Below are positions 1 through 64,000 of a DNA stretch of 64,000 bases, one piece after another. The notes below the pieces were generated by a model. It was not told the DNA's origin, ran no database searches, and was given only the letters and a program-made list of their open reading frames with translations. This DNA comes from Olivibacter ginsenosidimutans (GTDB taxonomy: Bacteria > Bacteroidota > Bacteroidia > Sphingobacteriales > Sphingobacteriaceae), in the NCBI RefSeq assembly GCF_039542865.1, contig NZ_BAABIQ010000002.1, positions 12,989 to 76,988 of the forward strand. Direction: 5' to 3'. Each line of letters begins with the position of its first letter. Position 1 is the first letter of the stretch. The translations under genes and the position numbers were made by a program.

Positions 1-281
1 CGGAAATCATGAACAATAAGCCGCGTAAAATGGTCTTTTTATAACCGAAAGCATTCACCCATTTACTGCCAAGTGTACCGTTAATTAAGTAACCTAAAAA
101 GAAAAAGAAAGAAATGAGGGTTGTTAACGTGTTCTTGAGCTGACCGGCATGCTGCAAAAAGGTAAATTGTAAGGGTGCCTGTAATTGTTCGTTAACAGTG
201 GTTAAGAAGCCGACGAGAAAATAGATAAAGGTAACGATGAGGAAGGGCAGCAGAGAGACTTTTTGCGTTGTTGATGTCATA
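1..281 (-). CDS. MFS sugar permease, N-terminal part (FucP / glucose-galactose transporter-like); the rest lies upstream of the window
   Basis: Reverse translation of 1..281 gives MTSTTQKVSLLPFLIVTFIYFLVGFLTTVNEQLQAPLQFTFLQHAGQLKNTLTTLISFFFFLGYLINGTLGSKWVNAFGYKKTILRGLLFMISG. This is the TM1-TM2 pattern of fucose/glucose-galactose MFS permeases. ATG at 279..281. The ORF runs off the window start. Confidence 0.55.
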
Positions 282-307
282 TACGTTGTCAGGTTTTGCG
301 TCTGCAA

Positions 308-1744
308 TTAATGAAGGATGGCGTTCAATGCAAGGGTGATGCCTTTTTCTTTTATGTTATTTACCATGCTGGTGAATAGAGAGACAAAGTGAGCTGCTGT
401 TTTTAGCGCTACACTTTGGAAGGCCGAAAGATTCAAAAAATCGATTGGATCGTCACTGGCGATGAACTTTTTATCGGCTGCCGTTAACCAAGGCTCGGCA
501 ATTTCAAAAGAATTTCCCTTTTCATCTATTTGATATTTTAGATAGTGTCTATAAGAAGCGAACAAAAAAGCAACGCGGCTAAGGTCTTTTTGGTCGCGCA
601 CCATCTTGGCAAGGTTGGGCATGAGGTATACCGGAAATTTGGAAATACCATCAAAACATAAACGGCTCACTTGGTCGCTTACAGACTTATTGGCAAAACG
701 TTCAAGGAGGGTTTGTTTATACGCATCGAGATCGGTATGGGGAGGTGCAGGTACATAGGGGGTGATATCCATATCCATGAATTGACGGATGTACCGAACA
801 ATAGCTTCATCCTGCATGGCTTCATCTACTTTGCGATAACCTTTAAGGAAAGAAGGATAAGACAGTAACACATGGGATGCATTTAAAAGGCTTAGCTTCA
901 TGTTTTCATAGACCGTAACGTCCTTAGTAAATGCTACGCCTACACGTTCTAAGGCAGGCCTGCCTGCTACGAAGTTATCTTCGATGACCCATTGGCAAAA
1001 ATCTTCGCAATAAACGGGCGCTTTATCGTCTAATCCGCTCAACTTATTCAGTTTGTTGACATCTTGGGCCGTGGTGGCCGGTGTGATGCGGTCTACCATG
1101 CTGTTGGGGAAGGTGACGTTGGCGCTTACCCATTGGGCTAGCAGCGGATCTTGTGCCTGTATAAAGGACAGAAAAGCTTCTTTTGCTGTATTTCCATTAT
1201 GCTGTAGGTTGTCGCACGATAGGATGGTAAGACCTCCATGCTTATTGGCCCGACGTTGACGTAGCCCGGCAGCGACAAAACCGAATACGGTGCTGGGTTG
1301 ATCCGGATGGGCAAGGTCTTGTTTGATTTTTTCATCATCGAGGTTAAATCGATTACTTTCTTTAATTAAGTTATAACCACCTTCAGTAATGGTCAGCGTC
1401 ATTATTTTAATGGAGGGGTCGGCAATTTTTTCGATAACTGCCGCTGGTTCTTCGATGCCCCAAATTAACGCGCCCAGGGATCCAATGTGATAACATTCAT
1501 CTTGGCCATCTCTTCCGAAAACGGTAAGACTATACTTCAGGTCTTGCGACCGGAGATTTTCGACAATTTGCTGATCGGATGGCAATAAGCAAATGCCACA
1601 TATGCCCCAAGTTTGCTGGTCGCTATCTGCTAATAATCGATTGATGTAATACTGCTGATGCGCCCGATGGAAGTTGCCGACGCCAATATGAACAATGCCT
1701 GTTTTAATCTGGTCTGGGGGATACGTATAGGAAATAATATTCAT
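308..1744 (-). CDS. mannitol dehydrogenase family oxidoreductase (fructuronate/tagaturonate reductase-like, UxuB/UxaB type)
   Basis: 478-aa ORF with an N-terminal Rossmann motif (GIVHIGVGNFHRAHQ) and length typical of the long-chain mannitol dehydrogenase family. It sits beside a sugar MFS permease. Confidence 0.8.
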   Translation of the reverse strand: MNIISYTYPPDQIKTGIVHIGVGNFHRAHQQYYINRLLADSDQQTWGICGICLLPSDQQIVENLRSQDLKYSLTVFGRDGQDECYHIGSLGALIWGIEEPAAVIEKIADPSIKIMTLTITEGGYNLIKESNRFNLDDEKIKQDLAHPDQPSTVFGFVAAGLRQRRANKHGGLTILSCDNLQHNGNTAKEAFLSFIQAQDPLLAQWVSANVTFPNSMVDRITPATTAQDVNKLNKLSGLDDKAPVYCEDFCQWVIEDNFVAGRPALERVGVAFTKDVTVYENMKLSLLNASHVLLSYPSFLKGYRKVDEAMQDEAIVRYIRQFMDMDITPYVPAPPHTDLDAYKQTLLERFANKSVSDQVSRLCFDGISKFPVYLMPNLAKMVRDQKDLSRVAFLFASYRHYLKYQIDEKGNSFEIAEPWLTAADKKFIASDDPIDFLNLSAFQSVALKTAAHFVSLFTSMVNNIKEKGITLALNAILH

Positions 1745-2080
1745 CTTAACTGCTTATTAATTGGTTTGTTGAGTCAATTTCAACACAACGGCGAGACATC
1801 TCAATGATGATCACCTAGCGTTTACTAATCTAAAAATAATGTTTATAGGTTTAAAATGTTTTTTAAGAATTACAGATTAGCCATTTTCTTGCATAAGGGC
1901 TAAAATCAAAAAAATGAAGGCCATTAAATTTAATATGGCACTAGTAGCATGAGAGAGCCCCCACTGATGAAACGCAAAATATCCAACCACATATTCTTCT
2001 TTGATTTGCTTATCCATAGTTTGTAATTACAAAAAACTTGCCATTCACATTGTATTCTACCAAAAAACGAATACCCACAG

Positions 2081-4336
2081 CTATTGTGTGACATACTCGC
2101 TGAGATATCTTGCTGTGGCGGGAGTTTTATTTTTCAATAGCTGTGCCACGGTTCCTTCAAACACAATTTCACCTCCATATTTTCCGGCTCCGGGCCCCAT
2201 ATCAATAATCCAATCGGCCTGGGCAATGATGTCAAGGTTATGCTCAATCACAATAAGCGTATTGTTTTGATCAACCAGCTGATTCAGAAAATGTAATAAT
2301 TTTTGGATGTCGCTTGGATGTAGGCCAGTGCTGGGTTCATCCAAAATAAGGAGGTGATCGGTACCATTTAATTCTTTTGTTAATTTTAGTCGTTGTCGTT
2401 CCCCGCCGGAAAAAGTATCTAATCGTTGCCCGAGTGTTAGGTATTCTAGTCCCAATTGGATTAATAAGTTGAATGCTTTTGAAAACGAAGCTTCGGAGAA
2501 AAATGAATTGGCTTCAGTTATCGTGAGCTTCATGACATCGGCAATGGTATGCTTGTGATAAGTGTATTCCAAAACCTTCGGGTCATATCCCGAACCACCA
2601 CATACTTCACAGGGCTGTTCGATATCGTCTATGAAAGCAAGATCAATTTTTTCAACTCCCAGTCCTTTGCAGTTTTTGCAGGCTCCCTCACTGTTCCTGC
2701 TAAATAGTTTTTCCGATACTTGATTGGCTTCAGAAAAAAGTTTTCTAACGGTATCTGACAAATGAAGGTATGTTAATACATTGGACCTCGCGCTGCTTAC
2801 AAAGGCAGATTGGTCGATAATCGTAGCTTGAGGATAAAAATTCGGGAGCACCCCGTGGATCAAAGTACTTTTTCCAGAACCTGCTACCCCTGTAACCACT
2901 GTGAATACACCTTTCGGTATGCGTACAGAGACGTTTTTTAAATTATTTTTGGTAGCGTTTTTAATGGTTAAATATCCCTTAGCCAAGCGTGGATTTGTAT
3001 TGAAAGAAGGTCGTTGTGCAAAATAGTGTCCCGTTTTTCCGGATGATTGTTGGAGACCGGCAACCTTACCCTGATAGATGATGTCGCCACCATTTTTACC
3101 CGATGCAGGCCCCATATCTACCACCCAGTCGGCGATCTTGATCAGATCGGGATCATGTTCTACGATCAAGACCGTATTGCCTTTGTCTTTTATCCGATGG
3201 ATAATCGAAGCAATATGCTGTACGTCTTTCGGGTGCAAACCAATACTGGGTTCATCAAAGATATAGAGCAAATCAACTAAACTGCTTCCGAGGTATTTAA
3301 CCATTTTGATCCGTTGCGACTCTCCGCCCGAAAGCGTATCTGTTCGTCTATCCAGCGTTAGATATTGTAAACCGATATCACGAATATGCTGCAATTTTTT
3401 TGATATCTCCTGTAGAATGATAGTATAGGGTTCGGATGGCAGACCGTTGATAAAATACAACAATTCGTCAATAGCTAATGCGGTACAATCTGCGATGTTT
3501 TTTCCATCTATTTTACAAGACAACACCTTGTTGTTTAACCGTTGTCCCTTACATGCAGGACAGGTTTGGGTGGTAACCACTTGTTTAAGTACACTTTTGC
3601 GTGTTTTGTACGTTTTGGCATCTTTTCGTAAAAATGCTTTTTCAATCCGTGGAATCACGCCTTGATATTTTACCGTTTTACCCCAATTTTTATCAGGGTG
3701 TGGGGGTTTATGCTCAGCAGCATAGAGCAAGGTATTCCACTCGTCTTCGGTGTAATCTTTCAGCTTCTTATCGTTATCAAAATATCCGGCATATACATAA
3801 CGTGTCCAACGCCAGCCACCGGGCTGAAAGGTTGGAAACAAAATAGCACCTTCATTCAGTGACTTTTCTTGATCAATAAGCGCGGGGATATTGATGGTCT
3901 GGACAAAACCTAATCCTTCACATTGAGGACACATTCCCTGAGGATTATTAAAGGAAAAGACATTGGAATATCCTACAAAAGGCTTGCCCATTCTGGAAAA
4001 TAACAACCGCAAAGGGGCGTATACATCGGTTGCCGTACCAACAGTAGAGCGCGCATTACCGCCTAACCTTTTTTGGTTGATGATAACTGGAACATTGAGG
4101 TTTTCGATTTGATCTACATCTGCAACGCCGTAGTGCTGCAAGCGATTTCGGATAAAACTGTGCTGCGTTTCGTTTATCTGCCGTTGTGCTTCCGCACCGA
4201 TTGTTTCAAACACCAAAGACGATTTGCCTGAACCAGATACTCCCGTAAAAACGGTAATACTTTTCTTAGGGATTTCTAACGAAATATTTTTAAGGTTGTT
4301 CTGCCGTGCATGAATGATTTTAATGAAAGAAGACAT
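2081..4336 (-). CDS. UvrA-like tandem ABC ATPase, short form (class II UvrA paralog)
   Basis: 751 aa. Two Walker A sites (GVSGSGKSSL and GVAGSGKSTL), two LSGGE signatures, and UvrA-type zinc modules (CPQCEGLG, CPACKGQ, CKNCKGLG, CEVCGGSG). It is about 190 aa shorter than canonical UvrA, consistent with loss of the UvrB-binding region. Confidence 0.85.
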   Translation of the reverse strand: MSSFIKIIHARQNNLKNISLEIPKKSITVFTGVSGSGKSSLVFETIGAEAQRQINETQHSFIRNRLQHYGVADVDQIENLNVPVIINQKRLGGNARSTVGTATDVYAPLRLLFSRMGKPFVGYSNVFSFNNPQGMCPQCEGLGFVQTINIPALIDQEKSLNEGAILFPTFQPGGWRWTRYVYAGYFDNDKKLKDYTEDEWNTLLYAAEHKPPHPDKNWGKTVKYQGVIPRIEKAFLRKDAKTYKTRKSVLKQVVTTQTCPACKGQRLNNKVLSCKIDGKNIADCTALAIDELLYFINGLPSEPYTIILQEISKKLQHIRDIGLQYLTLDRRTDTLSGGESQRIKMVKYLGSSLVDLLYIFDEPSIGLHPKDVQHIASIIHRIKDKGNTVLIVEHDPDLIKIADWVVDMGPASGKNGGDIIYQGKVAGLQQSSGKTGHYFAQRPSFNTNPRLAKGYLTIKNATKNNLKNVSVRIPKGVFTVVTGVAGSGKSTLIHGVLPNFYPQATIIDQSAFVSSARSNVLTYLHLSDTVRKLFSEANQVSEKLFSRNSEGACKNCKGLGVEKIDLAFIDDIEQPCEVCGGSGYDPKVLEYTYHKHTIADVMKLTITEANSFFSEASFSKAFNLLIQLGLEYLTLGQRLDTFSGGERQRLKLTKELNGTDHLLILDEPSTGLHPSDIQKLLHFLNQLVDQNNTLIVIEHNLDIIAQADWIIDMGPGAGKYGGEIVFEGTVAQLLKNKTPATARYLSEYVTQ

Positions 4337-4343
4337 ATTTTTA

Positions 4344-4372
4344 TTAACTTTGTTAATAGTTAACTAAGTTAA
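4344..4372. promoter_or_regulatory. two inverted repeats (TTAAC-TTT-GTTAA and TTAACT-A-AGTTAA) in the 49-bp divergent intergenic region; candidate MarR operator(s)
   Basis: Perfect 5-3-5 palindrome at 4344..4356 and perfect 6-1-6 palindrome at 4360..4372. They lie between the divergent uvrA-like and marR-like start codons. Confidence 0.4.
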
Positions 4373-4385
4373 TCATTTTTTATTT

Positions 4386-4811
4386 ATGACAAAAGCACAG
4401 GAGCGATTTTTTGAAGTTTTTACTGATTTTCAATGTTACATATTAGCTAATATGAACAAAGGTGACTTCAATGGCATCACGGCAACGCATTATAATCTAG
4501 TGGAGTATATATACCGAAAGGGTAAGACAACAGGAAAGAAGCTGGCAGCCGATTTTGGTATCAGCGCTCCGGCCATATCCAAACAGGTAAAGTTTTTATT
4601 GGAAAATGATTTGCTGTATCAGGAACAAAGTGACGAAGACCGACGGATTTTCTATCTAAAAGCAACCGATAAAGGAAAGCTTTTAATCAATACTTCGGAA
4701 AGTTTTCGCGGACAAGTTACTAAACAGGCGAGTACGGTGCTTTCTAAAAAGGAATTGGAAGATTTAACCCTTTTATTGGGCAAAGTGCTTGCTCAGATGA
4801 AATCGTTATAA
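4386..4811 (+). CDS. MarR family transcriptional regulator
   Basis: 141 aa. Winged-helix region typical of MarR (GITATHYNLVEYIYRKGKTTGKKLAADFGISAPAISKQVKFLLENDLLYQEQSDEDRRIFYLKATDKGK). Divergent from the UvrA-like gene. Confidence 0.8.
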   Translation: MTKAQERFFEVFTDFQCYILANMNKGDFNGITATHYNLVEYIYRKGKTTGKKLAADFGISAPAISKQVKFLLENDLLYQEQSDEDRRIFYLKATDKGKLLINTSESFRGQVTKQASTVLSKKELEDLTLLLGKVLAQMKSL

Positions 4812-5522
4812 CCCTTTTTTTCCTTGTAGCCAATATCCATGCGAAACGATTTTACCTTTACTTTTACCTTTTAGAACTTTACGGAACGTCCGTACCGATT
4901 GGGCATTTCCAGTTAGAATAAAGTTTGCCTGCTGCCATTCGGGCGATTGGACAAGGGGCAATGCGCTGATCCAGTTCTCGTTGCTAAATGAGCCATTTTT
5001 TGAAAATACAGCGTAATTTTTCAATTGTAAAAGATTCGGAATATGGTGGTTCTCTTCGTCCAGTTCTAAATAGAATTGGAAGGAATGCTGGTGCTGCGTC
5101 AGTACGGGTAAGAAGGAACAGACAAGCGCTAAAGAGGTTTCATCACCGAAAATAACGTACTTCTCTACTGATGAATCGTAATAGTTATAGGCTCTCGGCG
5201 GGTTAATATGAACATCATCTCCTACACCCAAACTGTCCATAAAACAGCTTCCGGGAGCATTTCCATGTAGGTGGACAATTAATTCCAACAGGCCGTTGGT
5301 AGTATCAACATAAGAAATGGTATATCTTCGTGCGTCTGTATCACTCACACGAAAATCGATGAAGCTTCCCATGCCAACATGTACATCTTTAAAATTCCCG
5401 CTGAATTGAATCCGTTTGATGGTTTCGGATAGATAATCGACCTTGGTAGTAATCATCGATAACGACTTGGCGGATAAGAGACGATCGAAAACATCAAATA
5501 CCCATTTTGGAGCGCTTGGCAT
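4806..5522 (-). CDS. siderophore-interacting protein (FAD-binding_9 / SIP ferric-reductase family)
   Basis: 238 aa with an N-terminal FAD-binding beta-barrel and a C-terminal NAD-binding-like region of the ViuB/SIP type. ATG at 5520..5522. Its stop overlaps the MarR stop convergently. Confidence 0.7.
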   Translation of the reverse strand: MPSAPKWVFDVFDRLLSAKSLSMITTKVDYLSETIKRIQFSGNFKDVHVGMGSFIDFRVSDTDARRYTISYVDTTNGLLELIVHLHGNAPGSCFMDSLGVGDDVHINPPRAYNYYDSSVEKYVIFGDETSLALVCSFLPVLTQHQHSFQFYLELDEENHHIPNLLQLKNYAVFSKNGSFSNENWISALPLVQSPEWQQANFILTGNAQSVRTFRKVLKGKSKGKIVSHGYWLQGKKGL

Positions 5523-5811
5523 AATCTTTAATTTTTTTCAAAGAAACCAAGAGTAAGCCCTCCAAAAAAGACTGATATAGGGTAAGTATTGGATTAATCG
5601 CGGTTTTTCTGTCGGAAAGATAAAGCGGTCATCCCAACAATTTTGGTAAATAGCCTGGAAAAGTAAGGATAATCGTCGTATCCCAATTGGAAAAAGATAC
5701 CATCTCGCACCTAAATTTATAACATTTCATTTCAATTCTAAGTCTCCAGAAAAAATCTACGAACTTATTCCGCATAAAAATGTTAGCCTAGTAGGTTTAA
5801 AAAAATATAGC

Positions 5812-6042
5812 ATGATAATGAAAAATCAATGTTTAACGAGTAAAATTGGAAGTGCCGCTGTGGGACAGGCCGCAGGTGGTCGGGTAGCGCTCGGAGCGAT
5901 GGTCATAGGAGCCTTGGCTGTTGGAGCAATGGCGATTGGTGCACTCGCAATCGGTGTACTTCGCATAGGGAAAGGAAAAATTGGTAGCTTGCATATTCAT
6001 GAGCTGAAAATCGACAAACTCATTGTAAAAGATCAAAAATAG
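5812..6042 (+). CDS. small glycine-zipper membrane peptide (hypothetical)
   Basis: 76 aa with a repeated GxxxG/AxxxG motif (GALAVGAMAIGALAIGVLRIG) forming one or two predicted TM helices. No other support. Confidence 0.3.
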   Translation: MIMKNQCLTSKIGSAAVGQAAGGRVALGAMVIGALAVGAMAIGALAIGVLRIGKGKIGSLHIHELKIDKLIVKDQK

Positions 6043-6238
6043 CACGACTAATTAATAACGGTGTTTATCCGCCGGAAGGATTACCCTATGAGCGACAGCT
6101 ACACACACTTTTCAAATCGATCATGAAAGGATATGGAGAAAAATAAAAGATGGACGAACTTGTAAAACCCCTTATCAAAGACGTGAATATAGATTTAACA
6201 CCTATTTAATACTGGTTATTTACTTTTGTGTCATTCGT

Positions 6239-6844
6239 ATGGCGCAACAAATAACAGACGAAATCATTGCTCAATTGAGAACCGGCAGCAAGCAGGCTTT
6301 TACACTAGTGTTTAAACAGTATTGGAAAAAACTATATGCCATTGCTTATCGACGTGTAGAAGACGAAGCCGCCGCCGAAGATATTGTACAGGAAATTTTT
6401 ATTGCTTTGTGGGATAAGCATAGTCAATTTACGATCAATAGCGCCAATATTGAATTTTATTTACTTAAAGCCGTAAAGAGCAGGGTGATCAATTACTATG
6501 TTTCGCAGAAAGTAAAAAGGGATATGTTGGCAATGGCTTTAATGCGAATGGAACAGTTTAGTGATCTTGAACAAGTAGGAGCAGGAGCACGTTATCAAGA
6601 GCTAGAAGCTTTAATCGATAAAGAGATTGATACTTTACCACCTACGATGAAGGCAATATTTTTAATGAAAAGTAATAATCACTCAATTGCCAGTATTTCC
6701 AGTACGTTAAACCTAGCCGAACAAACGGTAAAAAACAACCTCACCAAAGCTTCTCATCGCCTCCGGAAGTCACTTTTACAAAAATTTTCAGATGAGAAGC
6801 TGGCCACCATTATTGTCACTGCGTTTTTCTTCACAAAAAGTTAA
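6239..6844 (+). CDS. RNA polymerase ECF-type sigma-70 factor
   Basis: 201 aa with sigma region 2 (YWKKLYAIAYRRVEDEAAAEDIVQEIFIALW) and a C-terminal region-4 HTH. Followed by a FecR gene. A TAnnTTTG-like motif (tacttttg, 6221..6228) lies just upstream. Confidence 0.9.
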   Translation: MAQQITDEIIAQLRTGSKQAFTLVFKQYWKKLYAIAYRRVEDEAAAEDIVQEIFIALWDKHSQFTINSANIEFYLLKAVKSRVINYYVSQKVKRDMLAMALMRMEQFSDLEQVGAGARYQELEALIDKEIDTLPPTMKAIFLMKSNNHSIASISSTLNLAEQTVKNNLTKASHRLRKSLLQKFSDEKLATIIVTAFFFTKS

Positions 6845-6917
6845 CAAAAAAAACATCTGTATTGGAGGTACTTCTGGCCGGTCCGCTTGTATACCAGTAA
6901 AAGTAACATAAGTACAA

Positions 6918-7898
6918 GTGGATAAAGATCAATTTTTACTATTATTAAAAAAATACCAAGAAGATAATTTGAACGAAGAGGAGTGTGAGGTCCTGGAAAA
7001 TTGGTATAATTCTTATGGTTACAGCGAGGACATCAAACCACTGGAAAACCAATATAAAACAAAGTCCATTGAAAACCGCTTGTCTAAAAATATCTCCGGG
7101 CACATACAGCGGAAAAATACAGGCAGAATAAGGCAGGCAAGAAAATGGACAGTTGCAGCAAGCTTGCTATTGGGTTCAATTTTAGCCACTTATTGGTTTT
7201 TCCGTAGCAATATGGAAAGAACTGGTTTTGCTTCTGCAGGAGATAAAAAACCATTATACGACACAGTTTTGACGGCAATCGGAAAAATGAAAAAAATCAT
7301 TCTTCCGGATAGTTCGGAGGTTTGGCTTAATGCCAATAGCCAGATCCATTATGCCCCAACAAATTTCAGAGAAAAAAGAGACGTTTTTTTGGATAAAGGA
7401 GAAGCCTTTTTTGCTGTCGAAGAAAATCCGAAAAGTCCGTTTCAAGTTCATACCATCGATTTGAACACCCAGGTTTTAGGAACGAAGTTTAATGTGAAAG
7501 CTTATCCTGAATTGGATTACGCTACCGTCCACGTGAAAACAGGAAAGGTAAAAGTGACCACTAAACAAGGGGTTTTAATGGATACCATATCTGCAGGTAA
7601 CGGTCTGCGTTATGATCGCCTTAAAAATACCTGGCTCTCTGATAATCGTTTTGCACTACAAGCCGGGGAATGGATAGATGGCCGGATTACGCTTAATGAA
7701 GCGACTTTTGATGAGCTCGCTGCGGTGCTATATAACCGATTTCAGATTCGGTTAATCCGTGCTATGACCTTATCAAAGAATTACCGATATACCATTACTA
7801 TTTTACAGAATAAACCGTTGGAGGAAACGTTGCGGCTCATTTGTGCCGTACATCGCACTAACTACAAACAACATGGAAAAACAGTAACGATTTTTTAA
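6918..7898 (+). CDS. FecR family anti-sigma factor
   Basis: 326 aa with an N-terminal cytoplasmic segment, a single TM (WTVAASLLLGSILATYWFF), and a periplasmic FecR domain. GTG start. Confidence 0.9.
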   Translation: MDKDQFLLLLKKYQEDNLNEEECEVLENWYNSYGYSEDIKPLENQYKTKSIENRLSKNISGHIQRKNTGRIRQARKWTVAASLLLGSILATYWFFRSNMERTGFASAGDKKPLYDTVLTAIGKMKKIILPDSSEVWLNANSQIHYAPTNFREKRDVFLDKGEAFFAVEENPKSPFQVHTIDLNTQVLGTKFNVKAYPELDYATVHVKTGKVKVTTKQGVLMDTISAGNGLRYDRLKNTWLSDNRFALQAGEWIDGRITLNEATFDELAAVLYNRFQIRLIRAMTLSKNYRYTITILQNKPLEETLRLICAVHRTNYKQHGKTVTIF

Positions 7899-8016
7899 AA
7901 AAAACGGCAAGCTGCCCAGGGCTGCCTGCCGGTATCTCCATATAGCCCGTAGTCGCCAAATCACCGAGGCTATATGAATGAACCCGAATAGTTAACAATA
8001 ACGAGTATACAAATAT

Positions 8017-11000
8017 ATGAATTATGATCATAAGCTAAACCAGCTCATTATGAGAACTTTTTTGTTCGTCAGTTTCTTTTTTACCTGCGTCCAGATGCTA
8101 TTAGCCAGCCATTTGAGTGCCCAGGGAATACAAGAAAAAATTAATATTGATTTTAAAAATGAAAATTTAGCCGAGGCCATGGCTAAGTTCGGTAAGCTTA
8201 TTCCGGTACAAATGGCTTACGATGGCACGCTACTACAGCTCTCGAATCATCGCATAAAGGCAAAACATTTTGAAGAAACCGAAGCACAGGAAATATTAAC
8301 TTACCTCTTGTCTAATACTGGGATTACTTATCAAGAAAGTGATGGTAATATTGTGCTGATTAAACGCAATCAGTTGCAACAGTTGAGCAGCATTACTGGT
8401 CAAGTAAAAGATCAGTCTGGCGCACCGCTCCCAGGAGCTAATGTGACGCTCATTGAACTGCAAAAAACCGTGAGTACAGATGAGGAAGGTAATTTTCGAC
8501 TGAGCGTGCCACCAGGGACATATACCCTCGAAGTGAGTTATGTTTCCTATGAATCGCAACGACGAGAATCCATACAAATAACTGAAAATCAGAAATTAAC
8601 AATCAATTTTGATCTTAAAGAGGCAAAGGGCGTGCTTAGCGAGGTGGTGGTCATTGGTTATGGAGAGATGAAGAAAAGTGATTTATCGGCGGCTGTATCC
8701 ACCGTTCCAGATCTAGAGCAAGCCACTAAAAGACCCTTGGTAGATGTTCCCAGCATGATCCAGGGAAAAGTGCCTGGTGTAACGGTGGTTAGTAATGGAG
8801 GGCATCCCAATAGCACTCCTAAAATTACGATTCGAGGTACCGGATCCATTCAGAACGAAGATCCTTTAGTCGTTGTAGATGGTGTACCCAATGCGCCCTA
8901 TAACCCAGCAGATGTAGAATCGATCACGGTACTAAAAGATGCTGCTTCTGCTGCAATTTATGGTGCATTTGCCGGAGCATCGGGAGTTATACTCATCACC
9001 ACGAAACAGGCCAAAATCGGTGCACCGAGTATTCAGTATGATGCCTTTGCAGGCGCAAAAAGCGCTTGGCGATTACCACAATCGCTTACCGGCGAGCAGG
9101 AAGCCCAAGTGTACAACCAAGCTTATGCAACGGCAGGTCTAAATCTGCCTGATGGTTGGGATGCAACAAAAAATCCGGATGCGCAGATAACACGCACCGA
9201 TTGGATTAATGAGATTTTTCGTACTGGTTTAACTCACCGTCATACCCTAACAGTGAATGCGGGAACGGATAAATTTGCGACTCTCTTGCAAGGACGATAT
9301 GAAAAAAATGAAGGAACCTTATTAAATACCTTCAATGAAAACCTTTCTTTACGCTTTAATGCCCGTTACGATTTTACCGATCATCTGAAATTAAAGCAAG
9401 AGGTTTTTTATAATAACAATAGCAGCCGAGGTACCGAAACAGCCAGTGGGTACAGCGGTGCTATTATTTCGGCTATTTATATGCCACGATCAGCAAGCGT
9501 GTATTATCCTGACGGTAGCTTTGGGGGTGTAGGGCCAAAGGATTCGGAGTACCTTGGTATTTTTGGGGATGCCATTAATCCAGTAGCAACCTTATTACGA
9601 AATGATTCCTATAATAAAACAAATGATATTCAATCTATATCCGAATTATCATATTCCGATATTATCCCGGGATTGGATGTATTGTCTCGATTCTCGTACT
9701 ATCAATCAAATCTGTTTTACAAGAATTTCGATCCTCGTCGTACGGAACCGGGTAAACCCAACGATCAGAATATCCTGAGTTACGATGCCGATAAAAATTA
9801 CCATTGGATCTGGGAAAATACGCTGAACTATACCCGCTCTTTCGGAAAACACAATATAGGCGCCATGTTATCCACTACTGCTCAGACAGCTGTATTAAGG
9901 GGATTTGGTATTGCAGCCCGTGATTTTGAACGGGAAGATTATTGGGCACAATTTTTTATCAATGCCTCCGATTTTGATACCGATAGGCCTACGGATAGCC
10001 AAAGTGAAGACCGTAACGTGTCTTATGTCGGTCGTTTATCGTATAGCTGGGCCGATCGTTATTTTGTCACGGCAAGTTATCGAAAAGATATTGCCGGACG
10101 TTTGCCAAAAGGTTACCAAGGGAAGGGGCTCCCAGGTTTAACAGCGGCTTGGAAACTAAGTTCAGAACCATTTTTTAAGGTGTCTGGTATCGATTTATTG
10201 AAATTCCGGGCAAGCTGGGGACGCATCGGAAACTTGTCGACCATACCGATTAATTATGGTTACCAAACCTTGAGCAGTAACACCACGTACCAAATTGGGG
10301 ATGGAGCGCCTATTACCACCGCTTGGTATATTGCTAACCAGTTTAATCCTGCTCTTTCTTGGGAAACTTCCGAACAAATTGACATAGGAATGGACCTGAG
10401 TATACTACAGGAGCGTCTAACCATGACCGCCGACTATTTTAAAAAGAAAACGTATGATCTGATTCAAGATAAAACAACCGATTGGCCAAATACTTTCGGC
10501 TTAGGATCACCTAAAATTAACGAAGGAGAAATTCGCAATGAAGGTTTAGAATTAGCCTTAAACTGGAAAGACAAGATAGGCGAAGTATCGTACAATATTG
10601 GCGGCAATGTGGCCACCTTGAAAAACCGAGTCAGTTATATCTCTGAAGATCCGGATGCATTTTGGACCCACGGAGATGCATGGAGAGGTATTTTAACACC
10701 ATTCCGTTCAAAGGTTGGAGAACCATACTATTCTTATTGGTTGGTACAGACGAATGGATTATTCCAAAGCGATGCGGAAGCTCAATCCTATGTAGGTCCT
10801 GAAGGTACTCCCATACAACCAGATGCAAAAGCCGGCGATTTGAAGTTTGTTGACCAGAATAATGATGGACAGATTAATGATCTCGACCGCGTTTATATGG
10901 GCAATGCTTTTCCTAAATTTACCTATGGTTTTACAGCAAACCTGAACTGGAAAAACTTCGACCTTAGCTTATTTTTACAGGGTGTCGGTGGCGCGAAACT

Positions 11001-11385
11001 GTTCAACGCTTTTAAGCAATCTACCTTGAATGCCGGTGAACAAGGCTATAACCGTTGGGATAAAATCCTAGATGCTTGGTCTGCCTCAAACACCGATTCA
11101 GATATTCCGCGTATCAATGCGAAAGATCCTAACAAAAACTTTTCAACGAACTCAGACTGGTTTTTGGAGAGTGGAAATTACCTCCGTTTAAAAAATGTAA
11201 TGTTGGGTTATACTTTTTTCAAACTTCCGCGAAACATGAAATTACATGTTTACATCACCGGAGAAAATTTACTCACTTTTACCCAATATAGTGGAATGGA
11301 TCCAGAAGTAGGCGGAGTGGGGATGGACGGAGGACAATATCCGGTTTCCAGGTCCTATGCATTGGGTGTTAACTTAACGTTTTAA
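8017..11385 (+). CDS. SusC/RagA family TonB-linked outer membrane protein with N-terminal STN signalling domain
   Basis: 1122 aa with signal peptide, STN domain, carboxypeptidase-regulatory-like domain, plug and beta-barrel. It ends in Phe and is immediately followed by a SusD-like gene. Confidence 0.9.
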   Translation: MNYDHKLNQLIMRTFLFVSFFFTCVQMLLASHLSAQGIQEKINIDFKNENLAEAMAKFGKLIPVQMAYDGTLLQLSNHRIKAKHFEETEAQEILTYLLSNTGITYQESDGNIVLIKRNQLQQLSSITGQVKDQSGAPLPGANVTLIELQKTVSTDEEGNFRLSVPPGTYTLEVSYVSYESQRRESIQITENQKLTINFDLKEAKGVLSEVVVIGYGEMKKSDLSAAVSTVPDLEQATKRPLVDVPSMIQGKVPGVTVVSNGGHPNSTPKITIRGTGSIQNEDPLVVVDGVPNAPYNPADVESITVLKDAASAAIYGAFAGASGVILITTKQAKIGAPSIQYDAFAGAKSAWRLPQSLTGEQEAQVYNQAYATAGLNLPDGWDATKNPDAQITRTDWINEIFRTGLTHRHTLTVNAGTDKFATLLQGRYEKNEGTLLNTFNENLSLRFNARYDFTDHLKLKQEVFYNNNSSRGTETASGYSGAIISAIYMPRSASVYYPDGSFGGVGPKDSEYLGIFGDAINPVATLLRNDSYNKTNDIQSISELSYSDIIPGLDVLSRFSYYQSNLFYKNFDPRRTEPGKPNDQNILSYDADKNYHWIWENTLNYTRSFGKHNIGAMLSTTAQTAVLRGFGIAARDFEREDYWAQFFINASDFDTDRPTDSQSEDRNVSYVGRLSYSWADRYFVTASYRKDIAGRLPKGYQGKGLPGLTAAWKLSSEPFFKVSGIDLLKFRASWGRIGNLSTIPINYGYQTLSSNTTYQIGDGAPITTAWYIANQFNPALSWETSEQIDIGMDLSILQERLTMTADYFKKKTYDLIQDKTTDWPNTFGLGSPKINEGEIRNEGLELALNWKDKIGEVSYNIGGNVATLKNRVSYISEDPDAFWTHGDAWRGILTPFRSKVGEPYYSYWLVQTNGLFQSDAEAQSYVGPEGTPIQPDAKAGDLKFVDQNNDGQINDLDRVYMGNAFPKFTYGFTANLNWKNFDLSLFLQGVGGAKLFNAFKQSTLNAGEQGYNRWDKILDAWSASNTDSDIPRINAKDPNKNFSTNSDWFLESGNYLRLKNVMLGYTFFKLPRNMKLHVYITGENLLTFTQYSGMDPEVGGVGMDGGQYPVSRSYALGVNLTF

Positions 11386-11396
11386 TGATTTGATCC

Positions 11397-12999
11397 ATGA
11401 TAAAGATAATTCAATATAGCAAATATTTCCTGAGCGTGTTTACAACACTAACCCTGTGGTCTTGTTCGAAAGACTGGGTAGATACGAAACCTTACGGTAG
11501 TCCATCTACAGGAACATTTTGGCAAAGTGAAAAAGATATCGAGCAAGCTTTAAATGCCATGTATGTGCCCATGCGGTATGAATCAACTTGGGGGCGCGAC
11601 TTGTTTAGTATGCAAAATGCGAGCGACGACATTATCACCGGAAGGGTGAAGGCAGATTTCGATAATATTAAAAATTTTATTCCTACGGGAAGGGAAGGCT
11701 ATATGTCTGCGGGTTGGAATGATGTATACTGGATGATGAATAAAGCCAACCAAGCTATACAGGGCATACCAACAACAGAGAACGTTAGTGATGAGGTAAA
11801 AAACAAAGCATTGGGAGAAGCTTATTTTATGCGTGCCTTCGCTCATTTTTGGATGGCGTATTTGTGGGGACATAAAGATCAGGGTGTACCATTTGACGGG
11901 CCCGAAAATCCGGAATATGGTAACCGGATTGCGCCACAATTGCCCTCAGTTACCGATAACTATGCTCAAATTATCAGCGATCTCGAAAAAGCGGCTGATT
12001 TGCTACCCCTGTTTGCTACCTATTCGGATGCCCAAAAAGGCAGAGCACATAAGGTGGCAGCATGGGGATATATGGTAAAAACCTACGCGTATTGGGCACA
12101 ATACGATCCTTCTAAATGGGAATTGATCCCTGCTTTAGTTGACCGGATAAGGGATGAGGGTGGTCGAGCCTTGATTACCGGAAAAGGTAGCGGTAAAGAA
12201 AATTTTCGCGCGGTATTTAAAATTGAAAATAATTGGGGTTCGGAATATATATGGTCGGTAACCTCGGGCACCCAAGGTGGTTCGGAATTCCTAGGGGTTG
12301 TATTGGAAAATACAGGTTGGGGTGCTTATAACGGTTGGGGCTATTTTACGCCTACCGAAGAACTGTATGATGCCTTCGAAACGGGTGCCGAGGAGGGGTA
12401 TTACGGTGCTAAATTTTGGCGATAAGTTTACGTTTTTTGGACAGGAACGTGAATATTATTCAACCAATAGCCTTTCCGGTTTTATGATGGGCAAATACCT
12501 GGATCCCTATACGTATGGTTCAAATGGTGAATCAGGATCGAATGATATGATCAATCAAAATGGGGATTATCCTACCACTCGGCTAAACCTGCCCTTAATG
12601 CGTTATGCCGAGATGTTATTGTTTAAGGCAGAGGCATTGCTAATGACGGGTAGAAACAGTGATGCAGCAGAACCTCTGAACGAAATTCGAAATAGGGTAG
12701 GCTTACCCATTATTAGCAATCCAACACTCGCCGATTTAAAACATGAAAGGAGAGTGGAATTAGCCTGTGAATGGACCGATCGAGTGGCTGATTTAAAACG
12801 CTGGGGTGATTTTGACTATTTAAGGATGGCTTTGCATGGACGCGATCATGTGCGTAAAACCGATCCACATTCGGATTATAAGGTTATTGAAGTGTGGCCA
12901 GCGCGTAATTTCGATCCGAATAAACATATGGCTTGGCCAATTAACCCAGATGAGATTGCAAAAAGCAATGGTGTTTATAAACAAACACCTGGCTGGTAA
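11397..12999 (+). pseudogene. SusD/RagB family lipoprotein interrupted by a frameshift in a T4 run (12414..12417); may be a sequencing error rather than a true pseudogene
   Basis: ORF 11397..12425 has a lipoprotein signal (LWSC) and a SusD-like N-terminus. ORF 12298..12999 continues the SusD C-terminus in the +1 frame. Removing one T from aaatttt joins them as ...GAKFGDKFTFFGQ... to give a protein of about 530 aa. Confidence 0.7.
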
Positions 13000-13046
13000 A
13001 CAATAAATAAATAAAACATACCTTAGCACTACCAAATAATAGATTT

Positions 13047-14030
13047 ATGAAAACATTCATTTATGTCATCTCCATTCTAACTGCCATTTTTATGTGTTCT
13101 TCCTGTAGGAAAGAAAATGAATTATTGTCAGCACAAAAGACAACTACGTCAAATGCAAACGTCATGTCTACAGCTGTAACCATTCATATGGAAAATGCGG
13201 CAGATTGGATGTCTTATTTACCGGATACCGTATCAATCAATCAATTGAGCATACCTGGAACACACGATAGTGGGGCGAGACATGAACCTATTGGCGGTAC
13301 CGCAAAGACACAAAACCTGTCGATAGCCGACCAGCTGACAGCAGGGGTTCGTTTTTTAGATATCCGATGCCGTCATTATCAGGGCGCTTTTGTCATCCAT
13401 CACGGTTCGATTTATCAACAGTTAAACTTCGACGATGTATTACTCGCCTGCAAAACATTTTTGCAACAGCATCCTTCGGAGACAATTGTTATGAGTGTAA
13501 AAGAAGAATATAATGCGGAGGGTAATACGAAAACATTTGCCGAGGAGTTTGATCGTTATGTTGAGCAAGATCCGTCATTTTGGTATCTAGAAGCCGGAAT
13601 TCCTATTTTAGGGGAAACTCGAGGTAAAATAGTCTTGTTCAGGCGTTTTTCTGCTCCTGAAGCAAAAGGTATCGATGCCAGTCACGATTGGGCAGACAAA
13701 GCCACTTTTACCATTACTAATCAAAATTACACGCTTAGGATACAAGATCAATATGAAGTGAGCAACAATGACACTAAATTTCAAGCAGTTACTGATTTAT
13801 TTGAGGAAGCCTTGCAAGGCAATCAAGACGACCAAACATTGTTTGTTAATTTTACGAGTGGTTATAGAAATGTATTTTTGGGAATTCCAAATATTCCCGA
13901 TGTGGCCAATGCCATTAACCCGAAGTTATCGGCTTACTTCGATAATGCGATTGCCGGAAGATACGGTATAGTACCCATGGATTTTGTAAATGATGAATTC
14001 GCTTGGAAGATCATACAGAAAAATTTCTAA
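13047..14030 (+). CDS. phosphatidylinositol-specific phospholipase C X-domain protein (PLC-like phosphodiesterase), secreted
   Basis: 327 aa with signal peptide and the LSIPGTHDSGA motif characteristic of bacterial PI-PLC X domains. Confidence 0.8.
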   Translation: MKTFIYVISILTAIFMCSSCRKENELLSAQKTTTSNANVMSTAVTIHMENAADWMSYLPDTVSINQLSIPGTHDSGARHEPIGGTAKTQNLSIADQLTAGVRFLDIRCRHYQGAFVIHHGSIYQQLNFDDVLLACKTFLQQHPSETIVMSVKEEYNAEGNTKTFAEEFDRYVEQDPSFWYLEAGIPILGETRGKIVLFRRFSAPEAKGIDASHDWADKATFTITNQNYTLRIQDQYEVSNNDTKFQAVTDLFEEALQGNQDDQTLFVNFTSGYRNVFLGIPNIPDVANAINPKLSAYFDNAIAGRYGIVPMDFVNDEFAWKIIQKNF

Positions 14031-14031
14031 C

Positions 14032-15930
14032 ATGCGTAAAGTTATTTTATATGGTATTTTCTGGTTTTGTTTTGGGCCTTTACAGGCCCAAAACAAAGCA
14101 GATTTAGGTGAACTGTTTCACGAGTTGATGTTTGGTAACAAGCCATTAAAGACAGGGAACTTGCATGGCCACAGCCATAATGACTATAAGCAAGACATTC
14201 CCTTTCTTTCTGCCTATTATTCAGGAATGGAATCGATTGAAGCAGATGTATTCCTAAAAGATGGCGAACTTTACGTGGCGCATGAAGAAAGTGAGATTAC
14301 AGCCAATCGTACCCTAACTTCGCTGTACTTGGAACCGCTATATGCACGTTTTGTAGCAAATGGCTATCGTCCCTTCGCCGATAGTACCAAAAAATTGCAA
14401 CTGGTTATTGATATTAAAGAAAATTATCAAGTGGTAATACCTGCACTCATCCGGCAATTGAAACCGTATATGGAGATGATCGATGGGAAAAAACAGCAAC
14501 AGGTTGTTCGGATTGTGTTGAGCGGTGACATGCCTAAACCTGATCATTACCAAGATTATCCCGATTTTATTTCCTTTGATGGAAGACCGGGCGTTTTCTA
14601 TCGGCCTGATCAACTAAAACGGATAGCCATGATCAGTAATTCGATGGATGCCTATACCCATTGGAATGGCAAAGGCATACTTCCTGAAACGGATAGAAAA
14701 GAGATGGAAGCCGTCGTACAAGCAGCCAAGCAGATGGGTAAACCTTTTCGTTTTTGGGCGACCCCCGATAGCAAGAATACCTGGATTGTACTTGAAAAAT
14801 TGGGAGTAATCTGGATTAATACGGATCATCCCTTATTGCTAAATGAATGGTTAACCCATTTACCTTATAACCGTTTCCGTTTAACGACTCCTTTGTCGAT
14901 TTATCAACCGACGTATGCTTCCGATGGTAAAAATAGGGTGGCTAAAAATGTTATTTTATTGATCGGCGACGGCATGGGGTCAGGGCAGGTAAAGGCCGCC
15001 CTTTCTGTCAACCATGGTCAGCTTAATTTGTCCCAAATGCGTTATATGGGTTTTTCCCGTACCGAATCGGCTAATGCAGGCAACACGGATTCAGGTGCAG
15101 GAGCTTCCGCGATAGCTACGGGACAATCTACCAATAACGAAAGTATTAGCGTAGATACCGCAGGAAAACCTTTACTTCGGCTGACCGATATCTTGGCAAA
15201 AAAAGGAAAGAAAAATGGCTTGCTCAGCACCGGAGATCTAACAGATGCTACCCCTGCAGCTTTTTATGCGGCTAATATCGACCGTTCAGCTTCAGAAGCT
15301 ATCGCACAGGATTTGTTGCAAAGTCCAATTGCCTTTATCGGTGGCACACAACCTGGTTTTTTTCATGACTCGCAGAAAAGAAGAAGCTATTTCCAGCAAC
15401 TGAGGGCGAAAGGATTTAGTGTGCTGGAAGATGTTATGCAAATTAATACGCAGAAGAAAATTGCCTTATTTTTACCTGATTCGGTGACTCGTCCGGTAAA
15501 AGAAGGACGTGGAAACGTGCTACAACGTATGGTCAGTGAAAGTATAGTACGTTTGAAATCGCCAAACGGTTTCTTTTTGATGGCAGAAGGTGCCCAAATT
15601 GATTATGGTGGACATGCCAACGATCTCCCTTATGTAATTACCGAGACGCTCGATTTCGACCAAGCAGTGGGAGAGGCATTGCGTTTTGCAGATCAAGACG
15701 GAAACACGCTAGTAATTGTAACGGCAGATCATGAGACGGGAGGATTATCACTATTGGATGTAGATGAACAACAGGGATATGTAGAAGGAAATTTTTCTAC
15801 TAATGATCATACCAATCTGATGGTTCCGGTATTGGCCTATGGTCCAGGTGCAGAAAAATTTATCGGCATCTATAAAAATACCGCTTTATTCGACAAAATT
15901 TTAACTGCTGTAGGGGTGAAGGATGAATAA
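14032..15930 (+). CDS. fusion protein: PLC-like phosphodiesterase (HxHNDY type) N-terminal domain + alkaline phosphatase C-terminal domain, secreted
   Basis: Signal peptide MRKVILYGIFWFCFGPLQAQ, ATG at 14032. The N-terminal half has LHGHSHNDYKQD...EADVF. The C-terminal half has the alkaline phosphatase active-site region (LLIGDGMG...TDSGAGASAIATG) and metal-site residues (DHETGG). Confidence 0.75.
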   Translation: MRKVILYGIFWFCFGPLQAQNKADLGELFHELMFGNKPLKTGNLHGHSHNDYKQDIPFLSAYYSGMESIEADVFLKDGELYVAHEESEITANRTLTSLYLEPLYARFVANGYRPFADSTKKLQLVIDIKENYQVVIPALIRQLKPYMEMIDGKKQQQVVRIVLSGDMPKPDHYQDYPDFISFDGRPGVFYRPDQLKRIAMISNSMDAYTHWNGKGILPETDRKEMEAVVQAAKQMGKPFRFWATPDSKNTWIVLEKLGVIWINTDHPLLLNEWLTHLPYNRFRLTTPLSIYQPTYASDGKNRVAKNVILLIGDGMGSGQVKAALSVNHGQLNLSQMRYMGFSRTESANAGNTDSGAGASAIATGQSTNNESISVDTAGKPLLRLTDILAKKGKKNGLLSTGDLTDATPAAFYAANIDRSASEAIAQDLLQSPIAFIGGTQPGFFHDSQKRRSYFQQLRAKGFSVLEDVMQINTQKKIALFLPDSVTRPVKEGRGNVLQRMVSESIVRLKSPNGFFLMAEGAQIDYGGHANDLPYVITETLDFDQAVGEALRFADQDGNTLVIVTADHETGGLSLLDVDEQQGYVEGNFSTNDHTNLMVPVLAYGPGAEKFIGIYKNTALFDKILTAVGVKDE

Positions 15931-16020
15931 GTTGATTCAGTCCTACAGCAAAAAAAGTGTATAAAAAAAGTGTATAATAAAGTTCGGTAAATACGATAAC
16001 CCAATTTTACATTTCACTTG

Positions 16021-17031
16021 TTATTTACCTGCTGCTATATCTTTTTTAATCAACTCACGCGTGACTTCCAAAGCGTCTTTTCCCCTAGCAGGAACATCTG
16101 GAATTACACCGGTACCTTCCCAACCTTCTTCGCTGTTCGGACCAACAACCATTTTAACTGGGACAAAAGCGATGAGGTTATTTTTTAACGGAACAAACGA
16201 ACCAGCAATTCCTGCTCCGGCTGTGGTATCGCCAACAATGGTTGCCCGTTCTAATTTTTGCATCGCATAAGCTAAACCTTCAGAGGCAGAGCCCGTTCCA
16301 GGTCCCACTAAAATGTAAACTTTAGCATTTGGATTGCGTTTGCCTGGCACATAGGAATAGGTCCACTCTTGTTCATCCATTTTACGATCTTTATAGAAAC
16401 CGTTTAGGTAAAATTGCTCATTACCGGCATTGTAAAAATAAGAAGCAATGAAACGACCCATATGTCCCGTACCGCCCGGATTATGGCGAATATCCAAAAT
16501 GACGTACTTGCTATAAGCAGCCATATTCATCGCTGCTGCGGCCATTTCGAAAGCGTCCTGATTACCCCAAAAAGGACCAGGAACATCAAGGTAGGCAGTT
16601 GAGGTTTCGGCATCAATCTCCACCTTTTTAAATCCATAATTTTGCTTAATCATCCGCTCCTGTTCTGGATCACGATTACGAACACCACTGCGGCGTTCTT
16701 GTGGTTGAGTTAGTCGCTTATAGGTGTCTTCATCCTTCATTACACGCAAATGCACATCTTTGTGTACCTTTCTTAAATCGTTTGTTAACATCTTGCCTAA
16801 CGAATCTTCCGATAGATGCTTGTATTTTCCTGCTGCTTCATTGGCAAATAAAGCTACCTTATATTTTTCAGAAATTTCAGGAAAGGGATATACCGCTATT
16901 AACTTATTGGCCAAGGTTTGCACCAATTCATGTACATCGGTATCATTTACAAGCTGGGCCCTCAAAGGTAAGTAGCTGGTAAAAACGAACAGGAATATAC
17001 CAAATAAGGTCTTAGAATGGGATAATTTCAT
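16021..17031 (-). CDS. S41 family peptidase (C-terminal processing protease-like)
   Basis: Signal peptide MKLSHSKTLFGIFLFVFTSYLPLRAQ and S41 catalytic region (DIRHNPGGTG ... LVGPGTGSASEGLA). Start moved to the internal ATG at 17029..17031. Confidence 0.8.
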   Translation of the reverse strand: MKLSHSKTLFGIFLFVFTSYLPLRAQLVNDTDVHELVQTLANKLIAVYPFPEISEKYKVALFANEAAGKYKHLSEDSLGKMLTNDLRKVHKDVHLRVMKDEDTYKRLTQPQERRSGVRNRDPEQERMIKQNYGFKKVEIDAETSTAYLDVPGPFWGNQDAFEMAAAAMNMAAYSKYVILDIRHNPGGTGHMGRFIASYFYNAGNEQFYLNGFYKDRKMDEQEWTYSYVPGKRNPNAKVYILVGPGTGSASEGLAYAMQKLERATIVGDTTAGAGIAGSFVPLKNNLIAFVPVKMVVGPNSEEGWEGTGVIPDVPARGKDALEVTRELIKKDIAAGK

Positions 17032-17153
17032 AAAAAAGCAGGTTAAATTTGCAGCGCAAATATAGGAAAAGCGCGTGCTCATTCTGCTTTTGATGAAGGG
17101 TTTAACAATGTATTAACAAGGCAAATGCAGTTGAATCTGTGATAATAAACAAA

Positions 17154-17173
17154 AAAAGCCCCTAAGGGCTTTT
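17154..17173 (-). terminator. rho-independent terminator hairpin (AAAGCCC-CTAA-GGGCTTT) flanked by A and T runs
   Basis: 8-bp stem, 4-nt loop, T-run on the minus strand. It lies just downstream of the minus-strand gene that ends at 17200. Confidence 0.5.
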
Positions 17174-17199
17174 CTGCTACTTTTACGATAGCACACCTG

Positions 17200-17634
17200 T
17201 TATTCAAAGGTGGTTACGACTTGAGTAATCTGGTAATCGTCTTTGCTCTGTGCAACGGTTACATAGTCAACACGCGAGAACGTCGCATATTTCATGGTAA
17301 CTTTGGCAATAGCGACACCCTTATTCTCATCAACAATACTGTAATCGGTTTCGCAGTCTTGACGAATGTTTTTTTGTTTTTTCAAAAAGCCTAATACCTG
17401 TTCTTTACCGAAGGTATGACCTGCTTTTTTAGTGCTATACCGCTGCTGGAATTGTTCGCTGAACAGTTGGTCGAGTCCGGCTACTTGCCCATTCGTTAAC
17501 GCATCTGTATACAAGTCTAAGCTGTGGTTAATAGCAGCCACAGTAGAACGGTTAGCTTTACCTTCGGTGTTGGCAAATGCACTATTGCTTATGAAGATGA
17601 TAGCGGCTGCAATGGAGGTGATGAACGTTTTCAT
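17200..17634 (-). CDS. secreted NTF2-like/SnoaL-like fold protein (hypothetical)
   Basis: 144 aa with signal peptide MKTFITSIAAAIIFISNSAFA. Size and pattern are consistent with the NTF2-like superfamily. Confidence 0.45.
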   Translation of the reverse strand: MKTFITSIAAAIIFISNSAFANTEGKANRSTVAAINHSLDLYTDALTNGQVAGLDQLFSEQFQQRYSTKKAGHTFGKEQVLGFLKKQKNIRQDCETDYSIVDENKGVAIAKVTMKYATFSRVDYVTVAQSKDDYQITQVVTTFE

Positions 17635-18072
17635 ATTATTTTTTTTAAATTTGTTTACGATAATTTGTTATTCCTATACCAATTCTTAATAGAAGTGTTC
17701 CATTTTTTATAACTATTTGTATAACAATGTTTTGAGTTTTATCACATGCTACGTTTCTGTACGGAATCGTACACCGAGTGTTCTCTGGCGCACAGTTAAA
17801 CGATGATGCAATGTTTATTCATGAGTATTGTTTTAACGTGTATTTGTTGATTCAAAGCTAACTCGTAAAACAAGGCTAGCCTATAGGAAATAGGTAAAAG
17901 AATGCCTGTTTTCGGTTAATGGCAGATTTAGGTCGGTGAATAACTCACATGTGTTTTCATTTGTACCAGCAATTATGTTAACGGGATTATATGATCAACA
18001 CGCATATGGAAGGGCCGCATTACTACATGCGTTCGTTGGAAGCTAAAAAGAAATTTGTAAATTGGAAACGTT

Positions 18073-19314
18073 TTGGAAAACTACACCATCGTCCTGATTA
18101 TTATGGCCATCATGATTATAGCATCGGCCGTTGCGGATAAAATTAAATTTCCGATCCCGTTACTATTACTACTCGTCGGTATGGCTATCGGTTTTGTACC
18201 TGCTATGCCGGCTATTGATATCAATCCGGAGATCATTATGCTCTTATTCCTGCCGCCTTTATTGTATGATGCGGCCTTTAACATTTCCTTTCAAGAATTT
18301 AAATCCAACCTCAATACCATTGGTACACTAGCTATCGGACTCGTATTCATTACAACAGCCGGTATTGCAGCTGTAGCATATTATCTTATTCCGGGCATGA
18401 CTTGGCCCTTGGCCTTTGTGTTGGGGAGCATTCTTTCAGCAACGGATGCCGTTGCTGCCATCGGTATTACAAAAGGATTAGGACTTCCGCATAAAACGGT
18501 AACGATACTAGAGGGCGAGAGCTTGGTAAACGATGCCTCGGCCTTGGTGGCCTACCGTTTCGCTGTGGCTGCAGTGACCGGAACGGCTTTCGTTACCTGG
18601 AAAGCAGCATTGCAATTTTTGATTGTCTTGGGCGGTGGCTTTCTGATAGGAGCCATCTTGGCCAGGCTGCTAGGTTTCGTTATTCGCCTATTTCGTACCA
18701 ACGATATGGTTATTATTAGTTTAATGCTTCTTATGCCTTTTGTGACTTACTTACTGGCCGAACATTTTCAGGTTTCAGGGGTGATTGCTGTGGTAGTATT
18801 GGGTTTAGGAATGGCACGATTAAGTCGTGCAAAATTTCCAAACGGCATCAAAGAGCAATCTCGGCATTTTTGGGAGGTAATTATTTTCCTGCTTAACGGC
18901 TTGATCTTTCTGTTGATCGGTCTAGAATTTCCAGTGATACTGAAGAAAATGCAGGCCGTAGAAGTATGGCCGTATACCGGTTATGCCGTGCTAATCACAC
19001 TTACCGCATTACTTATACGATTGGTACGGGTGTATCTGCAACAATTTAACCTACAACGCGCCTTCAAAGGCAAACGGCCGATTAGCGAAGACGCATTGTT
19101 CGATTCCCGAACAAGTTTTATCATCACTTGGTCGGGTATGCGGGGCATTGTTTCCTTAGCGATTGCCATTGGTTTACCAGTAGCCCTCGATGATGGATCG
19201 CAATTTCCATTACGCAATGAGCTTATTTTTATCACCATTGCTGTAGTCTTACTATCGCTGTTGGGACAAGGCCTATCACTCCCGTGGGTGGTTCGGAAAT
19301 TGAATAAATCATAA
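18073..19314 (+). CDS. Na+/H+ antiporter, CPA1 family (NhaP-type)
   Basis: 413 aa polytopic membrane protein with CPA1-type motifs (SATDAVA, LEGESLVNDA). The ORF-track start is TTG at 18073. An ATG at 18103 is an alternative start. Confidence 0.85.
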   Translation: MENYTIVLIIMAIMIIASAVADKIKFPIPLLLLLVGMAIGFVPAMPAIDINPEIIMLLFLPPLLYDAAFNISFQEFKSNLNTIGTLAIGLVFITTAGIAAVAYYLIPGMTWPLAFVLGSILSATDAVAAIGITKGLGLPHKTVTILEGESLVNDASALVAYRFAVAAVTGTAFVTWKAALQFLIVLGGGFLIGAILARLLGFVIRLFRTNDMVIISLMLLMPFVTYLLAEHFQVSGVIAVVVLGLGMARLSRAKFPNGIKEQSRHFWEVIIFLLNGLIFLLIGLEFPVILKKMQAVEVWPYTGYAVLITLTALLIRLVRVYLQQFNLQRAFKGKRPISEDALFDSRTSFIITWSGMRGIVSLAIAIGLPVALDDGSQFPLRNELIFITIAVVLLSLLGQGLSLPWVVRKLNKS

Positions 19315-19324
19315 AGCCGACAAC

Positions 19325-22300
19325 CTATAACGTTTCCATAAACATTTTTCTAATCTGTTGGTGGTATTTTTGTGGACTTACTCGTAAAAAAATGGTAATT
19401 AAGTCGGTCGATATAGGTTTCAATGTAGCATAACGATACTGCATTAAAAATTGGTGTAGGGCATTATTCACGTTATCTTCACCAATAAGCTGGGCAAGCT
19501 TAACCATCACAACGGCACCCTTGGAATAGGATATATGCGTATTTTCATCGGTTACCCGATAAAGGGCTTGCGGTTTTGAAAAACCACTTGATGCCCTGTA
19601 AATCTGCTCGTGAACCTTTAAGTGTTGCAACATTTTTTCTCTCCCGTGCACCTGTTTATAAAGCATCATCTCGGTATACATGGCCAAGGTTTCGGTAAGC
19701 ATAGCTGCTCCTTCACGCTGATCTGGATCAATTTGGTTACCGCCCCACCACATATGTGAAAGTTCGTGTCCCACCAATTCGACAATCACATCTTGTTGTT
19801 CATCAGCATGTACGTTAGCATGAAAAAGCATATCTTCTGTCATAAAGACCGTGCTCGGATAGGCAGTAGCCGCAAAGCCACGGGTAAAGCTGGAAATTTC
19901 CGCAAAAGTAAGGGAATGAAATGGATAAGAACCAAAGTTCTGTTCGCAATAGGCTAAAGTACGTTTAGCATTTTGGATTAATTGAGACACGTTTTCGGTA
20001 TGTTCGGGATGATAATAGACAGAAATAGGCAAATCCTTGTAATGGTCTTTTTGAACACGATAGGTAGCTGATGACAATCCAAAACGAAAGGGTATAGGGC
20101 TGCTACTACGATATCGGAAGTAATTTCGGTGGTTTCGTGTCCAGGTCTGTATTAACTCGCCCGTACCCACAACATGCTGATCGCCTGAGGTGGAAACAAG
20201 CATATCCAAATGAATAAAATCATCGGTACTATCTCTTGGTGCATCGACTTTTTTATCTGGACTAACAGAACCTAAATCATATAGGGCACGTTGACTAGCT
20301 TGATCAATTTCACGGCTTCGCTGATAGCCAATTTGCGGAAAATATCTACTGATACGAATAAAGCTGCCATTGTTGACGATAGCATTAAATGATTGATGCC
20401 CATTGACCGCATGCCCAGTGAATGATAAATGAAACTGTAACTGTGCAGTAGCGCCGGGAGCTAGCGGATTGGTCAAGCATAATTCACTAACAGCCTTGTT
20501 AAAGGTATGTTTTTCCGCGGTAGAAGTGTATATGGCCCGAATAATATGGAAATCGTCAGGTATATTAATCAATATTCGATCGATATGGTGTTTACTTTTG
20601 TTTTGAAGCTGATACACACCTTTTAATTGATAAGCATGCTGCACCGGATAGAGTGCAATTTCTGTGCTTACATGGGTAATAGTAGGCTGAGGCAAGTGTT
20701 CATATATTTTATATCGCTTTTCATAGGTAGCTGATGCATATAAAACGGTCTGCTCATCACGTGGAAAATAACCTTGTTGAAAGGTGTAACCACTGTAAAG
20801 CCCAAATGCCAGCGAGCAGCATATGGCTAACAATGGGCGCCATCCAAGTTTTCGTCGCCTGATACTCCAATCGATTATAACTACGATAAGTAAGATGGAA
20901 AAACAAAAAAACATTCGGTAAATTGCACTGAACAAATAGAAATCATAACCGTTGAAATCGCTGAAGGGTCCGTGGTAGGTTGAAAAAAACTGGAATAAGG
21001 GAAAGGGAATCAGTTGTTTGTAAAAAGGGCTTTGCGCAAAGATCGCAATCGTTAGGGATAAGGTTAAAGCGAAATAACGCTGTTTCACCCAACTATGGAG
21101 CAATAACACTAGTACACTGAAAAACAATAGGGGCAAGGTATTAAAAACAAAAATGCCAAGATAGCCCCTCCAGTGAATATGAGGATAATGATAAGCATAT
21201 TGAAATAAGATACCTTCTATTACCATCAATAAGCTGAAGAACAGTAGTAGCAGAAATACCGATAGCATATGCCCTATCTGTTTTGTTTTGGCATAATAGG
21301 TAGCATTCTCCAATACATCAAATGCTGAAGCCTGACTGCGTGCATAAAGATCGTTGACGATATAAGCAAAAAGTAACATTGCTAATGGATGAAAACTTTC
21401 ACAGATGGTGGTTGTCATCAATCCGGTTCTGGCATACTGCTGTGGCAAGCGGATGCCCTGATCAATTGCTGCATACAACTCCATTCCAACATAAAATAAA
21501 ATGATGATGCTCATGCAAAACAAGATGATGCTCTTACCTATATATAAAAGATCCTTTTTCGTAAAAGACCAAATAGCACTTAGAAAATTTAAACGACGAA
21601 AGCTGGGTTCGATACCGACCAATGGCAATGTATGAGCGAGCTTTGTGGATATTGAAATTGGTTTGGCTTTGGCGCGCGACATTGTGCCATGAAAGGATAA
21701 GCGAAAATGGCCCGCAGCAATAAAAAACATGCTTAAAATCAGGATGATGCATCTATTGATGAGAAAATAGCCGCTTAAAGGAACAAGAAAATTATTACGC
21801 GCCACTACACTAAAATGGCTACTCTCAAAGAAATAGGCCGATAATCCATAAGGATCAACACATGCAGATAACCGTTGAACGAACAAAGATTGTGGTAAAC
21901 TACTGGCCATGAAAGGCGAATCGGAAAATACCAATAGTATTATATAGGGTATGTAAAGGCATAAACCACTAATGGCGGTTAATAGCTTTTTGCGCGTATG
22001 CCAAGCTATAAAATAGAGTACGCTACAGGTGAATAGCGTGTTAATAAAGCCAAACACCAAAAAAGCATAGCCGTAGTGAAAAAGATTTGAATGGACCTGT
22101 ATATCTGGCCCACTACGCAATTGTTGGCCAACAGTGAAACCGATGATTAGCCATAAAAAACTGCTGAAGACCAGACAGAAAAAAGAGGAGAATCGACCAA
22201 GGCTAAAGGTAAGTTTATTGATCGGTGTACTGAACAAAATGGCGTCAATATGTGTGTCCCACTCTTTAAACAGCAATTGGCAACCCAAAATAGTCGCTAT

Positions 22301-22495
22301 AAAAATGACCGACAGACTCAATATGCCGATTAAAAACCCAATAGTATAAGGCGAATTCACATAAATACCCTCACCAATTGAAAAATTAAATCGCATGCCT
22401 GCAAATAGTCCCATACCTATTAGCATGGATGCCAATAGGTATGCTGAAAAACGCCTAAGATAAGGAGTAATGTCAAAGCGAAAAATAGCGTTCAT
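19325..22495 (-). CDS. fusion protein: ABC-2 type transporter permease (about 12 TM) + M1-family gluzincin aminopeptidase domain
   Basis: 1056 aa. The N-terminal ~600 aa are highly hydrophobic multi-TM. The C-terminal ~450 aa have HELSHMWWGG (HExxH) and a downstream Glu ligand (AMLTETLAMYTE), the M1 zinc site. The start ATG overlaps the stop of the upstream ABC ATPase (ATGA). Confidence 0.8.
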   Translation of the reverse strand: MNAIFRFDITPYLRRFSAYLLASMLIGMGLFAGMRFNFSIGEGIYVNSPYTIGFLIGILSLSVIFIATILGCQLLFKEWDTHIDAILFSTPINKLTFSLGRFSSFFCLVFSSFLWLIIGFTVGQQLRSGPDIQVHSNLFHYGYAFLVFGFINTLFTCSVLYFIAWHTRKKLLTAISGLCLYIPYIILLVFSDSPFMASSLPQSLFVQRLSACVDPYGLSAYFFESSHFSVVARNNFLVPLSGYFLINRCIILILSMFFIAAGHFRLSFHGTMSRAKAKPISISTKLAHTLPLVGIEPSFRRLNFLSAIWSFTKKDLLYIGKSIILFCMSIIILFYVGMELYAAIDQGIRLPQQYARTGLMTTTICESFHPLAMLLFAYIVNDLYARSQASAFDVLENATYYAKTKQIGHMLSVFLLLLFFSLLMVIEGILFQYAYHYPHIHWRGYLGIFVFNTLPLLFFSVLVLLLHSWVKQRYFALTLSLTIAIFAQSPFYKQLIPFPLFQFFSTYHGPFSDFNGYDFYLFSAIYRMFFCFSILLIVVIIDWSIRRRKLGWRPLLAICCSLAFGLYSGYTFQQGYFPRDEQTVLYASATYEKRYKIYEHLPQPTITHVSTEIALYPVQHAYQLKGVYQLQNKSKHHIDRILINIPDDFHIIRAIYTSTAEKHTFNKAVSELCLTNPLAPGATAQLQFHLSFTGHAVNGHQSFNAIVNNGSFIRISRYFPQIGYQRSREIDQASQRALYDLGSVSPDKKVDAPRDSTDDFIHLDMLVSTSGDQHVVGTGELIQTWTRNHRNYFRYRSSSPIPFRFGLSSATYRVQKDHYKDLPISVYYHPEHTENVSQLIQNAKRTLAYCEQNFGSYPFHSLTFAEISSFTRGFAATAYPSTVFMTEDMLFHANVHADEQQDVIVELVGHELSHMWWGGNQIDPDQREGAAMLTETLAMYTEMMLYKQVHGREKMLQHLKVHEQIYRASSGFSKPQALYRVTDENTHISYSKGAVVMVKLAQLIGEDNVNNALHQFLMQYRYATLKPISTDLITIFLRVSPQKYHQQIRKMFMETL

Positions 22496-23418
22496 AAGCG
22501 TGCTTCAAAAGTATGTAAATAGGTGAAATAAACATGTTCTAGGGTAGGTTCGGCTAGTTGAAAATCTGTAAGTGGCACCGTTGAAAATACAGTGATATGT
22601 AGTTTTTTGGCAATCAATTGCTCGCTAATTATAGTATAACGAGAAGCATAATCTGACAGTGTTGATCGATCAATGGCTTTGGTCCATAGTTTACCGTTAA
22701 GTTTAGCAATTAACCGTCCGGGTTCTCCTGTGATCAATACCTCGCCATGTTGCATAATAGCCATTTGAGAACAAAGATGATACACATCCGTCACCAAATG
22801 TGTAGAAAGGATGACGACAATCTCTTCGCTGATTTCACCGAGCAAATTGTTCAACCGGTTTCGCTCCTCTGGGTCTAAACCTGCTGTAGGCTCGTCTACA
22901 ATGATCAGCTTAGGATTTCCTAACAGTGCCTGTGCAATGCCAAAACGCTGTTTCATACCTCCAGAAAATGTATGGACTTCCCGAGCCCCATGAGCGGTTA
23001 AATTGACTTTATCGAGCAAAGCGAGTATTTGTGTTTTGCGAGCAGTAACATCATGTACTCCCTTTTAAACGGCAAGATGTTGTAGGAGTTGATACGCGGA
23101 TAATTTGGGATAAACACCAAAATCTTGCGGCAGATACCCAAGGTTTTGCTTAACATAAGCCGGATCTCGAACGACATCGTGTTGGTTAAAATAAATTGAA
23201 CCCGAACTTGGTTGCTGCATACCTACAATTGTTTTCATCAAAGATGATTTACCGGCACCATTTGGTCCCAACAGGCCAAACATACCCTGACCAATCTCAA
23301 GCGAGACATTGTTTAAAGCCTGTACGCCATTTTTATACGTGAGACAAAGTTGTTGAATGGATAAGTTGTTCATAACAGTTAATTTTTGGACAATAGTATG
23401 GCAGGCAATGCAATACAT
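22492..23418 (-). pseudogene. ABC transporter ATP-binding protein interrupted by an in-frame TAA stop (codon at 23065..23067)
   Basis: N-terminal ORF 23065..23418 carries Walker A (GPNGAGKSS). C-terminal ORF 22492..23019 carries the signature FSGGMKQRF and Walker B (IIVDEPTAGLD). Both are in the same frame. Read-through gives ...QHLAV*KGVHDVTARKTQILALLDKVNL..., so a single TTA->TAA change would explain the stop. Confidence 0.75.
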
Positions 23419-23448
23419 CGCTTTTTTTGCAAATAAACTTTTATTAGT

Positions 23449-23655
23449 TTATTCCTCCACGTAGGCTAAAATATCCCCCGGTTGGCAATCTAGAATTTTA
23501 CAGATGGCCTCAAGGGTTTCAAAGCGAATACCTTTTGCTTTACCTGTTTTGAGAATAGATAAGTTGGCTTGTGTGATCCCTAGTAGCTCAGCCAATTCTT
23601 TGCTTTGCATTTTGCGCTTGGCAAGCATGACGTCTAAGTTTATAATAATCGGCAT
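23449..23655 (-). CDS. XRE/Cro-type HTH transcriptional regulator (YozG-like, HTH_26)
   Basis: 68 aa (MPIIINLDVMLAKRKMQSKELAELLGITQANLSILKTGKAKGIRFETLEAICKILDCQPGDIL). Starts 1 bp after the DUF2975-like gene. Confidence 0.8.
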   Translation of the reverse strand: MPIIINLDVMLAKRKMQSKELAELLGITQANLSILKTGKAKGIRFETLEAICKILDCQPGDILAYVEE

Positions 23656-23656
23656 G

Positions 23657-24193
23657 CTATATAATTAAATCTTGTTCGCGTTGTAAATAAAGACCCTGTG
23701 TAAAAATACTTGCTAAAAAGTAGCTAAATATACCTAAAATCAAATGTACAGATACCAAAGCCCAGATAACGCTTTCGATTGGTACAAAAAAACTTGCTAC
23801 GATGGTCGCAACACTTGGTATCCATACATTTAATTGATAAAACCTTTTTAGGTGCAGCACATGTGATGATATAAATAATTTTGCTTGGAAAAACACTTTA
23901 AACACATTTGCCGCCAACCAAAAGAAAATCCCATACAACATGATAGGCAATAAAAGGGAAAAGAGCATATACGACCAACTATTTTCCAATAAAAGAAACG
24001 CCTTTTGGGAAAAGGGGTAATTAATACGTAGGTATTGATTATTGCTATAACTTGCTATACTCCAACCACTGATTAAGCAGAGAGCACTGTAAATACCAGT
24101 GCCTAAATACGCAATAGCCGCTATGCGGGTAACGTAAAAAAGTATCTTGGATATTAATCTCGTTTGATTCATGGTAAAAAAATTATGATGCAA
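23657..24193 (-). CDS. DUF2975-like membrane protein (partner of YozG-type HTH)
   Basis: 178 aa with 4-5 predicted TM helices. It is the first gene of a tightly packed minus-strand operon. Confidence 0.55.
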   Translation of the reverse strand: MHHNFFTMNQTRLISKILFYVTRIAAIAYLGTGIYSALCLISGWSIASYSNNQYLRINYPFSQKAFLLLENSWSYMLFSLLLPIMLYGIFFWLAANVFKVFFQAKLFISSHVLHLKRFYQLNVWIPSVATIVASFFVPIESVIWALVSVHLILGIFSYFLASIFTQGLYLQREQDLII

Positions 24194-24464
24194 TAATAGC
24201 GAAAATTATTGTTTTACAATAATTTTTTAAAATAAAACAGTAATTCATAAAGATCACTGTTTTAAACAGGTACCTAAAATGATAAATGCTTAAGCCTGTT
24301 TCTGTAATAAGATGAACAATTGTTAACGGTGTAGATCTAGGATATGATCTGCTATAATACTTCTCAGGAAACGCGAAATTACAATCATGCGTGTTATAAA
24401 TTAGTTAATTGTTTGTAATAAATCTAAATAATATTAGATTTGCTAAGACAACGATCATCCAGAT

Positions 24465-24989
24465 ATGGAGACAGGCCAGTGGACATTTCAGAAAATAGCG
24501 TCATTTAAACGCCTATTCCAGTTTTATTGGGAAAGAGTGTTTGCACATTGTCTATTTTATTCAAAAGATCTGAATACCTCTAAAGATTTAACACAGAATA
24601 TTTTTCTCGATTTGTGGGAGAGGGGTAAGGAGTTTCCGGATCAAGAAAGTTTGGAAAAATACCTGTCTCGTTGTGCAAAATACCAAGTACTGAATTACTT
24701 TCACTATCAGAACACTACACAAAGATGCCCAATAGAGGATATACCCGAACAACCCGATTATCGGAATAATCCGGAATACCTATTTCAATATAAACAACTC
24801 GCCGAAAATCTTGAACGTTTGATTGATTCGCTACGAGAACCATGCCGTACGGTTTTTTGTATGAGTAGAAAACAAAATCTTAGCCATAAAGCCATCTCTA
24901 ACCAAATGGGCATATCCATTAGTACAGTGGAGTATCACATGAGCAATGCGCTACGTTACCTTCGAAAACAATTAGAAGCCCAACGCTAA
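24465..24989 (+). CDS. RNA polymerase ECF-type sigma-70 factor
   Basis: 174 aa with sigma region 2 (DLTQNIFLDLWERG) and region 4 (SHKAISNQMGISISTVEYHMSNALRYLRKQ). Followed by a FecR gene. Confidence 0.85.
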   Translation: METGQWTFQKIASFKRLFQFYWERVFAHCLFYSKDLNTSKDLTQNIFLDLWERGKEFPDQESLEKYLSRCAKYQVLNYFHYQNTTQRCPIEDIPEQPDYRNNPEYLFQYKQLAENLERLIDSLREPCRTVFCMSRKQNLSHKAISNQMGISISTVEYHMSNALRYLRKQLEAQR

Positions 24990-25155
24990 ACCTTTTTTAT
25001 TTTTTTTTAACTGATTTACAGTGCCTTGATAAAATCTTTTATTTTTTCACTGGGGTAACGCTTCCTTACTGTTAGATACCATAAATGGATGGAAGATTTG
25101 ACCTGCCAATGCATGCCCAGCCATGGCTGCGAAAGGTGGATAAAAACCAGGTGAA

Positions 25156-26100
25156 ATGGATAGAATAGATCCCGAGCTATTAAAAAGATATGCGGATGGA
25201 AGCTGCACAGATGAGGAACGCGCTATCGTGGAGGAGTGGTTAGATAAGGAGGATAATTTATTTGATCAAGAAGCTGAACCATTGCCGCAATACCAGTTGG
25301 ATAAACAGAAACGCGCACTATGGAATAGTTTTGTCGAAAAAGCTTTCCTGTACTCTGCAAGATTAAGATGGTGGAGATGGAGTTTGTATGTCAGTCTATT
25401 GGTATTGACAGGACTGGCCATACAAAGTATTTTCCACACCATACAGATCTATAAAGCTCCTGTAGTAATGCATACTCAAGAAGTACCACCGGGTAAAAAT
25501 TTGAAGCTCGTTTTGCCGGATAGCAGTACTGTTTGGCTTGCTGGGGGAAGCACATTGCGTTACCCGGAAACGTTTGCCGACTCTTTGCGTGAATTAAATT
25601 TGGTAGATGGAGAAATCTATTTACATGTTGTGCAAAAAAAGAACCAACCCTTCCGGCTTATTACCGATGGGGCGGTCATTCAGGTTTTGGGTACGCGTTT
25701 CTATGTAGAAAATCGACAGCATAATACACGTATGCGGATTGCACTTGAAGAGGGCAGCATTCGCTTTAGCCGAGGTACTAGTCGACAACTCCTTCAGCCA
25801 GGCGATCAATTGAGCTATTGGAAAGCAGATAGTACGTTCGAGATGCACCGCATTGCTCCAACTGATATTGCTAGATGGAGCAATGGCTTAATCCAATTTA
25901 ATCATACCGTCTTGCAGGAAGCGCTAGAAAAATTGGAAAACCATTACGGGGTTCGGTTTTTAATAGAGGGAAATCCAAACCTGAAACAACCGATAACAGG
26001 CAAATTTGATAACCTTCCGCTATCCCGTGTACTGCATCTTATGGAAGGCGTAACCAACCTGCACTTTAAGCAAGAGGGAAAAACAATAAAAATCAATTAA
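25156..26100 (+). CDS. FecR family anti-sigma factor
   Basis: 314 aa with a zinc-finger-like N-terminus (DGSCTDEERAIVEEWL), a single TM and a FecR periplasmic domain. Confidence 0.9.
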   Translation: MDRIDPELLKRYADGSCTDEERAIVEEWLDKEDNLFDQEAEPLPQYQLDKQKRALWNSFVEKAFLYSARLRWWRWSLYVSLLVLTGLAIQSIFHTIQIYKAPVVMHTQEVPPGKNLKLVLPDSSTVWLAGGSTLRYPETFADSLRELNLVDGEIYLHVVQKKNQPFRLITDGAVIQVLGTRFYVENRQHNTRMRIALEEGSIRFSRGTSRQLLQPGDQLSYWKADSTFEMHRIAPTDIARWSNGLIQFNHTVLQEALEKLENHYGVRFLIEGNPNLKQPITGKFDNLPLSRVLHLMEGVTNLHFKQEGKTIKIN

Positions 26101-26256
26101 TAAAAAAGAGGTATGACGAAAAAAAATAGGGCTAGCCCTGCCATTGGCTTGTTAAGCAATTCAGTTACATAAAAAGTACCGTCAGCGTGTTCCAGCACGC
26201 CGACGGATAAATACATCAATTTTTCAATTCATGATTTAATTAAGAACTTAAAACTA

Positions 26257-28915
26257 ATGAAATTATTTCAACTTCAAAACCCATTATTTGCTTTTGCATT
26301 AAGTCTCAGCCTTACCTTATATTCCTTTACTTACACATTAGCACAGGATCAACCAACACAACGCATTGTTTTAAAAGCGAATACAGCTTCTGTTGAAGAG
26401 TTAATTGCAGCATTAGCGAAACAAGCGGGTTTGAATGTTGTGTATAGTGATATTTCCAGTGAATTACCGAAAAGTGAATATCGGATCCAAGGAAACGAAT
26501 GTGCGGCAATTGTTACAACGAATGTCAGACCAAACTAACCTTAAGATAAGTCTGACCGGTCGTGATGTAATGCTTAAATTAGTACAGAAAGGTACTGTGC
26601 AAGGGGCCGTACACGATAAAAACGGGGAGCCGATTGCCTATGTGAGCATTGCCATACGTGGAAAACAACATACACAAACCGATCAGCAGGGGCGATATTT
26701 ATTGAAGAATGTTGAAGAAGGAACGCATACAATAACGGCCAGCTATATTGGATTAAAAACACAGCAAGGGGTTGTAAAAGTTGTCAATAATGAGGTTGTG
26801 ACGCTAGATTTTACCTTTGACGAAGAGTCGCTGGCATTAGAAGAGACGGAAGTTTTTGGCGTACGGAATCAACAACCTGAAAAATTGGATGACATTACCC
26901 GTTTGCCATTAAAACCGTCTGATCAAATTCAGAGCATATCCATCATTTCTGATAAATTGATTCACCAACAGGGAACACTGACCGTTAGGGATGCCGTACA
27001 GAATGTACCGGGTGTCTATACCTTTTCTACCTATGCTAACACGAAGGAGAGTATCGCTTCACGTGGATTCCGGGGTATACCAACGCTCAAGAATGGTGTA
27101 CGGGTTTATGAAGATGGTTTAGGACAAGGATTCATAACAGACATGGAAGGGGTGGAGAGTATACAGGTATTGAAAGGTTCAAATGCAATTACACAAGGCC
27201 TATCAGCCGATGTGGGTAATTCTGGTGGTGTGGTAAATATCGTTACGAAAACACCTAAGTTCGAAAATAGTGGATATGTATCCATGCGGGTAGGTAGTTG
27301 GGGCTTGGTAAGGCCTGCTTTTGATGTACAGGGCTTGTTGAGCGAGGATAAAAAGGTTGGTTTCCGTATGAATGGTGCGTACGAACGTCGTGATAGCTAT
27401 CGCGCATTGGTTAGTGGTGAGAAAATATATGTGAACCCCTCACTGGCTTGGCGCCCTGATGAAAAGACGAAGCTCATTTTGGAAATGGATTACCTGAATG
27501 ATAGTCGTACGCCGGATGCGGGCACAGTAAACTTGGGAGACTTGGGAACTGACGCGATTTATAATTTACCATACAATCAGTATCTAGGTTTTGAAAATGA
27601 TCGTTATACGACTAAGAACCTGACGTATGCCTTGCGGTTTAACAGGGAACTTACGGATCAGTTAAATCTGAGGGTAGCCTATTTTGGCTCTACGCTGCGC
27701 ACCAATAGTCAAAGTGTAAATTTGGGAACATTGCGTGATACGGCAGTGAATATCCGCACCCGCAACATTATAGGCTCCACAGTAGAAAATAATAATACCG
27801 CACTTCAAATCGACTTGGTGGGCACGGAAATAGAGACTGGGCCTTTCAAACATACGTTTCAGGTAGGCGTAGATTATAAAACCGCGCTCATCAAAACCTA
27901 TCTGCCAGAAAACAATATGCTGCGCATCGACACCGTGGATGTTTACCAACCCTTGACCAACACGTTGCCGGTAAGTGCACGGTTTAATTGGAATGGGACA
28001 CCTGTATCGGATGTCCATATCAATTCCTACGGTTTAATGGCGCAAGATGTAGTGACAATCGGCGCTTATGTAAAAGCAATTATGGGTTTACGCTATAGCA
28101 CGTCAGAGACAGAGAGCAACGGTAACTACGGCACAACCCGAGGGAATGCCTGGAATCCACAACTTGGTGTGATCGTTTCGCCCATGGAGGGCTTCAATGT
28201 GTTTGGGTCTTATACCAGCAATACCAATATCAATGCGGCAGGAATCATTGACCGCGAAGGTAAACCACTTGGCCGTTCGCGTTATGATCAGTTTGAAGTA
28301 GGGACAAAAACGGAATGGTTTGATAATAGGCTTCGTTTCAACCTAACGCTTTATAAAATTAATAACCGAAACCTGCCGATGCGTATCTATGAAGGTAATA
28401 TTCCGACACCTTTCTATGAAAAAGGAGGGAATGACGAGCGTAAAGGTTTGGAAGCAGAGCTCACAGGTAGGCTATTACCGCAATTGGATATTATTGCTGG
28501 TTATGCTTATATCGATGCTAAATACAAGGACCATACTTCCTATTACTACAATTCGGCTCCGCTAAATACACCTAAACACACATATAACCTATACCTTAAT
28601 TATCGTGTTGATAGAGGAACACTGGAGGGACTTTCAGTAGGGGCAGGTATCTATTATCTAGGGAAGCGGCCGATAAGCGATTGGTCGAGAGTGGTTGACG
28701 AGCAGCATGGTATCCAGCCTGGACAAAAACCTTTTGATATGAAGAGTATCACAACGGTTAATGCACAAGCAGGTTATTTATTTAACCAGCGGTGGGATCT
28801 ACGTGTTTTTGTAAACAATATATTCGACGAAATTGGTTACAATGCTTACCGCAGTTTATATATTAACCAAACGGATCCACGAAATGTGTCGGCTATCCTT
28901 ACCTACCATTTTTAG
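26257..28915 (+). pseudogene. TonB-dependent receptor with N-terminal STN domain (FecA-like transducer), interrupted by a frameshift in an A4 run (26470..26473); may be a sequencing error
   Basis: ORF 26257..26538 has a signal peptide and the first half of the STN domain. ORF 26435..28915 in the +1 frame continues STN (VNIGSKETNVRQLLQRMSDQTNLKISL), then carboxypeptidase-regulatory-like, plug and barrel, ending in Phe. Deleting one A gives ...SSELPKVNIGSKE... as a single protein of about 885 aa. Confidence 0.75.
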
Positions 28916-28923
28916 TTCAGCCT

Positions 28924-30063
28924 ATGCAGATCATCAAAACAATACACCTGTGGCTCGGAATTGCTTCCGGGCTAGTGGTGTTTCTCGTTAGTATCACCGG
29001 GGCCCTTTTGGTATTTGAGGAAGATATAACGTTGTGGGGGCACAAATATGCTTTCATTCCACAGGAAGAAAAGGCTTTTATGACACCAACTGCTTTACTG
29101 CAAAAAGCAGAAAGTAGCGCTCCAAAAGGGATGAAGGTTGCCAGTATTTGGTATGGAACAAAGGTACGAAGCGCCCGCATAAGTTTTCGGGCAAATCAGG
29201 GGTCTGCTCATGCGGATGTATACCTGAACCCCTATAATGCCGAGGTACTGAATGTTGATGTAGAAGAGGATGACCATCACGAGGAGAATTTTTTCCATTT
29301 CATGGAAGACGGACATGTGCGTTTGTGGCTTCCCGAATCGATAGGCAAACCGTTGGTTGGCTACGGTACGCTTGCTTTTATCGTGACATTAATTACCGGA
29401 TTGATTTGGTGGTATCCAGCGAAATGGAATCGCGGAACGGTAAAGAAATCATTCTTGATCAAATGGAAGGCAAGATTTAAGCGATTAACGATTGATCTAC
29501 ATAATGTACCTGGTTTTTATTCGTTTCTTATTGCTATTTTGTTAGCCATTACGGGATTATATTTTAGTTTTCCATGGGTGGGTAAGGCTTCTTATTGGAT
29601 GTTCTCCGGAGGAAAAGAACAGGTACAAGTTCAGTTTCCTACTTCTGATACAAGCAGTACTGCCATATTAGATAGGAGCGAGCTATTGGATAGGATTTGG
29701 AAGGCACAGGGGGGCGGCATGAACCGGAATTGGAAACAGCTTTTTATAAGCTTTCCGATAGGACCGACAGCTACCTGGGTGGTAGCAGCAAATAAGTATA
29801 GCGTAAGTTCACACGCGACTGACCTGCATTTTTATGATCAGTATTCGGGCCGCGAATTACATAAACAGGACAAAACCACTGGGGAAATACTGAAAAGCGA
29901 TTTATCTTATCGCATTTTGCTTTATAATTACAATATCCATTTAGGGCGTATTGGTGGAGTGTTTACCAAATGGTTGGCTTTCGTCATTTGCTTAATATGT
30001 GCTTCTCTACCAGTTACTGGTGTGCTCATCTGGTATAACCGGAAATGGAAGCGCCTTGGTTAA
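28924..30063 (+). CDS. PepSY-associated TM helix domain protein (PiuB-like)
   Basis: 379 aa with the N-terminal motif IHLWLGIASGLVVFLVSITGALLVFEEDI, TM helices at both ends and a C-terminal WYNRKWKR. Immediately downstream of the TonB-dependent receptor. Confidence 0.8.
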   Translation: MQIIKTIHLWLGIASGLVVFLVSITGALLVFEEDITLWGHKYAFIPQEEKAFMTPTALLQKAESSAPKGMKVASIWYGTKVRSARISFRANQGSAHADVYLNPYNAEVLNVDVEEDDHHEENFFHFMEDGHVRLWLPESIGKPLVGYGTLAFIVTLITGLIWWYPAKWNRGTVKKSFLIKWKARFKRLTIDLHNVPGFYSFLIAILLAITGLYFSFPWVGKASYWMFSGGKEQVQVQFPTSDTSSTAILDRSELLDRIWKAQGGGMNRNWKQLFISFPIGPTATWVVAANKYSVSSHATDLHFYDQYSGRELHKQDKTTGEILKSDLSYRILLYNYNIHLGRIGGVFTKWLAFVICLICASLPVTGVLIWYNRKWKRLG

Positions 30064-30141
30064 TTTATTGTATATTTGCCATATTTCGTAAGTCGAAAAC
30101 AGTCTTTTTAGACAAAATAACTAGTCTGCTTTAACAAATAA

Positions 30142-31488
30142 ATGGCAAAACGAATAAAGGCAATTAAATGTCCGCATTGTGGTAGTATTGAGAACACCCA
30201 GTTAAAGGACGATTATTACCGCTGTAATAGTTGTGGTACCGAGTATTTTCTAGATAATGACGATGTAAACATCAATTATACCTATCGTTACGAGCACGGC
30301 CAAAGGTTAGCACCCGAAACAAAAAAGCTCATTAAAACGATTTCGATAATTATTGGTGGACTATTTTTATTTTTTGTGATCATCAACATAGTAGGCGCAT
30401 TGGTTGGTAGCCGTTCCAACAGTAAACCAATAGAAACGAATGTGAGCACATCGTATGCACCAACGGTTCCTAAGGTACCGGAAAAGAAGTATTACTGGTA
30501 TAGTAAATCAGATTATTTTTTTGAAGATGCTAACCATAAATTGGTCTATGTACTGGTGGGGGTTAGACGATTGCTTGGAGGTGCATCAGATGATGGTAAC
30601 GTTTTAGCCATTTTCTATGATGTGCAAAACAAAAATAAGGAATTGGCCAAGAGCGAGTTACCCCTAAAATCTGAAAGCCTCAATACCCGCTTCCGCGAAT
30701 TTGAAAATGGTGATTTATATTTCATTGTCGACAATAAACGCCTATTCAAAATAAATCGAAACGATAAATTGATTACCGAAATAACGGCAGAAAAACTAGG
30801 CGAGGTGCCTGAATTGCATGTGGGCTTTGCGAAGATAGAATTTGCGTACGAAAGTGAGGGAGACGGATTCCGCATATTAACGAACGAGGGTAAGCAAGTG
30901 TTTTATTATCCTATAACGGGTAAGGTTTATGACAAGGATGCTTTGTATCGTGCTCAAGGCGAAAGAGCTAGTATTCCAAAAGATACGCCGATCCGTACGG
31001 CGTTTAAATTTTCGGATGAAAGCTTTGAATATCCTGATGAAAAACTTCAATTAATCCAATACCGGTATCGGTCTCCCATGGGTTATCCAAAAAATGAGCC
31101 CCATTTCCGTTGGTCAAAAGATTTTGGCGGTTCAGGGATTTTTACAGAACGCGACCCTTACAAAAAGGTATTGATTAATTCATTTCAGCAGAAAAGAGCA
31201 AGGATTATCGATTTTAAGGATTTTACACCTGGCCGCCTTTATTTTAGTGCGTCAGTATTAGATTTCAACGATAAGTATGTGTTGATTTCTTTTAAACCTA
31301 CACCTGCAGAAGATGAAACCTGTTCGGTGCAATTATTGGATGCTAAAACGGCAGCCATTATATGGACATATGCTACCGATAAAAAATATGTTTCGGCAGG
31401 CCATATCATGACCGACGGATATCGAATAGACAATGAACTGTTAGGCGCTGATGGTAAAGTCAAACAAACGCTTACTATACCGGATTAA
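30142..31488 (+). CDS. membrane protein with N-terminal zinc ribbon (CPHCG...CNSCG), one TM helix and a large C-terminal extracytoplasmic domain (hypothetical; YdjG-like topology)
   Basis: 448 aa. The first 35 aa hold two CxxC pairs. The TM helix is IIIGGLFLFFVIINIVGALVG. Directly upstream of an SPFH-SHOCT gene. Confidence 0.5.
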   Translation: MAKRIKAIKCPHCGSIENTQLKDDYYRCNSCGTEYFLDNDDVNINYTYRYEHGQRLAPETKKLIKTISIIIGGLFLFFVIINIVGALVGSRSNSKPIETNVSTSYAPTVPKVPEKKYYWYSKSDYFFEDANHKLVYVLVGVRRLLGGASDDGNVLAIFYDVQNKNKELAKSELPLKSESLNTRFREFENGDLYFIVDNKRLFKINRNDKLITEITAEKLGEVPELHVGFAKIEFAYESEGDGFRILTNEGKQVFYYPITGKVYDKDALYRAQGERASIPKDTPIRTAFKFSDESFEYPDEKLQLIQYRYRSPMGYPKNEPHFRWSKDFGGSGIFTERDPYKKVLINSFQQKRARIIDFKDFTPGRLYFSASVLDFNDKYVLISFKPTPAEDETCSVQLLDAKTAAIIWTYATDKKYVSAGHIMTDGYRIDNELLGADGKVKQTLTIPD

Positions 31489-31499
31489 AAAATAGATTT

Positions 31500-32501
31500 A
31501 TGAGTATATTCAATGTTTTCAATAATCAGTTGGCTCAAGTAATACAATGGGAGCAGCAAGCCCCTGAGCTATTATGGTATCGATTTCCCTCCTCTAGGAA
31601 TGAAGTAAAAAATGCCAGCAAATTAATTGTAGCACCAGGCCAAGGCTGCGTTCTGGTTTACGAAGGGAAAGTAGCAGATGTGATTGAAGAGGAAGGCATA
31701 TTTAATTTGAAAACGGATAACCATCCATTTATCACCACATTGTTGAACATCCGCAAGAACTTTGAAAGTGAACACAAATTATTTGTCTATTTTTTCCGTA
31801 AAGCGGATGTATTGAATCAGGCTTGGGGAACAGCAACGCCGGTAAAATATGTGGATGGCACATATGGTATCCCCATCAGCATGGGAGCTAATGGAAATTT
31901 TTCCTACCGCATTAGCGATGTGTCGAAACTGTTTAAGCAAGTGATCGGAAATAAGCCATCGTTTACCACAGTAGAGATGAAAGCCATTATCAGTAACCGC
32001 ATCCAAGAGGCTATAGCGGCTTATCTAGCATCTAAAAGCTATTCCTTTCAGGAAATTGATGCACAGTTAGCTAACATGGCGAAGGATATTCAGCAGCAGC
32101 TAGACAAGGAATTTCTAGCGCTTGGCTTGAATCTTTTGGATTTGAAAATTAGCGGAACGCAGTTTGACGAAAAGACACAGTCCCGTATTGCTCGTGTAGC
32201 AGATGTAACAACAGATGTTTTTGCCGCTAAGCAAGCTGGATTGGATTATGTTGATCTGGAAAAATTACGGGCTCTGCGGGATGCCGCACGCAATGAGGGT
32301 GGGCTGGCTGGTGCTGGTTTGCAATTGGGAGCTGGTTTGGAGTTAGGCAAAAAATTTCAGGAAGAAAAGGAAGCGCTACTCAATAAAGATGGTGCAGACG
32401 TAGTCGAAAAATTACGTAAATTGCAATTGCTACATGCAGAAGGTATTATCACTGAGGAGGAGTTTCAGGCAAAGAAAAAGGAACTATTAGCTAATCTTTA
32501 A
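31500..32501 (+). CDS. SPFH/Band-7-like (Band_7_1, YdjI-like) protein with C-terminal SHOCT motif
   Basis: 333 aa. The N-terminus resembles the Band_7_1 family (WEQQAPELLWYRFPSS...IVAPGQGCVLVYEGKV). There is a Gly/Ala-rich linker and a C-terminal SHOCT-like LHAEGIITEEEFQAKKKELL. Confidence 0.65.
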   Translation: MSIFNVFNNQLAQVIQWEQQAPELLWYRFPSSRNEVKNASKLIVAPGQGCVLVYEGKVADVIEEEGIFNLKTDNHPFITTLLNIRKNFESEHKLFVYFFRKADVLNQAWGTATPVKYVDGTYGIPISMGANGNFSYRISDVSKLFKQVIGNKPSFTTVEMKAIISNRIQEAIAAYLASKSYSFQEIDAQLANMAKDIQQQLDKEFLALGLNLLDLKISGTQFDEKTQSRIARVADVTTDVFAAKQAGLDYVDLEKLRALRDAARNEGGLAGAGLQLGAGLELGKKFQEEKEALLNKDGADVVEKLRKLQLLHAEGIITEEEFQAKKKELLANL

Positions 32502-32512
32502 ATAAACACGCC

Positions 32513-32767
32513 ATGAAGAAGGTAATTGGCATTATAGCGGTTTTCATTGTACTTGTTATATTGGCTTATATTGTTTTACAAGTTATTTGGGGTATTGACG
32601 TAGTGCGGGCGGAGACCATTACCAAGTCAATAACTTCCTTGTGCGTATTGGCTATTGGAGCTTTTTTATTAACCTTAATCTTAGCTTTCTTCTTTCGAAA
32701 AGAAGATAGAGGATATCATCAAACAACAGACGGTGTTGCCCAACGAAAATTGGATAACCAAAAGTGA
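32513..32767 (+). CDS. small two-TM membrane protein (hypothetical)
   Basis: 84 aa with two hydrophobic helices. It follows the SPFH-SHOCT gene after an 11-bp gap. Confidence 0.35.
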   Translation: MKKVIGIIAVFIVLVILAYIVLQVIWGIDVVRAETITKSITSLCVLAIGAFLLTLILAFFFRKEDRGYHQTTDGVAQRKLDNQK

Positions 32768-32779
32768 GTACCGTTGTAC

Positions 32780-33193
32780 TATGACGACGATTTTACCTGC
32801 TCCTTATTTTTCTGCTGCTCAAGGTTCCAGTTTCTGCGCAATATGGCATTCAGGATATCCCCAGTCCAAAACAAAAAGGGCAAGACTATTTTGTCAGCAA
32901 CCCAGACGGTATCTTAAGTGGAGATGTCGTTACAACCTTAGATTCGATTGCCAAGAATATTGAGCAGCAAACCAGTGCTGAAGTTGCGATCGCGGTAGCA
33001 AGCGATTTTAAAGGAGAGGATGACTTCGAATTTGCACTTGAACTTTTTAATACCTGGGGCCTAGGAAAGAAGACAAATGATAATGGTCTACTTTTATTTG
33101 TGGCTAAAGATAGACGAGCATACCAGAGGGAGTAGTAGCGGAAGTTTCGGCGGCGGCAGTAGTGGCGGTGGTGGTGCTGGCGGCCGATGGTAG
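32780..33193 (+). pseudogene. remnant of a TPM-domain (TLP18.3/Psb32/MOLO-1-like) gene with frameshifts and an internal deletion
   Basis: One frame gives ...LLLKVPVSAQYGIQDIPSPKQKGQDYFVSNPDGILSGDVVTTLDSIAKNIEQQTSAEVAIAVASDFKGEDDFEFALELFNTWGLGKKTNDNGLLLFVAKDRRAYQ, an N-terminal TPM domain with no in-frame ATG. The ATG at 32780 is in another frame. After a stop, a third frame gives SSGSFGGGSSGGGGAGGRW*, the Gly-rich tail typical of TPM proteins. The TM helix and domain centre are missing. Confidence 0.5.
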
Positions 33194-33287
33194 TTTGTTT
33201 TACTCCTGTTCCAAGGAAGGCATCATCAAAGCGAGCAGCCAAATGAATTAATTATTTTGATATTGCTTTTCGATACTACCGCTTCTG

Positions 33288-33812
33288 TTAGATATCTAAT
33301 TTTCCCTCAATGCTATCATCAATGGTTTTACCTAGTACAGCACCAATAGACTGTTTGACAAAAGCAACAGCATCGCCATGTTTATTATCCCAGTAATAGG
33401 CTTCTGTCGGCTCTACTTTAATTATCGTAATACGTGGATCGTCAACGCCTTCGGTAAACCATGTTTTTGCCAAAGGTGTCCAAAGTTCTTTTATCTTTTC
33501 TTTATCCTCCTGTATACTTGCAAGGCCATAGATATTTAGGAAGTCGGCATAATGAGAACCTTGAAACAAGAGGTGCACAAAAGGGTCATCACTTAACTCT
33601 TGATTTTTGTGGCTATCGCTTGCACTTAAAAACCACAAATTACCTTCATCATCTACTTGTTGGACAGCCATTGGCCTAATAGATAGTGGTACACCTACCT
33701 TATTTAGATCGGTGCAAAAAAAACAAGCTTCTGCAACACGTACTAATTCTTTCACCTTATTAATTGCTTCTTCTCCGTGTAGGTCCTGATGGTGTTCATT
33801 TGAATGATCCAT
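33288..33812 (-). CDS. pyridoxamine 5'-phosphate oxidase-like FMN-binding protein (general stress protein 26 family)
   Basis: 174 aa with a PNPOx-like split-barrel pattern (NLWFLSASDSHKNQEL...ITIIKVEPTEAYYWDNK). Confidence 0.65.
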   Translation of the reverse strand: MDHSNEHHQDLHGEEAINKVKELVRVAEACFFCTDLNKVGVPLSIRPMAVQQVDDEGNLWFLSASDSHKNQELSDDPFVHLLFQGSHYADFLNIYGLASIQEDKEKIKELWTPLAKTWFTEGVDDPRITIIKVEPTEAYYWDNKHGDAVAFVKQSIGAVLGKTIDDSIEGKLDI

Positions 33813-33860
33813 AATATCTTTTTTAATAGTATAACAATATTCACGTGTTTTTGTGCGCCA

Positions 33861-34586
33861 CTAAGGCCAAGATGTTTCTGTCATGGGCAATACCATAACT
33901 TCGGGTATCACCGTTTCATCCGGCTGTAGAAGTACATACTTGACGGTATCGGCAACATTTTTAGGATCCTGCAATAAGTTCGTATCAATATCTGGAAAGC
34001 GATCCAATAAAAATGGAGTTTTCATCCCACCAGCAATGACCGCGGTTACTTTAATGTTTTCTTGGCGTCCTTCAACATGTAAAGCGTGACTTAGTCCTAA
34101 CAATCCCCACTTACTGGCGTGGTAAGGTGATGCATTGGCCCATGCGCGTTTACTTGCCGTAGAAACAATATTGACGATATGGCCACTTTTGTTCTCTTTT
34201 AAATATGGAAAGACAGTTTTTGAAACCAAGAATGGGCCACGCAAATTTACGCTCATCACGCGGTCCCACTCATCGAGACTCAACTCATCTACAGCCTTGG
34301 TATAATCAACACCTGCATTATTAATGACAACATCTAGCTTACCAAATTGTTGAATAACTTGTTCAATAACATGCCGTACACTTTCTTCGTTACTTACATC
34401 CATTACATAGCTTTTAGCGGTATAGCCGCTAGCTAAAATACTTTTTTCGGTTTGCTCTAAGCCTTTTACCTGTATATCAGTTAAAATAGTTATTGCCCCT
34501 GCTTCGGAAAGTGTTTTACAGATAGCGGCGCCCAAACCTTGCCCAGCGCCGGTTATTACTACAACTTTATCTTTTAATGTATCCAT
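33861..34586 (-). CDS. SDR family oxidoreductase (short-chain dehydrogenase/reductase)
   Basis: TGAGQGLGAAI cofactor motif, NNAG, and a catalytic YHASK (YxxxK). Start set at the internal ATG (MDTLKDKVVVITGAG) to avoid overlap with the upstream glycosyltransferase gene. Confidence 0.85.
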   Translation of the reverse strand: MDTLKDKVVVITGAGQGLGAAICKTLSEAGAITILTDIQVKGLEQTEKSILASGYTAKSYVMDVSNEESVRHVIEQVIQQFGKLDVVINNAGVDYTKAVDELSLDEWDRVMSVNLRGPFLVSKTVFPYLKENKSGHIVNIVSTASKRAWANASPYHASKWGLLGLSHALHVEGRQENIKVTAVIAGGMKTPFLLDRFPDIDTNLLQDPKNVADTVKYVLLQPDETVIPEVMVLPMTETSWP

Positions 34587-34606
34587 AGGTATAATTTTAT
34601 GTGTGT

Positions 34607-35599
34607 TTACGATAGAGATAAGCTTTGTTGGGAAGTATTTCCTGCTGTCTCCTGCTGAAAGGTCTCCAACCAATCGGCCACAAAGCGTTGGATGTTGAAC
34701 TGTCGTTCGGCAGCAGCTTTGGCCCCTTGACTAAGTTTTTGGCTATGGGATAAATCGTTCAGCAAAAGTTTCATTTTATAAATAAGGTCATCTACATTCG
34801 TATGAATATAACCTGAAACCCCGTTTTCTATGGCAACGGCCATCTCCGTTGTTGCTAAACCGACAATGGGCATCCCTGCAAGCATAGCCTCACAAACGGC
34901 TAAGCCCATGCTGGTGTAACGGATCGGATTGAAGAAGAAACGATATTGCGTTAAAAATGCTGGAAGCTCGGGGAGAGGAATTTCGCCTAAACCACCCACT
35001 TCTTTGGAGTTCATACCCACTAGATCAAGTGGAATCTTTTGACGTACTTCCTGAAAAATGTCGAGACCAAGCCGTCGCCTCCGTTTAGCGATGTTGTTGA
35101 TTACCACAATGCCACGTGCTTTAGTACCTGTATACGATATTTTTTCGGGTAAGATTACGCCATGTTCAATGACCCTTGTTGGTGTACGGTTATTGTTCCA
35201 CATTAAACGGTTAAAATGGGTGACATGCACCAATAGCATATTTGGATCATCAACCGGATGGCGGGTATCGGTGGGTACCTCACGGGGAGGATCATGCTCC
35301 AGATATATTTTTGGTAATTCCCGCTGCTTTTCGGTTAAAATTTCATATTGGTCTATTAAATAGTTCTTATGCGATTGGAAAAGTATACAATCGAAAGCGA
35401 TATTTTTAATCTCATCTATCGATACTTCGATAACATTATCTCCCCACGGAAAGGTACCTCCTCGACCATTGTAACCTTCAGATGGGTCTGTTTTCACCGG
35501 CAAATAAAAGATACAAGGCGTCTGAGTGAGGTAATATAGGTAGCTACCATGGATATGCCACGTCAATATCCTAAGTGGTTTTGTGGTGTCTAGTTGCAT
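34607..35599 (-). CDS. glycosyltransferase family 1 (GT4-like)
   Basis: 330 aa with the C-terminal GT1 EX7E region (GLAVCEAMLAGMPIVGLATTEMAVAIENGVSGYI). Confidence 0.8.
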   Translation of the reverse strand: MQLDTTKPLRILTWHIHGSYLYYLTQTPCIFYLPVKTDPSEGYNGRGGTFPWGDNVIEVSIDEIKNIAFDCILFQSHKNYLIDQYEILTEKQRELPKIYLEHDPPREVPTDTRHPVDDPNMLLVHVTHFNRLMWNNNRTPTRVIEHGVILPEKISYTGTKARGIVVINNIAKRRRRLGLDIFQEVRQKIPLDLVGMNSKEVGGLGEIPLPELPAFLTQYRFFFNPIRYTSMGLAVCEAMLAGMPIVGLATTEMAVAIENGVSGYIHTNVDDLIYKMKLLLNDLSHSQKLSQGAKAAAERQFNIQRFVADWLETFQQETAGNTSQQSLSLS

Positions 35600-35614
35600 G
35601 TTTTGTCTCCTTTA

Positions 35615-36061
35615 TTATTTATCGCTAGTACAGGTCCCCATTAATTCGGCTACAGCCAATACATGTCCATCCATCTGTTGCAATACCTCTTCCGGTTCAG
35701 AAGCGGGAGGTAGCGCTAACAGCGTATCGACAGCATATAAACGGAACCGATAATGATGGGTACCTTTGAAATATTTAGGGCAGGGACCTTCGTAACCAAA
35801 AGTGTGGTTATTACATAATCCCTCAACACCTCCCTGGGGTACTTGCCCTTCCTGAATACTTGTTGTACTGGCTGGGATATTGAATACATGCCAATGTCGC
35901 CAAGGTATAGGTTCGGCATCGACATCTTCTATCAATAAAACGAAACTTTGGGTTTGCTCAGGAACGGACTCTATATGTAAATGTGGACTGATATTTTGCC
36001 CCAAACACGTGTACTTGATTGGGATTTCTTCTTGTTGTTCAAAAATGCTTCTCAATTTCAT
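35615..36061 (-). CDS. YbhB/YbcL family Raf-kinase-inhibitor-like (PEBP) protein
   Basis: 148 aa with PEBP hallmarks (HWHVFNIP, GYEGPCP...HHYRFRLYAVD). Confidence 0.8.
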   Translation of the reverse strand: MKLRSIFEQQEEIPIKYTCLGQNISPHLHIESVPEQTQSFVLLIEDVDAEPIPWRHWHVFNIPASTTSIQEGQVPQGGVEGLCNNHTFGYEGPCPKYFKGTHHYRFRLYAVDTLLALPPASEPEEVLQQMDGHVLAVAELMGTCTSDK

Positions 36062-36281
36062 CCTTTTATTTTTTTAATGGCTGATAAGCGTTCGGGTAAA
36101 TAATGATTCGTTTATCTTTATTTCACTACCGATACTTCTACACACCAAGCGTTTTTTCCGATTGGTCAATTGGATTATCTTATCTTACTTCTATACCAAA
36201 CCCTTGCCAAAATCTGCTGTTATAACTAAACAATAAAATATTAGGCTATTTACCAGCATCAGCAACGAGACGATAACGCAT

Positions 36282-36482
36282 ATGAAAATTTATCCCGAAC
36301 AGCATAAAAAATGGACAATTCATAATTTTCCCTTTCCGGAACAGGAGCTTGACCCAGCCGTGAAAGAAAAAGCCGTAGCAATTGCGAATCAATTATATCA
36401 TGAGGGTGAACCTGAAGGGGAAAAGCTTTTCAAAAAAGCAATCAACGGCGCTAAAGAATGGTTTCTGGAGATGGAGGGATAA
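36282..36482 (+). CDS. small hypothetical protein
   Basis: 66-aa ORF whose stop overlaps the CDF transporter start (TAATG). No recognisable domain. Confidence 0.3.
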   Translation: MKIYPEQHKKWTIHNFPFPEQELDPAVKEKAVAIANQLYHEGEPEGEKLFKKAINGAKEWFLEMEG

Positions 36483-37381
36483 TGAAGCCTATCAATAACC
36501 AAAAATCAATATATAGTGCTTTGATTGCCAATATATTGATTGCTATAACGAAATTCATCGCCGGCTTTTTCACCAACAGTTCATCGATGATTTCAGAAGG
36601 TATCCATTCGACTGTTGATACGAGCAATCAACTACTTATTTTATATGGAATCAAACAGAGCAAGAAAAAAGCAGATCGCCATCATCCATTTGGCTATGGT
36701 AAGGAGCTGTACTTTTGGTCCTTTATCGTATCTATCCTCATTTTTTCCCTTGGTGGAGCTTTATCAATCTATCAAGGCGTAACCCATATCATTCATCCAC
36801 TGCATATGGGCAATCCACTATGGAATTATGTGGTATTGCTATTGTCACTCATTTTTGAAGGCAGCTCGCTGATTATCGCTGCCAAAGAATTCAATAAAAC
36901 CCGTGGTGAGATGAGTTGGTGGAATGCCATCGTGAATAGTAAAGATCCAACAAGCTTCCTAGTGGTTTTTGAAGATGGGGCCGCAGTATTGGGTTTACTC
37001 ATTGTCATGCTATTAATGGGCTTAAGCCATATCTTGAATATACCTGAATTGGACGGTCTAGCGTCCGTACTCGTTGGATTATTGCTTGTTGGTGCTTCCT
37101 TCATTCTGGCCCGAGAAAGCAGGAGTTTATTGATGGGAGAAGGAATAGCCATTGAAACACAAAAGAAAATAAGTCAGCTAGTACTAAAGGACAACGCAGC
37201 ATTAGCCGTAAAGAATATGTTATCCACCTACCAATCACCCAATGAGGTGATTTTAATGCTGGTCGTAGATTTTGAAGACAATCTGGATACGGAAGAAATC
37301 ACTGCAGCTATTGATCGGATTACGGCAAGCATCAAGTCTACTTTTCCTTTGGTGCGCTTTGTTTTTATCCAGCCCAGTTAA
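36482..37381 (+). CDS. cation diffusion facilitator (CDF) family transporter
   Basis: CDF motifs (SEGIHSTVDTSNQLLIL, HHPFGYGKELYFWSF), six TM helices and a C-terminal cytoplasmic domain. Start set to ATG 36482 (MKPINNQKS). Confidence 0.85.
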   Translation: MKPINNQKSIYSALIANILIAITKFIAGFFTNSSSMISEGIHSTVDTSNQLLILYGIKQSKKKADRHHPFGYGKELYFWSFIVSILIFSLGGALSIYQGVTHIIHPLHMGNPLWNYVVLLLSLIFEGSSLIIAAKEFNKTRGEMSWWNAIVNSKDPTSFLVVFEDGAAVLGLLIVMLLMGLSHILNIPELDGLASVLVGLLLVGASFILARESRSLLMGEGIAIETQKKISQLVLKDNAALAVKNMLSTYQSPNEVILMLVVDFEDNLDTEEITAAIDRITASIKSTFPLVRFVFIQPS

Positions 37382-37463
37382 GTACTGGCCAAGGCCAAGC
37401 ATATATAGCATACCTTGAGTTTTGCTATCGCATAGCTATTGTGTGTTCCTACGTGTTTTGTAT

Positions 37464-37697
37464 CTACCCAACAGCAATTAACGATAAGTTAAAAGATAGA
37501 CAAATAGTAGCACGGGTAAGTTGTTTAATAAATAAGGAAAACTTGACAACGACAAAACCAAGTCCCATAAAGGTTAAGCTGGTTCTGATCCACGCAAGGA
37601 ATGTGCGCTCATTAGCCAAGTGATCATTGGGTATTATCTTACGGTCTTGATTGTCGTACATGTTATGAATATTTTTGTTGTTTAACATATAGTTCAT
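37464..37697 (-). CDS. DUF202 (YidH-like) domain membrane protein, possibly C-terminally truncated
   Basis: Contains the DUF202 signature [20 protein letters not shown]. At 77 aa it is shorter than the typical ~115 aa with 3 TM. Its 5' end overlaps the end of the AI-2E gene by 35 nt. Confidence 0.45.
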
Positions 37698-38700
37698 CTA
37701 CAATAACGATAACAACAATTAAAAGTGGTGTTGCCAAAATAATACCCAGAGCACCAGTTAAGGTTCCGAATAACACCTGACTAATAATGATCAGTGCTGG
37801 TGGAATTTTGATCATGACATTCTGGATCATGGGAGTGACGATATTACTTTCAATAGCTTGAATAGCGATATATAATAAGGCAATCAATAAGGCCGTATTT
37901 GCACTTTCGGTAAAGCCAATTAAAACAGCAGGTAACATAGCGATAAGCGGACCGAAATTAGGAATAAAGTTGAGTAAACCGGCTAAAAATGCCAAAGCCA
38001 AACTCATGGGAACCCCAATGATGGTAAGACCAATAAAAGATAGGGCGGCAATAAAAAACATGGCAATAAGCATTCCTTTTAACCAACCTTTTAACGTAAA
38101 ATCAAGTCGCCTTAATACATTCCGCGCGCGTTCCTTTCCTTTAGAAGGAATTAATTTGATAATGCCTTCGCGATATAAACCTGGGTTGACGGTAAAGAAT
38201 ATACCAATGAATAAAACAATGTATATATCACCAACTACCCCAAAGCTGGTTCTGAAAATCTCCTGAAATGATCCCATCATTTTATCGCCACTTCCATCGG
38301 TTAAATAATGGAGTAACTTGCGGCCTATATCTGTTCTACCCAGACGGTTTTCTACACTGGCTAAAATCTTAGGCATATCTTGGGTAAGCTCACCTACCTG
38401 AAGTGAAATTTTAGCCCCTAAAAACCAGAAAAGTGCTCCGATGAGCAGGAGCGTGAGTATGACGCCTACCAGCAGGCACCATCGATGGCCGATTTTAATT
38501 TTCCGCTCTAGCAAATTGGCTAAACCATGAAAATAAACCGCCAATAATGCACCAGCAAATACCATGAGTAGTACATTAAAAGCGGCTTTAAGGATAAATA
38601 TGATGATGACCAATAGCGTAATAACGCCTACGGTAATCCATACTTTCTTCGTGAATAAACTAATGTCTTCTTTTTCTGGAAGCGGTTCTTGATTTGCCAT
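37663..38700 (-). CDS. AI-2E family transporter (PerM/UPF0118)
   Basis: 345 aa polytopic membrane protein with the characteristic C-terminal region ([21 protein letters not shown]...[10 protein letters not shown]). Confidence 0.85.
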
Positions 38701-38769
38701 CGTGGAAACTTGTTGTATATAATATAGCGAAATAACGTTCCAATTGTTTGATGGCGCAATTATTTGAAT

Positions 38770-39264
38770 CTACGCCTGATTGGCTAGCGTTTTTGTGATG
38801 GTTCTACTAATTTGCTCAATTGTCTGGCCAATAATGGAATCTTCCGATCCTGTGAAATGTTCGACACAGCAAGAAATTTGATCTTTTTGTGCAATACAGA
38901 AAAAGATCGTTCCAACAGGTTTTTCTTCACTTTCGCTTCCCCCAGGACGCGTTAACCCTGTTACAGCAACATAGATATCTGCAAGCATCACTTTCTTCAA
39001 TCCGATAACCATTTCACGTGTTACTTCCGTGGATTCAGGTGTATGCGTTTCAATCGTTTCCTTTGCCACTCCTAATAAATCTTCCTTCAAGCAGGCATCA
39101 TAACATACAATTCCTCCTTTTAAGAAGTTTCCAGCTTCGGGTAACTTGGAGAAAGCCGCTGCTAAGCTACCTCCCGTTGCACTTTCTGCAAAAGCAATCG
39201 TTAATTGATGATCTAGTAATAATTTTCCACACTGCTCAATGGCAGCAGAATCCGTATCTATCAT
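38770..39264 (-). CDS. CinA C-terminal domain protein (nicotinamide-nucleotide amidohydrolase PncC-like)
   Basis: LTIAFAESATGGSLAA motif and a GTIFFCI region typical of the CinA C-terminal domain. Start set to the internal ATG (MIDTDSAAIE). Confidence 0.8.
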   Translation of the reverse strand: MIDTDSAAIEQCGKLLLDHQLTIAFAESATGGSLAAAFSKLPEAGNFLKGGIVCYDACLKEDLLGVAKETIETHTPESTEVTREMVIGLKKVMLADIYVAVTGLTRPGGSESEEKPVGTIFFCIAQKDQISCCVEHFTGSEDSIIGQTIEQISRTITKTLANQA

Positions 39265-39652
39265 AGGTAATTTATTTGTTAGATTAACCAAATGACTTCC
39301 ATTTTGTTCTGATGGCCGTAAAATTTTAGTATAGAGCAAATGACGGTATATATATTTATTCGGAAAACTTACCATTATTGAGTAAAACCTACAAAATGAT
39401 AAAATTTAGGACACTATTAAAATACTGCCAAAAAATTAAAATAATCAAAAACATCCTTAATAGGACTGATTGCACAAATTTTAGTCAAAAGCATTGGTGT
39501 GCACTTAGATTAAAAGATAACAAAACAATACGACCAATGCTTCATGGGTCAAGCCTAATTAAACAAAATGCTATTATTCATGTTCTTATTATAATTGCAT
39601 TTCCTAAAAGGAAACTGCCTAACAAACGTGCTTAATTAGATAAACTCCTACC

Positions 39653-41530
39653 ATGGAAACCATAGCAGATAAATATTGCTTGTTAGTCAACAGTATGACC
39701 CAAGGCTTTTGTATTATTGAAGTCTTATGGCAGGATGATAAGGCTGTTGATTATCGGTTTCTAGAAATTAATAAAGCTTTTGAAAGACAGACAGGTATCG
39801 AAAATGCCATTGGTAAAACGATGCGGCAAATTGAACCTTTTCATGAGGATCATTGGTTTGAACTTTATGGAGAGGTTGCCAAAACGGGTAAAAGTGTGCA
39901 AACGGAAGCAGTGGCAGCACAATTGCACCGGTGGTATGAAGTCAACGCTTTCCCCATAGCGGGAGAAAAAAACCTAGTAGCCATTCTTTTTAATGACATT
40001 TCTGAACGAAAAATTGGGGAACAGTTATCGAAAGAATTTACGATCCAATTAGAGTATCAAGTGGCCGAACGAACGCTTGCTTTACAAGAAAGTCGAGAAC
40101 TCCTAAAAACTACGCTTGATAGTGCTAACCATCTTACGGAAGTGTTGCAAGCTGTTCGGAATGAACAACACGAAATAGTGGATTTTCGTTGGATTTTTAT
40201 CAATAGACTGGCCGAACGCATGTTGGGTAAAGTAATCGGAAGATATTTGCGAAAAGTTAACGACAACTCCATTGATTTTGATCGTTATGTATGGGTAACC
40301 GAAACGGGAAACAGTGTTATGTTTGAGCAATTGTTAACCATCGATAATGCGCAACGTTGGTACGATATTAACTTGGTAAAACTAAATGATGGTATTGTTG
40401 TGAAAGGTATTGACATAACAGAACGTAAAGAGGCTGAATTAAATTTAAAGCAAAATAATCAGTTGCTCCAATCTATATTTGATACTAGTTTAATAGGTAT
40501 GGCTGTGCTGGAAGCTATACGAGACAAACAAAAAAACCGTATTATTGATTTCAAAATCAAAGTCGTCAATAAGAAATTAGAAGATGAAACCCAACGTACC
40601 GATCTCATTGGAAAAAATTATTTAAAAGAATATCCGTTTGTAAAACAAGCCGGTTTATTCGACGTGATGTTACGGGTGATGAAGACAGGTAAAGCTGAAC
40701 AATTGGAATACCACGTTAATGACGGGAAATGGGATGCTTGGTTCACCTTCATGTTCGTGAAAATGGATGATGGTTTGGTAGTAACCAATCTAGATATTAC
40801 ACAACGTAAACTGGCCGAAAAAAAGATCAGAGAAGATGACGAGCGTTTAAAAGAACTTGAAAAGCGCCAACGTCAAGAGCTTTTTATGGCAACCTTGAAA
40901 ACACAGGAGGAGGAACGTACACGTATTGCTGAAAATCTGCATAATGGTTTAGGGCAATTATTATATAGTGTAAAATTGAGTCTAGACCAATTGAAGGTCG
41001 GTACAAATAATCGCTCCAATCAAGCCATCTTACAAGCTGAACGTTTACTTATTGATGCCATACGGGAAAGCAGGAGAATATCTCATGAACTAATGCCTAC
41101 TATTTTGGAAGATTTTGGTCTTCAGACTGCCATACAGGATATTTGTGATCAGTTCAATAAGACGATACATTTCAACTGCCATTTTATAGGCGATGAAGAA
41201 AAGTTGGATAAATACACCAAAATTGCCATATACCGAATGGTACAAGAACTCATCATGAATATTATTAAGCATGCTCATGCAGATGAGGCATCAGTTGCTA
41301 TTGAACTAAGCAGGGCTTATGTAGACATTACCATAAAAGATAATGGAAAAGGGTTTAAGTCAGAAACCACTAAAAAAAAGGAGAAAGGAATTGGTATTAA
41401 TACCATACAAAATAAAATCAAACTACTAAATGGTACCTTTGAAATTGCTACAGCAAAAAATAAGGGTACACAAATTTATATACGCTTTCCGAATAAGGAT
41501 GTCACGGAAAGTATTGAGCTACATAAATAA
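39653..41530 (+). CDS. cytoplasmic PAS-domain sensor histidine kinase (HisKA_3 / NarL-partner type)
   Basis: 625 aa with no TM segment and several PAS-like repeats. HisKA_3 H-box (ERTRIAENLHNGLGQLL) and HATPase_c G-boxes (IKDNGKGF, GIGINTIQNKIKLLNG). No response regulator lies within several kb. Confidence 0.85.
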   Translation: METIADKYCLLVNSMTQGFCIIEVLWQDDKAVDYRFLEINKAFERQTGIENAIGKTMRQIEPFHEDHWFELYGEVAKTGKSVQTEAVAAQLHRWYEVNAFPIAGEKNLVAILFNDISERKIGEQLSKEFTIQLEYQVAERTLALQESRELLKTTLDSANHLTEVLQAVRNEQHEIVDFRWIFINRLAERMLGKVIGRYLRKVNDNSIDFDRYVWVTETGNSVMFEQLLTIDNAQRWYDINLVKLNDGIVVKGIDITERKEAELNLKQNNQLLQSIFDTSLIGMAVLEAIRDKQKNRIIDFKIKVVNKKLEDETQRTDLIGKNYLKEYPFVKQAGLFDVMLRVMKTGKAEQLEYHVNDGKWDAWFTFMFVKMDDGLVVTNLDITQRKLAEKKIREDDERLKELEKRQRQELFMATLKTQEEERTRIAENLHNGLGQLLYSVKLSLDQLKVGTNNRSNQAILQAERLLIDAIRESRRISHELMPTILEDFGLQTAIQDICDQFNKTIHFNCHFIGDEEKLDKYTKIAIYRMVQELIMNIIKHAHADEASVAIELSRAYVDITIKDNGKGFKSETTKKKEKGIGINTIQNKIKLLNGTFEIATAKNKGTQIYIRFPNKDVTESIELHK

Positions 41531-41710
41531 AAAATACACAATAAGTAAGACGATCACCACCATCAAAATTACCCAATTCATCACATTACTAGCCCCTTTA
41601 TCGTTTTTTTCTTCTATAGCTACTTTTGGCGGTCCAGGGTTTTCCTCATGAGCTGCATAATCTGTTTCTACTGTTGTTTTTGTGCTATTTTTTCTATTAT
41701 CCTCTTCCAT
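41519..41710 (-). CDS. small C-terminal-TM protein (hypothetical)
   Basis: ORF encoding MEEDNRKNSTKTTVETDYAAHEENPGPPK... with a C-terminal TM helix (WVILMVVIVLLIVYFLF). Convergent 12-nt overlap with the histidine kinase stop. Start uncertain. Confidence 0.25.
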   Translation of the reverse strand: MEEDNRKNSTKTTVETDYAAHEENPGPPKVAIEEKNDKGASNVMNWVILMVVIVLLIVYFLFM

Positions 41711-42041
41711 GTTAATTTTTTCGTTTTGTGTTCTCCTATAATAACAGGATAACACCAGAACTGTTTAGATTTCTTTGTTTAGATTTTTTTTTCAAAAGAA
41801 TAAAAGATGGAATGGTTTTTAGGCTGTCCAAAATTAAAGATATGCTGTGCAGATTTTAATAAGTCGTTCGGACACTAAAAGAAGTAACGCTAGTCTTAAT
41901 CTACTTTTTCATTTTGGCAAAGCTATTGCCCTTTTTAATAGCGGATAAAAGTTCCGTCTATGCCGCAAACATGTTCTTGATTTAATTCAGATGAATAGCG
42001 CTGCATAAAAATGAATGGTTGAATAGTTAAATGATTTTGTT

Positions 42042-42263
42042 ATGGCTTTAGTGAAAGTAATTGAAGTAATCGCCTCGTCAGAACTCAGTTTTGATGATGC
42101 CGTAAAAAATGCAGTAAAAGAAGTTTGTACCACCATTAATCATGTTGATTCGGTATTCGTAAAAGATTTTAAGGTCCATCTACAGGATGGCGAAATAAAA
42201 AGCTATGGTGCTATTTGTAAAGTTTCCTTCCGGATAGATCGGGAACTTCAACAGCAAGCATAA
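42042..42263 (+). CDS. dodecin family flavin-binding protein
   Basis: 73 aa (MALVKVIEVIASSELSFDDAVKNAVKEVCTTINHVDSVFVKDFKVHLQDGEIKSYGAICKVSF) matches the dodecin beta-alpha-beta-beta pattern in size and motif spacing. Confidence 0.65.
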   Translation: MALVKVIEVIASSELSFDDAVKNAVKEVCTTINHVDSVFVKDFKVHLQDGEIKSYGAICKVSFRIDRELQQQA

Positions 42264-42337
42264 GAAGAAAATGGGGTAGAGGGTATTGATTTCATAAATA
42301 AAAACGGAATTAGGAGGGTTTACGATAACGAACAATT

Positions 42338-42565
42338 ATGAAAAAATGGGTAACGGAAATTATAGCAATGGATCCGGATACAAATGAATTAAAGAAGTGG
42401 TTAGGACCATATATCACAGCACCAACTTGGCAAGATGCTGAAATTTATTGCCAAGAAAATGGTCTGGGATATTGTAAAATTAGCGGACAGCTAATTAGTG
42501 AATTCCTTGCTTACCGAACAGAAGGGAAGCAGACTGGGCTCGAAAAATTGATTTCGATTGTTTAA
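42338..42565 (+). CDS. hypothetical protein
   Basis: 75-aa ORF in normal coding context. No domain recognised. Confidence 0.3.
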   Translation: MKKWVTEIIAMDPDTNELKKWLGPYITAPTWQDAEIYCQENGLGYCKISGQLISEFLAYRTEGKQTGLEKLISIV

Positions 42566-42670
42566 ATTAAGGTGAGTCGAAATGGTATGAACCACCTAAA
42601 TTAAATTTCTAGAGAAACAAAAAAAACGCTAATTTGTTTAGTTAATAGATGCCTATGAACAAGGAACGGT

Positions 42671-42964
42671 ATGGCAACAATTAGTCGAAACGATCTTTTA
42701 AAACTCGGCTTTGAAGACGAGGGTGGACCGGTAATCAACGATTATCAACAGTATATCGTATTGCGCTATTATATTCATAAAGACCGACCTTGGATTAGAA
42801 TCGAAGAGCATTATCCAAAACAATATTTGGATCACATGGATAAGAGACATATTGTTTCTACTGTGATTAATTATGGAACTAAAGATGGAGAAATCGTTTA
42901 CTCAAGTGAAGAAGTAAAACGTTACCTATTGCATCACCGAGGGCTACCGAATCGCTCCCATTAA
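42671..42964 (+). CDS. hypothetical protein
   Basis: 97-aa ORF. No domain recognised. Confidence 0.3.
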   Translation: MATISRNDLLKLGFEDEGGPVINDYQQYIVLRYYIHKDRPWIRIEEHYPKQYLDHMDKRHIVSTVINYGTKDGEIVYSSEEVKRYLLHHRGLPNRSH

Positions 42965-43008
42965 CCGAACATAAAAATACATAGACATAGGGGTATTACA
43001 AATGTCGA

Positions 43009-45354
43009 TTGTCATACATTAAAATAAAATGTATGATGAAATCGACTTTTTGCTTACTACTTCACTTACTCCTCTTTTTATCACTAAGTGCACAACATCG
43101 ATTCACCATTAGTGGTACCGTAAAATCTGCCAGCAAAGGAGAAACAGTTATCGGGGCCACGGTGAGCATTGGTGCATATCAAACAAAAACCAATGATTAT
43201 GGCTTTTATTCACTCACCTTACCGCCTGGAAATTATACCTTAACCGTTAGCAATGTAGCCTTTGCTACCTATGATCAATCCGTCACGTTGAATGCTAATA
43301 AGACCTTAAATATCGACCTCATGGACGAAGCACAGGCACTGGACGAGGTAGTGATTTCATCCAACAGGGGGCGTAGTTTAAAAAGCCCACAAATGGGTAT
43401 GGAACAATTAACACCCAAAGAGATTAAAAATGTTCCTGTATTGATGGGTGAAAAAGATGTCGTGAAGGTCTTGCAACTATTACCTGGGATCAAATCGGCC
43501 GGTGATGGAAATAGCGGAATGTATGTACGGGGCGGCGGTGCCGATCAAAATTTAATATTACTCGACGAAGCAACTGTTTATAACGCCTCTCATTTATTAG
43601 GATTCTTTTCCACCTTCAACGCTGATGCATTGAAAGATGTAGCCGTCTATAAATCGGGGATGCCGGCACAATACGGGGGTCGCTTATCTTCTGTTTTGGA
43701 TATTAAAATGAACGATGGAAATAATCAGGATTTTAATGTAAGTGGCGGACTTGGTTTAATTTCGGCGAAATTAAATGTGGAGGGACCAGTGCAAAGAGAC
43801 CAATCGTCATTTCTTATTTCCGGAAGAAGAACCTATGCCGATATGTTTCTAAAGCTTTCCAACGATTCGTCTATTAACAATAACCAGCTCTATTTTTATG
43901 ATCTGAATGCGAAATTAAATTATCAGCTGGGAGAAAAAGATCGTTTATATTTTTCTGGATACTTAGGCAAAGATCATTTAGGCTTCGGTGACCTATTTGG
44001 TTTAGATTGGGGAAATAAAACAGCTACGGTACGTTGGAATCATCTTTTTAATAGTAGACTGTTCTCCAATACATCCTTGATTTACAGCAATTATGACTAT
44101 AAGATCTCCATTAATAGTGGAACGAATAATTTTGATATTTTCTCCAATATTCAGGATTATAACCTGAAACAAGAATTTCAATGGTTTCCAAATAGTAGAA
44201 ATCAAGTCCGTTTTGGTCTGAACTCGGCGTATCATGCCTTAAGGCCTGGTGAGGTCACTGGCAAAGGCGAGAACTCGTCGATTAATGATGTGTTTTTACA
44301 AAAAAGATATTCTTGGGAAAACGGTCTGTATGCCAGTAATACTTGGAATGCTTCAGATAAACTTAACTTAACTTATGGACTACGTCTAAGTACGTTTAGC
44401 ATATTAGGTGCAGGTGATTTTTATAACCTTGATCAAGAGGGAAAAGTTGTGGATACTATGCGTTATAAGAAAGGAGAATTTGTAAAAACGTACCTCAACC
44501 TAGAACCGAGACTAGCGCTAAGCTACCCGTTAAATAACTTGTCGTCGGTAAAAGCATCGTACGTACGCAATACCCAGTACTTACATCTCATTTCAAACAG
44601 CACCAGTACAAGTCCAACAGATAAATGGATTGCAAGCACCAATATCATAAAGCCCGGTATATCAGATCAGTTTTCTTTAGGATATTATCGAAATTTAAAT
44701 GACAATAAGTATTCCCTGAATATCGAAACCTATTACAAAGCTTTACAGCACCAAATTGATTATAAAGATGGCGCAGAAGTGTATAGTAGTAACAATGCTA
44801 TTGAGACGGAATTACTTTTTGGTAAGGGGAGAGCATATGGTGCGGAATGGCTATTAAAGAAAAATACAGGACGGTTAACTGGCTGGATTAGCTATACCCT
44901 GTCAAAAACAGAAAGGCAGATTGATGGTATAAATAACAATGAATGGTATAATGCTCGTCAAGATCGGACACATGATATAGCAATAGTAGCTATGTACCAG
45001 CTAAATAAGAAATGGACATTATCGGCTAATTGGGTTTTCTATACCGGCGATGCCGTAACTGTTCCCGCAGGTAAATACATAATAGATGACCAAACGACTT
45101 ATTATTATACCCAGCGAAACAGTTATAGGATGCCCAATTATCACCGCTTGGATCTCGGTGCAACGCTGCAACTCAAACAGAAAAAGCGATGGAGTTCTGA
45201 ACTCAGCTTTAGTCTATACAACGCTTATGGAAGAGAAAATGCATACTTGATTGAGTTTATGGATAGTAAGGATGATCCCAATAGAACCGTGGCTAACCAA
45301 ATCTCACTTTTCAAATTCATTCCATCGGTATCTTACAATTTCAGATTTAAATAA
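43009..45354 (+). CDS. TonB-dependent receptor (carboxypeptidase-regulatory-like + plug + beta-barrel)
   Basis: 781 aa with signal peptide (MMKSTFCLLLHLLLFLSLSAQ, alternative start ATG 43033), a CarbopepD_reg-like region (FTISGTVKSASKGETVIGATVSIG...TNDYGFYSL) and a plug (VISSNRG). It ends in Phe. Confidence 0.85.
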   Translation: MSYIKIKCMMKSTFCLLLHLLLFLSLSAQHRFTISGTVKSASKGETVIGATVSIGAYQTKTNDYGFYSLTLPPGNYTLTVSNVAFATYDQSVTLNANKTLNIDLMDEAQALDEVVISSNRGRSLKSPQMGMEQLTPKEIKNVPVLMGEKDVVKVLQLLPGIKSAGDGNSGMYVRGGGADQNLILLDEATVYNASHLLGFFSTFNADALKDVAVYKSGMPAQYGGRLSSVLDIKMNDGNNQDFNVSGGLGLISAKLNVEGPVQRDQSSFLISGRRTYADMFLKLSNDSSINNNQLYFYDLNAKLNYQLGEKDRLYFSGYLGKDHLGFGDLFGLDWGNKTATVRWNHLFNSRLFSNTSLIYSNYDYKISINSGTNNFDIFSNIQDYNLKQEFQWFPNSRNQVRFGLNSAYHALRPGEVTGKGENSSINDVFLQKRYSWENGLYASNTWNASDKLNLTYGLRLSTFSILGAGDFYNLDQEGKVVDTMRYKKGEFVKTYLNLEPRLALSYPLNNLSSVKASYVRNTQYLHLISNSTSTSPTDKWIASTNIIKPGISDQFSLGYYRNLNDNKYSLNIETYYKALQHQIDYKDGAEVYSSNNAIETELLFGKGRAYGAEWLLKKNTGRLTGWISYTLSKTERQIDGINNNEWYNARQDRTHDIAIVAMYQLNKKWTLSANWVFYTGDAVTVPAGKYIIDDQTTYYYTQRNSYRMPNYHRLDLGATLQLKQKKRWSSELSFSLYNAYGRENAYLIEFMDSKDDPNRTVANQISLFKFIPSVSYNFRFK

Positions 45355-45415
45355 AATGATTATATGACCCGAGGGTTTAGATAAACATTATAGTCAATTT
45401 AAACAATAAGCATCT

Positions 45416-46309
45416 ATGAAATATTATCAGCAATTAAGCTCTATAAATAAAAAAGAAATGTACATCGATTATTTTTCACTATTCTATAAAGGCTGGAAAA
45501 ACTTATTCCGATTGATTACGGTATCCATTTGTCTATTCTCCCTGTTTGCCTGCGAGAAAGAAATCGACCTTGACTTAAAAGGGACAGAACAAAAATATGT
45601 CATCGAAGCAGTTTTGACCGATCAGGAGGGAGGGTGCAGGGTTCTCATCAGCAAGACCAAAGATTTTAAGGAAGACAACAGCAGGATACAGGTTAGCGAT
45701 GCCCTTGTAACGATAAATGACGATACACAAACATACCACTTGACCGAAACCAGCACTGGCGTATACGAATTAGCTTCTTTAAAAGGGGTTACGCACAAAA
45801 CCTATCAATTAAACGTACAGATTGGAGATGAGATCTTTACCGCACATGCTACCATGCCGGCGCGGGTTAACATGGATAGCTTGTATATAGCGGAAGAATT
45901 TGTTTATGACAAAACTTATAAACTGCCAACGGTAGATTTCATTGATCCCGCTCAGGAAACCAATCAATATCGCTTTGTAATTTACGTGAATAACCAGAAG
46001 AAGAAACAGTTGTTTCCTATAAACGATGACTTATCTGATGGACGGGCAAATTCCATTCGATTATACTTGCATGTCGGCGAAGACGAGGATAATCCCGAAA
46101 ATAAACGGATTGAATCTGGGGATTTGCTTAAGGTTGAAATGTTGACGATTGATTTGCCGGTTTATAAGTACTTTTTTAGTTTACAGAATAGCGCAACGGG
46201 CGAAAATCAGTCGGCAACACCTGCAAATCCGGTGAGTAATATTACGGGGGGAGCCTTGGGTTATTTCAGTGCACATACCCTGCAATCTAAAGAGATTCGT
46301 GTACCGTAG
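45416..46309 (+). CDS. DUF4249-like lipoprotein (frequent partner of Bacteroidota TonB-dependent receptors)
   Basis: Lipoprotein signal (LFSLFACEKE) and size, in the position typical of DUF4249 after a TonB-dependent receptor. Start may be an internal ATG (about 45458). Confidence 0.55.
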   Translation: MKYYQQLSSINKKEMYIDYFSLFYKGWKNLFRLITVSICLFSLFACEKEIDLDLKGTEQKYVIEAVLTDQEGGCRVLISKTKDFKEDNSRIQVSDALVTINDDTQTYHLTETSTGVYELASLKGVTHKTYQLNVQIGDEIFTAHATMPARVNMDSLYIAEEFVYDKTYKLPTVDFIDPAQETNQYRFVIYVNNQKKKQLFPINDDLSDGRANSIRLYLHVGEDEDNPENKRIESGDLLKVEMLTIDLPVYKYFFSLQNSATGENQSATPANPVSNITGGALGYFSAHTLQSKEIRVP

Positions 46310-46411
46310 GTTATTTTTTCCCCGACAACAAGAACAATATAAATTAAAAAAAATGACGTGTTTTGGAATCTATATGTTTTCTTTGCACTATAGATTCCTT
46401 ACACACAAATT

Positions 46412-47644
46412 ATGGATCAAGAAAAAGCTGATCAGAAACAGCCCGCAGCATTAGGTTTTATTTTTGTTACCCTACTTATTGATGTGATCGGCCTAGCTAT
46501 TATTATTCCGGTGTTTCCGAAGTTAATTGAAAATTTAATTTCGGGCTCTTTAAGTGATGCATCAAGAATTTCAGGATTATTATTGGTGGCCTACGCGGTC
46601 ATGCAATTTCTATTTTCGCCTTTGGTGGGTAATTTAAGCGATCGTTATGGACGTCGACCTGTTCTACTCATTTCTTTATTAGGTTTTGGCGTCGATTATC
46701 TCTTTTTAGCCTTTGCACCCACAATCGGTTGGTTATTTGTAGGGCGGATTATTGCTGGCATTACCGGAGCCAGTTTTACAACAGCCTCTGCCTACATCGC
46801 TGATGTAAGCAGCCCGGAAAAACGCGCACAGAATTTTGGTATGATTGGTGTCGCTTTTGGATTAGGCTTTATTATCGGACCGGTTATTGGAGGGGTGCTG
46901 GGTAAAATGGATGTTCATTACCCGTTTTATGCGGCAGCTGCTTTAGCACTTCTTAATGCAACTTATGGCTTTTTTATTCTACCCGAATCGTTGGCTAAAG
47001 AGCACCGACGTGCCTTCAGCTGGAGTCGTTCAAACCCGATAGGTACCTTAGTACAACTTAAGAAATATCCAACGGTAATTGGCCTAGCCGTTTGTTTATT
47101 TATTGTGTATTTCGCCGGTCATGCTGTACAAAGTGTCTGGACATTTTATACCATGCAGAAATTTAATTGGGATGAAGATATCGTCGGTTATTCACTCGGT
47201 TTTATTGGTTTGCTAATTGCCTTAGTGCAGGGTGGCCTTATTCGAATCGTTATCCCCAAACTTGGACAAGAACGCAGCATATGGATTGGCTTGGTGCTGT
47301 ACGCCATCGGTATGCTACTTTTTGCCTTTGCCGATAAAAGTTGGATGATGTTTGCATACATGATTCCATATGCATTAGGAGGAATAGCAGGGCCGGCACT
47401 TCAAGGAGTGATGACGAATGAGGTACCAGCGAACGAACAAGGTGAATTGCAGGGTGGATTGATGAGCTTAATGAGCCTAAGTTCAATCTTCGGTCCTTGG
47501 TTTATGACCTACGTATTTTATTATTTTACGAGCAATAAATCAACCATATATCTCCCTGAGGCACCTTATTACATTGCGGCCGTATTAATGTTTATAGGTG
47601 CTTTAATGGCAATTAAAAGTTTTAAACAGCGCAAAACAACTTAG
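46412..47644 (+). CDS. MFS transporter, TetA/TCR-family drug:H+ antiporter-like
   Basis: 410 aa, 12 TM. N-terminal motifs of the Tet/TCR subfamily ([35 protein letters not shown] motif A). Confidence 0.85.
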
Positions 47645-47657
47645 TTATCATTGTCTT

Positions 47658-48518
47658 ATGCGTAAGAGGCAATCTGTTCCAGTACATTTGTTAAAAGAAC
47701 GTTCTCCTTTGGGAATCGATATCCGTTACCTGGATAGCCAAATGGATCGTGAAGTTTCAACGACAGACGCACACCGGGACGATCACTATATTTTCATATT
47801 TCTGGAAAAGGGAACGGCCCATTTCGTTATTGATTTTAAAGAATTTCATGTGGCAGGGCCACTCGTACTCTGTATTTTACCGGGTCAGGTACATCATATT
47901 CTTTCCCATAGCCGTGCTTCGGGATGGTTTCTTGCTGCAGAAACCACGTTCGTACCGATCGAACATCGAAAAGTTTTTGAACATCAAATGTTTACACCAA
48001 TTAATACCCTATCTGCCGTTTTATTTAATCTTTGTCAGCAAAGTTTACAATTAATAGACCAATATGTATCATCGATAAACAAGGATCTACCTTATAATAA
48101 AGACATCTTGTCTTCTTCAATCAGTACATTTACTGGTTTTATTGTTGAAGCAACTAACATTCAACAGACACAACAGGCAACCTATAATTCAAGGGCTTCC
48201 ACTATACTGACTTCTTTTAGGGAAGTCTTGTCCATACATTTTTCAACCCTTAAAAAACCATCGGATTATGCCAGTTTGCTTTGTTTATCACCTGCTTATC
48301 TTAATGAAGCCATTAAACAGGCTACAGGGTTTTCAGTTACCTATTGGATTCGAAACGAGATTATATTGGAAGCAAAACGTCTACTTTTTTATACCGATAT
48401 GACGGTCAAAGAAATTGCCCAGCAATTGGGTTATACAGACTATGCCTATTTTACACGATTATTTAAACAAGACACCAAACGTTCTCCAACACAATTCAGA
48501 AAAGAACACCATAAATAA
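47658..48518 (+). CDS. AraC family transcriptional regulator
   Basis: 286 aa with an N-terminal cupin-like sensor region and a C-terminal AraC dual HTH (PAYLNEAIKQATGFSVTYWIRNEIILEAKRLL...TVKEIAQQLGYTDYAYFTRLFKQDTKRSP). Confidence 0.85.
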   Translation: MRKRQSVPVHLLKERSPLGIDIRYLDSQMDREVSTTDAHRDDHYIFIFLEKGTAHFVIDFKEFHVAGPLVLCILPGQVHHILSHSRASGWFLAAETTFVPIEHRKVFEHQMFTPINTLSAVLFNLCQQSLQLIDQYVSSINKDLPYNKDILSSSISTFTGFIVEATNIQQTQQATYNSRASTILTSFREVLSIHFSTLKKPSDYASLLCLSPAYLNEAIKQATGFSVTYWIRNEIILEAKRLLFYTDMTVKEIAQQLGYTDYAYFTRLFKQDTKRSPTQFRKEHHK

Positions 48519-48592
48519 TCCAACTTTTACCGTTTATTATCTATTTTTCTGTTGCCTAAAATCCCGTTGTTTTGCTATATAAAAGTGACGTG

Positions 48593-48964
48593 ATGAATAA
48601 AGCAATCGTACAACAAATGTTTCAGGACGTTTGGAAAAGTGCAAACCCTGATCCTAAAAATATCCTAAAATACTTTTCAAGCAATTTTATCCAGGAAATT
48701 GATAGTAAGAGCTATACCCGAACGGAATTTCTGCACAACTTAGGGGTGCTTAAAAAAACGACGCTTGCCATTGATATCGCTATTAAATCATTACAAGAAA
48801 TTGGTCATACCGTTTTTTCCAACCACATCATTAGGCTATCATTTCACGACGGAACGACAAATTTAATCCATGTCATCGCATCTTTTCAATTGGAGAACCA
48901 CCAAATCACATCGAGTGATGAGCTGACATTTGTTGAACAACCCACAAGTAGTTATCTGCATTAA
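48593..48964 (+). CDS. hypothetical protein (NTF2/SnoaL-like size and pattern)
   Basis: The ORF-track start is TTG at 48572. The first ATG at 48593 gives MNKAIVQQMFQDVW..., 123 aa. Confidence 0.4.
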   Translation: MNKAIVQQMFQDVWKSANPDPKNILKYFSSNFIQEIDSKSYTRTEFLHNLGVLKKTTLAIDIAIKSLQEIGHTVFSNHIIRLSFHDGTTNLIHVIASFQLENHQITSSDELTFVEQPTSSYLH

Positions 48965-48974
48965 GTTGAATAAT

Positions 48975-49655
48975 ATGAATATTATTAAGAAGAAAATAGT
49001 TTCTGTTTTAGAGCGGAAAATGATAAAAACTGCAAGAGTATTAGCTATACGTTATTGGTATGATCAAAGCATGGTAGAAATAGATCTTCATGTGCCAGAC
49101 ATGAAACCGGCAGACTGGACAAGTGTTCAACATATGAAAATTAAAGTTGCGGAAGGAACATATAGGGATTATTCGCCAACCATGTGGGATATAGAGACTA
49201 AAACTTGTTCATTGATTATCGATACTTCGCATGATGGTCGTGGGGCCCATTGGGCTCTTCAATTAAATAGCGGAGACCTGATTGAATACCTAGGTATAGG
49301 AAGCACTGGACATCGATATGTCGAAAAACAACCCATTATTTGTATCGGAGACGAAAGTAGTCTAGCGCACTTTATCGCCCTAATGCAACTTATTGGAAAG
49401 GATAATGAATTAAAGGGAACAATTGGTTTTTCCAATCCTAATCACCTGACAGAATACCAAGCAAATATACGGGCACCATTTGTCCCATTGCCGAAAGATG
49501 TTGAAGTTATAAAACAATGGATTATTAGCGAATCGCCTAAAAATCATCTCGTGTATATTGCAGGTAGCTATCAGTTGGTATCCGAAATGAAACGTTTCGT
49601 CCGGAATGTACCCGGTTTTCGCGGTACCATAAAAGGCCAAGGCTTCTGGAAATAG
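48975..49655 (+). CDS. siderophore-interacting protein (SIP/ViuB-like FAD-binding reductase)
   Basis: Start moved to ATG 48975. Domain order resembles the protein at 4806..5522 (beta-barrel, then ICIGDESSLAHFIALMQ NAD-binding-like segment). Confidence 0.65.
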   Translation: MNIIKKKIVSVLERKMIKTARVLAIRYWYDQSMVEIDLHVPDMKPADWTSVQHMKIKVAEGTYRDYSPTMWDIETKTCSLIIDTSHDGRGAHWALQLNSGDLIEYLGIGSTGHRYVEKQPIICIGDESSLAHFIALMQLIGKDNELKGTIGFSNPNHLTEYQANIRAPFVPLPKDVEVIKQWIISESPKNHLVYIAGSYQLVSEMKRFVRNVPGFRGTIKGQGFWK

Positions 49656-49801
49656 CCGGAGTAGAACAGTTGCAATCCTTCCTATTGTAGTCACTTTGTA
49701 GCCATTAATCACCACACATGTAGCCACTCCGTATACCTCAATAATCGTCTGACAGGATAGGTAAACTTATCTTTGGTGAACGTTTTTCAAAATTTTGAGT
49801 A

Positions 49802-50788
49802 ATGAGTAAGCCAACATCAAGATTACCTTTCATAGAGATTATTGAATGGGAAGCCCATGACCCCAATCTCTTAATGTGGAAGACTCCAGACGGAGATCGA
49901 GAAATAAAAAATGGTGCAAAACTTATTGTGCGGGATAGCCAGTTGGCTATGCTCATAAGTGAGGGGCAGTTAGCTGGAGTTTTTAAAGCCGGTACACACA
50001 CGTTACATACACAGAATATCCCGATTTTAACACGACTTAAGGGATGGAAATATGGTTTCGAAAGTCCGTTTAAAATAGATGTTTACTTCTTTTCCAATAA
50101 ACAATTTGTAAATCTAAAATGGGGAACACCATCTCCCATAATACTTCGCGATCCGCAATTCGGTCAGGTACGTATAAGGGCTTTTGGAACCTATAATGTG
50201 CGCGTAACAGATGTTGATTTGTTCTTTAAAGAATATGCGGGAAATCGTGAACAACTTGACATTACCGAGTTCGAAAAAAAATTGCGTGATTTTATTGCTC
50301 CTAAATTCGGAGAGGCATTAGCCCTTTCTAAAATAGCCACATTGGATATTTCACAAAATCTTTCGGCATTAAATGCACGTATTCAACCCCTCATTCAACC
50401 TTATTTTGAAAACTTCGGTGTAGAGATTACGCAGTTTACTGTGACAGCCGTTAATTTACCAGAAGAAGTAATAAGCTATTACGATAAGGTAACGGGTATG
50501 AACATGGTGAACAATTTGGAAAATTTCCAGAAATTCAATACGGCCATTGCCACGAGCAATGAGCATAGTAGGATAGGTGAGGGTGCACAACAAGGGCTTG
50601 CCATGGGGATGCTGCTAACGCAGTTGAACCAAACACAAGAACAACAGAAAACAGCATATACATCCACCCAAGAAAATGAAGATGCCATAGCTGATCGTTT
50701 ACAGAAACTTAAAAATTTATTTGATAACGGTTTGATCGATGAATCGGAATATAAGGCTAAGAAAGAAGTTATTTTGGGAGAACTTTAA
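49802..50788 (+). CDS. SPFH/Band-7-like (Band_7_1, YdjI-like) protein with C-terminal SHOCT motif (second copy)
   Basis: 328 aa, paralogous in layout to 31500..32501 (IIEWEAHDPNLLMWKTPDGDREIKNGAKLIVRDSQLAMLISEGQ). C-terminal SHOCT-like LKNLFDNGLIDESEYKAKKEVILGEL. Confidence 0.65.
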   Translation: MSKPTSRLPFIEIIEWEAHDPNLLMWKTPDGDREIKNGAKLIVRDSQLAMLISEGQLAGVFKAGTHTLHTQNIPILTRLKGWKYGFESPFKIDVYFFSNKQFVNLKWGTPSPIILRDPQFGQVRIRAFGTYNVRVTDVDLFFKEYAGNREQLDITEFEKKLRDFIAPKFGEALALSKIATLDISQNLSALNARIQPLIQPYFENFGVEITQFTVTAVNLPEEVISYYDKVTGMNMVNNLENFQKFNTAIATSNEHSRIGEGAQQGLAMGMLLTQLNQTQEQQKTAYTSTQENEDAIADRLQKLKNLFDNGLIDESEYKAKKEVILGEL

Positions 50789-50916
50789 GCGAATGTTCTA
50801 AGAGTTATAACGAAGCAATCTAAAGCCATAGTGATCATTTTTGATCAACGTTTAGATAATCTCTAAGCTGCTTATTTAAATCTGATAACCCAAAACTGCA
50901 TCAATAAATTCAATCA

Positions 50917-51156
50917 ATGAAAGAACATAAATCGTCATCAAGTATAGTGGAACGCCTGAAAGCTCGAGCATTGGCCCAACAGAAAGATACTGTAAAAGTG
51001 GAACTAGCCAAAACAACGGTAAGGACATGCCCGAATTGTGGTGCCGGGAGGGCAAAACAGGATGGACTAACCCATTGCGCTTATTGTGGCTATTGCTTTA
51101 GTGCGCATACACTCGTAGATGGCATACAGATAAAACAAAGTGATAACTCAAAATAG
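50917..51156 (+). CDS. small zinc-ribbon protein
   Basis: 79 aa with CPNCG...CAYCGYC (two CxxC pairs). Confidence 0.45.
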   Translation: MKEHKSSSSIVERLKARALAQQKDTVKVELAKTTVRTCPNCGAGRAKQDGLTHCAYCGYCFSAHTLVDGIQIKQSDNSK

Positions 51157-51217
51157 ATTCAGATAATAGGTATCAAGATAAAAGACCAGTATCACGACAA
51201 GGCACTTGCAACATATA

Positions 51218-52051
51218 ATGGCTAATCAGCTGGTTGATATTTTTTTTACTTTTTACTTTAAGCTAATGGCTCTTTTTTTTAGAAAAAAACAACATAGTAA
51301 CAACGCAAATGCTGAGCAGCGTGAGGATATCGTATCACGTCTACAGGTATTTTTGGCCAGACTAGATGAGAAAGCAAAGCTATTGTATGATGAGGCGAAA
51401 GAAAGTGCACAATCGATAGCTGATGCTGATCCAGATCCTTTCAAGCGTTCTTATTACCAGTTTAAGACAGGTATACAAGGACAATTCCAGGCGTTGTTGC
51501 AAAAGGCTAATACGACTTATCAATCGCAGGTATTACCAAAAGCAAATATGTTTGAACAGATGAAAGTGATGACAATCTTTGCAGCTTGGCATAGTAACTT
51601 TTTACACCTGATGACGGATGTATTTGAAGGGGTGCAGTTGCGCGACCTGGAAAAAGAATATCGGGAAATTATGGACGACTATACGTTGGCCAAAGAGAAA
51701 TTTCATTGTTCGCAATGTGGTGGCAAATTGGAAATCGATCAGTTTTATTACATTTCTACCTACATTACTTGTCCATATTGCAAAACACAAAATACGTTTC
51801 ATCCTGGCACGAAAACACGCTTATTGGAGTTAATTGCTCGTGATTTGGCGGAATATAGGCATCGAGATTTGAAGGAAAACTACCAAAAAGTGCGTAGAGA
51901 ATATGGCGTAAAAGAAGCGGAGCAAGCTTTCAAAAGCTATATGCGTGCCGTTATTGATGAGATGAATCGTATTCAACCCGGAATGGAAATACAGAACGAT
52001 AGGTTTTATGAACGTATAATAGAAGAATATACCCATCACGGAATAGGTTAA
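51218..52051 (+). CDS. hypothetical protein with internal zinc ribbon (CSQCGG...CPYCKT)
   Basis: The ORF-track start is TTG at 51206. ATG at 51218 gives MANQLVDIFF.... Two CxxC pairs about 20 aa apart. Confidence 0.45.
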   Translation: MANQLVDIFFTFYFKLMALFFRKKQHSNNANAEQREDIVSRLQVFLARLDEKAKLLYDEAKESAQSIADADPDPFKRSYYQFKTGIQGQFQALLQKANTTYQSQVLPKANMFEQMKVMTIFAAWHSNFLHLMTDVFEGVQLRDLEKEYREIMDDYTLAKEKFHCSQCGGKLEIDQFYYISTYITCPYCKTQNTFHPGTKTRLLELIARDLAEYRHRDLKENYQKVRREYGVKEAEQAFKSYMRAVIDEMNRIQPGMEIQNDRFYERIIEEYTHHGIG

Positions 52052-52086
52052 ATAACTTTATATATAAATCTTTAAAACAATACGTT

Positions 52087-52869
52087 ATGTTTAAGAAAAT
52101 GTTTAAAAATCTGACAGATAATTTAACGGAGAAGTTAACGGACAATTTAATGAATAACCAAACTTCTAAAAGCCAAGAGAATTACGCCGAGCAAATGAGG
52201 CAGGCTTATGGTGGTCAGATCGATCAACAAAAGTTTGACAGTCAAGTCTCTGCAATGGGGTATACCACTATAAATTCTGCGAAAGAAGACCCCAATGACC
52301 CGCTAATGCAACCCATTCATGGCGTTACCCTTTTTGATTATGCAGCGGGTGCTGGAAAAATGGGTGAAGGTGTTTCTGAAGATCAAATTTGTGTCGCTTT
52401 GGGTATAGAACGCCCCATGTGGGATGAAGCACGTAAACTTTGGGAAGCCCGGATGAAAGAAGACAAAAGTTTCAACGTAGCTAATGTCTATGCAAAGTAT
52501 TACGGAGAATATAAAAAACATGAGAAATTGGGTTCACTTACTCCACTTCCCGGTGCCGCTCCGCAAACAAATGTTCCATCGGAAGAGATCGAAGCGAATT
52601 TGAAACGTATTGAGGAAGACAAATATTTCTTTTTTGAAATGCAAGCGGCCATGCAAGCGGCCTATGATAACGGAATAGATGGAGCGCAATGGTTGCTTGA
52701 AACGATTGGTATTACCGTTTCCCAATTCAATAGCACGGGAGCTAAATATATGACGGATTTTGGTTTGGTGGCACAAATGATGGATTTTCAAGACCAAAAA
52801 CAAAAAGAATATAGTGCAAAGTTTGCTCAGGATTTAGGTGGTAGTATTGCCGACGATGTGCAATTCTAA
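52087..52869 (+). CDS. hypothetical protein
   Basis: 260-aa ORF in an operon-like array with the SPFH-SHOCT and Zn-ribbon genes. No domain recognised. Confidence 0.4.
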   Translation: MFKKMFKNLTDNLTEKLTDNLMNNQTSKSQENYAEQMRQAYGGQIDQQKFDSQVSAMGYTTINSAKEDPNDPLMQPIHGVTLFDYAAGAGKMGEGVSEDQICVALGIERPMWDEARKLWEARMKEDKSFNVANVYAKYYGEYKKHEKLGSLTPLPGAAPQTNVPSEEIEANLKRIEEDKYFFFEMQAAMQAAYDNGIDGAQWLLETIGITVSQFNSTGAKYMTDFGLVAQMMDFQDQKQKEYSAKFAQDLGGSIADDVQF

Positions 52870-52876
52870 TCGAATA

Positions 52877-54790
52877 CTATACCAAATCTTGTAAAAAAGT
52901 ATCCAACTCCACTTCTTTAGGTAAGTGGAGTTTTTGTTTAATACGGTACTTACTCACACGAATGCTTTTAGGTTCTACATTAAAAACAGAAGCCATTTCT
53001 TTCGTAGATAATCTTAAGTGCATATAGGCACAGTACTTGAGATCTAGGGGAGTCAGTTTATGATCAGACAGTTCCTTAAGCTTTTGAAAGAAGCTGGAAT
53101 GGATTTCCTGAAATTCCTTTGTTGATTTGTTAAGGGTTTCCTCATGGCGCAATTCCGTACGGATTATCTTGGCAATCACTCCCTTGTCTTCTTCATCTAC
53201 GAAAGTTTCTAATCTATCTTTTAGCTGTAGGAGTAATTCATTCTTCCGCTCAATTTGCAAGGCATCTGCCAGAGCCTCTCGTTCCATTTGTTCTTTCTGA
53301 ATTTTTAATAGCTCTTGTTCGGCTTTTAGACGTGCCTGCTCCTCCTGTTCCAGTCGCAATTGCATACGAGCATGTCGCTCAGCCTCGGCTTTTTCAACTA
53401 AAAGAAAGCGCTTTTCTTTTTCCCGCATTTGTGCAATGGCTAAGGCGTCTTCTTTTTCCTTTTGCAAATTTAATTGCTGTTCGGTATGCAAACGTATTTT
53501 GTTACGGTAACTGTAATAAAGTAAAATGAGCGAAATGAGGGCTAATACTGCGACACTAGCATACAATATATTTTGAATTTTTCGGCTTTGCTGTTGGGCC
53601 TTAATGTTTTTCATCTCTAACAAAATCCGCTGATTCTCATATTGCGCTTCCAGTTTGTGGGATTGTACGATTTGATTTTGGTCAAAGAGCTTACTATTGT
53701 ACATCTCCTTTTTCCTTAGAAAAGAAAGAGCTTTTTGGTCTTGTCCAATCTTTTCATAAAGTCGGCTCAAACCTTCCGTTACTTGCGTTAACGCATAATA
53801 CTGTGGAAGTTCTGCTTCAGCCAAATGGACATAAGAGTCTTGTAAATAGATCTCTGCCTGCTTATAATTACCATTATGCGTCTCAAGTTCGGCCAATAAA
53901 CCATTAACATTACCATGAATAAGGTAATTCAAATCCTGATCTGCTACCGCTTGTTGAGCGCGAAGTGCATATTTACGGATACTGTCTTGTACGTACTGAT
54001 GGCTTAATTCATGATATTGAAAATAGTGGTTAGCAATATTTAAATTAGCAATAGCATAGGTATTGTTGCCAACAGCTCCTGGATATAGCTTAAACAAATT
54101 AGCTGCTTGATGTAACTTATATAACATACTATCTAAAAGCAATTGATTCTTACGTTGCTGATAGTCCATTTCTATGGCCACAGACTGCGCCGTATAACTA
54201 TTGCTGAGCAGATCGTAATCTTTGGCTCGTTGAGCATATGTTGTACTTAACTGCGCATATTTAGTCGTTAATTTGAGATCATTCCAGCTAGAGTAGACGG
54301 TATAGAGTAAATAATAAAGTCGGGATTTTAAATCATCATCTTTGTTTGCTGGTATAAGAGCAAGGGCGTCTTGTGCGTTTTTTACAGCGAGATCCCGGAT
54401 GTTCAAATAGTTATAATAATTGGCTAAGGCCATTTTTCCCCAAATCTTGGCATACACCTCTTTGGAGTCAGAAGCCATCTTAGCGGCAGAATCAGCATAT
54501 TTTTTTGCTAAATCAAAGTCATTATCGTATAACTTCTGTCTGCTTAATTCTCCAAAAATCTGTACCTGCTGTGTACGGTTTTGTGCTTGTTCGGCTATTT
54601 TTTTTGCAATGACGATCGTTTGTAAATTTGCTTTGAAATGACCACTTAAACGATACCGTTTTGCCTGCTTTAATAGAGAGTCTACCTGTTGTTCTTTTGT
54701 TTCCACTTGTGCTAACGAGATAGCTGGGCCAAATAGCAGTCCGCAAAAGAAAATGATCCGTAGAAGATGCCGGCAACTCATATTTTGCAT
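52877..54790 (-). CDS. TPR-repeat / single-TM / coiled-coil regulator with C-terminal LuxR(GerE)-type HTH
   Basis: 637 aa with signal peptide, TPR-like repeats over about 400 aa, a TM helix (ILYASVAVLALISLILLYY) and an E/K/Q-rich coiled coil. C-terminal HTH: LTPLDLKYCAYMHLRLSTKEMASVFNVEPKSIRVSKYRIKQKL. Confidence 0.75.
   Translation of the reverse strand: MQNMSCRHLLRIIFFCGLLFGPAISLAQVETKEQQVDSLLKQAKRYRLSGHFKANLQTIVIAKKIAEQAQNRTQQVQIFGELSRQKLYDNDFDLAKKYADSAAKMASDSKEVYAKIWGKMALANYYNYLNIRDLAVKNAQDALALIPANKDDDLKSRLYYLLYTVYSSWNDLKLTTKYAQLSTTYAQRAKDYDLLSNSYTAQSVAIEMDYQQRKNQLLLDSMLYKLHQAANLFKLYPGAVGNNTYAIANLNIANHYFQYHELSHQYVQDSIRKYALRAQQAVADQDLNYLIHGNVNGLLAELETHNGNYKQAEIYLQDSYVHLAEAELPQYYALTQVTEGLSRLYEKIGQDQKALSFLRKKEMYNSKLFDQNQIVQSHKLEAQYENQRILLEMKNIKAQQQSRKIQNILYASVAVLALISLILLYYSYRNKIRLHTEQQLNLQKEKEDALAIAQMREKEKRFLLVEKAEAERHARMQLRLEQEEQARLKAEQELLKIQKEQMEREALADALQIERKNELLLQLKDRLETFVDEEDKGVIAKIIRTELRHEETLNKSTKEFQEIHSSFFQKLKELSDHKLTPLDLKYCAYMHLRLSTKEMASVFNVEPKSIRVSKYRIKQKLHLPKEVELDTFLQDLV
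52906..52935 (+). terminator. rho-independent terminator hairpin (ACTCCACTT-8nt-AAGTGGAGT followed by TTTTT)
   Basis: 9-bp perfect stem, 8-nt loop and a T-run. It lies 37 nt after the stop of 52087..52869 and inside the last codons of the convergent LuxR-type gene. Confidence 0.45.
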
Positions 54791-54893
54791 AGGTGTTTAT
54801 TGGCTAAGTTAAAAAAATATCGTACACTAAAGAAAAGAGCTGTTGATATACCTCAAAAAATACTATCTTGAACTGTTTTTCAATGGGCATAAA

Positions 54894-55484
54894 ATGAATA
54901 CTAAACTACAACAGGCTTTTGAACGGTTTGATCAGTATAATCAGCAAGATCCGAATGCATTGATCTGGGAAGAAAAAACCTATCCACAAGAGTATTTTTT
55001 AGCACTTAAACTACATGATTGGGTACTTCGATTAAAACCTGATGCAAATGAAGCTTTACGATTAGCTTCTCGCAGCCAGCATATCGGAAGGTGGAAAATT
55101 GCCCGTAAAGATTATCCGGCAGGAAGAGAGGGTTATCTAAAATGGCGAAAGGAATTGGCCAATTTTCATGCCGACAAATCAGCGTCTATCCTTCAAGAAG
55201 TGGGCTATAGTGAGGAAATTATTCAGAAAGTTCGAAGCATTATTCTTAAAAAAAGAATAAAAGTAGATCAAGACGTACAGACCATGGAAAACGCGTTATG
55301 TTTAGTATTTTTAGCTTATCAGTATGAAACATTTTATCCCAAATACAGGACTAAAATCGTTACTATTTTAAAGAAATCTCTACTGAAGATGGATAGCCAT
55401 GGTCATCAATTTGCGCTAGCTTTACCTTATTCAGAAGAGGGTCTACAATATATCAAAGAAGCATTGCGCTTGATCCAATCGTAA
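54894..55484 (+). CDS. hypothetical conserved protein
   Basis: The ORF-track start is 54843. Internal ATG 54894 gives MNTKLQQAFERFDQYNQQDPN.... Soluble, no motif recognised. Confidence 0.4.
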   Translation: MNTKLQQAFERFDQYNQQDPNALIWEEKTYPQEYFLALKLHDWVLRLKPDANEALRLASRSQHIGRWKIARKDYPAGREGYLKWRKELANFHADKSASILQEVGYSEEIIQKVRSIILKKRIKVDQDVQTMENALCLVFLAYQYETFYPKYRTKIVTILKKSLLKMDSHGHQFALALPYSEEGLQYIKEALRLIQS

Positions 55485-55509
55485 GGCCATTCATTCAGCT
55501 AATGCAATC

Positions 55510-55833
55510 ATGTTGAGGCAGTTTTTTAAAATTTATTTCTCTTCTTTTACCCTCTTGATTGGCTTTAACCTTTTTATGAGTGTGCTAGCTGTTCTCCTGT
55601 TTTTGCAAGAGGGCTTCGATCTATACGGTGTCTACCTCATTAGTGTGCTAATTAAAAGCGTTGGCTATTTATTTTCTGTAGCCATCGAACGTATGTTCTA
55701 TGCTAACCGCGTATATTTCTTTAAAAACTTAGGGCTAAGTTACCGTTGGATTTTCACTTATCTATTTTTATTGGATTTTGGATACTACCTATTAATCTTA
55801 ATTGGATGTCGGATTATCGGGAACTTTACTTAG
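55510..55833 (+). CDS. small 3-TM membrane protein (hypothetical)
   Basis: 107 aa, hydrophobic. Overlaps the start of the following ABC ATPase gene. Confidence 0.35.
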   Translation: MLRQFFKIYFSSFTLLIGFNLFMSVLAVLLFLQEGFDLYGVYLISVLIKSVGYLFSVAIERMFYANRVYFFKNLGLSYRWIFTYLFLLDFGYYLLILIGCRIIGNFT

Positions 55834-56471
55834 ATAGCGTTTCGCATCGCTATGGTACAAAACAAATATTGAGCAGTGTATACCTGAGCTGTAAAATAGG
55901 AGAGACTGTTGGCCTATTGGGCAGAAATGGTTCTGGAAAATCGACCTTGCTTAAAGTAATTTTTGGAACATTAAATCCTCATTTTAAATATGCACGATTG
56001 AACGGAAAACCTTTTAAGAAGGGATATCTGACAGGACAAATCGCGTATTTGCCTCAAGAACGTTTTGTGCCACTGCATGTGAAAATAGAAAAGCTATTCC
56101 ATCTTTTTGTTCACACACATCGTGATTTGGTTTTTTCGACAGACTTCATTCGCGATCATCTTCGTTACACCGCTGACCAGCTTTCCGGTGGACTGCAACG
56201 ATTGATTGAATGTTTTTTAATCCTTTATAGCGACGCCTCATTTGTACTATTGGATGAACCCTTCTCTCAGATTGCACCGATTTATGTAGAAGAGATTCAG
56301 GATCATATGCAACTGCTTAAAGCGAAGAAAGGATTTATTGTAACCGATCACTATTATGAACGTATTCTTGAAGTTAGTGACCGTATTGTATTGATAAACA
56401 ATGGGTGTAACTATAAAATAACAACTAAGGAAGATCTTGCTTTACACGGCTATATTCCATCCATGAAATAA
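55806..56471 (+). CDS. ABC transporter ATP-binding protein (single NBD, no cognate permease adjacent)
   Basis: Walker A GRNGSGKSTL, signature LSGGLQR and Walker B LLDEPFS. Start set at ATG 55806 (MSDYRELYLDSVSHRYG). Confidence 0.8.
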   Translation: MSDYRELYLDSVSHRYGTKQILSSVYLSCKIGETVGLLGRNGSGKSTLLKVIFGTLNPHFKYARLNGKPFKKGYLTGQIAYLPQERFVPLHVKIEKLFHLFVHTHRDLVFSTDFIRDHLRYTADQLSGGLQRLIECFLILYSDASFVLLDEPFSQIAPIYVEEIQDHMQLLKAKKGFIVTDHYYERILEVSDRIVLINNGCNYKITTKEDLALHGYIPSMK

Positions 56472-56474
56472 GTC

Positions 56475-57521
56475 CTACAATGCTTCAAAAGGGACAATGC
56501 GATTCCAATCCACATGCTTAAGCCCTATCCCCGGTGTTTCATCTACTGGGATTACATCACCTTTACAAATGAAGCCGGTGAAGGGGTCATTCGTTACGCC
56601 TAAATTACCATCCAGATCAATATAATCCGCTAAGCTGCCCAATTGTGCTGCTGCTGAAATGGCACAAGATGTTTCAGACATACACCCAATCATGGTTTGT
56701 AGACCTAACCTTTTAGCTTCCATCAACATTTCAAAAGCTTCCTTTATTCCGGTGGATTTCATAAGCTTTACGTTAATACCGTGGTAATAGGAGCTTGCTG
56801 TTTCGAGATCTGCAAAACGTTGAATCCCTTCATCTCCAATAAGGGGGAGCGGACTCCTTTCCTTTAACCAATACATGCCTTCGTAATCGTTTTTTGGAAG
56901 CGGTTGTTCAATAAAAACACAGTTCTGTTCGGACAACCATTCAATCAAACGGATAGCTATTTCAGGATCTTTCCATCCTTGATTGGCATCAATATATAAA
57001 GGTTTGTCTGTTTCTCTCCGTATCGCCTCAATCAATGTTCGATCATGAGAAGTACCCAGTTTTACTTTAAGGTAACGAAATGCTGTTGCCTCCTTTACCC
57101 GTTGGGCCATAATTTCCGGCGCTTCTATCGTAATGGTTTGAGCAGTTACCAAAGATGCCGCTGGGAGATGGTATAGTTGATGTACTGGCTGCTTTAAAAA
57201 TTTCCCCAAGAGATCATGCAACGCTATATCTAAGGCCGCTTTTATCGCTGCATTTCCCGGAGCAATTCCGTCGATATAGGATAATAGGGGCGAAAGATCG
57301 GGAAAACAATCAAAAGTATTTAGATCTACCTTCTCCAAAAACAGCTGAGCAGTATTAAGGTCTTCCCCGTAACGTGGCGGCATGGAAGCCTCTCCATAGC
57401 CGGTATATCCTTTATAGCTAAGCTTAATTAGCATCAAAGGTGTACCTGTTCGCACATTATCTGCAATGCGAAACGGATGCCGCATGTGAAGGAAATACGG
57501 TTTGTATGCTAACTCAAACAT
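56475..57521 (-). CDS. dipeptide epimerase (enolase superfamily, L-Ala-D/L-Glu epimerase-like)
   Basis: 348 aa with a capping domain and a TIM barrel with metal ligands (KVKLG, IDANQGW, IEQP, GDEG) typical of the mandelate racemase/muconate lactonizing enzyme subgroup. Confidence 0.8.
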   Translation of the reverse strand: MFELAYKPYFLHMRHPFRIADNVRTGTPLMLIKLSYKGYTGYGEASMPPRYGEDLNTAQLFLEKVDLNTFDCFPDLSPLLSYIDGIAPGNAAIKAALDIALHDLLGKFLKQPVHQLYHLPAASLVTAQTITIEAPEIMAQRVKEATAFRYLKVKLGTSHDRTLIEAIRRETDKPLYIDANQGWKDPEIAIRLIEWLSEQNCVFIEQPLPKNDYEGMYWLKERSPLPLIGDEGIQRFADLETASSYYHGINVKLMKSTGIKEAFEMLMEAKRLGLQTMIGCMSETSCAISAAAQLGSLADYIDLDGNLGVTNDPFTGFICKGDVIPVDETPGIGLKHVDWNRIVPFEAL

Positions 57522-57594
57522 GGTGTATGGTTTGATTTACACAATCACTGTTTCCGCAGTAAATCTACAATTTTTCTGTTAACGAAACAGGTCA

Positions 57595-57969
57595 TTAATT
57601 ATCCACGATTGTCTTTCCAAAAGGCATCAAAGAAAGTTCCAATAACTTTAGATGCTGCTTTGCAAAGGGAATACCTATAATGGTAATGGCTAGAATTACA
57701 GCCCAGAAAAGATGGTTAAGCGCCGTATACAATCCACCAAATAAAATCCAAATGATATTGGCCATCACATTTAAACAACCTGATGCAGAAGGTCTATTAA
57801 CTACCCGTTTTCCAAATGGAAATAAAACCATTCCTGCTAATTTAAAGCACTGGATACCAAATGGAATACCTATAACGGTTAAACAAAGGATCAATCCACC
57901 AAAAAGATAACCAAGTGCAGCAAAAAATCCACCAAAAATAAACCAAATAATATTGCCTATGATATTCAT
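57595..57969 (-). CDS. YccF domain-containing inner membrane protein (DUF307)
   Basis: 124 aa made of two repeats of the GNIIWFIFGG...IGIPFG motif. Confidence 0.8.
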   Translation of the reverse strand: MNIIGNIIWFIFGGFFAALGYLFGGLILCLTVIGIPFGIQCFKLAGMVLFPFGKRVVNRPSASGCLNVMANIIWILFGGLYTALNHLFWAVILAITIIGIPFAKQHLKLLELSLMPFGKTIVDN

Positions 57970-58381
57970 TGCTTCTTATACCTGATGTTTACCATAAGTA
58001 AGACCTCTAAAGTGCAGTAATGTTACAACTAAAGAATGGATAATAAAAACCGCAACTTATTTAGCATCAACGCTGAGGCGGTTATATGCCATTTTAACCT
58101 TGTTATTTTTTATTGGTCATGAAGGTATATGATTACCGACGCAAAACTGCTAAATTTAGGCGAATAATTCATTATAAACCAACAATATATAATTTTCTAA
58201 ACAATTAATCCGGGTATTTGTACCTTAAATAAGTAAAACGGACTTTATCGTATGCCGCTGATTAATTATAATGGCTGTATAGGGTTAGTCGGCCAATTTT
58301 AAAAACGATACGATAACTTCATTAACGCTATTTAAACGATCTGTGAGTTCAATATCAACAACTAATAAATCCACTACAAAT

Positions 58382-59698
58382 ATGCCCAGAAAAATATTGG
58401 GTACTACGGATGCAATCGCATTAATTGTAGGTATTGTTATCGGTGCTGGCGTTTTTAAAACTCCTGCTTTAGTAGCTAGCCATACGGAAGATGATGTTAT
58501 GTTTATATTAGCCTGGTTACTAGGTGGTATAGTCTCTTTAATTGGCGCATTAAATTATGCTGAATTAACAACAGCTTACCCTCATACCGGTGGTGATTAT
58601 CATTTTCTTTATCGCGCATATGGGAAACGTTTGGCTTTTTTATTTGCTTGGTCGCGTATGAGTGTTATTCAAACGGGTTCAATTGCTTTATTAGCGTTCA
58701 TTTTTGGCGATTATGCATCCCAATTTTATAGCCTTGGTTCCTATTCGGAGAGTATATATACGCTTGGCATCATCATTATACTCACCTTGATTAACATCCT
58801 AGGATTAACTTTTGGTGCCACTGCCCAAAAAATATTTACCGTTTTAGAAGTTGCTGGAATCTTAATGGTTATCTTATCCGGTTTGTTTTTTGCAACACCT
58901 GTAATACCGCAAAACGTTACAGCCACTGTTCATACTACACCGCCCTCATCGTCTTTTGGGATGGCAATGGTGTTTGTTTTATTAACCTTTGGAGGATGGA
59001 ACGAAGCGGCCTACATTTCTGCTGAACTTAAATCAGGTGCGAAGAGTATGGCAAAAGCAATGATCTGGAGTATGGTTATTATAACGCTCGTTTATTTACT
59101 CGTTAATTTTACATATCTCTATATCATGGGGCATCAAGGTATTGCTCATTCTAATGCGGTTGCCGCTGATCTGATGCAACTCGTTTGGGGACCAAAGGCC
59201 TCTCGGTTCATTGGTCTTCTCGTAGCGATATCAGCCTTGACTTCTGCTAATGCCACCATTATAACCGGCGCCCGTTCAAATTATGCCTTGGGTAAAGATT
59301 TTCCTTTTTTTAAAGAAATAGGTATCTGGAATCAGCGTTCAACTTCTCCTATTCGTGCTCTTTTATTGCAGGGTATTATTGCCATCGTACTGGTTGGATT
59401 GGGGCTGTTAACCCGTAATGGCTTTGAGACTATTGTTGATTATACAGCGCCCGTATTTTGGTTTTTCTTACTAATGGTTGGCATAGCTGTTTTAATCATG
59501 AGAGTGAAAGACCCCAAACGGGAGCGCCCATTCAAGGTCCCGCTATATCCCATTTTACCGATTTTATTCTGCTTAAGCAGCACATTCCTTTTATATAGCA
59601 GTCTCACTTATACCGGTGTTGGTGCATTGGTAGGCGTTGGGGTACTTATTATCGGATTGATTGTTTATTTGGTTATGCCAACAGTTAATGCAAGGTAA
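58382..59698 (+). CDS. APC family amino acid permease
   Basis: 12-TM protein with an N-terminal (A/G)IGAGVF-type motif (IVGIVIGAGVFKTPA). The ORF-track start is GTG 58343. ATG 58382 is preferred. Confidence 0.85.
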   Translation: MPRKILGTTDAIALIVGIVIGAGVFKTPALVASHTEDDVMFILAWLLGGIVSLIGALNYAELTTAYPHTGGDYHFLYRAYGKRLAFLFAWSRMSVIQTGSIALLAFIFGDYASQFYSLGSYSESIYTLGIIIILTLINILGLTFGATAQKIFTVLEVAGILMVILSGLFFATPVIPQNVTATVHTTPPSSSFGMAMVFVLLTFGGWNEAAYISAELKSGAKSMAKAMIWSMVIITLVYLLVNFTYLYIMGHQGIAHSNAVAADLMQLVWGPKASRFIGLLVAISALTSANATIITGARSNYALGKDFPFFKEIGIWNQRSTSPIRALLLQGIIAIVLVGLGLLTRNGFETIVDYTAPVFWFFLLMVGIAVLIMRVKDPKRERPFKVPLYPILPILFCLSSTFLLYSSLTYTGVGALVGVGVLIIGLIVYLVMPTVNAR

Positions 59699-59757
59699 AA
59701 AAAACAAAATTACTTGATGAAATGTTAAGATAATCAGGTTGTTAAATAATTTTAAAG

Positions 59758-60297
59758 ATGATGAAAAGAGTAAAGATTCAAGTGGCAAGTTTGTTTTTCA
59801 TCCTCACTTCCTTGCAAACAGTTTTTGCACAAGAACCAGTGAAGAAGGATGTTCCTTACGTCCCAACCGATCAAGAGATCGTAAATGCCATGCTCACCTT
59901 GGCTAAGGTTGATAAAAATGATGTTCTATATGATTTGGGTTGTGGTGACGGACGTATTGTGGTGACCGCTGCAAAGCAATTTGGAGCAACTGCCGTGGGA
60001 ATCGATATTGATCCCCAGCGGATTCGGGAGGCTAATGAGAATGCACAAAAGGCACAAGTAGAAGATAAGGTTAAATTCATCCAACAGGATCTTTTTACAG
60101 CCGACTTTAGTGATGCATCTGTCGTTTCATTATACTTATTACCTTCTGTTAATTTAAAACTGCGTCCTAAGCTGCTTAAACTGAAACCGGGGACGCGTAT
60201 TGTTTCACATGCATTTACGATGGGCGATTGGAAACCCGACAAAAAAATGGATGTGGGAGGGGCTACTATTTATTTATGGACTGTTCCAGAAAGCTAA
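59758..60297 (+). CDS. class I SAM-dependent methyltransferase-fold protein with N-terminal signal peptide
   Basis: Signal peptide MMKRVKIQVASLFFILTSLQTVFAQ, then motif I (VLYDLGCGDGRIVV), motif II (VGIDID) and motif III (FTADFSDASVVSLYL). Confidence 0.7.
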   Translation: MMKRVKIQVASLFFILTSLQTVFAQEPVKKDVPYVPTDQEIVNAMLTLAKVDKNDVLYDLGCGDGRIVVTAAKQFGATAVGIDIDPQRIREANENAQKAQVEDKVKFIQQDLFTADFSDASVVSLYLLPSVNLKLRPKLLKLKPGTRIVSHAFTMGDWKPDKKMDVGGATIYLWTVPES

Positions 60298-60466
60298 TTA
60301 ATGGAATTTCTTAGGGTATTTATCGTTTGAATTGGGGTAACTTAACCGTACTAAGCGAATTTAATGTGTGGTTATCCCAGGTAATTTAATTTGCTATCCA
60401 ATTTTTTGATTTTTATACTATATTGCAAGCATTTTAATTCTCAACGCGTTTAATATCGTTTTTTCT

Positions 60467-61009
60467 ATGCAGCCTAGGTATTTAATTCGGAGCGTATTAT
60501 TCATCGCTTCTGCCTGTTTTTATAGTCAATGCCATCCACCAACTACCAACGGAAATGATGAGCAACAAGAAAGCACTCAAGATACTATTCCACTACCTGT
60601 AAAAACAGAAAAACTAGGAAATCACGGTAAGGTTTTTTATATAGATGGCAAAAGTATCCTACAGGATACCCTTGTAAATGGCGATAAACGGTTACGCATA
60701 AATGGCGATCTATTTTTACACATTACAGGAGATCATTTTCCGCTCTATATTTACACCAGTCTCATGCAACTTGAGGTAATTAGTCCCTCTGCATTTCGAA
60801 TAAGTGCTTATGACAAAGACCAAGGACAATCGGTAGAATCCTTATCGGGTGAAATTAGAATTGCCAAAAATTACGATTCGCCATTTCCAGAACCAGACAC
60901 CCTTCGTGAAAACAATCTTTACATGATTAATAGGAGTATAGATTTATCAGAAAAAGAAAACCTGGATGATGATAAGTTAGCCCAATGGTGGAAACGGGTT
61001 GGCAATTGA
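60467..61009 (+). CDS. hypothetical secreted/lipoprotein
   Basis: 180 aa with an N-terminal hydrophobic segment containing Cys (LFIASACFYSQC). No domain recognised. Confidence 0.35.
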   Translation: MQPRYLIRSVLFIASACFYSQCHPPTTNGNDEQQESTQDTIPLPVKTEKLGNHGKVFYIDGKSILQDTLVNGDKRLRINGDLFLHITGDHFPLYIYTSLMQLEVISPSAFRISAYDKDQGQSVESLSGEIRIAKNYDSPFPEPDTLRENNLYMINRSIDLSEKENLDDDKLAQWWKRVGN

Positions 61010-61157
61010 GTTGAACCGACGCAATACCTCATGCTTTCATCAGATCAACACTTATGGATACGATCTTTTCTTCAAAACATATTTTGTATTATTTTGTTGG
61101 ATGTACACAGCACAAAATAAAAATACAGGTGGTGGAGCCTAAACAAAATTCAAACAA

Positions 61158-62900
61158 ATGCATATCCTTTGGAAATATCTAAAGCCTCAGCAAAACTTAA
61201 TTTTCCTTTCGTTACTTTTAGCAGCCGCTGCCCAACTGATGAACTTAATTGACCCGGTAATTTTCGGAAAAATTATCGATGAATATGGAAACAATAGTAA
61301 ACAGTTACCGGCATCACAACTCGTACAAGGTGCATTGTATTGGTTGTTTTTAGCGCTTATCATTGCCTTTTCTGCGAAGTTATTTAAATCACTTCAGGAT
61401 TATACAACACGTAAGGCCGTTGCTACCTTTGGCATGCATATTTTCAATGATGGACTAAAGCAAACATTACGGCTGTCTTTTCAGGAGTTCGAAGAAAGTA
61501 AAAGCGGGGTAACACTATCAGTTCTGCAAAAAGTGAAAACCGATGCCGAACGTTTTATTAACGCTTTTATTAATGTGCTTTTTTCTTCGCTGGTAGGCGT
61601 ATGTTTTTTATTATGGTATAGCCTTACCAAGAACTGGCTGTTAATACCCGTTTTCTTTGTTGGTGTGGTATTGTTAGGATCACTTACGGGCTTATTGTCT
61701 AGAAGAATTAAAACCATCCAACGTTCCATTAACCGGCAAACAGACAAACAAGCAGGCGTCATTACGGAGAGTCTGCGTAATATTGAACTGGTGAAAAGTT
61801 TGGGATTAACCTTTGCTGAAATCAGGCGATTAAAAGAGCAGACGCTTAAGATTTTTAATTTAGAAATGCTGAAAGCAAAAAAGGTTAGCTCTTTATCCTT
61901 TTTACAAGGTAACATGCTTAACCTATTGAAACAATCGGTTCTATTTATTTTATTGTGGCTAATTTTTCATCAAGTCTTAAGCACAGGAGAACTTATTGCC
62001 ATGCAGTTCATTTCTACGGCGATTTTTGTACCGCTGCAAGATTTGGGTAATATGATTTTACTATACCGAGAAGCAGATGCATCGTTGCGAAATTTCGATA
62101 AATTGATGGCTAAACCTATTGAACGAAGACCAGAAAATCCGATAGAAATTGGCGATTTACACCGTCTACGTTTTGATCAAGTCGTTTTTAGACATAAAAC
62201 GGCAAATTACAATGCTATCGATAATATTTCATTTTCTATACGTTCAGGGCAGACTATTGCTTTTGTAGGCCCTTCTGGATCGGGAAAATCCACCTTAGTA
62301 AAATTACTCGTTGGATTGTACACTCCCGTGCAGGGAGATATCTATTTTAATGATGCAGATTCAACAGCCATACGTTATAATCCCTTACGAAGACAAATTG
62401 GTTTTGTAACCCAAGATACACAGCTATATGCAGGTACCATTAGGGATAATCTCTTGTTTGTCAAACCAGGTGCAAGCGATGATGAAATCATGGAAGCGCT
62501 TAAAAAAGCTTCGGCTATTCATCTTATTCAAAAAACCTCCCATGGTATACATACCTTATTGGGCGAAAATGGTATGAAGTTATCTGGAGGTGAAAAACAG
62601 AGGTTATCGATTGCGCGAGCCTTATTACGTAAACCACAGTTGCTTATTTTTGATGAGGCTACTTCAGCATTAGACTCACTAACAGAAGATGAAATTACCA
62701 AAACGGTACGCGAAATTTCAACCAACCGCGAACAAATGACCATTCTTATCGCACATCGTCTATCCACCGTTATGCATGCTGATGTTATTTATGTGCTGGA
62801 AAAAGGAAAAATTGTAGAGTCCGGCAATCACCAAAAATTAATCGATGAAGGCGGACTCTATTATGCCATGTGGCGACAACAAATCGGTGAAAGGAGATAG
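61158..62900 (+). CDS. ABC transporter permease/ATP-binding fusion protein (type I exporter, MsbA/MdlB-like)
   Basis: 580 aa with an N-terminal 6-TM domain and a C-terminal NBD (GPSGSGKSTL, LSGGEKQRLSIARAL, LIFDEATSALD). Confidence 0.9.
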   Translation: MHILWKYLKPQQNLIFLSLLLAAAAQLMNLIDPVIFGKIIDEYGNNSKQLPASQLVQGALYWLFLALIIAFSAKLFKSLQDYTTRKAVATFGMHIFNDGLKQTLRLSFQEFEESKSGVTLSVLQKVKTDAERFINAFINVLFSSLVGVCFLLWYSLTKNWLLIPVFFVGVVLLGSLTGLLSRRIKTIQRSINRQTDKQAGVITESLRNIELVKSLGLTFAEIRRLKEQTLKIFNLEMLKAKKVSSLSFLQGNMLNLLKQSVLFILLWLIFHQVLSTGELIAMQFISTAIFVPLQDLGNMILLYREADASLRNFDKLMAKPIERRPENPIEIGDLHRLRFDQVVFRHKTANYNAIDNISFSIRSGQTIAFVGPSGSGKSTLVKLLVGLYTPVQGDIYFNDADSTAIRYNPLRRQIGFVTQDTQLYAGTIRDNLLFVKPGASDDEIMEALKKASAIHLIQKTSHGIHTLLGENGMKLSGGEKQRLSIARALLRKPQLLIFDEATSALDSLTEDEITKTVREISTNREQMTILIAHRLSTVMHADVIYVLEKGKIVESGNHQKLIDEGGLYYAMWRQQIGERR

Positions 62901-62910
62901 ATTTTTCGAT

Positions 62911-64000
62911 TTACACGGTAGTGCTTTTCGCTTTTGTACCTTCAATATTAGGTAACAAACCCGTTATTATACCAATTAATGGCAAATAGGCACATACATG
63001 AAATACGTATTCAATGTTCGTTCGATCCGCAAGCTTACCCAAGATAGCTGATCCTAAGCCACCCATACCAAAAGCGAAACCAAAAAATAGACCTGCAATC
63101 ATTCCAACCTTTCCTGGAACCAGATCAGTGGCGTATACGAGTATGGCCGAGAAGGCTGAAGAGAGAATTAAGCCGATGATTACGGCCAGTACAGCTGTCC
63201 AAAACAGGCTGGCATGCGGTAACAGTAAGGAAAAAGGGGCGACTCCCAAAATGGAAACCCAGATAATGTGTTTTCTTCCAAAGCGATCACCAAGCGGACC
63301 ACCCACCATAGTTCCTGCAGCCACTGCACCCATAAAAGCAAATAAATAAAACTGCGATTGTTGTACGGTAACATGAAATTTATCGATAAGATAAAAAGTA
63401 AAGTAACTGGTCATGCTGGCCATGTAAAAATATTTTGAAAAAATAAGGATTAGTAAGATCACGAGTGATGATATCACCGTTTTACGTGGTAATGCAATCG
63501 CTGAGGTAGCCTGACGGGGCTTCTTGAGAAACTCCTTCAAATAAAGATGTTCTCCATACCATTTTCCAATGCGGATAAGCACAAAAATCGCTAAAATAGC
63601 AGCGAGGGCAAAGCAACTAATATAGCGTTGACCATGCGGTATAACGATAAGGGCCGCCAATAGTGGTCCTATTGCACTTCCAGCATTTCCACCTAGTTGG
63701 AAAATGGACTGCGCCAAGCCTTTTTGTCCACCAGAAGCCATATGTGCCACGCGAGATGATTCTGGATGGAAGACTGACGAGCCAAGACCGATAAAACTTA
63801 CAGAAACGAGCAACATCCAAAAGGTACCGGCAAAGGATAGGAGAATTAGCCCAATGAGTGTACAGGTCATACCAACAGCCAGTGAATAGGGGCGGGGCGT
63901 TCGATCGGTATAAAATCCGACAAAAGGTTGTAACAGCGAAGCCGTTAGCTGAAAAGTAAAGGTAATCATACCAATCTGACTGAATGATAATGTAAAGTTG
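62911..64000 (-). CDS. MFS transporter (Fsr/fosmidomycin-resistance-like), 5' end beyond window
   Basis: Polytopic membrane protein. The reading frame stays open upstream of the first in-window Met through to position 64000, so the N-terminus is truncated by the window edge. Confidence 0.8.
   Translation of the reverse strand, partial: NFTLSFSQIGMITFTFQLTASLLQPFVGFYTDRTPRPYSLAVGMTCTLIGLILLSFAGTFWMLLVSVSFIGLGSSVFHPESSRVAHMASGGQKGLAQSIFQLGGNAGSAIGPLLAALIVIPHGQRYISCFALAAILAIFVLIRIGKWYGEHLYLKEFLKKPRQATSAIALPRKTVISSLVILLILIFSKYFYMASMTSYFTFYLIDKFHVTVQQSQFYLFAFMGAVAAGTMVGGPLGDRFGRKHIIWVSILGVAPFSLLLPHASLFWTAVLAVIIGLILSSAFSAILVYATDLVPGKVGMIAGLFFGFAFGMGGLGSAILGKLADRTNIEYVFHVCAYLPLIGIITGLLPNIEGTKAKSTTV

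Follow-up and report, generated by a model that had tools for sequence, protein, structure and literature searches.

In a 64-kb stretch of DNA from Olivibacter ginsenosidimutans, referred to here as the window, a gene encoding a UvrA-like protein (uvrA2) lies back to back with a gene encoding a MarR-family winged-helix regulator (marR), and the two start codons are separated by a short, AT-rich control region (Table 1). A preliminary description of this DNA had reported a 751-aa UvrA-like open reading frame (ORF), a divergent MarR ORF, and a 49-bp spacer; all three were confirmed, and the coordinates proved exact. Its statement that uvrA2 is not embedded with uvrB or uvrC also agrees with our scan, as the scanned window ORFs include neither gene. 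Both the G+C content and the GC3 value of the cassette (0.38 to 0.42) are in line with those of the window (0.40), and the compositional anomaly that would mark a recent transfer is therefore absent.

The other window ORFs scanned encode a sugar dehydrogenase, a reductase, ECF sigma/FecR/SusC/SusD proteins, phosphatases, peptidases, and transporters, while four of them had no match to any Pfam family. No biosynthetic cluster for a DNA-binding metabolite was present among the scanned ORFs (those of ≥150 aa, except for about a dozen of 150 to 350 aa), and the window contains no ORF of the size of a polyketide synthase (PKS) or nonribosomal peptide synthetase (NRPS). With no cluster among the ORFs scanned and with flanking genes that vary between species, uvrA2 does not fit the DrrC/Ecm16/MtrX type of self-resistance gene, which resides in a natural-product cluster.

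Table 1. Features of the uvrA2-marR locus, numbered from the first nucleotide of the window
Feature	Position	Strand	Basis
uvrA2, class II (IIa-type) UvrA paralog gene	2081..4336	-	ORF, 751 aa, ATG start
Zinc module 3 (C553, C556, C576, C579), in second signature domain	2600..2680	-	Family-invariant; aligns with Ecm16/UvrA CxxC...CxxC
Insertion domain, residues 140 to 258, bracketed by zinc module 2 cysteines	3563..3919	-	Pfam and cysteines
Junction KPFVGYS, codons 119 to 125, in place of UvrB-binding domain and zinc module 1	3962..3982	-	Alignments
Divergent control region between both start codons	4337..4385	.	49 bp, 12% G+C
Putative operator box adjoining uvrA2 start, TTAACTTTGTTAA	4344-4356	.	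Inverted repeat
Putative operator box adjoining marR start, TTAACTAAGTTAA	4360-4372	.	Inverted repeat
marR, MarR-family winged-helix regulator gene	4386..4811	+	ORF, 141 aa; Pfam; AlphaFold model
Cys17 codon (TGT), sole cysteine of the regulator and candidate sensing residue	4434..4436	+	Conservation

Architecture and relatives of the UvrA paralog

Both ATPase modules of the UvrA paralog are intact. The first contains GVSGSGKS (residues 32 to 39), LSGGE (335 to 339), FDE (360 to 362), and H394, the second contains GVAGSGKS (483 to 490), FSGGE (642 to 646), LDE (665 to 667), and H699, and 13 family members show no variation in the Walker A/B, signature, Q-loop, or H-loop residues of either site. 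The ATPase core, the signature and insertion domains, and zinc modules 2 and 3 are shared with canonical class I UvrA (Bacillus, 2R6F; Thermotoga, 3PIH). In the alignment with Thermotoga UvrA, residues 7 to 119 correspond to residues 6 to 118 and residues 125 to 500 correspond to residues 265 to 631; no part of the paralog corresponds to Thermotoga residues 119 to 264, where the UvrB-binding domain and, with it, zinc module 1 are located. The alignment with Bacillus UvrA breaks at the identical place, and about 146 residues are thus absent between residues 119 and 125 of the paralog. A further 25 residues or so (Thermotoga 631 to 662) are lost after the Walker A motif of the second ATPase domain.

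These alignments bear out the earlier proposal that the UvrB-binding region has been lost. The full UvrA layout that had been proposed along with it holds for the tandem ABC modules but not for the zinc modules, of which only modules 2 and 3 of the three are present. Because the first cysteine of the protein is residue 136, with none before it, zinc module 1 must have gone together with the UvrB-binding domain, while the four cysteines of zinc module 2 (C136, C139, C259, and C262) are present and family-invariant; at zinc module 3, a DnaJ_CXXCXGXG-like Pfam match covers residues 550 to 584. Scores against the NCBIfam models of canonical UvrA remain below the respective cutoffs (711.4 versus 729.8 for TIGR00630 and 695.8 versus 1147 for NF001503), and on the basis of these scores and of the absent UvrB-binding domain, we ruled out canonical UvrA (excinuclease ABC subunit A) as the identity of this protein. 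Judged by its sequence, it belongs with the class II UvrAs that lack a UvrB-binding region, and it is accordingly predicted to be unable to recruit UvrB.

A PDB search returned Ecm16 (PDB 7SH1) as the best solved match (699 bits, with class I UvrAs at 507 to 547 bits). This protein, which confers echinomycin self-resistance in Streptomyces lasalocidi, is 46% identical to the UvrA paralog and colinear with it over the full length, and it had already been named as a precedent. Each of the two proteins has lost the UvrB-binding domain along with zinc module 1 while keeping the other two zinc modules (2 and 3) as well as the insertion domain, with four ATP sites retained in each dimer; C136, C139, C259, C262, C553, C556, C576, and C579 of the paralog align with Ecm16 cysteines that have been assigned to zinc modules 2 and 3 (PMC10192343). 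Ecm16 requires ATPase activity, is active in uvrA, uvrB, uvrC, and uvrD knockouts, does not complement UV repair, and has an approximately 5-fold-higher affinity for drug-loaded DNA than for bare DNA (PMC9328131, PMC10192343). Among class II UvrAs, function without UvrB, UvrC, and UvrD, an ATPase stimulated by ligand-bound DNA, and conferral of drug resistance are together known only for Ecm16. The two genes differ in their hosts (Actinobacteria for Ecm16 versus Bacteroidota here) and in their surroundings, as the Ecm16 gene is located inside the biosynthetic cluster of the producer, whereas Olivibacter uvrA2 has no such cluster among the ORFs scanned. Additionally, we found no report of a MarR partner for Ecm16.

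The insertion domain, in which residues 155 to 244 match Pfam UvrA_DNA-bind (25.3 bits; cutoff, 23.2), is the least conserved region of the UvrA paralog, with 33% identity to Ecm16, 47 to 51% identity to the Firmicutes cassette proteins described below, and 64% identity to a Dyadobacter protein. In Ecm16, it is this domain that sets drug specificity, and replacing it by that of DrrC (32% identical) abolished resistance (PMC10192343). Since the specificity-determining domain is only 33% identical, the substrate of Ecm16 is not transferable to the UvrA paralog.

DrrC itself (daunorubicin resistance, Streptomyces peucetius), which we liken to the paralog by description only, is also UvrA-like and without a UvrB-binding domain; unlike Olivibacter uvrA2, it is encoded in a cluster of its producer, and its gene is drug inducible according to the title of reference 15 in PMC10413001. 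Some database records call family members "DrrC," but in the Chryseobacterium records these names are annotation transfers, not the outcome of tests. Deinococcus radiodurans UvrA2 (PDB 2VF7/2VF8), another class II protein without a UvrB-binding domain, is longer (842-residue chain) and is more distant by score than the class I UvrAs (488 versus 507 to 547 bits). Class II UvrAs are found in several phyla, and the authors of the Ecm16 study called their role outside a few antibiotic producers "unclear" (PMC9328131).

The MarR regulator and its putative operator

The marR product matches the Pfam families MarR (PF01047; 35.5 bits; cutoff, 24.6) and MarR_2 (PF12802; 36.4 bits; cutoff, 27). Its AlphaFold model (pLDDT 88) has the MarR order of helices and wing, and Foldseek gave a probability of 1.00 for FabT, MexR, MepR, and MarR. 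At the sequence level, no close relative emerged (best E value among PDB entries, 1.4e-5), MgrA was among the nearest solved sequences, and no NCBIfam model reached its cutoff. The regulator shares the winged-helix fold, and putatively the placement of palindromic operators in a shared promoter region, with the divergently transcribed, autoregulated repressors MarR, SlyA, MepR, OhrR, and MgrA; its putative target, however, is a UvrA paralog rather than an efflux pump or a peroxidase. Two more specific assignments were ruled out. First, the score against the OhrR model (19.6 bits) is far from its cutoff (200), and the neighboring gene is uvrA2, not ohr. Second, similarity to metal sensors (AdcR/ZitR-like) is weak and limited to residues 42 to 108, and His35 is not conserved in the Firmicutes members. 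On sequence grounds, the regulator is best described as a distinct MarR subfamily that appears to be dedicated to short UvrA paralogs.

Cys17 is present in 65/65 Bacteroidota orthologs and in 124/124 full-length subfamily members from both phyla (Bacteroidota and Firmicutes), and the residues around it are likewise invariant. In the AlphaFold model, it is located within helix 1 (residues 3 to 23). A lone N-terminal cysteine is a feature of one-Cys OhrR, MgrA, and SarZ, in which the sensing cysteines are found in helix 1.

The spacer had been reported to hold two perfect inverted repeats, TTAAC-N3-GTTAA and TTAACT-N-AGTTAA. Both repeats are there, but they represent one and the same unit, TTAAC-N3-GTTAA, with a 16-bp period, and the reported TTAACT-N-AGTTAA is merely a sub-reading of its second copy; together, the two boxes make up a 31-bp near-palindrome (positions 4343 to 4373). 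The exact sequence TTAACNNNGTTAA occurs twice in the 64 kb, against 0.17 occurrences expected from base composition, with both copies inside the 49-bp spacer, whereas palindromes are only as frequent as expected when one mismatch is allowed (5 versus 5.0). Given this chance-level count and the AT richness of the spacer, the statistic from a single window is weak, and we therefore relied on exact matches and on conservation. Conservation is indeed the decisive evidence for the putative operator: at least one exact copy was found at the equivalent position in 65 of 81 loci, and 38 loci have two copies 16 bp apart. Information content is higher in the core (1.73 bits per position) than in the flanks (0.74), and no locus has the exact double palindrome anywhere but in the control region. 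The orthologous spacers are 45 to 70 bp long in 64 loci. Many MarR dimers use longer sites than a 13-bp palindrome with half-site centers 8 bp apart; SlyA offers a comparable site, TTAGCAAGCTAA.

The -7 promoter element of Bacteroidota has the consensus TAnnTTTG. On the plus strand, the box adjoining uvrA2 contains TAACTTTG, a match to this element that faces marR, and the corresponding 8-mer fits the consensus in 62 of 63 distinct orthologous regions. On the minus strand, the box adjoining marR contains TAACTTAG, a near-match facing uvrA2; of the 63 regions, 45 have TAACTTAG as the 8-mer at this position and 11 have TAACTTTG. The promoter assignment is tentative because the orthologous regions do not consistently contain a -33 element at the distance expected. 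A sigma-70 promoter scan, a procedure unsuited to Bacteroidota, returned no excess of matches over shuffled sequences (15 versus 11.3).

Conservation of the pairing in Bacteroidota and Firmicutes

A divergent, adjoining marR ortholog was found in 64 of the 80 Bacteroidota species loci, and these paired loci span Sphingobacteriia, Chitinophagia, Flavobacteriia, and Cytophagia. The effector gene can evidently exist without the regulator, since the remaining 16 loci lack MarR. Clustering of all ORFs of the 80 loci did not reveal a third conserved gene, but only synteny specific to Chryseobacterium. In all six Firmicutes loci sampled, a subfamily MarR gene is located 4 to 11 nucleotides downstream of a gene for a short UvrA (755 to 827 aa), and tandem 13-bp palindromes with a 16-bp period are the top-scoring site of each locus; in the five loci with a 755-aa protein, the palindrome pair immediately follows a TTGCAA-N17-TAAAAT promoter. 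Some of the Firmicutes cassettes reside on mobile DNA (on plasmids and beside relaxase and recombinase genes), and a 2,973-bp block that spans the promoter and both genes (uvrA2 and marR) is shared, at 96.3% identity, by a Clostridium plasmid and a contig bearing relaxase and recombinase genes. Finally, short UvrA homologs (approximately 50% identity) on Staphylococcus and Exiguobacterium plasmids adjoin genes for zinc alcohol dehydrogenases, hxlA, and DJ-1/PfpI; these plasmid copies are not accompanied by a subfamily MarR.

With such a distribution, the gene pairing is more than a chance layout, and the link between uvrA2 and the regulator, as originally suggested, gains from both the 64 paired loci and the conserved palindromes, which support MarR as a conserved regulatory partner and the palindromes as its putative operator. 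While the protein class was already known, we came across no earlier account of its dedicated regulator, of the operator, or of a cassette spanning two phyla; our literature searches returned nothing on a pairing between MarR and a class II UvrA, and among the UvrA papers matching "MarR," no listed title or abstract concerned one.

Proposed function of the cassette

We lean toward the view that the two genes constitute a self-contained, repressor-controlled DNA-protection cassette that operates independently of repair. The MarR-family protein would serve as the dedicated repressor, most likely as two dimers bound to the pair of 13-bp palindromes (TTAAC-N3-GTTAA), which lie next to each other at a 16-bp spacing. 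As these palindromes are predicted to cover the -7 elements of both divergent genes, the regulator would shut off its own gene as well as uvrA2 until a signal releases it. The sensing site for that signal would be a conserved pocket, built from helices 1, 2, and 5 and harboring Cys17, and sensing would occur through either binding of a small molecule or chemical modification of the thiol. Once induced, the class II UvrA-type protein, a double ABC ATPase, would bind DNA as a dimer and, by analogy with Ecm16, may recognize DNA with a bound toxic ligand or a distortion and clear it through ATP hydrolysis, presumably without the excision machinery. For the inducer and the substrate, a DNA-binding drug and a reactive electrophile are both candidates.

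The preliminary description went further and favored tolerance to intercalators, a narrowing that we did not adopt: the insertion domain is too dissimilar from that of Ecm16 (33% identity), no producer cluster was seen among the ORFs scanned, and the invariant Cys17 and the aldehyde-related neighbors of the MarR-less plasmid copies point equally to an electrophile signal. One might then regard the locus as an electrophile-stress cassette altogether, with Cys17 as a thiol switch that is alkylated or oxidized by aldehydes, quinones, or peroxides and with a UvrA paralog that handles DNA adducts or DNA-protein cross-links rather than noncovalent intercalators. This reading, which we consider rather unlikely, draws on a sole cysteine retained in all 124 members of two phyla, on its modeled position in helix 1, as in the sensing proteins OhrR, MgrA, and SarZ (MgrA also being near by sequence), and on the zinc alcohol dehydrogenase, hxlA, and DJ-1/PfpI genes beside the approximately 50%-identical plasmid homologs. 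Furthermore, many members come from strict anaerobes (Clostridium, Pelosinus, and Alkaliphilus), for which selection by actinomycete intercalators seems unlikely to us. However, the plasmid copies with these neighbors are precisely the ones without a subfamily MarR, and the cassette itself has no conserved neighbor that detoxifies aldehydes or peroxides. Moreover, the match to the OhrR model is far below threshold (19.6 versus 200 bits), the structural neighbors FabT, MexR, MepR, and MarR are ligand-binding proteins, and the conserved cysteine may merely line a ligand pocket.

It seems quite improbable that the UvrA paralog is an auxiliary damage sensor in excision repair, backing up or modulating canonical UvrA (through heterodimers or lesion marking) and thereby aiding the repair of UV damage or bulky adducts. 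The paralog has kept the UvrA core for DNA binding and ATP hydrolysis in its entirety, and work on Xanthomonas and Pseudomonas putida, as cited in PMC9328131, attributes to class II UvrAs a small contribution to UV tolerance, with double mutants being slightly more UV sensitive; for this reason, complete independence from excision repair is not certain. Nevertheless, the UvrB-binding domain is absent, Ecm16 neither needs excision-repair proteins nor complements uvrA, and deletion of Deinococcus UvrA2 has no UV phenotype (PMC9328131). In addition, damage-inducible control, rather than a dedicated MarR, would be expected for a repair gene, and the cassette travels as a mobile two-gene unit. A role in antiphage or antiplasmid defense related to MADS is highly improbable and was rejected on gene content: while the second ATPase module scores 228 bits against the PADLOC mad3 profile, the mad3/mad8-profile match is partial (one ATPase module only), MADS comprises an operon of eight genes, among them a methyltransferase gene, to which MAD3 contributes just an accessory part (bioRxiv 10.1101/2023.03.30.534895), and no methyltransferase, mandatory mad6-8 component, or other mad gene is adjacent to uvrA2, with MarR being its only conserved neighbor.

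We tentatively raise the possibility of an ancient, horizontally mobile "DNA decontamination" cassette shared by Bacteroidota and Firmicutes that are not known as makers of DNA-binding drugs. Cys17 would then directly sense a DNA-reactive electrophile or quinone-type DNA ligand, and the ATPase would free the DNA of the adduct, ligand, or cross-linked protein with no need for excision repair.

With a dedicated, co-inherited repressor, a conserved putative operator, and an invariant cysteine, the role of class II UvrAs outside a few antibiotic producers becomes a tractable question; once the signal that releases the repressor is found, the agent against which the ATPase protects DNA should be identifiable. 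If the cassette confers tolerance to DNA-targeting drugs, it would be a mobile resistance determinant hidden by the annotation "excinuclease ABC subunit UvrA." If, on the other hand, the proposal of an electrophile- or quinone-sensing cassette is true, class II UvrAs outside antibiotic producers would gain both a defined physiological role and an inducer.

The short UvrA paralog and its surroundings

In a search of solved structures, the best match to the 751-residue UvrA paralog (here encoded by uvrA2) was, at 699 bits, Ecm16 of Streptomyces lasalocidi (7SH1; PMC10192343), the class II UvrA that confers echinomycin resistance; class I UvrAs ranked below it (507 to 547 bits), and Deinococcus UvrA2 matched with 488 bits. 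A BLASTP comparison, with the Ecm16 residues taken from the structure-search alignment, gave 46% identity and showed the two proteins to be colinear over the entire length. When aligned to Thermotoga UvrA, residues 7 to 119 of the paralog corresponded to residues 6 to 118 and residues 125 to 500 to residues 265 to 631, with approximately 146 canonical residues reduced to a six-residue junction; the alignment to Bacillus UvrA broke identically. Loss of the UvrB-binding region, as proposed in the preliminary description, was thereby confirmed. In a second gap relative to the Thermotoga protein, approximately 25 residues are absent after the Walker A motif of the second ATPase module. Since no cysteine occurs in the protein upstream of residue 136, zinc module 1 was lost together with the UvrB-binding domain, and the zinc-module layout is therefore not the full one originally described: of the three modules, only modules 2 (C136, C139, C259, and C262) and 3 (C553, C556, C576, and C579) are present. 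These cysteines are invariant across the family, as is every nucleotide-binding motif of the two ATPase sites.

The canonical UvrA models TIGR00630 and NF001503 scored the protein at 711.4 and 695.8, below their respective cut-offs of 729.8 and 1147. With one domain and one zinc module missing, motifs intact, and scores below the cut-offs, the protein agrees in sequence with a class IIa UvrA on every criterion of PMC9328131. By sequence, these scores and the missing UvrB-binding domain make it unlikely to be a housekeeping UvrA. A database entry from Olivibacter ginsenosidimutans (Sphingobacteriaceae) matches the window paralog with 100% identity. Family members are variously recorded as "excinuclease ABC subunit UvrA," "ATP-binding cassette domain-containing protein," and "daunorubicin resistance protein DrrC," the first of these names being contradicted by the subthreshold model scores.

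Features of the window
Feature	Position	Strand	Basis
uvrA2 ORF, 751 aa	2081..4336	minus	ORF reading
Spacer between uvrA2 and marR, 49 bp, 12% G+C
Predicted operator box near uvrA2, TTAACTTTGTTAA	4344-4356
Predicted operator box near marR, TTAACTAAGTTAA	4360-4372
marR ORF, 141 aa	4386..4811	plus	ORF reading
ORF, 76 aa, Gly/Ala-rich	5812-6042	plus
First ECF sigma/FecR anti-sigma/TonB-dependent receptor set	6239-11385
SusD-family gene, two overlapping ORFs in different frames	11397-12425, 12298-12999
ORFs of 175 aa and 1056 aa	19325-23019	minus
ORF, 178 aa	23657-24193	minus
Second, separate ECF sigma/FecR anti-sigma/TonB-dependent receptor set	24465-28915
ORF, 448 aa	30142-31488	plus
ORF, 637 aa	52877-54790	minus

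The window ORFs scanned encode a mannitol-dehydrogenase-family enzyme, a reductase-like protein, phosphatases, peptidases, transporters, and the two ECF sigma sets; no biosynthetic cluster, uvrB, or uvrC was found among them, in agreement with the earlier statement that the paralog is not embedded with uvrB or uvrC. The first ECF sigma set is followed by genes for SusD, a PI-PLC-like protein, and an alkaline phosphatase. The split of the SusD-family gene (SusD-like_3 as the N-terminal part and SusD_RagB as the C-terminal part) points to either a frameshift or an error in sequencing. The 175-residue ORF, which corresponds to no more than the C-terminal portion of an ABC ATPase and may be truncated or mis-started, abuts the 1056-residue ORF, with an M1 peptidase domain at its C terminus. 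For the ORFs of 637, 448, 178, and 76 residues, no Pfam family was found at E<=1e-5.

The divergent regulator and its predicted tandem operator

Scanning a single genome from each species yielded 80 loci with a UvrA paralog 67 to 91% identical to that of the window, all in Bacteroidota and including, among others, Olivibacter, Sphingobacterium, Pedobacter, Chitinophaga, Niabella, Chryseobacterium, Flavobacterium, Myroides, and Dyadobacter. The divergent pairing with a MarR gene, first noted in the window, is retained in 64 of the 80 loci, in which uvrA2 is immediately preceded by an oppositely oriented MarR ortholog (47 to 88% identity); the remaining 16 mostly contain more divergent UvrA paralogs, with unrelated genes upstream. 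Clustering of every ORF of the 80 loci revealed no further broadly conserved neighbor; the unit consists of uvrA2 and marR. The Olivibacter UvrA paralog is 74 to 75% identical to those of Niabella, which belongs to another class (L005 and L006), and 70 to 73% identical to those of Sphingobacterium, of its own family (L033 to L062); for MarR, the values are 69% and 53 to 57%. Sequence comparison hints at lateral transfer of the Olivibacter cassette within Bacteroidota, although its base composition is not anomalous.

The 141-residue regulator passed the Pfam MarR thresholds, with no close relative, either solved (best PDB E-value, 1.4e-5) or curated (NCBIfam models all well below cut-off). Its AlphaFold model, for which 21 sequences were used (pLDDT 88), has the standard MarR order of helices and wing and matched FabT, HsmR, ZitR, MexR, MepR, and MarR with a Foldseek probability of 1.00. 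The sole cysteine, Cys17 in helix 1, is kept in all 65 Bacteroidota orthologs and in 124/124 full-length members overall. Conservation is highest in helices 1 and 2 and at the start of helix 5 (Q16, C17, I19, G30, T32, Y36, S104, E105, F107, and R108 being the most conserved residues), a region that forms the effector pocket in MarR structures; such conservation implies that the regulator would respond to one conserved signal.

The two spacer palindromes, correctly placed and spelled in the preliminary description, are copies of a single unit (TTAAC-N3-GTTAA) with a 16-bp period and jointly form a 31-bp near-palindrome. Operator statistics from the window alone are modest: the exact palindrome was observed twice, against 0.17 expected, and with one mismatch allowed, the count equaled chance expectation. 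The cross-species evidence for the predicted operator is strong, however. At least one exact TTAACNNNGTTAA was present in 65 of 81 upstream regions, with two palindrome copies spaced by 16 bp in 38 and by 22 bp in 5; across the 63 alignable regions, the 29-bp core carried 1.73 bits per position, versus 0.74 for the 12-bp flanks. The full double palindrome occurred once per locus, always at the same position.

Promoters of Bacteroides and Flavobacterium define TAnnTTTG as the Bacteroidota -7 element. The box near uvrA2 fits this consensus, facing marR, in 62/63 regions; in 56/63, the sequence facing uvrA2 in the box near marR is TAACTTAG or TAACTTTG. Because -33 elements were not consistently found in the 63 orthologous regions, assignment of these -7 elements to the uvrA2 and marR promoters is tentative; with matches inside both boxes, a bound repressor would block both promoters.

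The cassette in Firmicutes and its mobility

In a translated search of plasmids, records from Clostridium, Listeria, Enterococcus, Staphylococcus, Exiguobacterium, and Deinococcus contained short UvrA genes (50 to 57% identity). Plasmid pCM008-A of Clostridium tagluense carries a MarR gene after the short uvrA and in the same orientation; the MarR encoded there is 32% identical to the window MarR and shares the Phe-Gln-Cys motif of the latter. In Brevibacillus laterosporus (L087, 2471-5402), a gene for an 827-residue UvrA-like protein (34% identical) directly precedes a Cys17-type MarR. In this protein, the two CxxC pairs of zinc module 1 are preserved but are separated by only approximately 33 residues, so that the UvrB-binding domain is absent here as well; judged by its sequence, the protein represents another structural solution for a putatively UvrB-independent UvrA.

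A profile search returned 424 relatives of the cassette regulators, and among the best 120 listed, all those with an organism name were from Bacteroidota or Firmicutes. In four further Firmicutes members that were looked up (Pelosinus, Caproiciproducens-like, Alkaliphilus, and Anaerosalibacter), MarR invariably lay 11 nt downstream of a short UvrA gene (755 to 779 residues; 55 to 56% identical to the window paralog). Six Firmicutes loci (54,122 positions) were scored for two 13-bp palindromes resembling TTAAC-N3-GTTAA with a 16-bp period, and in all six the highest score was that of a pair lying just ahead of the short uvrA. Where the protein has 755 residues (five loci), the pair (for example, TTAACCCAGTTAT-ATA-TTTACACGGTAAT) immediately follows a TTGCAA-N17-TAAAAT promoter. 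In Firmicutes, too, the predicted operator accompanies the cassette. Moreover, the C. tagluense plasmid (L081, 3838-6810) and a contig that also encodes a relaxase, MobC, and a serine recombinase (L089, 1574-4546) share, at 96.3% identity, a 2,973-bp block comprising promoter/operator, uvrA2, and marR. Since the flanks are unrelated, the cassette moves as a unit, and this pair indicates recent horizontal transfer.

Proposed function and alternative readings

We propose that two MarR dimers bound to the tandem palindromes would repress both uvrA2 and marR until a signal, acting by binding or by thiol modification, releases them. The induced ATPase dimer would then bind DNA and, by analogy with Ecm16, may use ATP to deal with a toxic species bound to DNA, with no involvement of UvrB or UvrC. 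Resistance by Ecm16 requires ATPase activity and persists in uvrA, uvrB, uvrC, and uvrD knockouts; Ecm16 does not complement UV sensitivity, and it binds drug-loaded DNA, which stimulates its ATP hydrolysis, approximately fivefold more tightly than bare DNA (PMC9328131, PMC10192343). However, the insertion domains of the window paralog and Ecm16 are only 33% identical, and this domain sets the specificity of Ecm16, a chimera carrying the 32%-identical insertion domain of DrrC having lost function (PMC10192343). For this reason, a quinomycin or anthracycline should not be assumed to be the substrate.

The main alternative is that the cassette mediates an electrophile or oxidant response, as the invariance of Cys17, the many strictly anaerobic hosts, and the aldehyde-detoxification genes adjoining more distantly related short UvrA genes on plasmids might suggest. 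The copies in question (L082, L083, and L086, on Staphylococcus and Exiguobacterium plasmids; ~50% identity) adjoin zinc alcohol dehydrogenases, hxlA, a DJ-1/PfpI protein, and a small winged-helix regulator, a setting suggestive of aldehyde or electrophile detoxification. Precisely these copies, however, are without the Cys17 MarR, and the window regulator fails the OhrR model and has ligand-binding MarRs as its structural neighbors. An auxiliary role in excision repair, for which the small UV effects reported for other class II UvrAs (cited in PMC9328131) could be adduced, is unlikely given the missing UvrB-binding domain. Membership in a MADS defense system fails, as the PADLOC mad3 profile matches residues 531 to 743 (the second ATPase module; 228 bits) but all other MADS genes are absent at the cassette; the match suggests that MAD3 itself may be a UvrA-type ABC module.

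PMC9328131 (citing Marszalkowska 2013) notes the occurrence of class II UvrAs in Bacteroidetes, and the protein class is thus known. In our literature search, neither a dedicated MarR partner with a conserved cysteine nor its tandem operator nor a cross-phylum mobile cassette was found described; work on uvrA-like genes has centered on actinobacterial gene clusters. What makes the finding moderately interesting is that the regulator offers an experimental way into class II UvrA function outside antibiotic producers.

Follow-up and report, generated by a model that had tools for sequence, protein, structure and literature searches.

The six-gene locus that we analysed in Olivibacter ginsenosidimutans (6239-15930 of the window, the whole 64,000-nt stretch of DNA under study) is likely a Pus2/PUSII-type phosphate utilisation system that has acquired a Bacillus-type PI-PLC lipoprotein. 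The preliminary description had proposed a system that captures phosphoinositol-type organophosphates at the outer membrane and imports them, controlled by a sigma/anti-sigma pair, and this is supported by full-length homology to the Pus2 system of Flavobacterium johnsoniae together with a conserved signature Trp. That interpretation was essentially right, but such import is already known from the F. johnsoniae Pus systems. The machinery had been called poorly characterised, which is out of date, as the class has had a name since 2019-2021 and genetic and structural tests of it followed in 2026. What is fresh is that a Pus2 locus carries a PI-PLC that is probably surface-exposed.

Gene content, conservation and regulation

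Open reading frames and domain matches bore out the co-directional sigma/FecR/SusC/SusD/PI-PLC/fusion array, with all six genes on the forward strand and at the positions first assigned to them:

6239-6844, + strand: ECF-type sigma-70 factor, 201 aa (Sigma70_r2 46 bits, Sigma70_r4_2 35.7 bits, TIGR02985 119 bits)
6918-7898, + strand: FecR-type anti-sigma, 326 aa, GTG start (FecR 70.4 bits, FecR_C 35.3 bits)
7899-8016, + strand: FecR-SusC intergenic region, two predicted hairpins (folding against shuffles)
8017-11385, + strand: SusC/PusC2-like TonB-dependent transporter, 1122 aa (TIGR04056 793 bits, Plug, CarboxypepD_reg)
11397-12999, + strand: SusD/PusD2-like surface lipoprotein, interrupted (SusD-like_3 70 bits, SusD_RagB 103 bits)
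13047-14030, + strand: Bacillus-type PI-PLC lipoprotein, 327 aa (PI-PLC-X PF00388 55.8 bits)
14032-14931, + strand: fusion protein, signal peptide and N-terminal PLC/GDPD-like domain, a putative phosphodiesterase TIM barrel
14932-15930, + strand: fusion protein, C-terminal PhoA-type alkaline phosphatase domain, compact and TAB5-like (Alk_phosphatase 170.7 bits)

From the sigma factor gene to the fusion gene, the intergenic gaps are 73, 118, 11, 47 and 1 nt. The host of the locus is a soil bacterium. Upstream, the array is flanked by SIP-like, MarR and UvrA-like ABC genes, and downstream by genes for an S41 peptidase, a SnoaL-like protein and a Na/H exchanger. A domain search of 308-24193, which takes in the locus and its flanks, found no glycoside hydrolase, lyase or carbohydrate esterase domain, as had been claimed for the cargo. 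The locus does not combine a SusCD pair with carbohydrate-active enzymes, the combination that defines a canonical polysaccharide utilisation locus.

Chance does not explain the array, since the same order recurs in a relative (locus L081) and, minus the PI-PLC, in many Bacteroidota families. The relative has the six genes in identical order with an intact SusD, and also carries a Metallophos gene and a PusCD1-like pair downstream. We counted species-level genomes across Bacteroidota with at least 6 kb of sequence upstream of the fusion gene; in 26 of these 63, the gene immediately upstream of the fusion encodes a PusD2-like SusD, and the 26 come from Sphingobacteriaceae, Cytophagales, Chitinophagaceae and Flavobacteriaceae. 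A second SusD type, PusD1-like, adjoins the fusion in 11 more loci. The array had been expected to be conserved as a unit. This holds for the sigma/FecR/SusCD/fusion core and fails for the PI-PLC-X gene, which most genomes lack and which is an occasional accessory outside that core. It adjoins SusCD pairs in seven lineages, at varying positions, and lies next to Pus-type SusCD in Sinomicrobium, Flavobacterium, Pedobacter, Chryseobacterium and Parapedobacter.

The sigma/anti-sigma pair occupies the same position as in the F. johnsoniae Pus2 locus (L089), which encodes sigma, FecR, SusC (1127 aa), SusD (511 aa) and PhoA1 (607 aa). The sigma factor is 58% identical to its orthologue in the relative and 27% to that of Pus2, and FecR has a single hydrophobic segment (WTVAASLLLGSILATYWFF). 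Between FecR and SusC, the 7899-8016 region folds with a minimum free energy of -33.2 kcal/mol (z = -3.3 against shuffles) and had no match in Rfam. Read by eye, several related loci seem to have stem-loop-like inverted repeats at this position, with one apparently compensatory pair between the window and the relative. These hairpins may act as a terminator or attenuator ahead of a sigma-dependent susC promoter. We looked for a Pho box and an ECF promoter at the locus and identified neither.

A PusC2-like transporter and an interrupted PusD2-like lipoprotein

The SusC protein aligns with F. johnsoniae PusC2 over residues 13-1122 (35% identity, 609 bits) and is 84% identical to SusC of the relative. 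It had been described as STN-containing. The SusC assignment stands, while the STN match itself, at 26.4 bits, lies under the Pfam cut-off of 28.4; PusC2 likewise gives a weak STN match. We counted protein length as supporting a signalling extension: among the loci inspected, SusCs of this type linked to sigma/FecR are mostly ~1110-1130 aa long, whereas those with an HTCS regulator instead have 990-1038 aa, a difference of mostly ~100 aa, with exceptions at 1084 aa (L066) and 1037 aa (L088). The best solved-structure match for both SusC (409 bits) and SusD (124 bits) is the Bacteroides thetaiotaomicron dextran utilisome.

The SusD family assignment was correct (SusD-like_3, SusD_RagB), but the reading frame is not intact. 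SusD is read in two frames, from open reading frames at 11397-12425 and 12298-12999. Using tblastn against the intact 535-aa SusD of the relative, which is 89% identical on both sides, we placed the frameshift at a 2-nt deletion at 12387, where only one g is left of the Asp codon in '...EEGDPRR...'. Without the frameshift the protein would have 534-535 aa, with its lipobox at C23; as it stands it ends at 342 aa and lacks the last 200 residues, and with them the SusD_RagB domain. Neither half contains any other stop or indel relative to the intact orthologue. As written, the frameshift would leave a transporter without its lid, and either the system was recently inactivated or the assembly contains an error.

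The reconstructed SusD matches F. johnsoniae PusD2 over residues 22-534 (42% identity, 381 bits, E 5e-131). This goes beyond the BLASTP value of <=1e-100 taken as a strong PusD match in a recent preprint, though the database size differs (bioRxiv 10.64898/2026.09.03.749221). The same preprint names W297 as the ligand-stacking Trp of PusD2. In an alignment of 31 SusD orthologues every sequence has this signature Trp, which is W314 in the window and sits at position 297 in F. johnsoniae and the 511-aa Flavobacterium forms. The window SusD also clusters with PusD2-like proteins, apart from the cluster that carries a DW[GYF]D motif.

Phosphoesterases, proposed mechanism and alternatives

Domain searches on the two enzymes, which had been suggested as a check, upheld both the PI-PLC-X and the Alk_phosphatase assignments. 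The PI-PLC scored well above the PF00388 cut-off of 23.1 and aligned with Bacillus cereus PI-PLC (1PTD/1GYM) over residues 47-320 with 156 bits. All five catalytic residues of 1GYM (H32/D33/R69/H82/D274) are kept, as H73/D74/R107/H119/D312. The PI-PLC X-domain enzyme was thus rightly recognised, but it had been taken as plainly secreted, and its N-terminus carries a lipoprotein signal (..FMCSSC21-RKENE). The lipobox Cys is present in 11 of 11 homologues inspected, followed in most by K/Q and D/E-rich residues (C-NKEND, C-SKKDD, C-TQEDE, C-SQEEE, C-SKEDA, C-SKEEV). The Bacteroidota lipoprotein export signal is K-(D/E)2 or Q-A-(D/E)2 (PMC5080379), which the residues in most of these homologues fit and C21-RKENE resembles, and on this short motif the enzyme is probably surface-exposed.

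The PLC-like/alkaline-phosphatase fusion was confirmed with an amended start. Its frame is open from 13990, but the deposited protein has 632 aa, so the start is most likely 14032. Its signal peptide is plain, with cleavage at about LQA|QN, which implies a periplasmic location. The N-terminal domain is a weak GDPD match (GDPD_2 23.9-25.1 bits, just below the cut-off of 27), and its fold is intermediate between GDPD and Ca-dependent PI-PLC, as close to either. The alkaline phosphatase domain retains the Ser nucleophile, the metal ligands and the phosphate-binding Arg; the ligands correspond to Asp51, Asp153/Thr155, Glu322, Asp327/His331, Asp369/His370 and His412 in E. coli PhoA numbering. Over its full length the fusion is 42% identical to F. 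johnsoniae PhoA1 (457 bits).

From these assignments we infer the following sequence of events. The lipid-anchored PI-PLC, probably flipped to the surface, would cleave phosphatidylinositol, and possibly GPI-type lipids, outside the cell, yielding diacylglycerol and inositol 1,2-cyclic phosphate or inositol-1-phosphate. This step is suggested by family membership, the intact catalytic residues and the export-like N-terminal motif. By analogy with PusCD2, the SusD-like lid would bind the inositol-phosphate or glycerophosphoinositol head group, stacked on W314, and SusC would take it in using TonB energy. In the periplasm, the PLC/GDPD-like domain of the fusion could open the phosphodiester that is left, in GroPI or cyclic IP, and the PhoA domain, judged by its catalytic residues, would then free orthophosphate. 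Ligand-loaded SusC would signal through its N-terminal extension to FecR, which would free the ECF sigma factor and raise transcription of the stretch from susC to the phosphatase gene. A second input is probably phosphate limitation, as in F. johnsoniae.

If the frameshift in SusD is real, then the cluster may be a decaying one, with a dead transporter and with enzymes that are relics or act alone. The deletion that cuts SusD to 342 aa is what speaks for this, and we regard it as possible though on balance unlikely. Both SusD halves remain 89% identical to the intact orthologue and are otherwise undamaged, all other genes are intact with their catalytic residues kept, and a sequencing or assembly error would account equally well for a lone small indel in a draft, as would a very recent laboratory mutation. 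Another reading places the PI-PLC mainly among effectors directed at hosts or competitors, releasing GPI-anchored proteins or damaging eukaryotic membranes, its proximity to SusCD being incidental. PI-PLCs of the Bacillus, Listeria and Staphylococcus type are secreted virulence factors, and two of four further homologues that we looked up stand alone with no SusCD pair nearby. Here, however, the gene sits within the operon, 47 nt past susD and 1 nt ahead of the phosphatase gene, the arrangement is kept in the relative, and Pus-type SusCD adjacency recurs in five other genera, which makes a mainly effector role highly improbable.

The locus might instead import another organophosphate, such as glycerophosphodiesters in general, sugar phosphates, GPI-anchor glycans or phosphorylated glycans like fragments of teichoic acid or phosphomannan. 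Phosphoinositol would then be a side activity; the GDPD-like/PhoA fusion would be the principal enzyme, and the PI-PLC would have joined late and widened the range. The absence of the PI-PLC from the core in most genomes, the closeness of SusC and SusD to the dextran pair of B. thetaiotaomicron and the N-domain fold, as near GDPDs as PI-PLCs, are all in keeping with this. Against it, the locus has no CAZyme in or beside it. PusD2 binds GroPI and IP1, pus2 gives residual growth on PtdIns/GroPI, and the recruitment of PI-PLC-X beside such SusCD pairs in seven separate lineages points to inositol lipids. We therefore consider a different organophosphate substrate unlikely, and favour a Pus2-type system with an added PI-PLC.

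Relation to known Pus, Sus and PI-PLC systems

In F. johnsoniae, Pus2 is induced by phosphate depletion (Lidbury 2021). PUSII comprises PusCD2 (Fjoh_3250/1) and PhoA1 (Fjoh_3249, pf00245+pf13653), and its transcript rises by a log2FC of 7.4 on Pi depletion (PMC8115612). The pus1 and pus2 loci together are indispensable for growth on PtdIns/GroPI; PusD2 binds GroPI (Kd 200-400 uM) as well as IP1, and inositol-1-P was found bound in PusCD1 by cryo-EM (Connolly 2026 preprint, bioRxiv 10.64898/2026.09.03.749221). According to the same preprint, Pus2 is merely auxiliary for PtdIns/GroPI, supporting residual growth; its authors suspect that PusCD2 prefers some substrate other than GroPI, and PtdIns, GroPI and IP1 still support growth of a mutant that lacks PhoA1 along with three further monoesterases.

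Classical Sus-like loci, such as that of the B. thetaiotaomicron dextran utilisome SusCD (9sje, 8aa4), share with the window the 'pedal-bin' pair and the design of surface enzyme, transporter and periplasmic enzymes, but the window cargo consists of phosphoesterases and includes no CAZyme. The PI-PLC belongs to the same fold family as those of B. cereus/thuringiensis (1PTD, 1GYM) and their Staphylococcus and Listeria relatives. The Gram-positive enzymes are freely secreted, whereas that of Olivibacter is a lipoprotein within a nutrient-uptake operon. Likewise, the alkaline phosphatase of the Antarctic bacterium TAB5 (PDB 2W5V) is a single-domain protein, whereas here it is fused behind a PLC/GDPD-like barrel.

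With Pus1/PUSI of F. johnsoniae (PusCD1 Fjoh_4168/9, PI-PLC1 Fjoh_4172, calcineurin-like Fjoh_4173) the locus has in common an ECF/anti-sigma-controlled SusCD pair, a PtdIns-directed PLC and a similar working logic, the import of inositol-lipid head groups for phosphorus. We nevertheless rejected an identification with Pus1. PusD1-like SusDs have 558-592 aa with DW[GYF]D at residues 78-92, and the marks that we used for this type (~580 aa, a D84-W85-x-D87 pocket) are absent from the window SusD, which is of the PusD2 type. There is no Metallophos or PusD1-like gene anywhere in the window, and the window PI-PLC is a PF00388 lipoprotein, whereas PI-PLC1, called 'Ca2+-dependent' in the ISME paper, is of the PF16670 type, has an SPI signal and is predicted to lie in the periplasm. 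The surface cleavage step can therefore not be transferred from the F. johnsoniae work.

The closest known system is Pus2 (PusC2 Fjoh_3251, PusD2 Fjoh_3250, PhoA1 Fjoh_3249). Gene order matches from sigma factor to fusion, SusC, SusD and fusion are 35%, 42% and 42% identical at full length, and the PusD2 Trp, the putative N-terminal signalling extension of SusC and the plain signal peptide of the fusion are all shared. The window differs in its frameshifted SusD, in regulators that are only 27% identical and in a PF00388 PI-PLC lipoprotein gene, which Pus2 of F. johnsoniae lacks, between susD and the phosphatase gene.

Gene content and the apparently broken SusD gene

Window positions 6239-15930 hold six co-directional genes with matching profiles, separated by intergenic gaps of 73, 118, 11, 47 and 1 nt, and the six-gene array claimed in the preliminary description is thereby confirmed.

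Genes of the locus (window coordinates, strand, product and supporting match)
6239-6844 (+): ECF-type sigma factor (profile search)
6918-7898 (+): FecR/FecR_C anti-sigma factor (profile search)
8017-11385 (+): SusC/RagA transporter (TIGR04056, 793 bits; Plug; CarboxypepD_reg)
11397-12999 (+): SusD protein (profile search)
13047-14030 (+): PI-PLC-X enzyme (55.8 bits against a cut-off of 23.1)
14032-15930 (+): two-domain fusion, its C-terminal half an alkaline phosphatase (170.7 bits)

The STN match of the SusC protein lay slightly below the Pfam cut-off. Domain searches found no carbohydrate-active enzyme within the locus or among its flanking genes on either side, and the earlier statement that glycoside hydrolases are absent holds. 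The same description had named two enzymes, a PI-PLC X-domain protein and a PLC-like/alkaline-phosphatase fusion. The scores bear out the former and the phosphatase half of the latter, but the N-terminal half of the fusion matched only GDPD_2 and GDPD, both models of glycerophosphodiester phosphodiesterases, and both weakly. An assignment of this half to PF16670 (Ca-dependent PI-PLC) was rejected, as that family gave no match at E<=10.

The SusD-family gene is present as described earlier, but not as a single reading frame: it is spread over two frames, with ORFs of 342 and 233 aa. The intact orthologue in L081, a relative with the identical six-gene order, has 535 aa and is 89% identical to the window on both sides of the break. 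Where it reads ...EEGDPRR..., the window reads ETG, a single g at 12387, and PRR, that is, a 2-nt deletion within an Asp codon conserved in >90% of orthologues. No further defect was seen when the window gene was aligned to the L081 orthologue. We read the break as either a very recent inactivation, making the gene a pseudogene, or an assembly error. One alignment column is Trp in 31/31 aligned SusD orthologues; it is W314 in the window and, in Flavobacterium johnsoniae, W297, the conserved Trp of PusD2 (bioRxiv 10.64898/2026.09.03.749221). A DWVD at window SusD residues 26-29 resembles the D-W-x-D pocket motif of PusD1, and we treat it as coincidental because it lies 3 residues past the lipid Cys, not ~60 in, and has no counterpart in F. 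johnsoniae PusD2. Among the PDB sequences searched, the best SusC/SusD matches, 9sje and 8aa4, belong to the dextran system of B. thetaiotaomicron.

Several neighbouring genes were also recorded. An S41 peptidase gene (16021-17082, -) is convergent with the locus end. It was considered because an ISME figure legend (PMC8115612) names a ctpA S41 peptidase in a phosphate utilisation (Pus) locus, and it was rejected as a component of the system because none of 80 related loci holds a counterpart near the fusion. A second cluster at 24465-30063 (+), comprising ECF sigma, FecR, a TonB-dependent receptor (826 aa) and PepSY_TM, is of the siderophore-uptake type and has no relation to the phosphorus locus. 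Two paralogous SPFH/Band-7 + SHOCT genes (31500-32501 and 49802-50788, +) lie 18 kb apart, preceded by ORFs (30142-31488 and 48930-49655) that have no Pfam match.

Predicted enzyme locations and regulatory region

The PI-PLC carries a lipobox (…FMCSSC21) followed by R-K-E-N-E. The lipobox Cys recurred in 11/11 homologues inspected, most of which have K or Q plus acidic residues after it (C-NKEND, C-SKKDD, C-TQEDE, C-SQEEE and C-SKEDA are examples). In Bacteroidota, the export signal K-(D/E)2 or Q-A-(D/E)2 directs lipoproteins to the cell surface (PMC5080379). The enzyme had been described as secreted; it does bear a signal, but Cys21 and the export-like motif, short as it is, point to a lipoprotein with probable surface exposure rather than to plain secretion. 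Against the Bacillus cereus enzyme (1PTD/1GYM) it scored 156 bits, and the five catalytic residues H32, D33, R69, H82 and D274 aligned with window H73, D74, R107, H119 and D312. The signal peptide of the fusion is of the ordinary kind (…GPLQA|QN), and the fusion homologues lack a lipobox Cys, so the default destination of the protein would be the periplasm. Since it is 100% identical to a deposited O. ginsenosidimutans protein of 632 aa, its start was placed at 14032.

In the fecR-susC intergenic region (7899-8016) two hairpins were predicted (MFE -33.2 kcal/mol, z -3.3), which may form a terminator or attenuator between the regulator genes and an inducible susC promoter. An Rfam search of 5000-17500 (E<=1) returned a single chance miRNA match and no family for these hairpins. 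Inspection by eye points to similar inverted repeats at this position in the related genome loci L005, L008, L009, L010, L012, L013, L017, L018, L081 and L084; one pair appears to be compensatory when the window and L081 are compared. Neither a Pho box nor an ECF-type promoter was found upstream of the sigma gene or between fecR and susC, and in a sigma-70 promoter and terminator scan promoter-like sites were scarcer than in shuffled sequence and terminator-like sites average in number. Only one TAnnTTTG-like box (TACTTTTG, 6221-6228) and one lone TGTCAT were noted by eye, and we draw no conclusion from either. The 716-nt gap 5' of the sigma gene contains an ORF (5813-6043, +) for a Gly/Ala-rich hydrophobic peptide of 76 aa (…GALAVGAMAIGALAIGVL…).

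Spread and variation of related loci

The ~620-aa fusion is common in Bacteroidota, occurring in Sphingobacteriaceae, Cytophagales, Chitinophagaceae, Flavobacteriaceae and Dysgonomonas. Our comparison set comprised 80 species-level genome loci, 71 with a full-length fusion, and at least 6 kb of upstream sequence was available for 63 of these. Conservation of the array in related genomes had been set as a check, and its core does recur: in 26/63 loci a window-type SusD gene stands immediately 5' of the fusion, on the same strand and behind SusC, most of them with sigma and FecR homologues, and L081 keeps the full six-gene order. Clustering all ORFs of the loci provided a second count.

Components of the related loci, counted by ORF clustering
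Fusion: 83 loci
SusC: 52 loci
SusD of the window type (PusD2-like): 38 loci
Sigma factor: 32 loci
FecR: 28 loci
Second SusD type (PusD1-like; 558-592 aa; D-W-[GYF]-D at residues 78-92): 12 loci, adjoining the fusion in 11

PusD1-like (D-W-x-D) SusCD pairs adjoin the fusion in L020, L021, L024, L025, L028, L050, L053, L066, L067, L068 and L070. Because they replace the PusD2-like pairs beside it, the fusion is not bound to one transporter type. Its linkage to SusCD-type transporters is phylum-wide, with a PusD2-like SusD nearby in 38 sampled species and a PusD1-like one in ~11 more. The regulator is likewise interchangeable, ECF/FecR or a hybrid two-component regulator (HTCS; Y_Y_Y + AraC), the latter taking the place of sigma/FecR in L044, L056, L061, L062, L070 and L084. 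SusC measures 990-1038 aa in the HTCS loci and mostly ~1110-1130 aa in the inspected sigma/FecR-linked loci of the window type, L066 (1084 aa) and L088 (1037 aa) being exceptions. This gap in length is consistent with an N-terminal signalling domain having been gained or lost together with the regulator type.

Further phosphoesterase genes accompany some loci. A calcineurin-like gene directly precedes the fusion in L020, L024, L028 and L026. An extra gene for alkaline phosphatase only (333-378 aa) directly precedes the full-length fusion in L066, L068 and L070, and lies beside it on the opposite strand in L067, so that two phosphatase genes stand in tandem. L081 holds the nearest relative of the window locus, and directly downstream of its array (L081 13097-19292) are a calcineurin-like phosphoesterase gene and a second SusC/SusD pair, with a SusD of 585 aa that has DWGD at residue 82 and is of the PusD1 type. 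Judged by its gene complement, L081 amounts to a merged Pus2 and Pus1-like supercluster; the window has no such extension.

The PI-PLC-X gene is much rarer than the fusion. It lies beside Pus-type SusCD pairs in seven lineages (the window, L081 with all six genes in the window's order, Sinomicrobium oceani, a Flavobacterium, a Pedobacter, Chryseobacterium proteolyticum and Parapedobacter deserti), placed on either side of the fusion or convergent with it, and stands alone in two other genomes. This Bacillus-family lipoprotein is an occasional add-on to Pus-type loci, and seems to have joined them independently in several Bacteroidota lineages. Across the class boundary between Sinomicrobium (L084) and the window, PI-PLC identity reaches 62%, against 40% for SusC, 48% for SusD and 41% for the fusion, and the PI-PLC position differs. 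This disparity hints that the gene may move laterally between Pus loci.

Proposed mechanism and comparison with the F. johnsoniae Pus systems

The phosphate utilisation systems of F. johnsoniae were described by Lidbury and colleagues, and their genes are strongly upregulated on phosphate depletion (PMC8115612). In PUSI, PusCD1 (Fjoh_4168/9) is accompanied by the periplasmic phosphodiesterases Fjoh_4172 (a 'Ca2+-dependent' PI-PLC) and Fjoh_4173 (calcineurin-like), and PUSII combines PusCD2 (Fjoh_3250/1) and PhoA1 (Fjoh_3249, pf00245 + pf13653) (PMC8115612). According to a preprint of September 2026 (bioRxiv 10.64898/2026.09.03.749221), each locus has an ECF sigma/anti-sigma pair, PusD1 and PusD2 alike bind glycerophosphoinositol (GroPI) and inositol-1-phosphate (IP1), a cryo-EM structure of PusCD1 has IP1 bound, and components of Pus systems are spread over terrestrial Bacteroidota, with Pedobacter, Mucilaginibacter and Sphingobacterium among the carriers.

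An F. johnsoniae Pus2 locus (L089) has the order sigma, FecR, SusC (1127 aa), SusD (511 aa) and PhoA1 (607 aa). Compared over their full lengths, the window proteins are 35% (SusC, 609 bits), 42% (repaired SusD, 381 bits, E 5e-131) and 42% (fusion, 457 bits) identical to these. On this homology and the shared Trp (W297/W314), the window locus is classed as a Pus2-type system. It differs from Pus1 in that its SusD falls outside the D-W-x-D type, its PI-PLC belongs to PF00388 and not to the Ca-dependent kind, and the window has no calcineurin-like gene. The preliminary reading of the locus as an importer of phosphoinositol or other organophosphates agrees with this homology and with the published Pus work. 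Because of that same agreement the kind of system is a known one, and its portrayal as poorly characterised does not stand.

In the mechanism that we propose as most likely, the lipoprotein PI-PLC would cleave phosphatidylinositol (PtdIns) at the cell surface, freeing inositol cyclic phosphate or IP1. The head group would be caught by SusD on W314 and imported by SusC with TonB energy, after which the periplasmic PLC/GDPD-like domain of the fusion would open whatever diester is left (GroPI or cyclic IP), and the PhoA domain joined to it would free phosphate. Signalling would run from ligand-bound SusC, by way of the N-terminal extension of this transporter, to FecR and on to the ECF sigma factor. 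Gene content, catalytic residues, Pus2 homology, synteny and signal types come from the present analysis, and phosphate-limitation induction, PusD2 binding of GroPI and IP1, and the role of pus2 on PtdIns/GroPI from F. johnsoniae; from these we infer the four steps. The division of labour among an outside PI-PLC, PusCD2 as importer of inositol (cyclic) phosphate, and a PhoA1 PLC/GDPD-like domain that serves as periplasmic cyclic-IP/GroPI diesterase is a tentative but quite possible reading. On that reading the locus may show the 'complete' topology on which the F. johnsoniae work had not settled, and the PI-PLC-X lipoprotein would be a mobile accessory module by which an importer of head groups becomes able to use the whole lipid.

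If the SusD frameshift is real, the locus may be decaying in this strain, which we consider somewhat unlikely and which would be compatible with our reading of what the locus is. A core system aimed at another organophosphate, with the PI-PLC as a late add-on, we regard as unlikely. That the PI-PLC is an effector present here by accident seems very improbable, given the 47-nt and 1-nt gaps around its gene and its repeated recruitment.

In F. johnsoniae, pus2 contributes to growth on PtdIns/GroPI but is auxiliary only, and the loss of PhoA1 together with three further monoesterases does not prevent growth on PtdIns, GroPI or IP1 (bioRxiv 10.64898/2026.09.03.749221). In the same work IP1 was present in the transporter despite the predicted periplasmic location of PI-PLC1, and it was left open whether PtdIns is cleaved extracellularly or in the periplasm. 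A lipoprotein PI-PLC within a Pus2 locus bears on this question and offers a possible test system. By homology, the Pus class, experimentally supported in Flavobacterium, extends to Olivibacter (Sphingobacteriaceae). The sole feature of the window that is undescribed in PMC8115612 and bioRxiv 10.64898/2026.09.03.749221 is a Pus2 locus with a Bacillus-family PI-PLC, probably a surface lipoprotein; the locus reveals no new kind of machinery and is a modest twist on a known system.

What the first reader, a model, noticed from the sequence alone, without database searches (positions are those of the whole stretch)
14032..15930. Single secreted polypeptide fusing a PLC-like phosphodiesterase domain to an alkaline phosphatase domain
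The N-terminal ~300 aa carry an HxHNDY...E...D pattern of PLC-like phosphodiesterase TIM barrels. The C-terminal ~330 aa carry the alkaline phosphatase serine-nucleophile region (DSGAGASAIATG) and metal site (DHETGG). A diesterase fused to a monoesterase would convert a phosphodiester such as a phospholipid head group fully to Pi on one protein. I do not recognise this as a described fusion.
Basis: partly seen in the sequence, partly recalled or inferred. Interest (0 to 1): 0.6.

Follow-up and report, generated by a model that had tools for sequence, protein, structure and literature searches.

The report
PhoA1-type diesterase–alkaline phosphatase fusion
This is a real single gene for an exported enzyme that joins a phosphodiesterase-like barrel to an alkaline phosphatase, but the fusion is common across Bacteroidota and was already described as PhoA1 of Flavobacterium johnsoniae, so only the chemistry of its front half is still unknown.

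Summary
Window 14032..15930 (+) is one uninterrupted 632-aa ORF with a signal peptide. Residues ~45-283 form a PLC-like/GDPD-like TIM barrel and residues ~304-628 form a complete TAB5-type alkaline phosphatase.

The fusion is not an artefact. Full-length collinear homologues occur in at least 590 species genomes across Bacteroidota, and all catalytic residues of both halves are invariant.

The claim that the fusion is undescribed is wrong. The same architecture (PF00245 + PF13653/cd08577) is published as PhoA1 (Fjoh_3249) of F. johnsoniae. There it sits in the phosphate-starvation-induced "Pus2" locus next to a SusCD-like PusCD transporter and an ECF sigma/anti-sigma pair. The window has the same context.

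This locus also carries a PI-PLC-X gene whose stop codon lies 1 nt before the fusion's start.

Most likely mechanism (inferred): phosphodiester head groups such as glycerophosphoinositol or cyclic inositol phosphate are imported by PusCD. The N-domain cuts them to monoesters and the AP domain cuts those to Pi, in the periplasm. Diesterase activity of the N-domain has never been shown.

Verdict: a new member of a known kind, of modest interest.

The parts
14032..15930 (+). Whole CDS of the two-domain enzyme (632 aa plus stop), PhoA1-type
   Evidence: Single ORF. It is 100% identical to the database protein P0001, and the listed homologues are full-length.
14032..14091 (+). Signal peptide (MRKVILYGIFWFCFGPLQA|QN), Sec/SPI type by inspection
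   Evidence: Read directly from the sequence: a basic n-region, a hydrophobic core and an L-Q-A cleavage-like site. This is inference; no predictor was run. Standalone relatives carry similar leaders.
14164..14880 (+). N-terminal PLC-like/GDPD-like TIM-barrel phosphodiesterase-type domain (aa 45-283). Conserved H47-S-H49-N50-D51-Y52, E70, D72, H84, D127, K129.
14881..14940 (+). Inter-domain linker (aa 284-303) with conserved Y291, P293, D298, G299
   Evidence: Invariant or near-invariant columns. The full-length model has pLDDT above 90 through the linker and pTM 0.85.
14941..15915 (+). C-terminal alkaline phosphatase domain (aa 304-628), compact TAB5 type. D313, D353-S354 (nucleophile), D405, T407, R418, E519, D524, H528, D566, H567, H593.
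   Evidence: Pfam PF00245 at 170.9 bits. 2w5v aligns at E 1.6e-68. Foldseek TM 0.88 to TAB5 AP. All listed residues are invariant in 36 homologues.
13047..14030 (+). Upstream co-oriented PI-PLC-X gene (327 aa). Its stop codon ends 1 nt before the fusion's ATG. Bacterial PI-PLC motifs PGTHDSG, LDIRC and VIHHG are present, and the N-terminus looks like a lipoprotein leader (…IFMCSSC).
   Evidence: Pfam PF00388 at E 5e-15. Sequence. The same gene order is found in the closest relative L082.
11397..12999 (+). SusD-like (PusD-like) lipoprotein gene, split into two overlapping ORFs by a frameshift at about 12381-12387
   Evidence: Pfam SusD-like_3 and SusD_RagB. tblastn with an intact 71%-identical homologue switches frame between 12380 and 12388. 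The homologue in L082 is intact at 535 aa.
8017..11385 (+). SusC/RagA-type TonB-dependent transporter (PusC-like) with an N-terminal signalling extension
   Evidence: TIGR04056 at 793 bits. Pfam Plug and CarboxypepD_reg, with a weak STN hit.
6918..7898 (+). FecR-type anti-sigma factor
   Evidence: Pfam FecR and FecR_C. Conserved upstream in 47 of 80 related loci.
6239..6844 (+). ECF sigma factor
   Evidence: Pfam Sigma70_r2 and r4_2. Conserved upstream in 43 of 80 related loci.

Best explanation
The gene encodes a periplasmic, two-domain organophosphate-scavenging enzyme of the PhoA1 type. It is the last gene of a SusCD-like 'phosphate utilisation system' (Pus2-like) locus: ECF sigma, FecR anti-sigma, PusC-like TBDT, PusD-like lipoprotein, PI-PLC-X, then the fusion.

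Proposed mechanism:
1. Phosphodiester head groups derived from phospho(inositol)lipids are imported across the outer membrane by the SusCD-like pair. Candidates are glycerophosphoinositol and, in this locus, possibly inositol 1,2-cyclic phosphate made by the adjacent PI-PLC.
2. The N-terminal GDPD/PLC-like barrel cleaves the diester to a phosphomonoester. It would use a His pair (H49, H84) and a divalent metal held by N50, E70, D72 and D127.
3. The C-terminal two-zinc/one-magnesium alkaline phosphatase (nucleophile S354) releases Pi.

Shown here: the domain identities, the intact catalytic residue sets, the conservation of the fusion and the locus context.

Shown in the literature for the F. 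johnsoniae protein of the same architecture: induction on Pi depletion, phosphomonoesterase activity, and the requirement of pus1 plus pus2 for growth on PtdIns or GroPI.

Inferred: diesterase activity of the N-domain, its substrate, and the sequential hand-over between domains.
For: Fusion is real and conserved:
- One ORF with collinear full-length homologues.
- It occurs in Sphingobacteriales, Chitinophagales, Cytophagales, Flavobacteriales and Saprospirales.

AP half is complete:
- PF00245 at 170.9 bits.
- The alignment to TAB5 AP covers the nucleophile and ligand motifs.
- D313, S354, D405, T407, R418, E519, D524, H528, D566, H567 and H593 are invariant.

N-half is a PLC-like phosphodiesterase barrel:
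- In a profile search of PDB sequences, 9 of the 11 weak hits are GDPDs, and the metal-binding E-x-D and the catalytic His are in register.
- 48 of 51 relatives hit PF13653.
- H49, N50, D51, E70, D72 and K129 are invariant, and H84 and D127 are at least 90% conserved, across relatives that average only 37% identity to the query.

Recurrent pairing with monoesterases or other phosphoesterases. The same N-domain is found fused to PAP2, Metallophos and PF04185 phosphoesterase domains.

Rigid two-domain body. The full-length model has pTM 0.85 and a high-confidence linker.

Context:
- SusC is near the fusion in 66 of 80 related loci, SusD in 55, FecR in 47 and ECF sigma in 43.
- PI-PLC-X is operonic here and in the closest relative.

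Literature:
- Fjoh_3249 has pf00245 + pf13653, shows log2FC 7.4 on Pi depletion and lies in PUSII.
- PhoA1 restores pNPP phosphomonoesterase activity.
- The double mutant Δpus1Δpus2 cannot grow on GroPI or PtdIns, and PusD2 binds GroPI and IP1.
Against: - No diesterase assay exists for this domain family. The only paper found in the library search that mentions cd08577 calls the domain uncharacterised.
- The window protein's own Pfam GDPD scores are below the curated cut-offs: PF13653 at 24-25 bits against 27, and PF03009 at 18.3 against 23.6.
- The sequence-level link to solved GDPDs is marginal (E 0.013).
- In F. johnsoniae, Pus2 is only auxiliary for GroPI, and the authors state that GroPI is probably not PusCD2's preferred substrate.
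- I could not retrieve the Fjoh_3249 sequence, so equivalence rests on architecture and context.
- The SusD-like gene of this window is frameshifted, so the transporter may not work in this strain if the frameshift is real.
Confidence: 0.6

Rival explanations
1. The N-domain is a lipid-acting phospholipase (PI-PLC, lysophospholipase D or sphingomyelinase-D-like). It would cut intact or lyso phospho(inositol)lipids or GIPC-type sphingolipids rather than soluble head-group diesters. The AP domain would then dephosphorylate the released phospho-alcohol.
For: - The invariant H-N dipeptide (H49-N50) resembles the His-Asn of metal-dependent PI-PLC X-boxes rather than the H-R-G of GDPDs. This comparison is from my own knowledge of those families.
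- The pus loci are needed for growth on PtdIns itself.
Against: - The protein appears soluble and periplasmic, and it sits behind a SusCD-type transporter whose SusD-like partner binds soluble GroPI and IP1.
- This locus already has a dedicated PI-PLC-X.
- No membrane-interaction element was identified.
Confidence: 0.15
2. Only the alkaline phosphatase half is catalytically relevant. The N-domain would be a substrate-binding, chaperone-like or regulatory module (a pseudo-enzyme, or a ligand-delivery domain receiving cargo from PusC). Any diesterase activity would come from the AP active site itself.
For: - Every activity shown so far for PhoA1 is phosphomonoesterase activity: pNPP hydrolysis, and rescue of ΔM5 on GroPC/GroPE equally well by the single-domain PafA.
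- Lidbury 2020 also invoke a more open AP active site as a route to diester hydrolysis.
Against: - The full catalytic constellation (H49, N50, D51, E70, D72, H84, D127, K129) is invariant in 36 fusion proteins and nearly so in 51 relatives that average only 37% identity to the query. That is hard to explain without catalysis.
- The same domain exists as a standalone exported protein.
- It is also fused to other hydrolases.
Confidence: 0.1
3. The fusion is an assembly or annotation artefact: two adjacent genes (a GDPD-like gene and phoA) joined by a missed stop codon or a frameshift.
For: A neighbouring gene (SusD-like) does carry a frameshift in this assembly, so local sequence errors or lesions are conceivable.
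Against: - There are no internal stops.
- At least 590 species genomes carry the same collinear two-domain match.
- The linker residues are conserved and modelled with pLDDT above 90.
- The 120 best homologues listed are 574-658 aa.
Confidence: 0.01

Closest known systems
PhoA1 (Fjoh_3249) of Flavobacterium johnsoniae, the enzyme of the Pus2 / PUSII locus (Lidbury et al. 2020, PMC8115612; Connolly et al. 2026 preprint, 10.64898/2026.09.03.749221)
   Same: - The two-domain architecture is the same: PF13653/cd08577 GDPD-like domain plus PF00245 alkaline phosphatase.
- Both carry a signal peptide.
- Both lie directly downstream of a SusCD-like pair with an ECF sigma/anti-sigma pair.
   Different: - The window locus carries an extra PF00388 PI-PLC-X gene between SusD and the fusion. 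Among the loci examined, only the closest relative L082 shares this position; L030 has a PI-PLC-X elsewhere in the locus.
- Direct sequence identity to Fjoh_3249 was not measured because the sequence could not be fetched.
- The SusD-like gene here is frameshifted.
TAB5 alkaline phosphatase (PDB 2iuc, 2w5v) and E. coli PhoA
   Same: - The C-terminal half aligns end to end with TAB5 AP (E 1.6e-68, 38-39% identity, TM 0.88).
- It has the Ser nucleophile, the Arg, and all Zn1, Zn2 and Mg ligands.
   Different: - TAB5 AP and PhoA are single-domain enzymes. No solved structure covers both halves (TMq 0.49 or less).
- The residue at the E. coli K328 / TAB5 W260 position is Tyr (Y525), read from the alignment.
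- The residue at the E. coli D153 / TAB5 H135 position is Asp (D405).
Glycerophosphodiester phosphodiesterases (GDPD, PF03009; e.g. T. tengcongensis GDPD 2pz0, E. coli GlpQ 1ydy, Parabacteroides BDI_0402 3no3)
   Same: - Same E-x-D metal site and second catalytic His, in register in the profile alignment.
- Same C-terminal 'W…D…INTD' strand motif, which is the PF13653 motif.
   Different: - The first catalytic motif is H-S-H-N-D-Y rather than the H-R-G of GDPDs.
- Sequence similarity is marginal: E 0.013 to PDB GDPDs, and below the Pfam cut-offs for this protein.
- The published orthologue is filed in a separate, uncharacterised CDD subfamily, cd08577.
Metal-dependent bacterial PI-PLCs (Streptomyces antibioticus PLC1 3h4x; Pseudomonas PI-PLC 5fyo) and SMase D / PLD toxins (1xx1, 9yd8)
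   Different: Only 11-16% identity. Those enzymes are standalone secreted lipases acting at membranes. No sequence-level match was found.

Membership tests
Alkaline phosphatase (PhoA family, PF00245) | Significant match to the family model above the curated threshold | tested here: met
   PF00245 at 170.9 bits against a cut-off of 24.4. TAB5 AP at E 1.6e-68 over aa 301-625.
Alkaline phosphatase (PhoA family, PF00245) | Ser nucleophile in the D-S-x-x-x-A motif, the phosphate-binding Arg, and the Zn1, Zn2 and Mg ligands | tested here: met
   D353-S354, R418, D313, D405, T407, E519, D524, H528, D566, H567 and H593 align with the TAB5/E. coli residues. All are invariant in 36 homologues.
Alkaline phosphatase (PhoA family, PF00245) | Phosphomonoesterase activity | not testable with these tools
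   Shown only for F. johnsoniae PhoA1, by heterologous pNPP assay (PMC8812569).
PLC-like phosphodiesterase superfamily / GDPD (PF03009, PF13653) | TIM-barrel fold closest to GDPD, PI-PLC or SMaseD structures | tested here: met
   [not shown]
PLC-like phosphodiesterase superfamily / GDPD (PF03009, PF13653) | Pfam family model score above the gathering threshold for this protein | tested here: not met
   - PF13653 scores 24.0-25.1 bits against a cut-off of 27, and PF03009 scores 18.3 against 23.6.
- Relatives do pass. P0121, which is 52% identical, passes both models.
- 48 of 51 family members hit PF13653 at E of 0.01 or better.
PLC-like phosphodiesterase superfamily / GDPD (PF03009, PF13653) | Catalytic His pair plus acidic metal ligands (E-x-D and a third acidic residue) and a Lys | tested here: met
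   E70, D72 and H84 align with E44, D46 and H59 of 2pz0. H49, N50, D51, E70, D72, H84, D127 and K129 are conserved. The equivalence of the first His and of D127/K129 is inferred from motif order, not from a structural superposition.
PLC-like phosphodiesterase superfamily / GDPD (PF03009, PF13653) | Phosphodiesterase activity | not testable with these tools
   The library search for cd08577 found no biochemical study of the subfamily.
PhoA1 / Pus2-type locus enzyme (Fjoh_3249 type) | GDPD_2-like N-domain fused to PF00245 in one signal-peptide-bearing protein | tested here: met
   compared with the published description.
PhoA1 / Pus2-type locus enzyme (Fjoh_3249 type) | Encoded next to a SusCD-like (PusCD) pair with an ECF sigma/anti-sigma pair | tested here: met
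   Window genes at 6239-12999. The same order is seen in most of the 80 related loci and in L082.
PhoA1 / Pus2-type locus enzyme (Fjoh_3249 type) | Direct sequence orthology to Fjoh_3249 | not tested
   The Fjoh_3249 sequence was not retrievable. It was absent from the top-120 lists and from the clusters looked up.
PhoA1 / Pus2-type locus enzyme (Fjoh_3249 type) | Induction by Pi depletion and a role in growth on GroPI or PtdIns | not testable with these tools
   Known only for F. johnsoniae.
Bacterial metal-independent PI-PLC (PF00388 PI-PLC-X), considered for the N-domain | Match to PF00388, or detectable homology to a PI-PLC-X protein | tested here: not met
   The fusion has no PF00388 hit. 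hhalign of the N-domain family against the neighbouring PI-PLC-X gives probability 1.2%.

The most novel reading that the evidence does not exclude
The cd08577-type N-domain would be a dedicated inositol-phosphodiester hydrolase acting on glycerophosphoinositol and/or inositol 1,2-cyclic phosphate. The latter is the diester product that metal-independent PI-PLC-X enzymes release. This Olivibacter operon (PI-PLC-X, then diesterase domain, then AP domain, behind a PusCD importer) would then encode a complete three-step route from phosphatidylinositol to free phosphate. The last two steps would be coupled on one rigid polypeptide. That would give the first biochemical function to a domain family of more than 2,000 sequence clusters, which also occurs as a standalone protein and fused to PAP2, Metallophos and PlcN-type phosphoesterases.
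Probability: 0.35. Interest if true: 0.5.

Novelty: new member of a known kind. Interest (0 to 1): 0.3.

Why it matters
Organic phosphorus turnover by soil and rhizosphere Bacteroidota is of agronomic interest. The PusCD/PhoA1 systems are a newly recognised route for using plant phospho(inositol)lipids.

This window adds a natural variant in which a PI-PLC-X gene is translationally adjacent to the PhoA1-type fusion. That strengthens the link between the uncharacterised cd08577 domain and inositol-phosphodiester chemistry.

The open question is narrow but testable: what the N-domain hydrolyses, and whether the two active sites hand over the intermediate. The architecture itself is not new. It is widespread and is routinely annotated simply as 'alkaline phosphatase'.

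Tried and rejected
- Single-sequence phmmer of the N-domain against PDB sequences gave only noise: hemocyanin and ATP synthase b, E above 0.3. A family profile was needed.
- NCBIfam has no model for the N-domain or for the neighbouring PI-PLC.
- The Foldseek search against AFDB50 was unavailable, so I could not test my recollection that the yeast AIM6-type proteins are the eukaryotic relatives.
- I tried to retrieve F. johnsoniae Fjoh_3249 through cluster look-ups, a second homology search seeded with a Flavobacteriaceae member and paper supplements. None returned it.
- A neighbour-joining tree of 148 N-domains interleaves standalone and fused forms with no resolved clade. I do not draw a conclusion on the number of fusion events from it.
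- The promoter/terminator scan over 5500-17200 found no more sites than shuffled sequence.
- hhalign between the N-domain family and the adjacent PI-PLC-X showed no relationship. This rules out a tandem-duplication origin detectable at sequence level.
- The S41 peptidase downstream (16021-17082, minus strand) recalls the 'ctpA' drawn in the published PUS figure. It is absent from all 80 related loci, so I did not count it as part of the system.
Full report
**1. What is in the sequence.**
From that ATG it encodes 632 aa with a single terminal stop. The start at 14032 lies 1 nt after the TAA stop (14028-14030) of the upstream gene. It gives a typical leader, MRKVILYGIFWFCFGPLQA|QN. The identical 632-aa protein is on record as Olivibacter ginsenosidimutans GCM10023231_01710, which UniRef names 'Alkaline phosphatase'. 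All quoted motifs are present: HGHSHNDY at aa 45-52, IEADVF at aa 69-74, DSGAGASAIATG at aa 353-364 and DHETGG at aa 566-571.

**2. The C-terminal half is a complete alkaline phosphatase.**
- Pfam PF00245 scores 170.9 bits over aa 304-573.
- The best solved relative is the compact TAB5 alkaline phosphatase (2w5v/2iuc), at E 1.6e-68 over aa 301-625. The full-length model matches it at TM 0.88 and 38-39% identity.
- The nucleophile (D353-S354), the phosphate-binding Arg (R418) and the metal ligands (D313, D405, T407, E519, D524, H528, D566, H567, H593) align with the TAB5 residues.
- All of these residues are invariant in an alignment of 36 full-length homologues.

**3. The N-terminal half is a PLC-like/GDPD-like phosphodiesterase-type barrel.**
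- At sequence level the window protein only grazes the Pfam GDPD models. PF13653 scores 24-25 bits against a cut-off of 27. PF03009 scores 18.3 bits over nearly the full model.
- Single-sequence search of PDB sequences gives nothing.
- The wider evidence is consistent. 48 of 51 family members hit PF13653 and 20 of 51 hit PF03009. A 52%-identical standalone relative (P0121) passes both cut-offs.
- With a family profile, 9 of the 11 weak PDB hits are GDPDs. The alignment puts E70-x-D72 and H84 on E44-x-D46 and H59 of T. tengcongensis GDPD 2pz0, which I recall as its calcium ligands and second catalytic His.
- H49, N50, D51, E70, D72 and K129 are invariant, and H84 and D127 are at least 90% conserved, in 51 relatives that average only 37% identity to the query. 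All eight, plus H47, are invariant among the fusion proteins.
- The first motif (H-S-H-N-D-Y) differs from the H-R-G of canonical GDPDs. From my own knowledge it looks more like the His-Asn of metal-dependent PI-PLC X-boxes. This fits the published assignment of the F. johnsoniae protein of the same architecture to the separate, uncharacterised CDD subfamily cd08577.

**4. The fusion is real and common.**
- The 120 best homologues listed are 574-658 aa and align over 90-100% of the query.
All 80 loci kept carry both halves contiguously.
- Named hosts span much of Bacteroidota:
  - Sphingobacteriaceae: Pedobacter, Mucilaginibacter, Sphingobacterium, Arcticibacter.
  - Chitinophagaceae.
  - Cytophagales: Spirosoma, Dyadobacter, Pontibacter, Echinicola, Rapidithrix.
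  - Flavobacteriales: Elizabethkingia, Flagellimonas/Muricauda, Maribacter, Leeuwenhoekiella, Zunongwangia.
  - Lewinella.
- Linker residues Y291 and P293 are invariant, and D298 and G299 are at least 90% conserved. The full-length model has pLDDT above 90 through the linker and pTM 0.85.
- No solved structure covers both halves.

**5. The N-domain family beyond the fusion.**
- An exhaustive search of 1.84 billion cluster representatives found 2,405 relatives of the N-domain at E of 1e-3 or better, and 254 at 1e-30 or better.
- Among the top 151, 95 are standalone proteins of about 250-300 aa, 37 are fused to AP and 19 have other partners.
- One standalone member was confirmed as a complete gene inside its contig.
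- The other partners include PAP2 acid phosphatase, calcineurin-like Metallophos, a PF04185 phosphoesterase, a second GDPD-like domain and an FHA domain. The repeated pairing with phosphoesterases is circumstantial support for a role in sequential phosphoester hydrolysis.
- A rough NJ tree does not separate fused from standalone forms. I draw no conclusion from it.

**6. Genomic context.**
- Upstream and co-oriented are an ECF sigma factor (6239-6844), a FecR anti-sigma factor (6918-7898), a SusC/RagA TonB-dependent transporter (8017-11385; TIGR04056 at 793 bits) and a SusD-like gene (11397-12999).
- The PF00388 PI-PLC-X gene (13047-14030) follows, with intact PGTHDSG, LDIRC and VIHHG motifs.
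- In the 80 related loci, SusC is near the fusion in 66, SusD in 55, FecR in 47 and ECF sigma in 43. SusD usually ends 100-200 nt before the fusion.
- PI-PLC-X is rare in this position. Only S. spiritivorum L030 has one in the locus.
- The closest relative is 70% identical and comes from a metagenome contig (L082). It has exactly the window's order, with an intact 535-aa SusD and an extra Metallophos gene downstream.
- That Metallophos gene also follows the fusion in 9 Pedobacter-type loci.
- The window's SusD-like gene switches frame between 12380 and 12388. There are 7 nt where the homologue has three codons. This is either a sequencing error or a recent lesion.

**7. What is already known.**
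- Lidbury et al. 2020 (PMC8115612) list Fjoh_3249 as 'PhoA1 (putative diesterase activity)', with pf00245 + pf13653, a predicted periplasmic location and log2FC 7.4 on Pi depletion. It lies in PUSII next to PusCD2. [quoted passage not shown]
- The 2022 PNAS paper shows that PhoA1 restores pNPP phosphomonoesterase activity in a heterologous host.
- The 2026 preprint describes PhoA1 as a multi-domain phosphatase with an 'uncharacterised' cd08577 domain in pus2 (10.64898/2026.09.03.749221). It reports several genetic and binding results:
  - Δpus1Δpus2 cannot grow on GroPI or PtdIns.
  - Pus2 is auxiliary.
  - PusD2 binds GroPI and IP1.
  - phoA1 rescues the phosphatase-less ΔM5 strain on GroPC and GroPE.
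- No other paper in the searchable library mentions cd08577 or this domain pair.

The proposed two-step logic is the same hypothesis the field holds, and it is still untested.

**8. Mechanism proposed, with status.**
- Shown: there are two intact catalytic domains on one exported chain, and the context is a conserved PusCD-type locus.
- From the literature, for the F. johnsoniae protein of the same architecture: Pi-starvation induction, monoesterase activity and locus-level involvement in GroPI and PtdIns use.
- Inferred: a soluble phosphodiester imported by the SusCD-like pair is cut by the N-domain to a monoester, using the His pair H49/H84 and a divalent metal on N50, E70, D72 and D127. The AP domain then hydrolyses the monoester.
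- Specific to this locus: metal-independent PI-PLC-X enzymes release inositol 1,2-cyclic phosphate, itself a diester (established enzymology, from my own knowledge). The N-domain may therefore open that ring or cleave GroPI.
- The PI-PLC has a lipoprotein-like leader (…IFMCSSC-RKENE). It could act at the cell surface. This is speculation from sequence only.

**9. Rivals.**
- A lipid-acting PLC/PLD role for the N-domain is not excluded by fold scores. It fits less well with a soluble periplasmic enzyme behind a transporter whose lid protein binds soluble head groups.
- A non-catalytic N-domain is disfavoured by the invariance of the catalytic constellation.
- An assembly artefact is excluded.

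**10. Verdict.**
This is a correct observation and a largely correct reading of the domains. The object is a new member of an already described and very widespread architecture. The residual interest lies in the unknown chemistry of the cd08577-type domain and in this lineage's operonic coupling to a PI-PLC-X.

Noticed in passing
window 11397-12999 (frame switch at about 12381-12387): The SusD-like (PusD-like) gene is split into two overlapping ORFs by a frameshift. There are 7 nt where a 71%-identical intact homologue has three codons. The closest related locus (L082) has an intact 535-aa gene. This could be a sequencing error or a real inactivating lesion of the transporter lid.
   Followed up: partly
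window 13047-14030: A PF00388 PI-PLC-X gene with a lipoprotein-like leader (…IFMCSSCRKENE) lies 1 nt upstream of the fusion. Among 82 related loci, this position is shared only by the closest relative (L082). S. spiritivorum (L030) has a PI-PLC-X elsewhere in its locus.
   Followed up: partly
L082 10991-11944; L027, L033, L040, L047, L050, L055, L056, L061, L062 about 11.9-13.1 kb: A calcineurin-like Metallophos gene directly follows the fusion in the closest relative and in 9 Pedobacter-type loci, but not in the window. It recalls the Fjoh_4173 GIPC-PLC-like enzyme of Pus1, so some lineages merge Pus1-like and Pus2-like enzyme sets in one locus.
   Followed up: partly
proteins P0201, P0211, P0226, P0142, P0258: The same cd08577-type domain is fused in other organisms to PAP2 acid phosphatase, Metallophos, a PF04185 (PlcN/AcpA-type) phosphoesterase with a beta-propeller, a degenerate GDPD domain, and an FHA domain.
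   Followed up: partly
literature: PMC8812569 Table 1 versus PMC8115612 Table 1: The 2022 PNAS table attaches PF13653 to fjoh_3187 (PhoA2). The 2020 ISME J paper and the 2026 preprint attach it to fjoh_3249 (PhoA1). This is probably a row swap in the PNAS table.
   Followed up: no
window 24465-30063: There is a second ECF sigma / FecR / TonB-dependent receptor set followed by a PepSY_TM protein. It looks like an iron/siderophore-type uptake locus and is unrelated to the finding.
   Followed up: no
window 31500-32501 and 49802-50788: Two paralogous SPFH/Band-7 proteins with a C-terminal SHOCT domain lie 18 kb apart.
   Followed up: no
window 30142-31488 (+) and 52877-54790 (-): Two long ORFs (448 aa and 637 aa) have no Pfam match at E of 1e-5 or better.
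   Followed up: no
window 2081-4336 (-): A 751-aa UvrA-like double ABC ATPase (weak UvrA_DNA-bind hit) lies next to a MarR regulator. It is shorter than canonical UvrA and may be a UvrA-paralogue type protein.
   Followed up: no
window 16021-17082 (-): An S41 (CtpA-like) peptidase lies convergent to the fusion. The published F. johnsoniae PUS figure also shows a ctpA S41 peptidase, but none of the 80 related loci has a homologue nearby, so the link is uncertain.
   Followed up: partly
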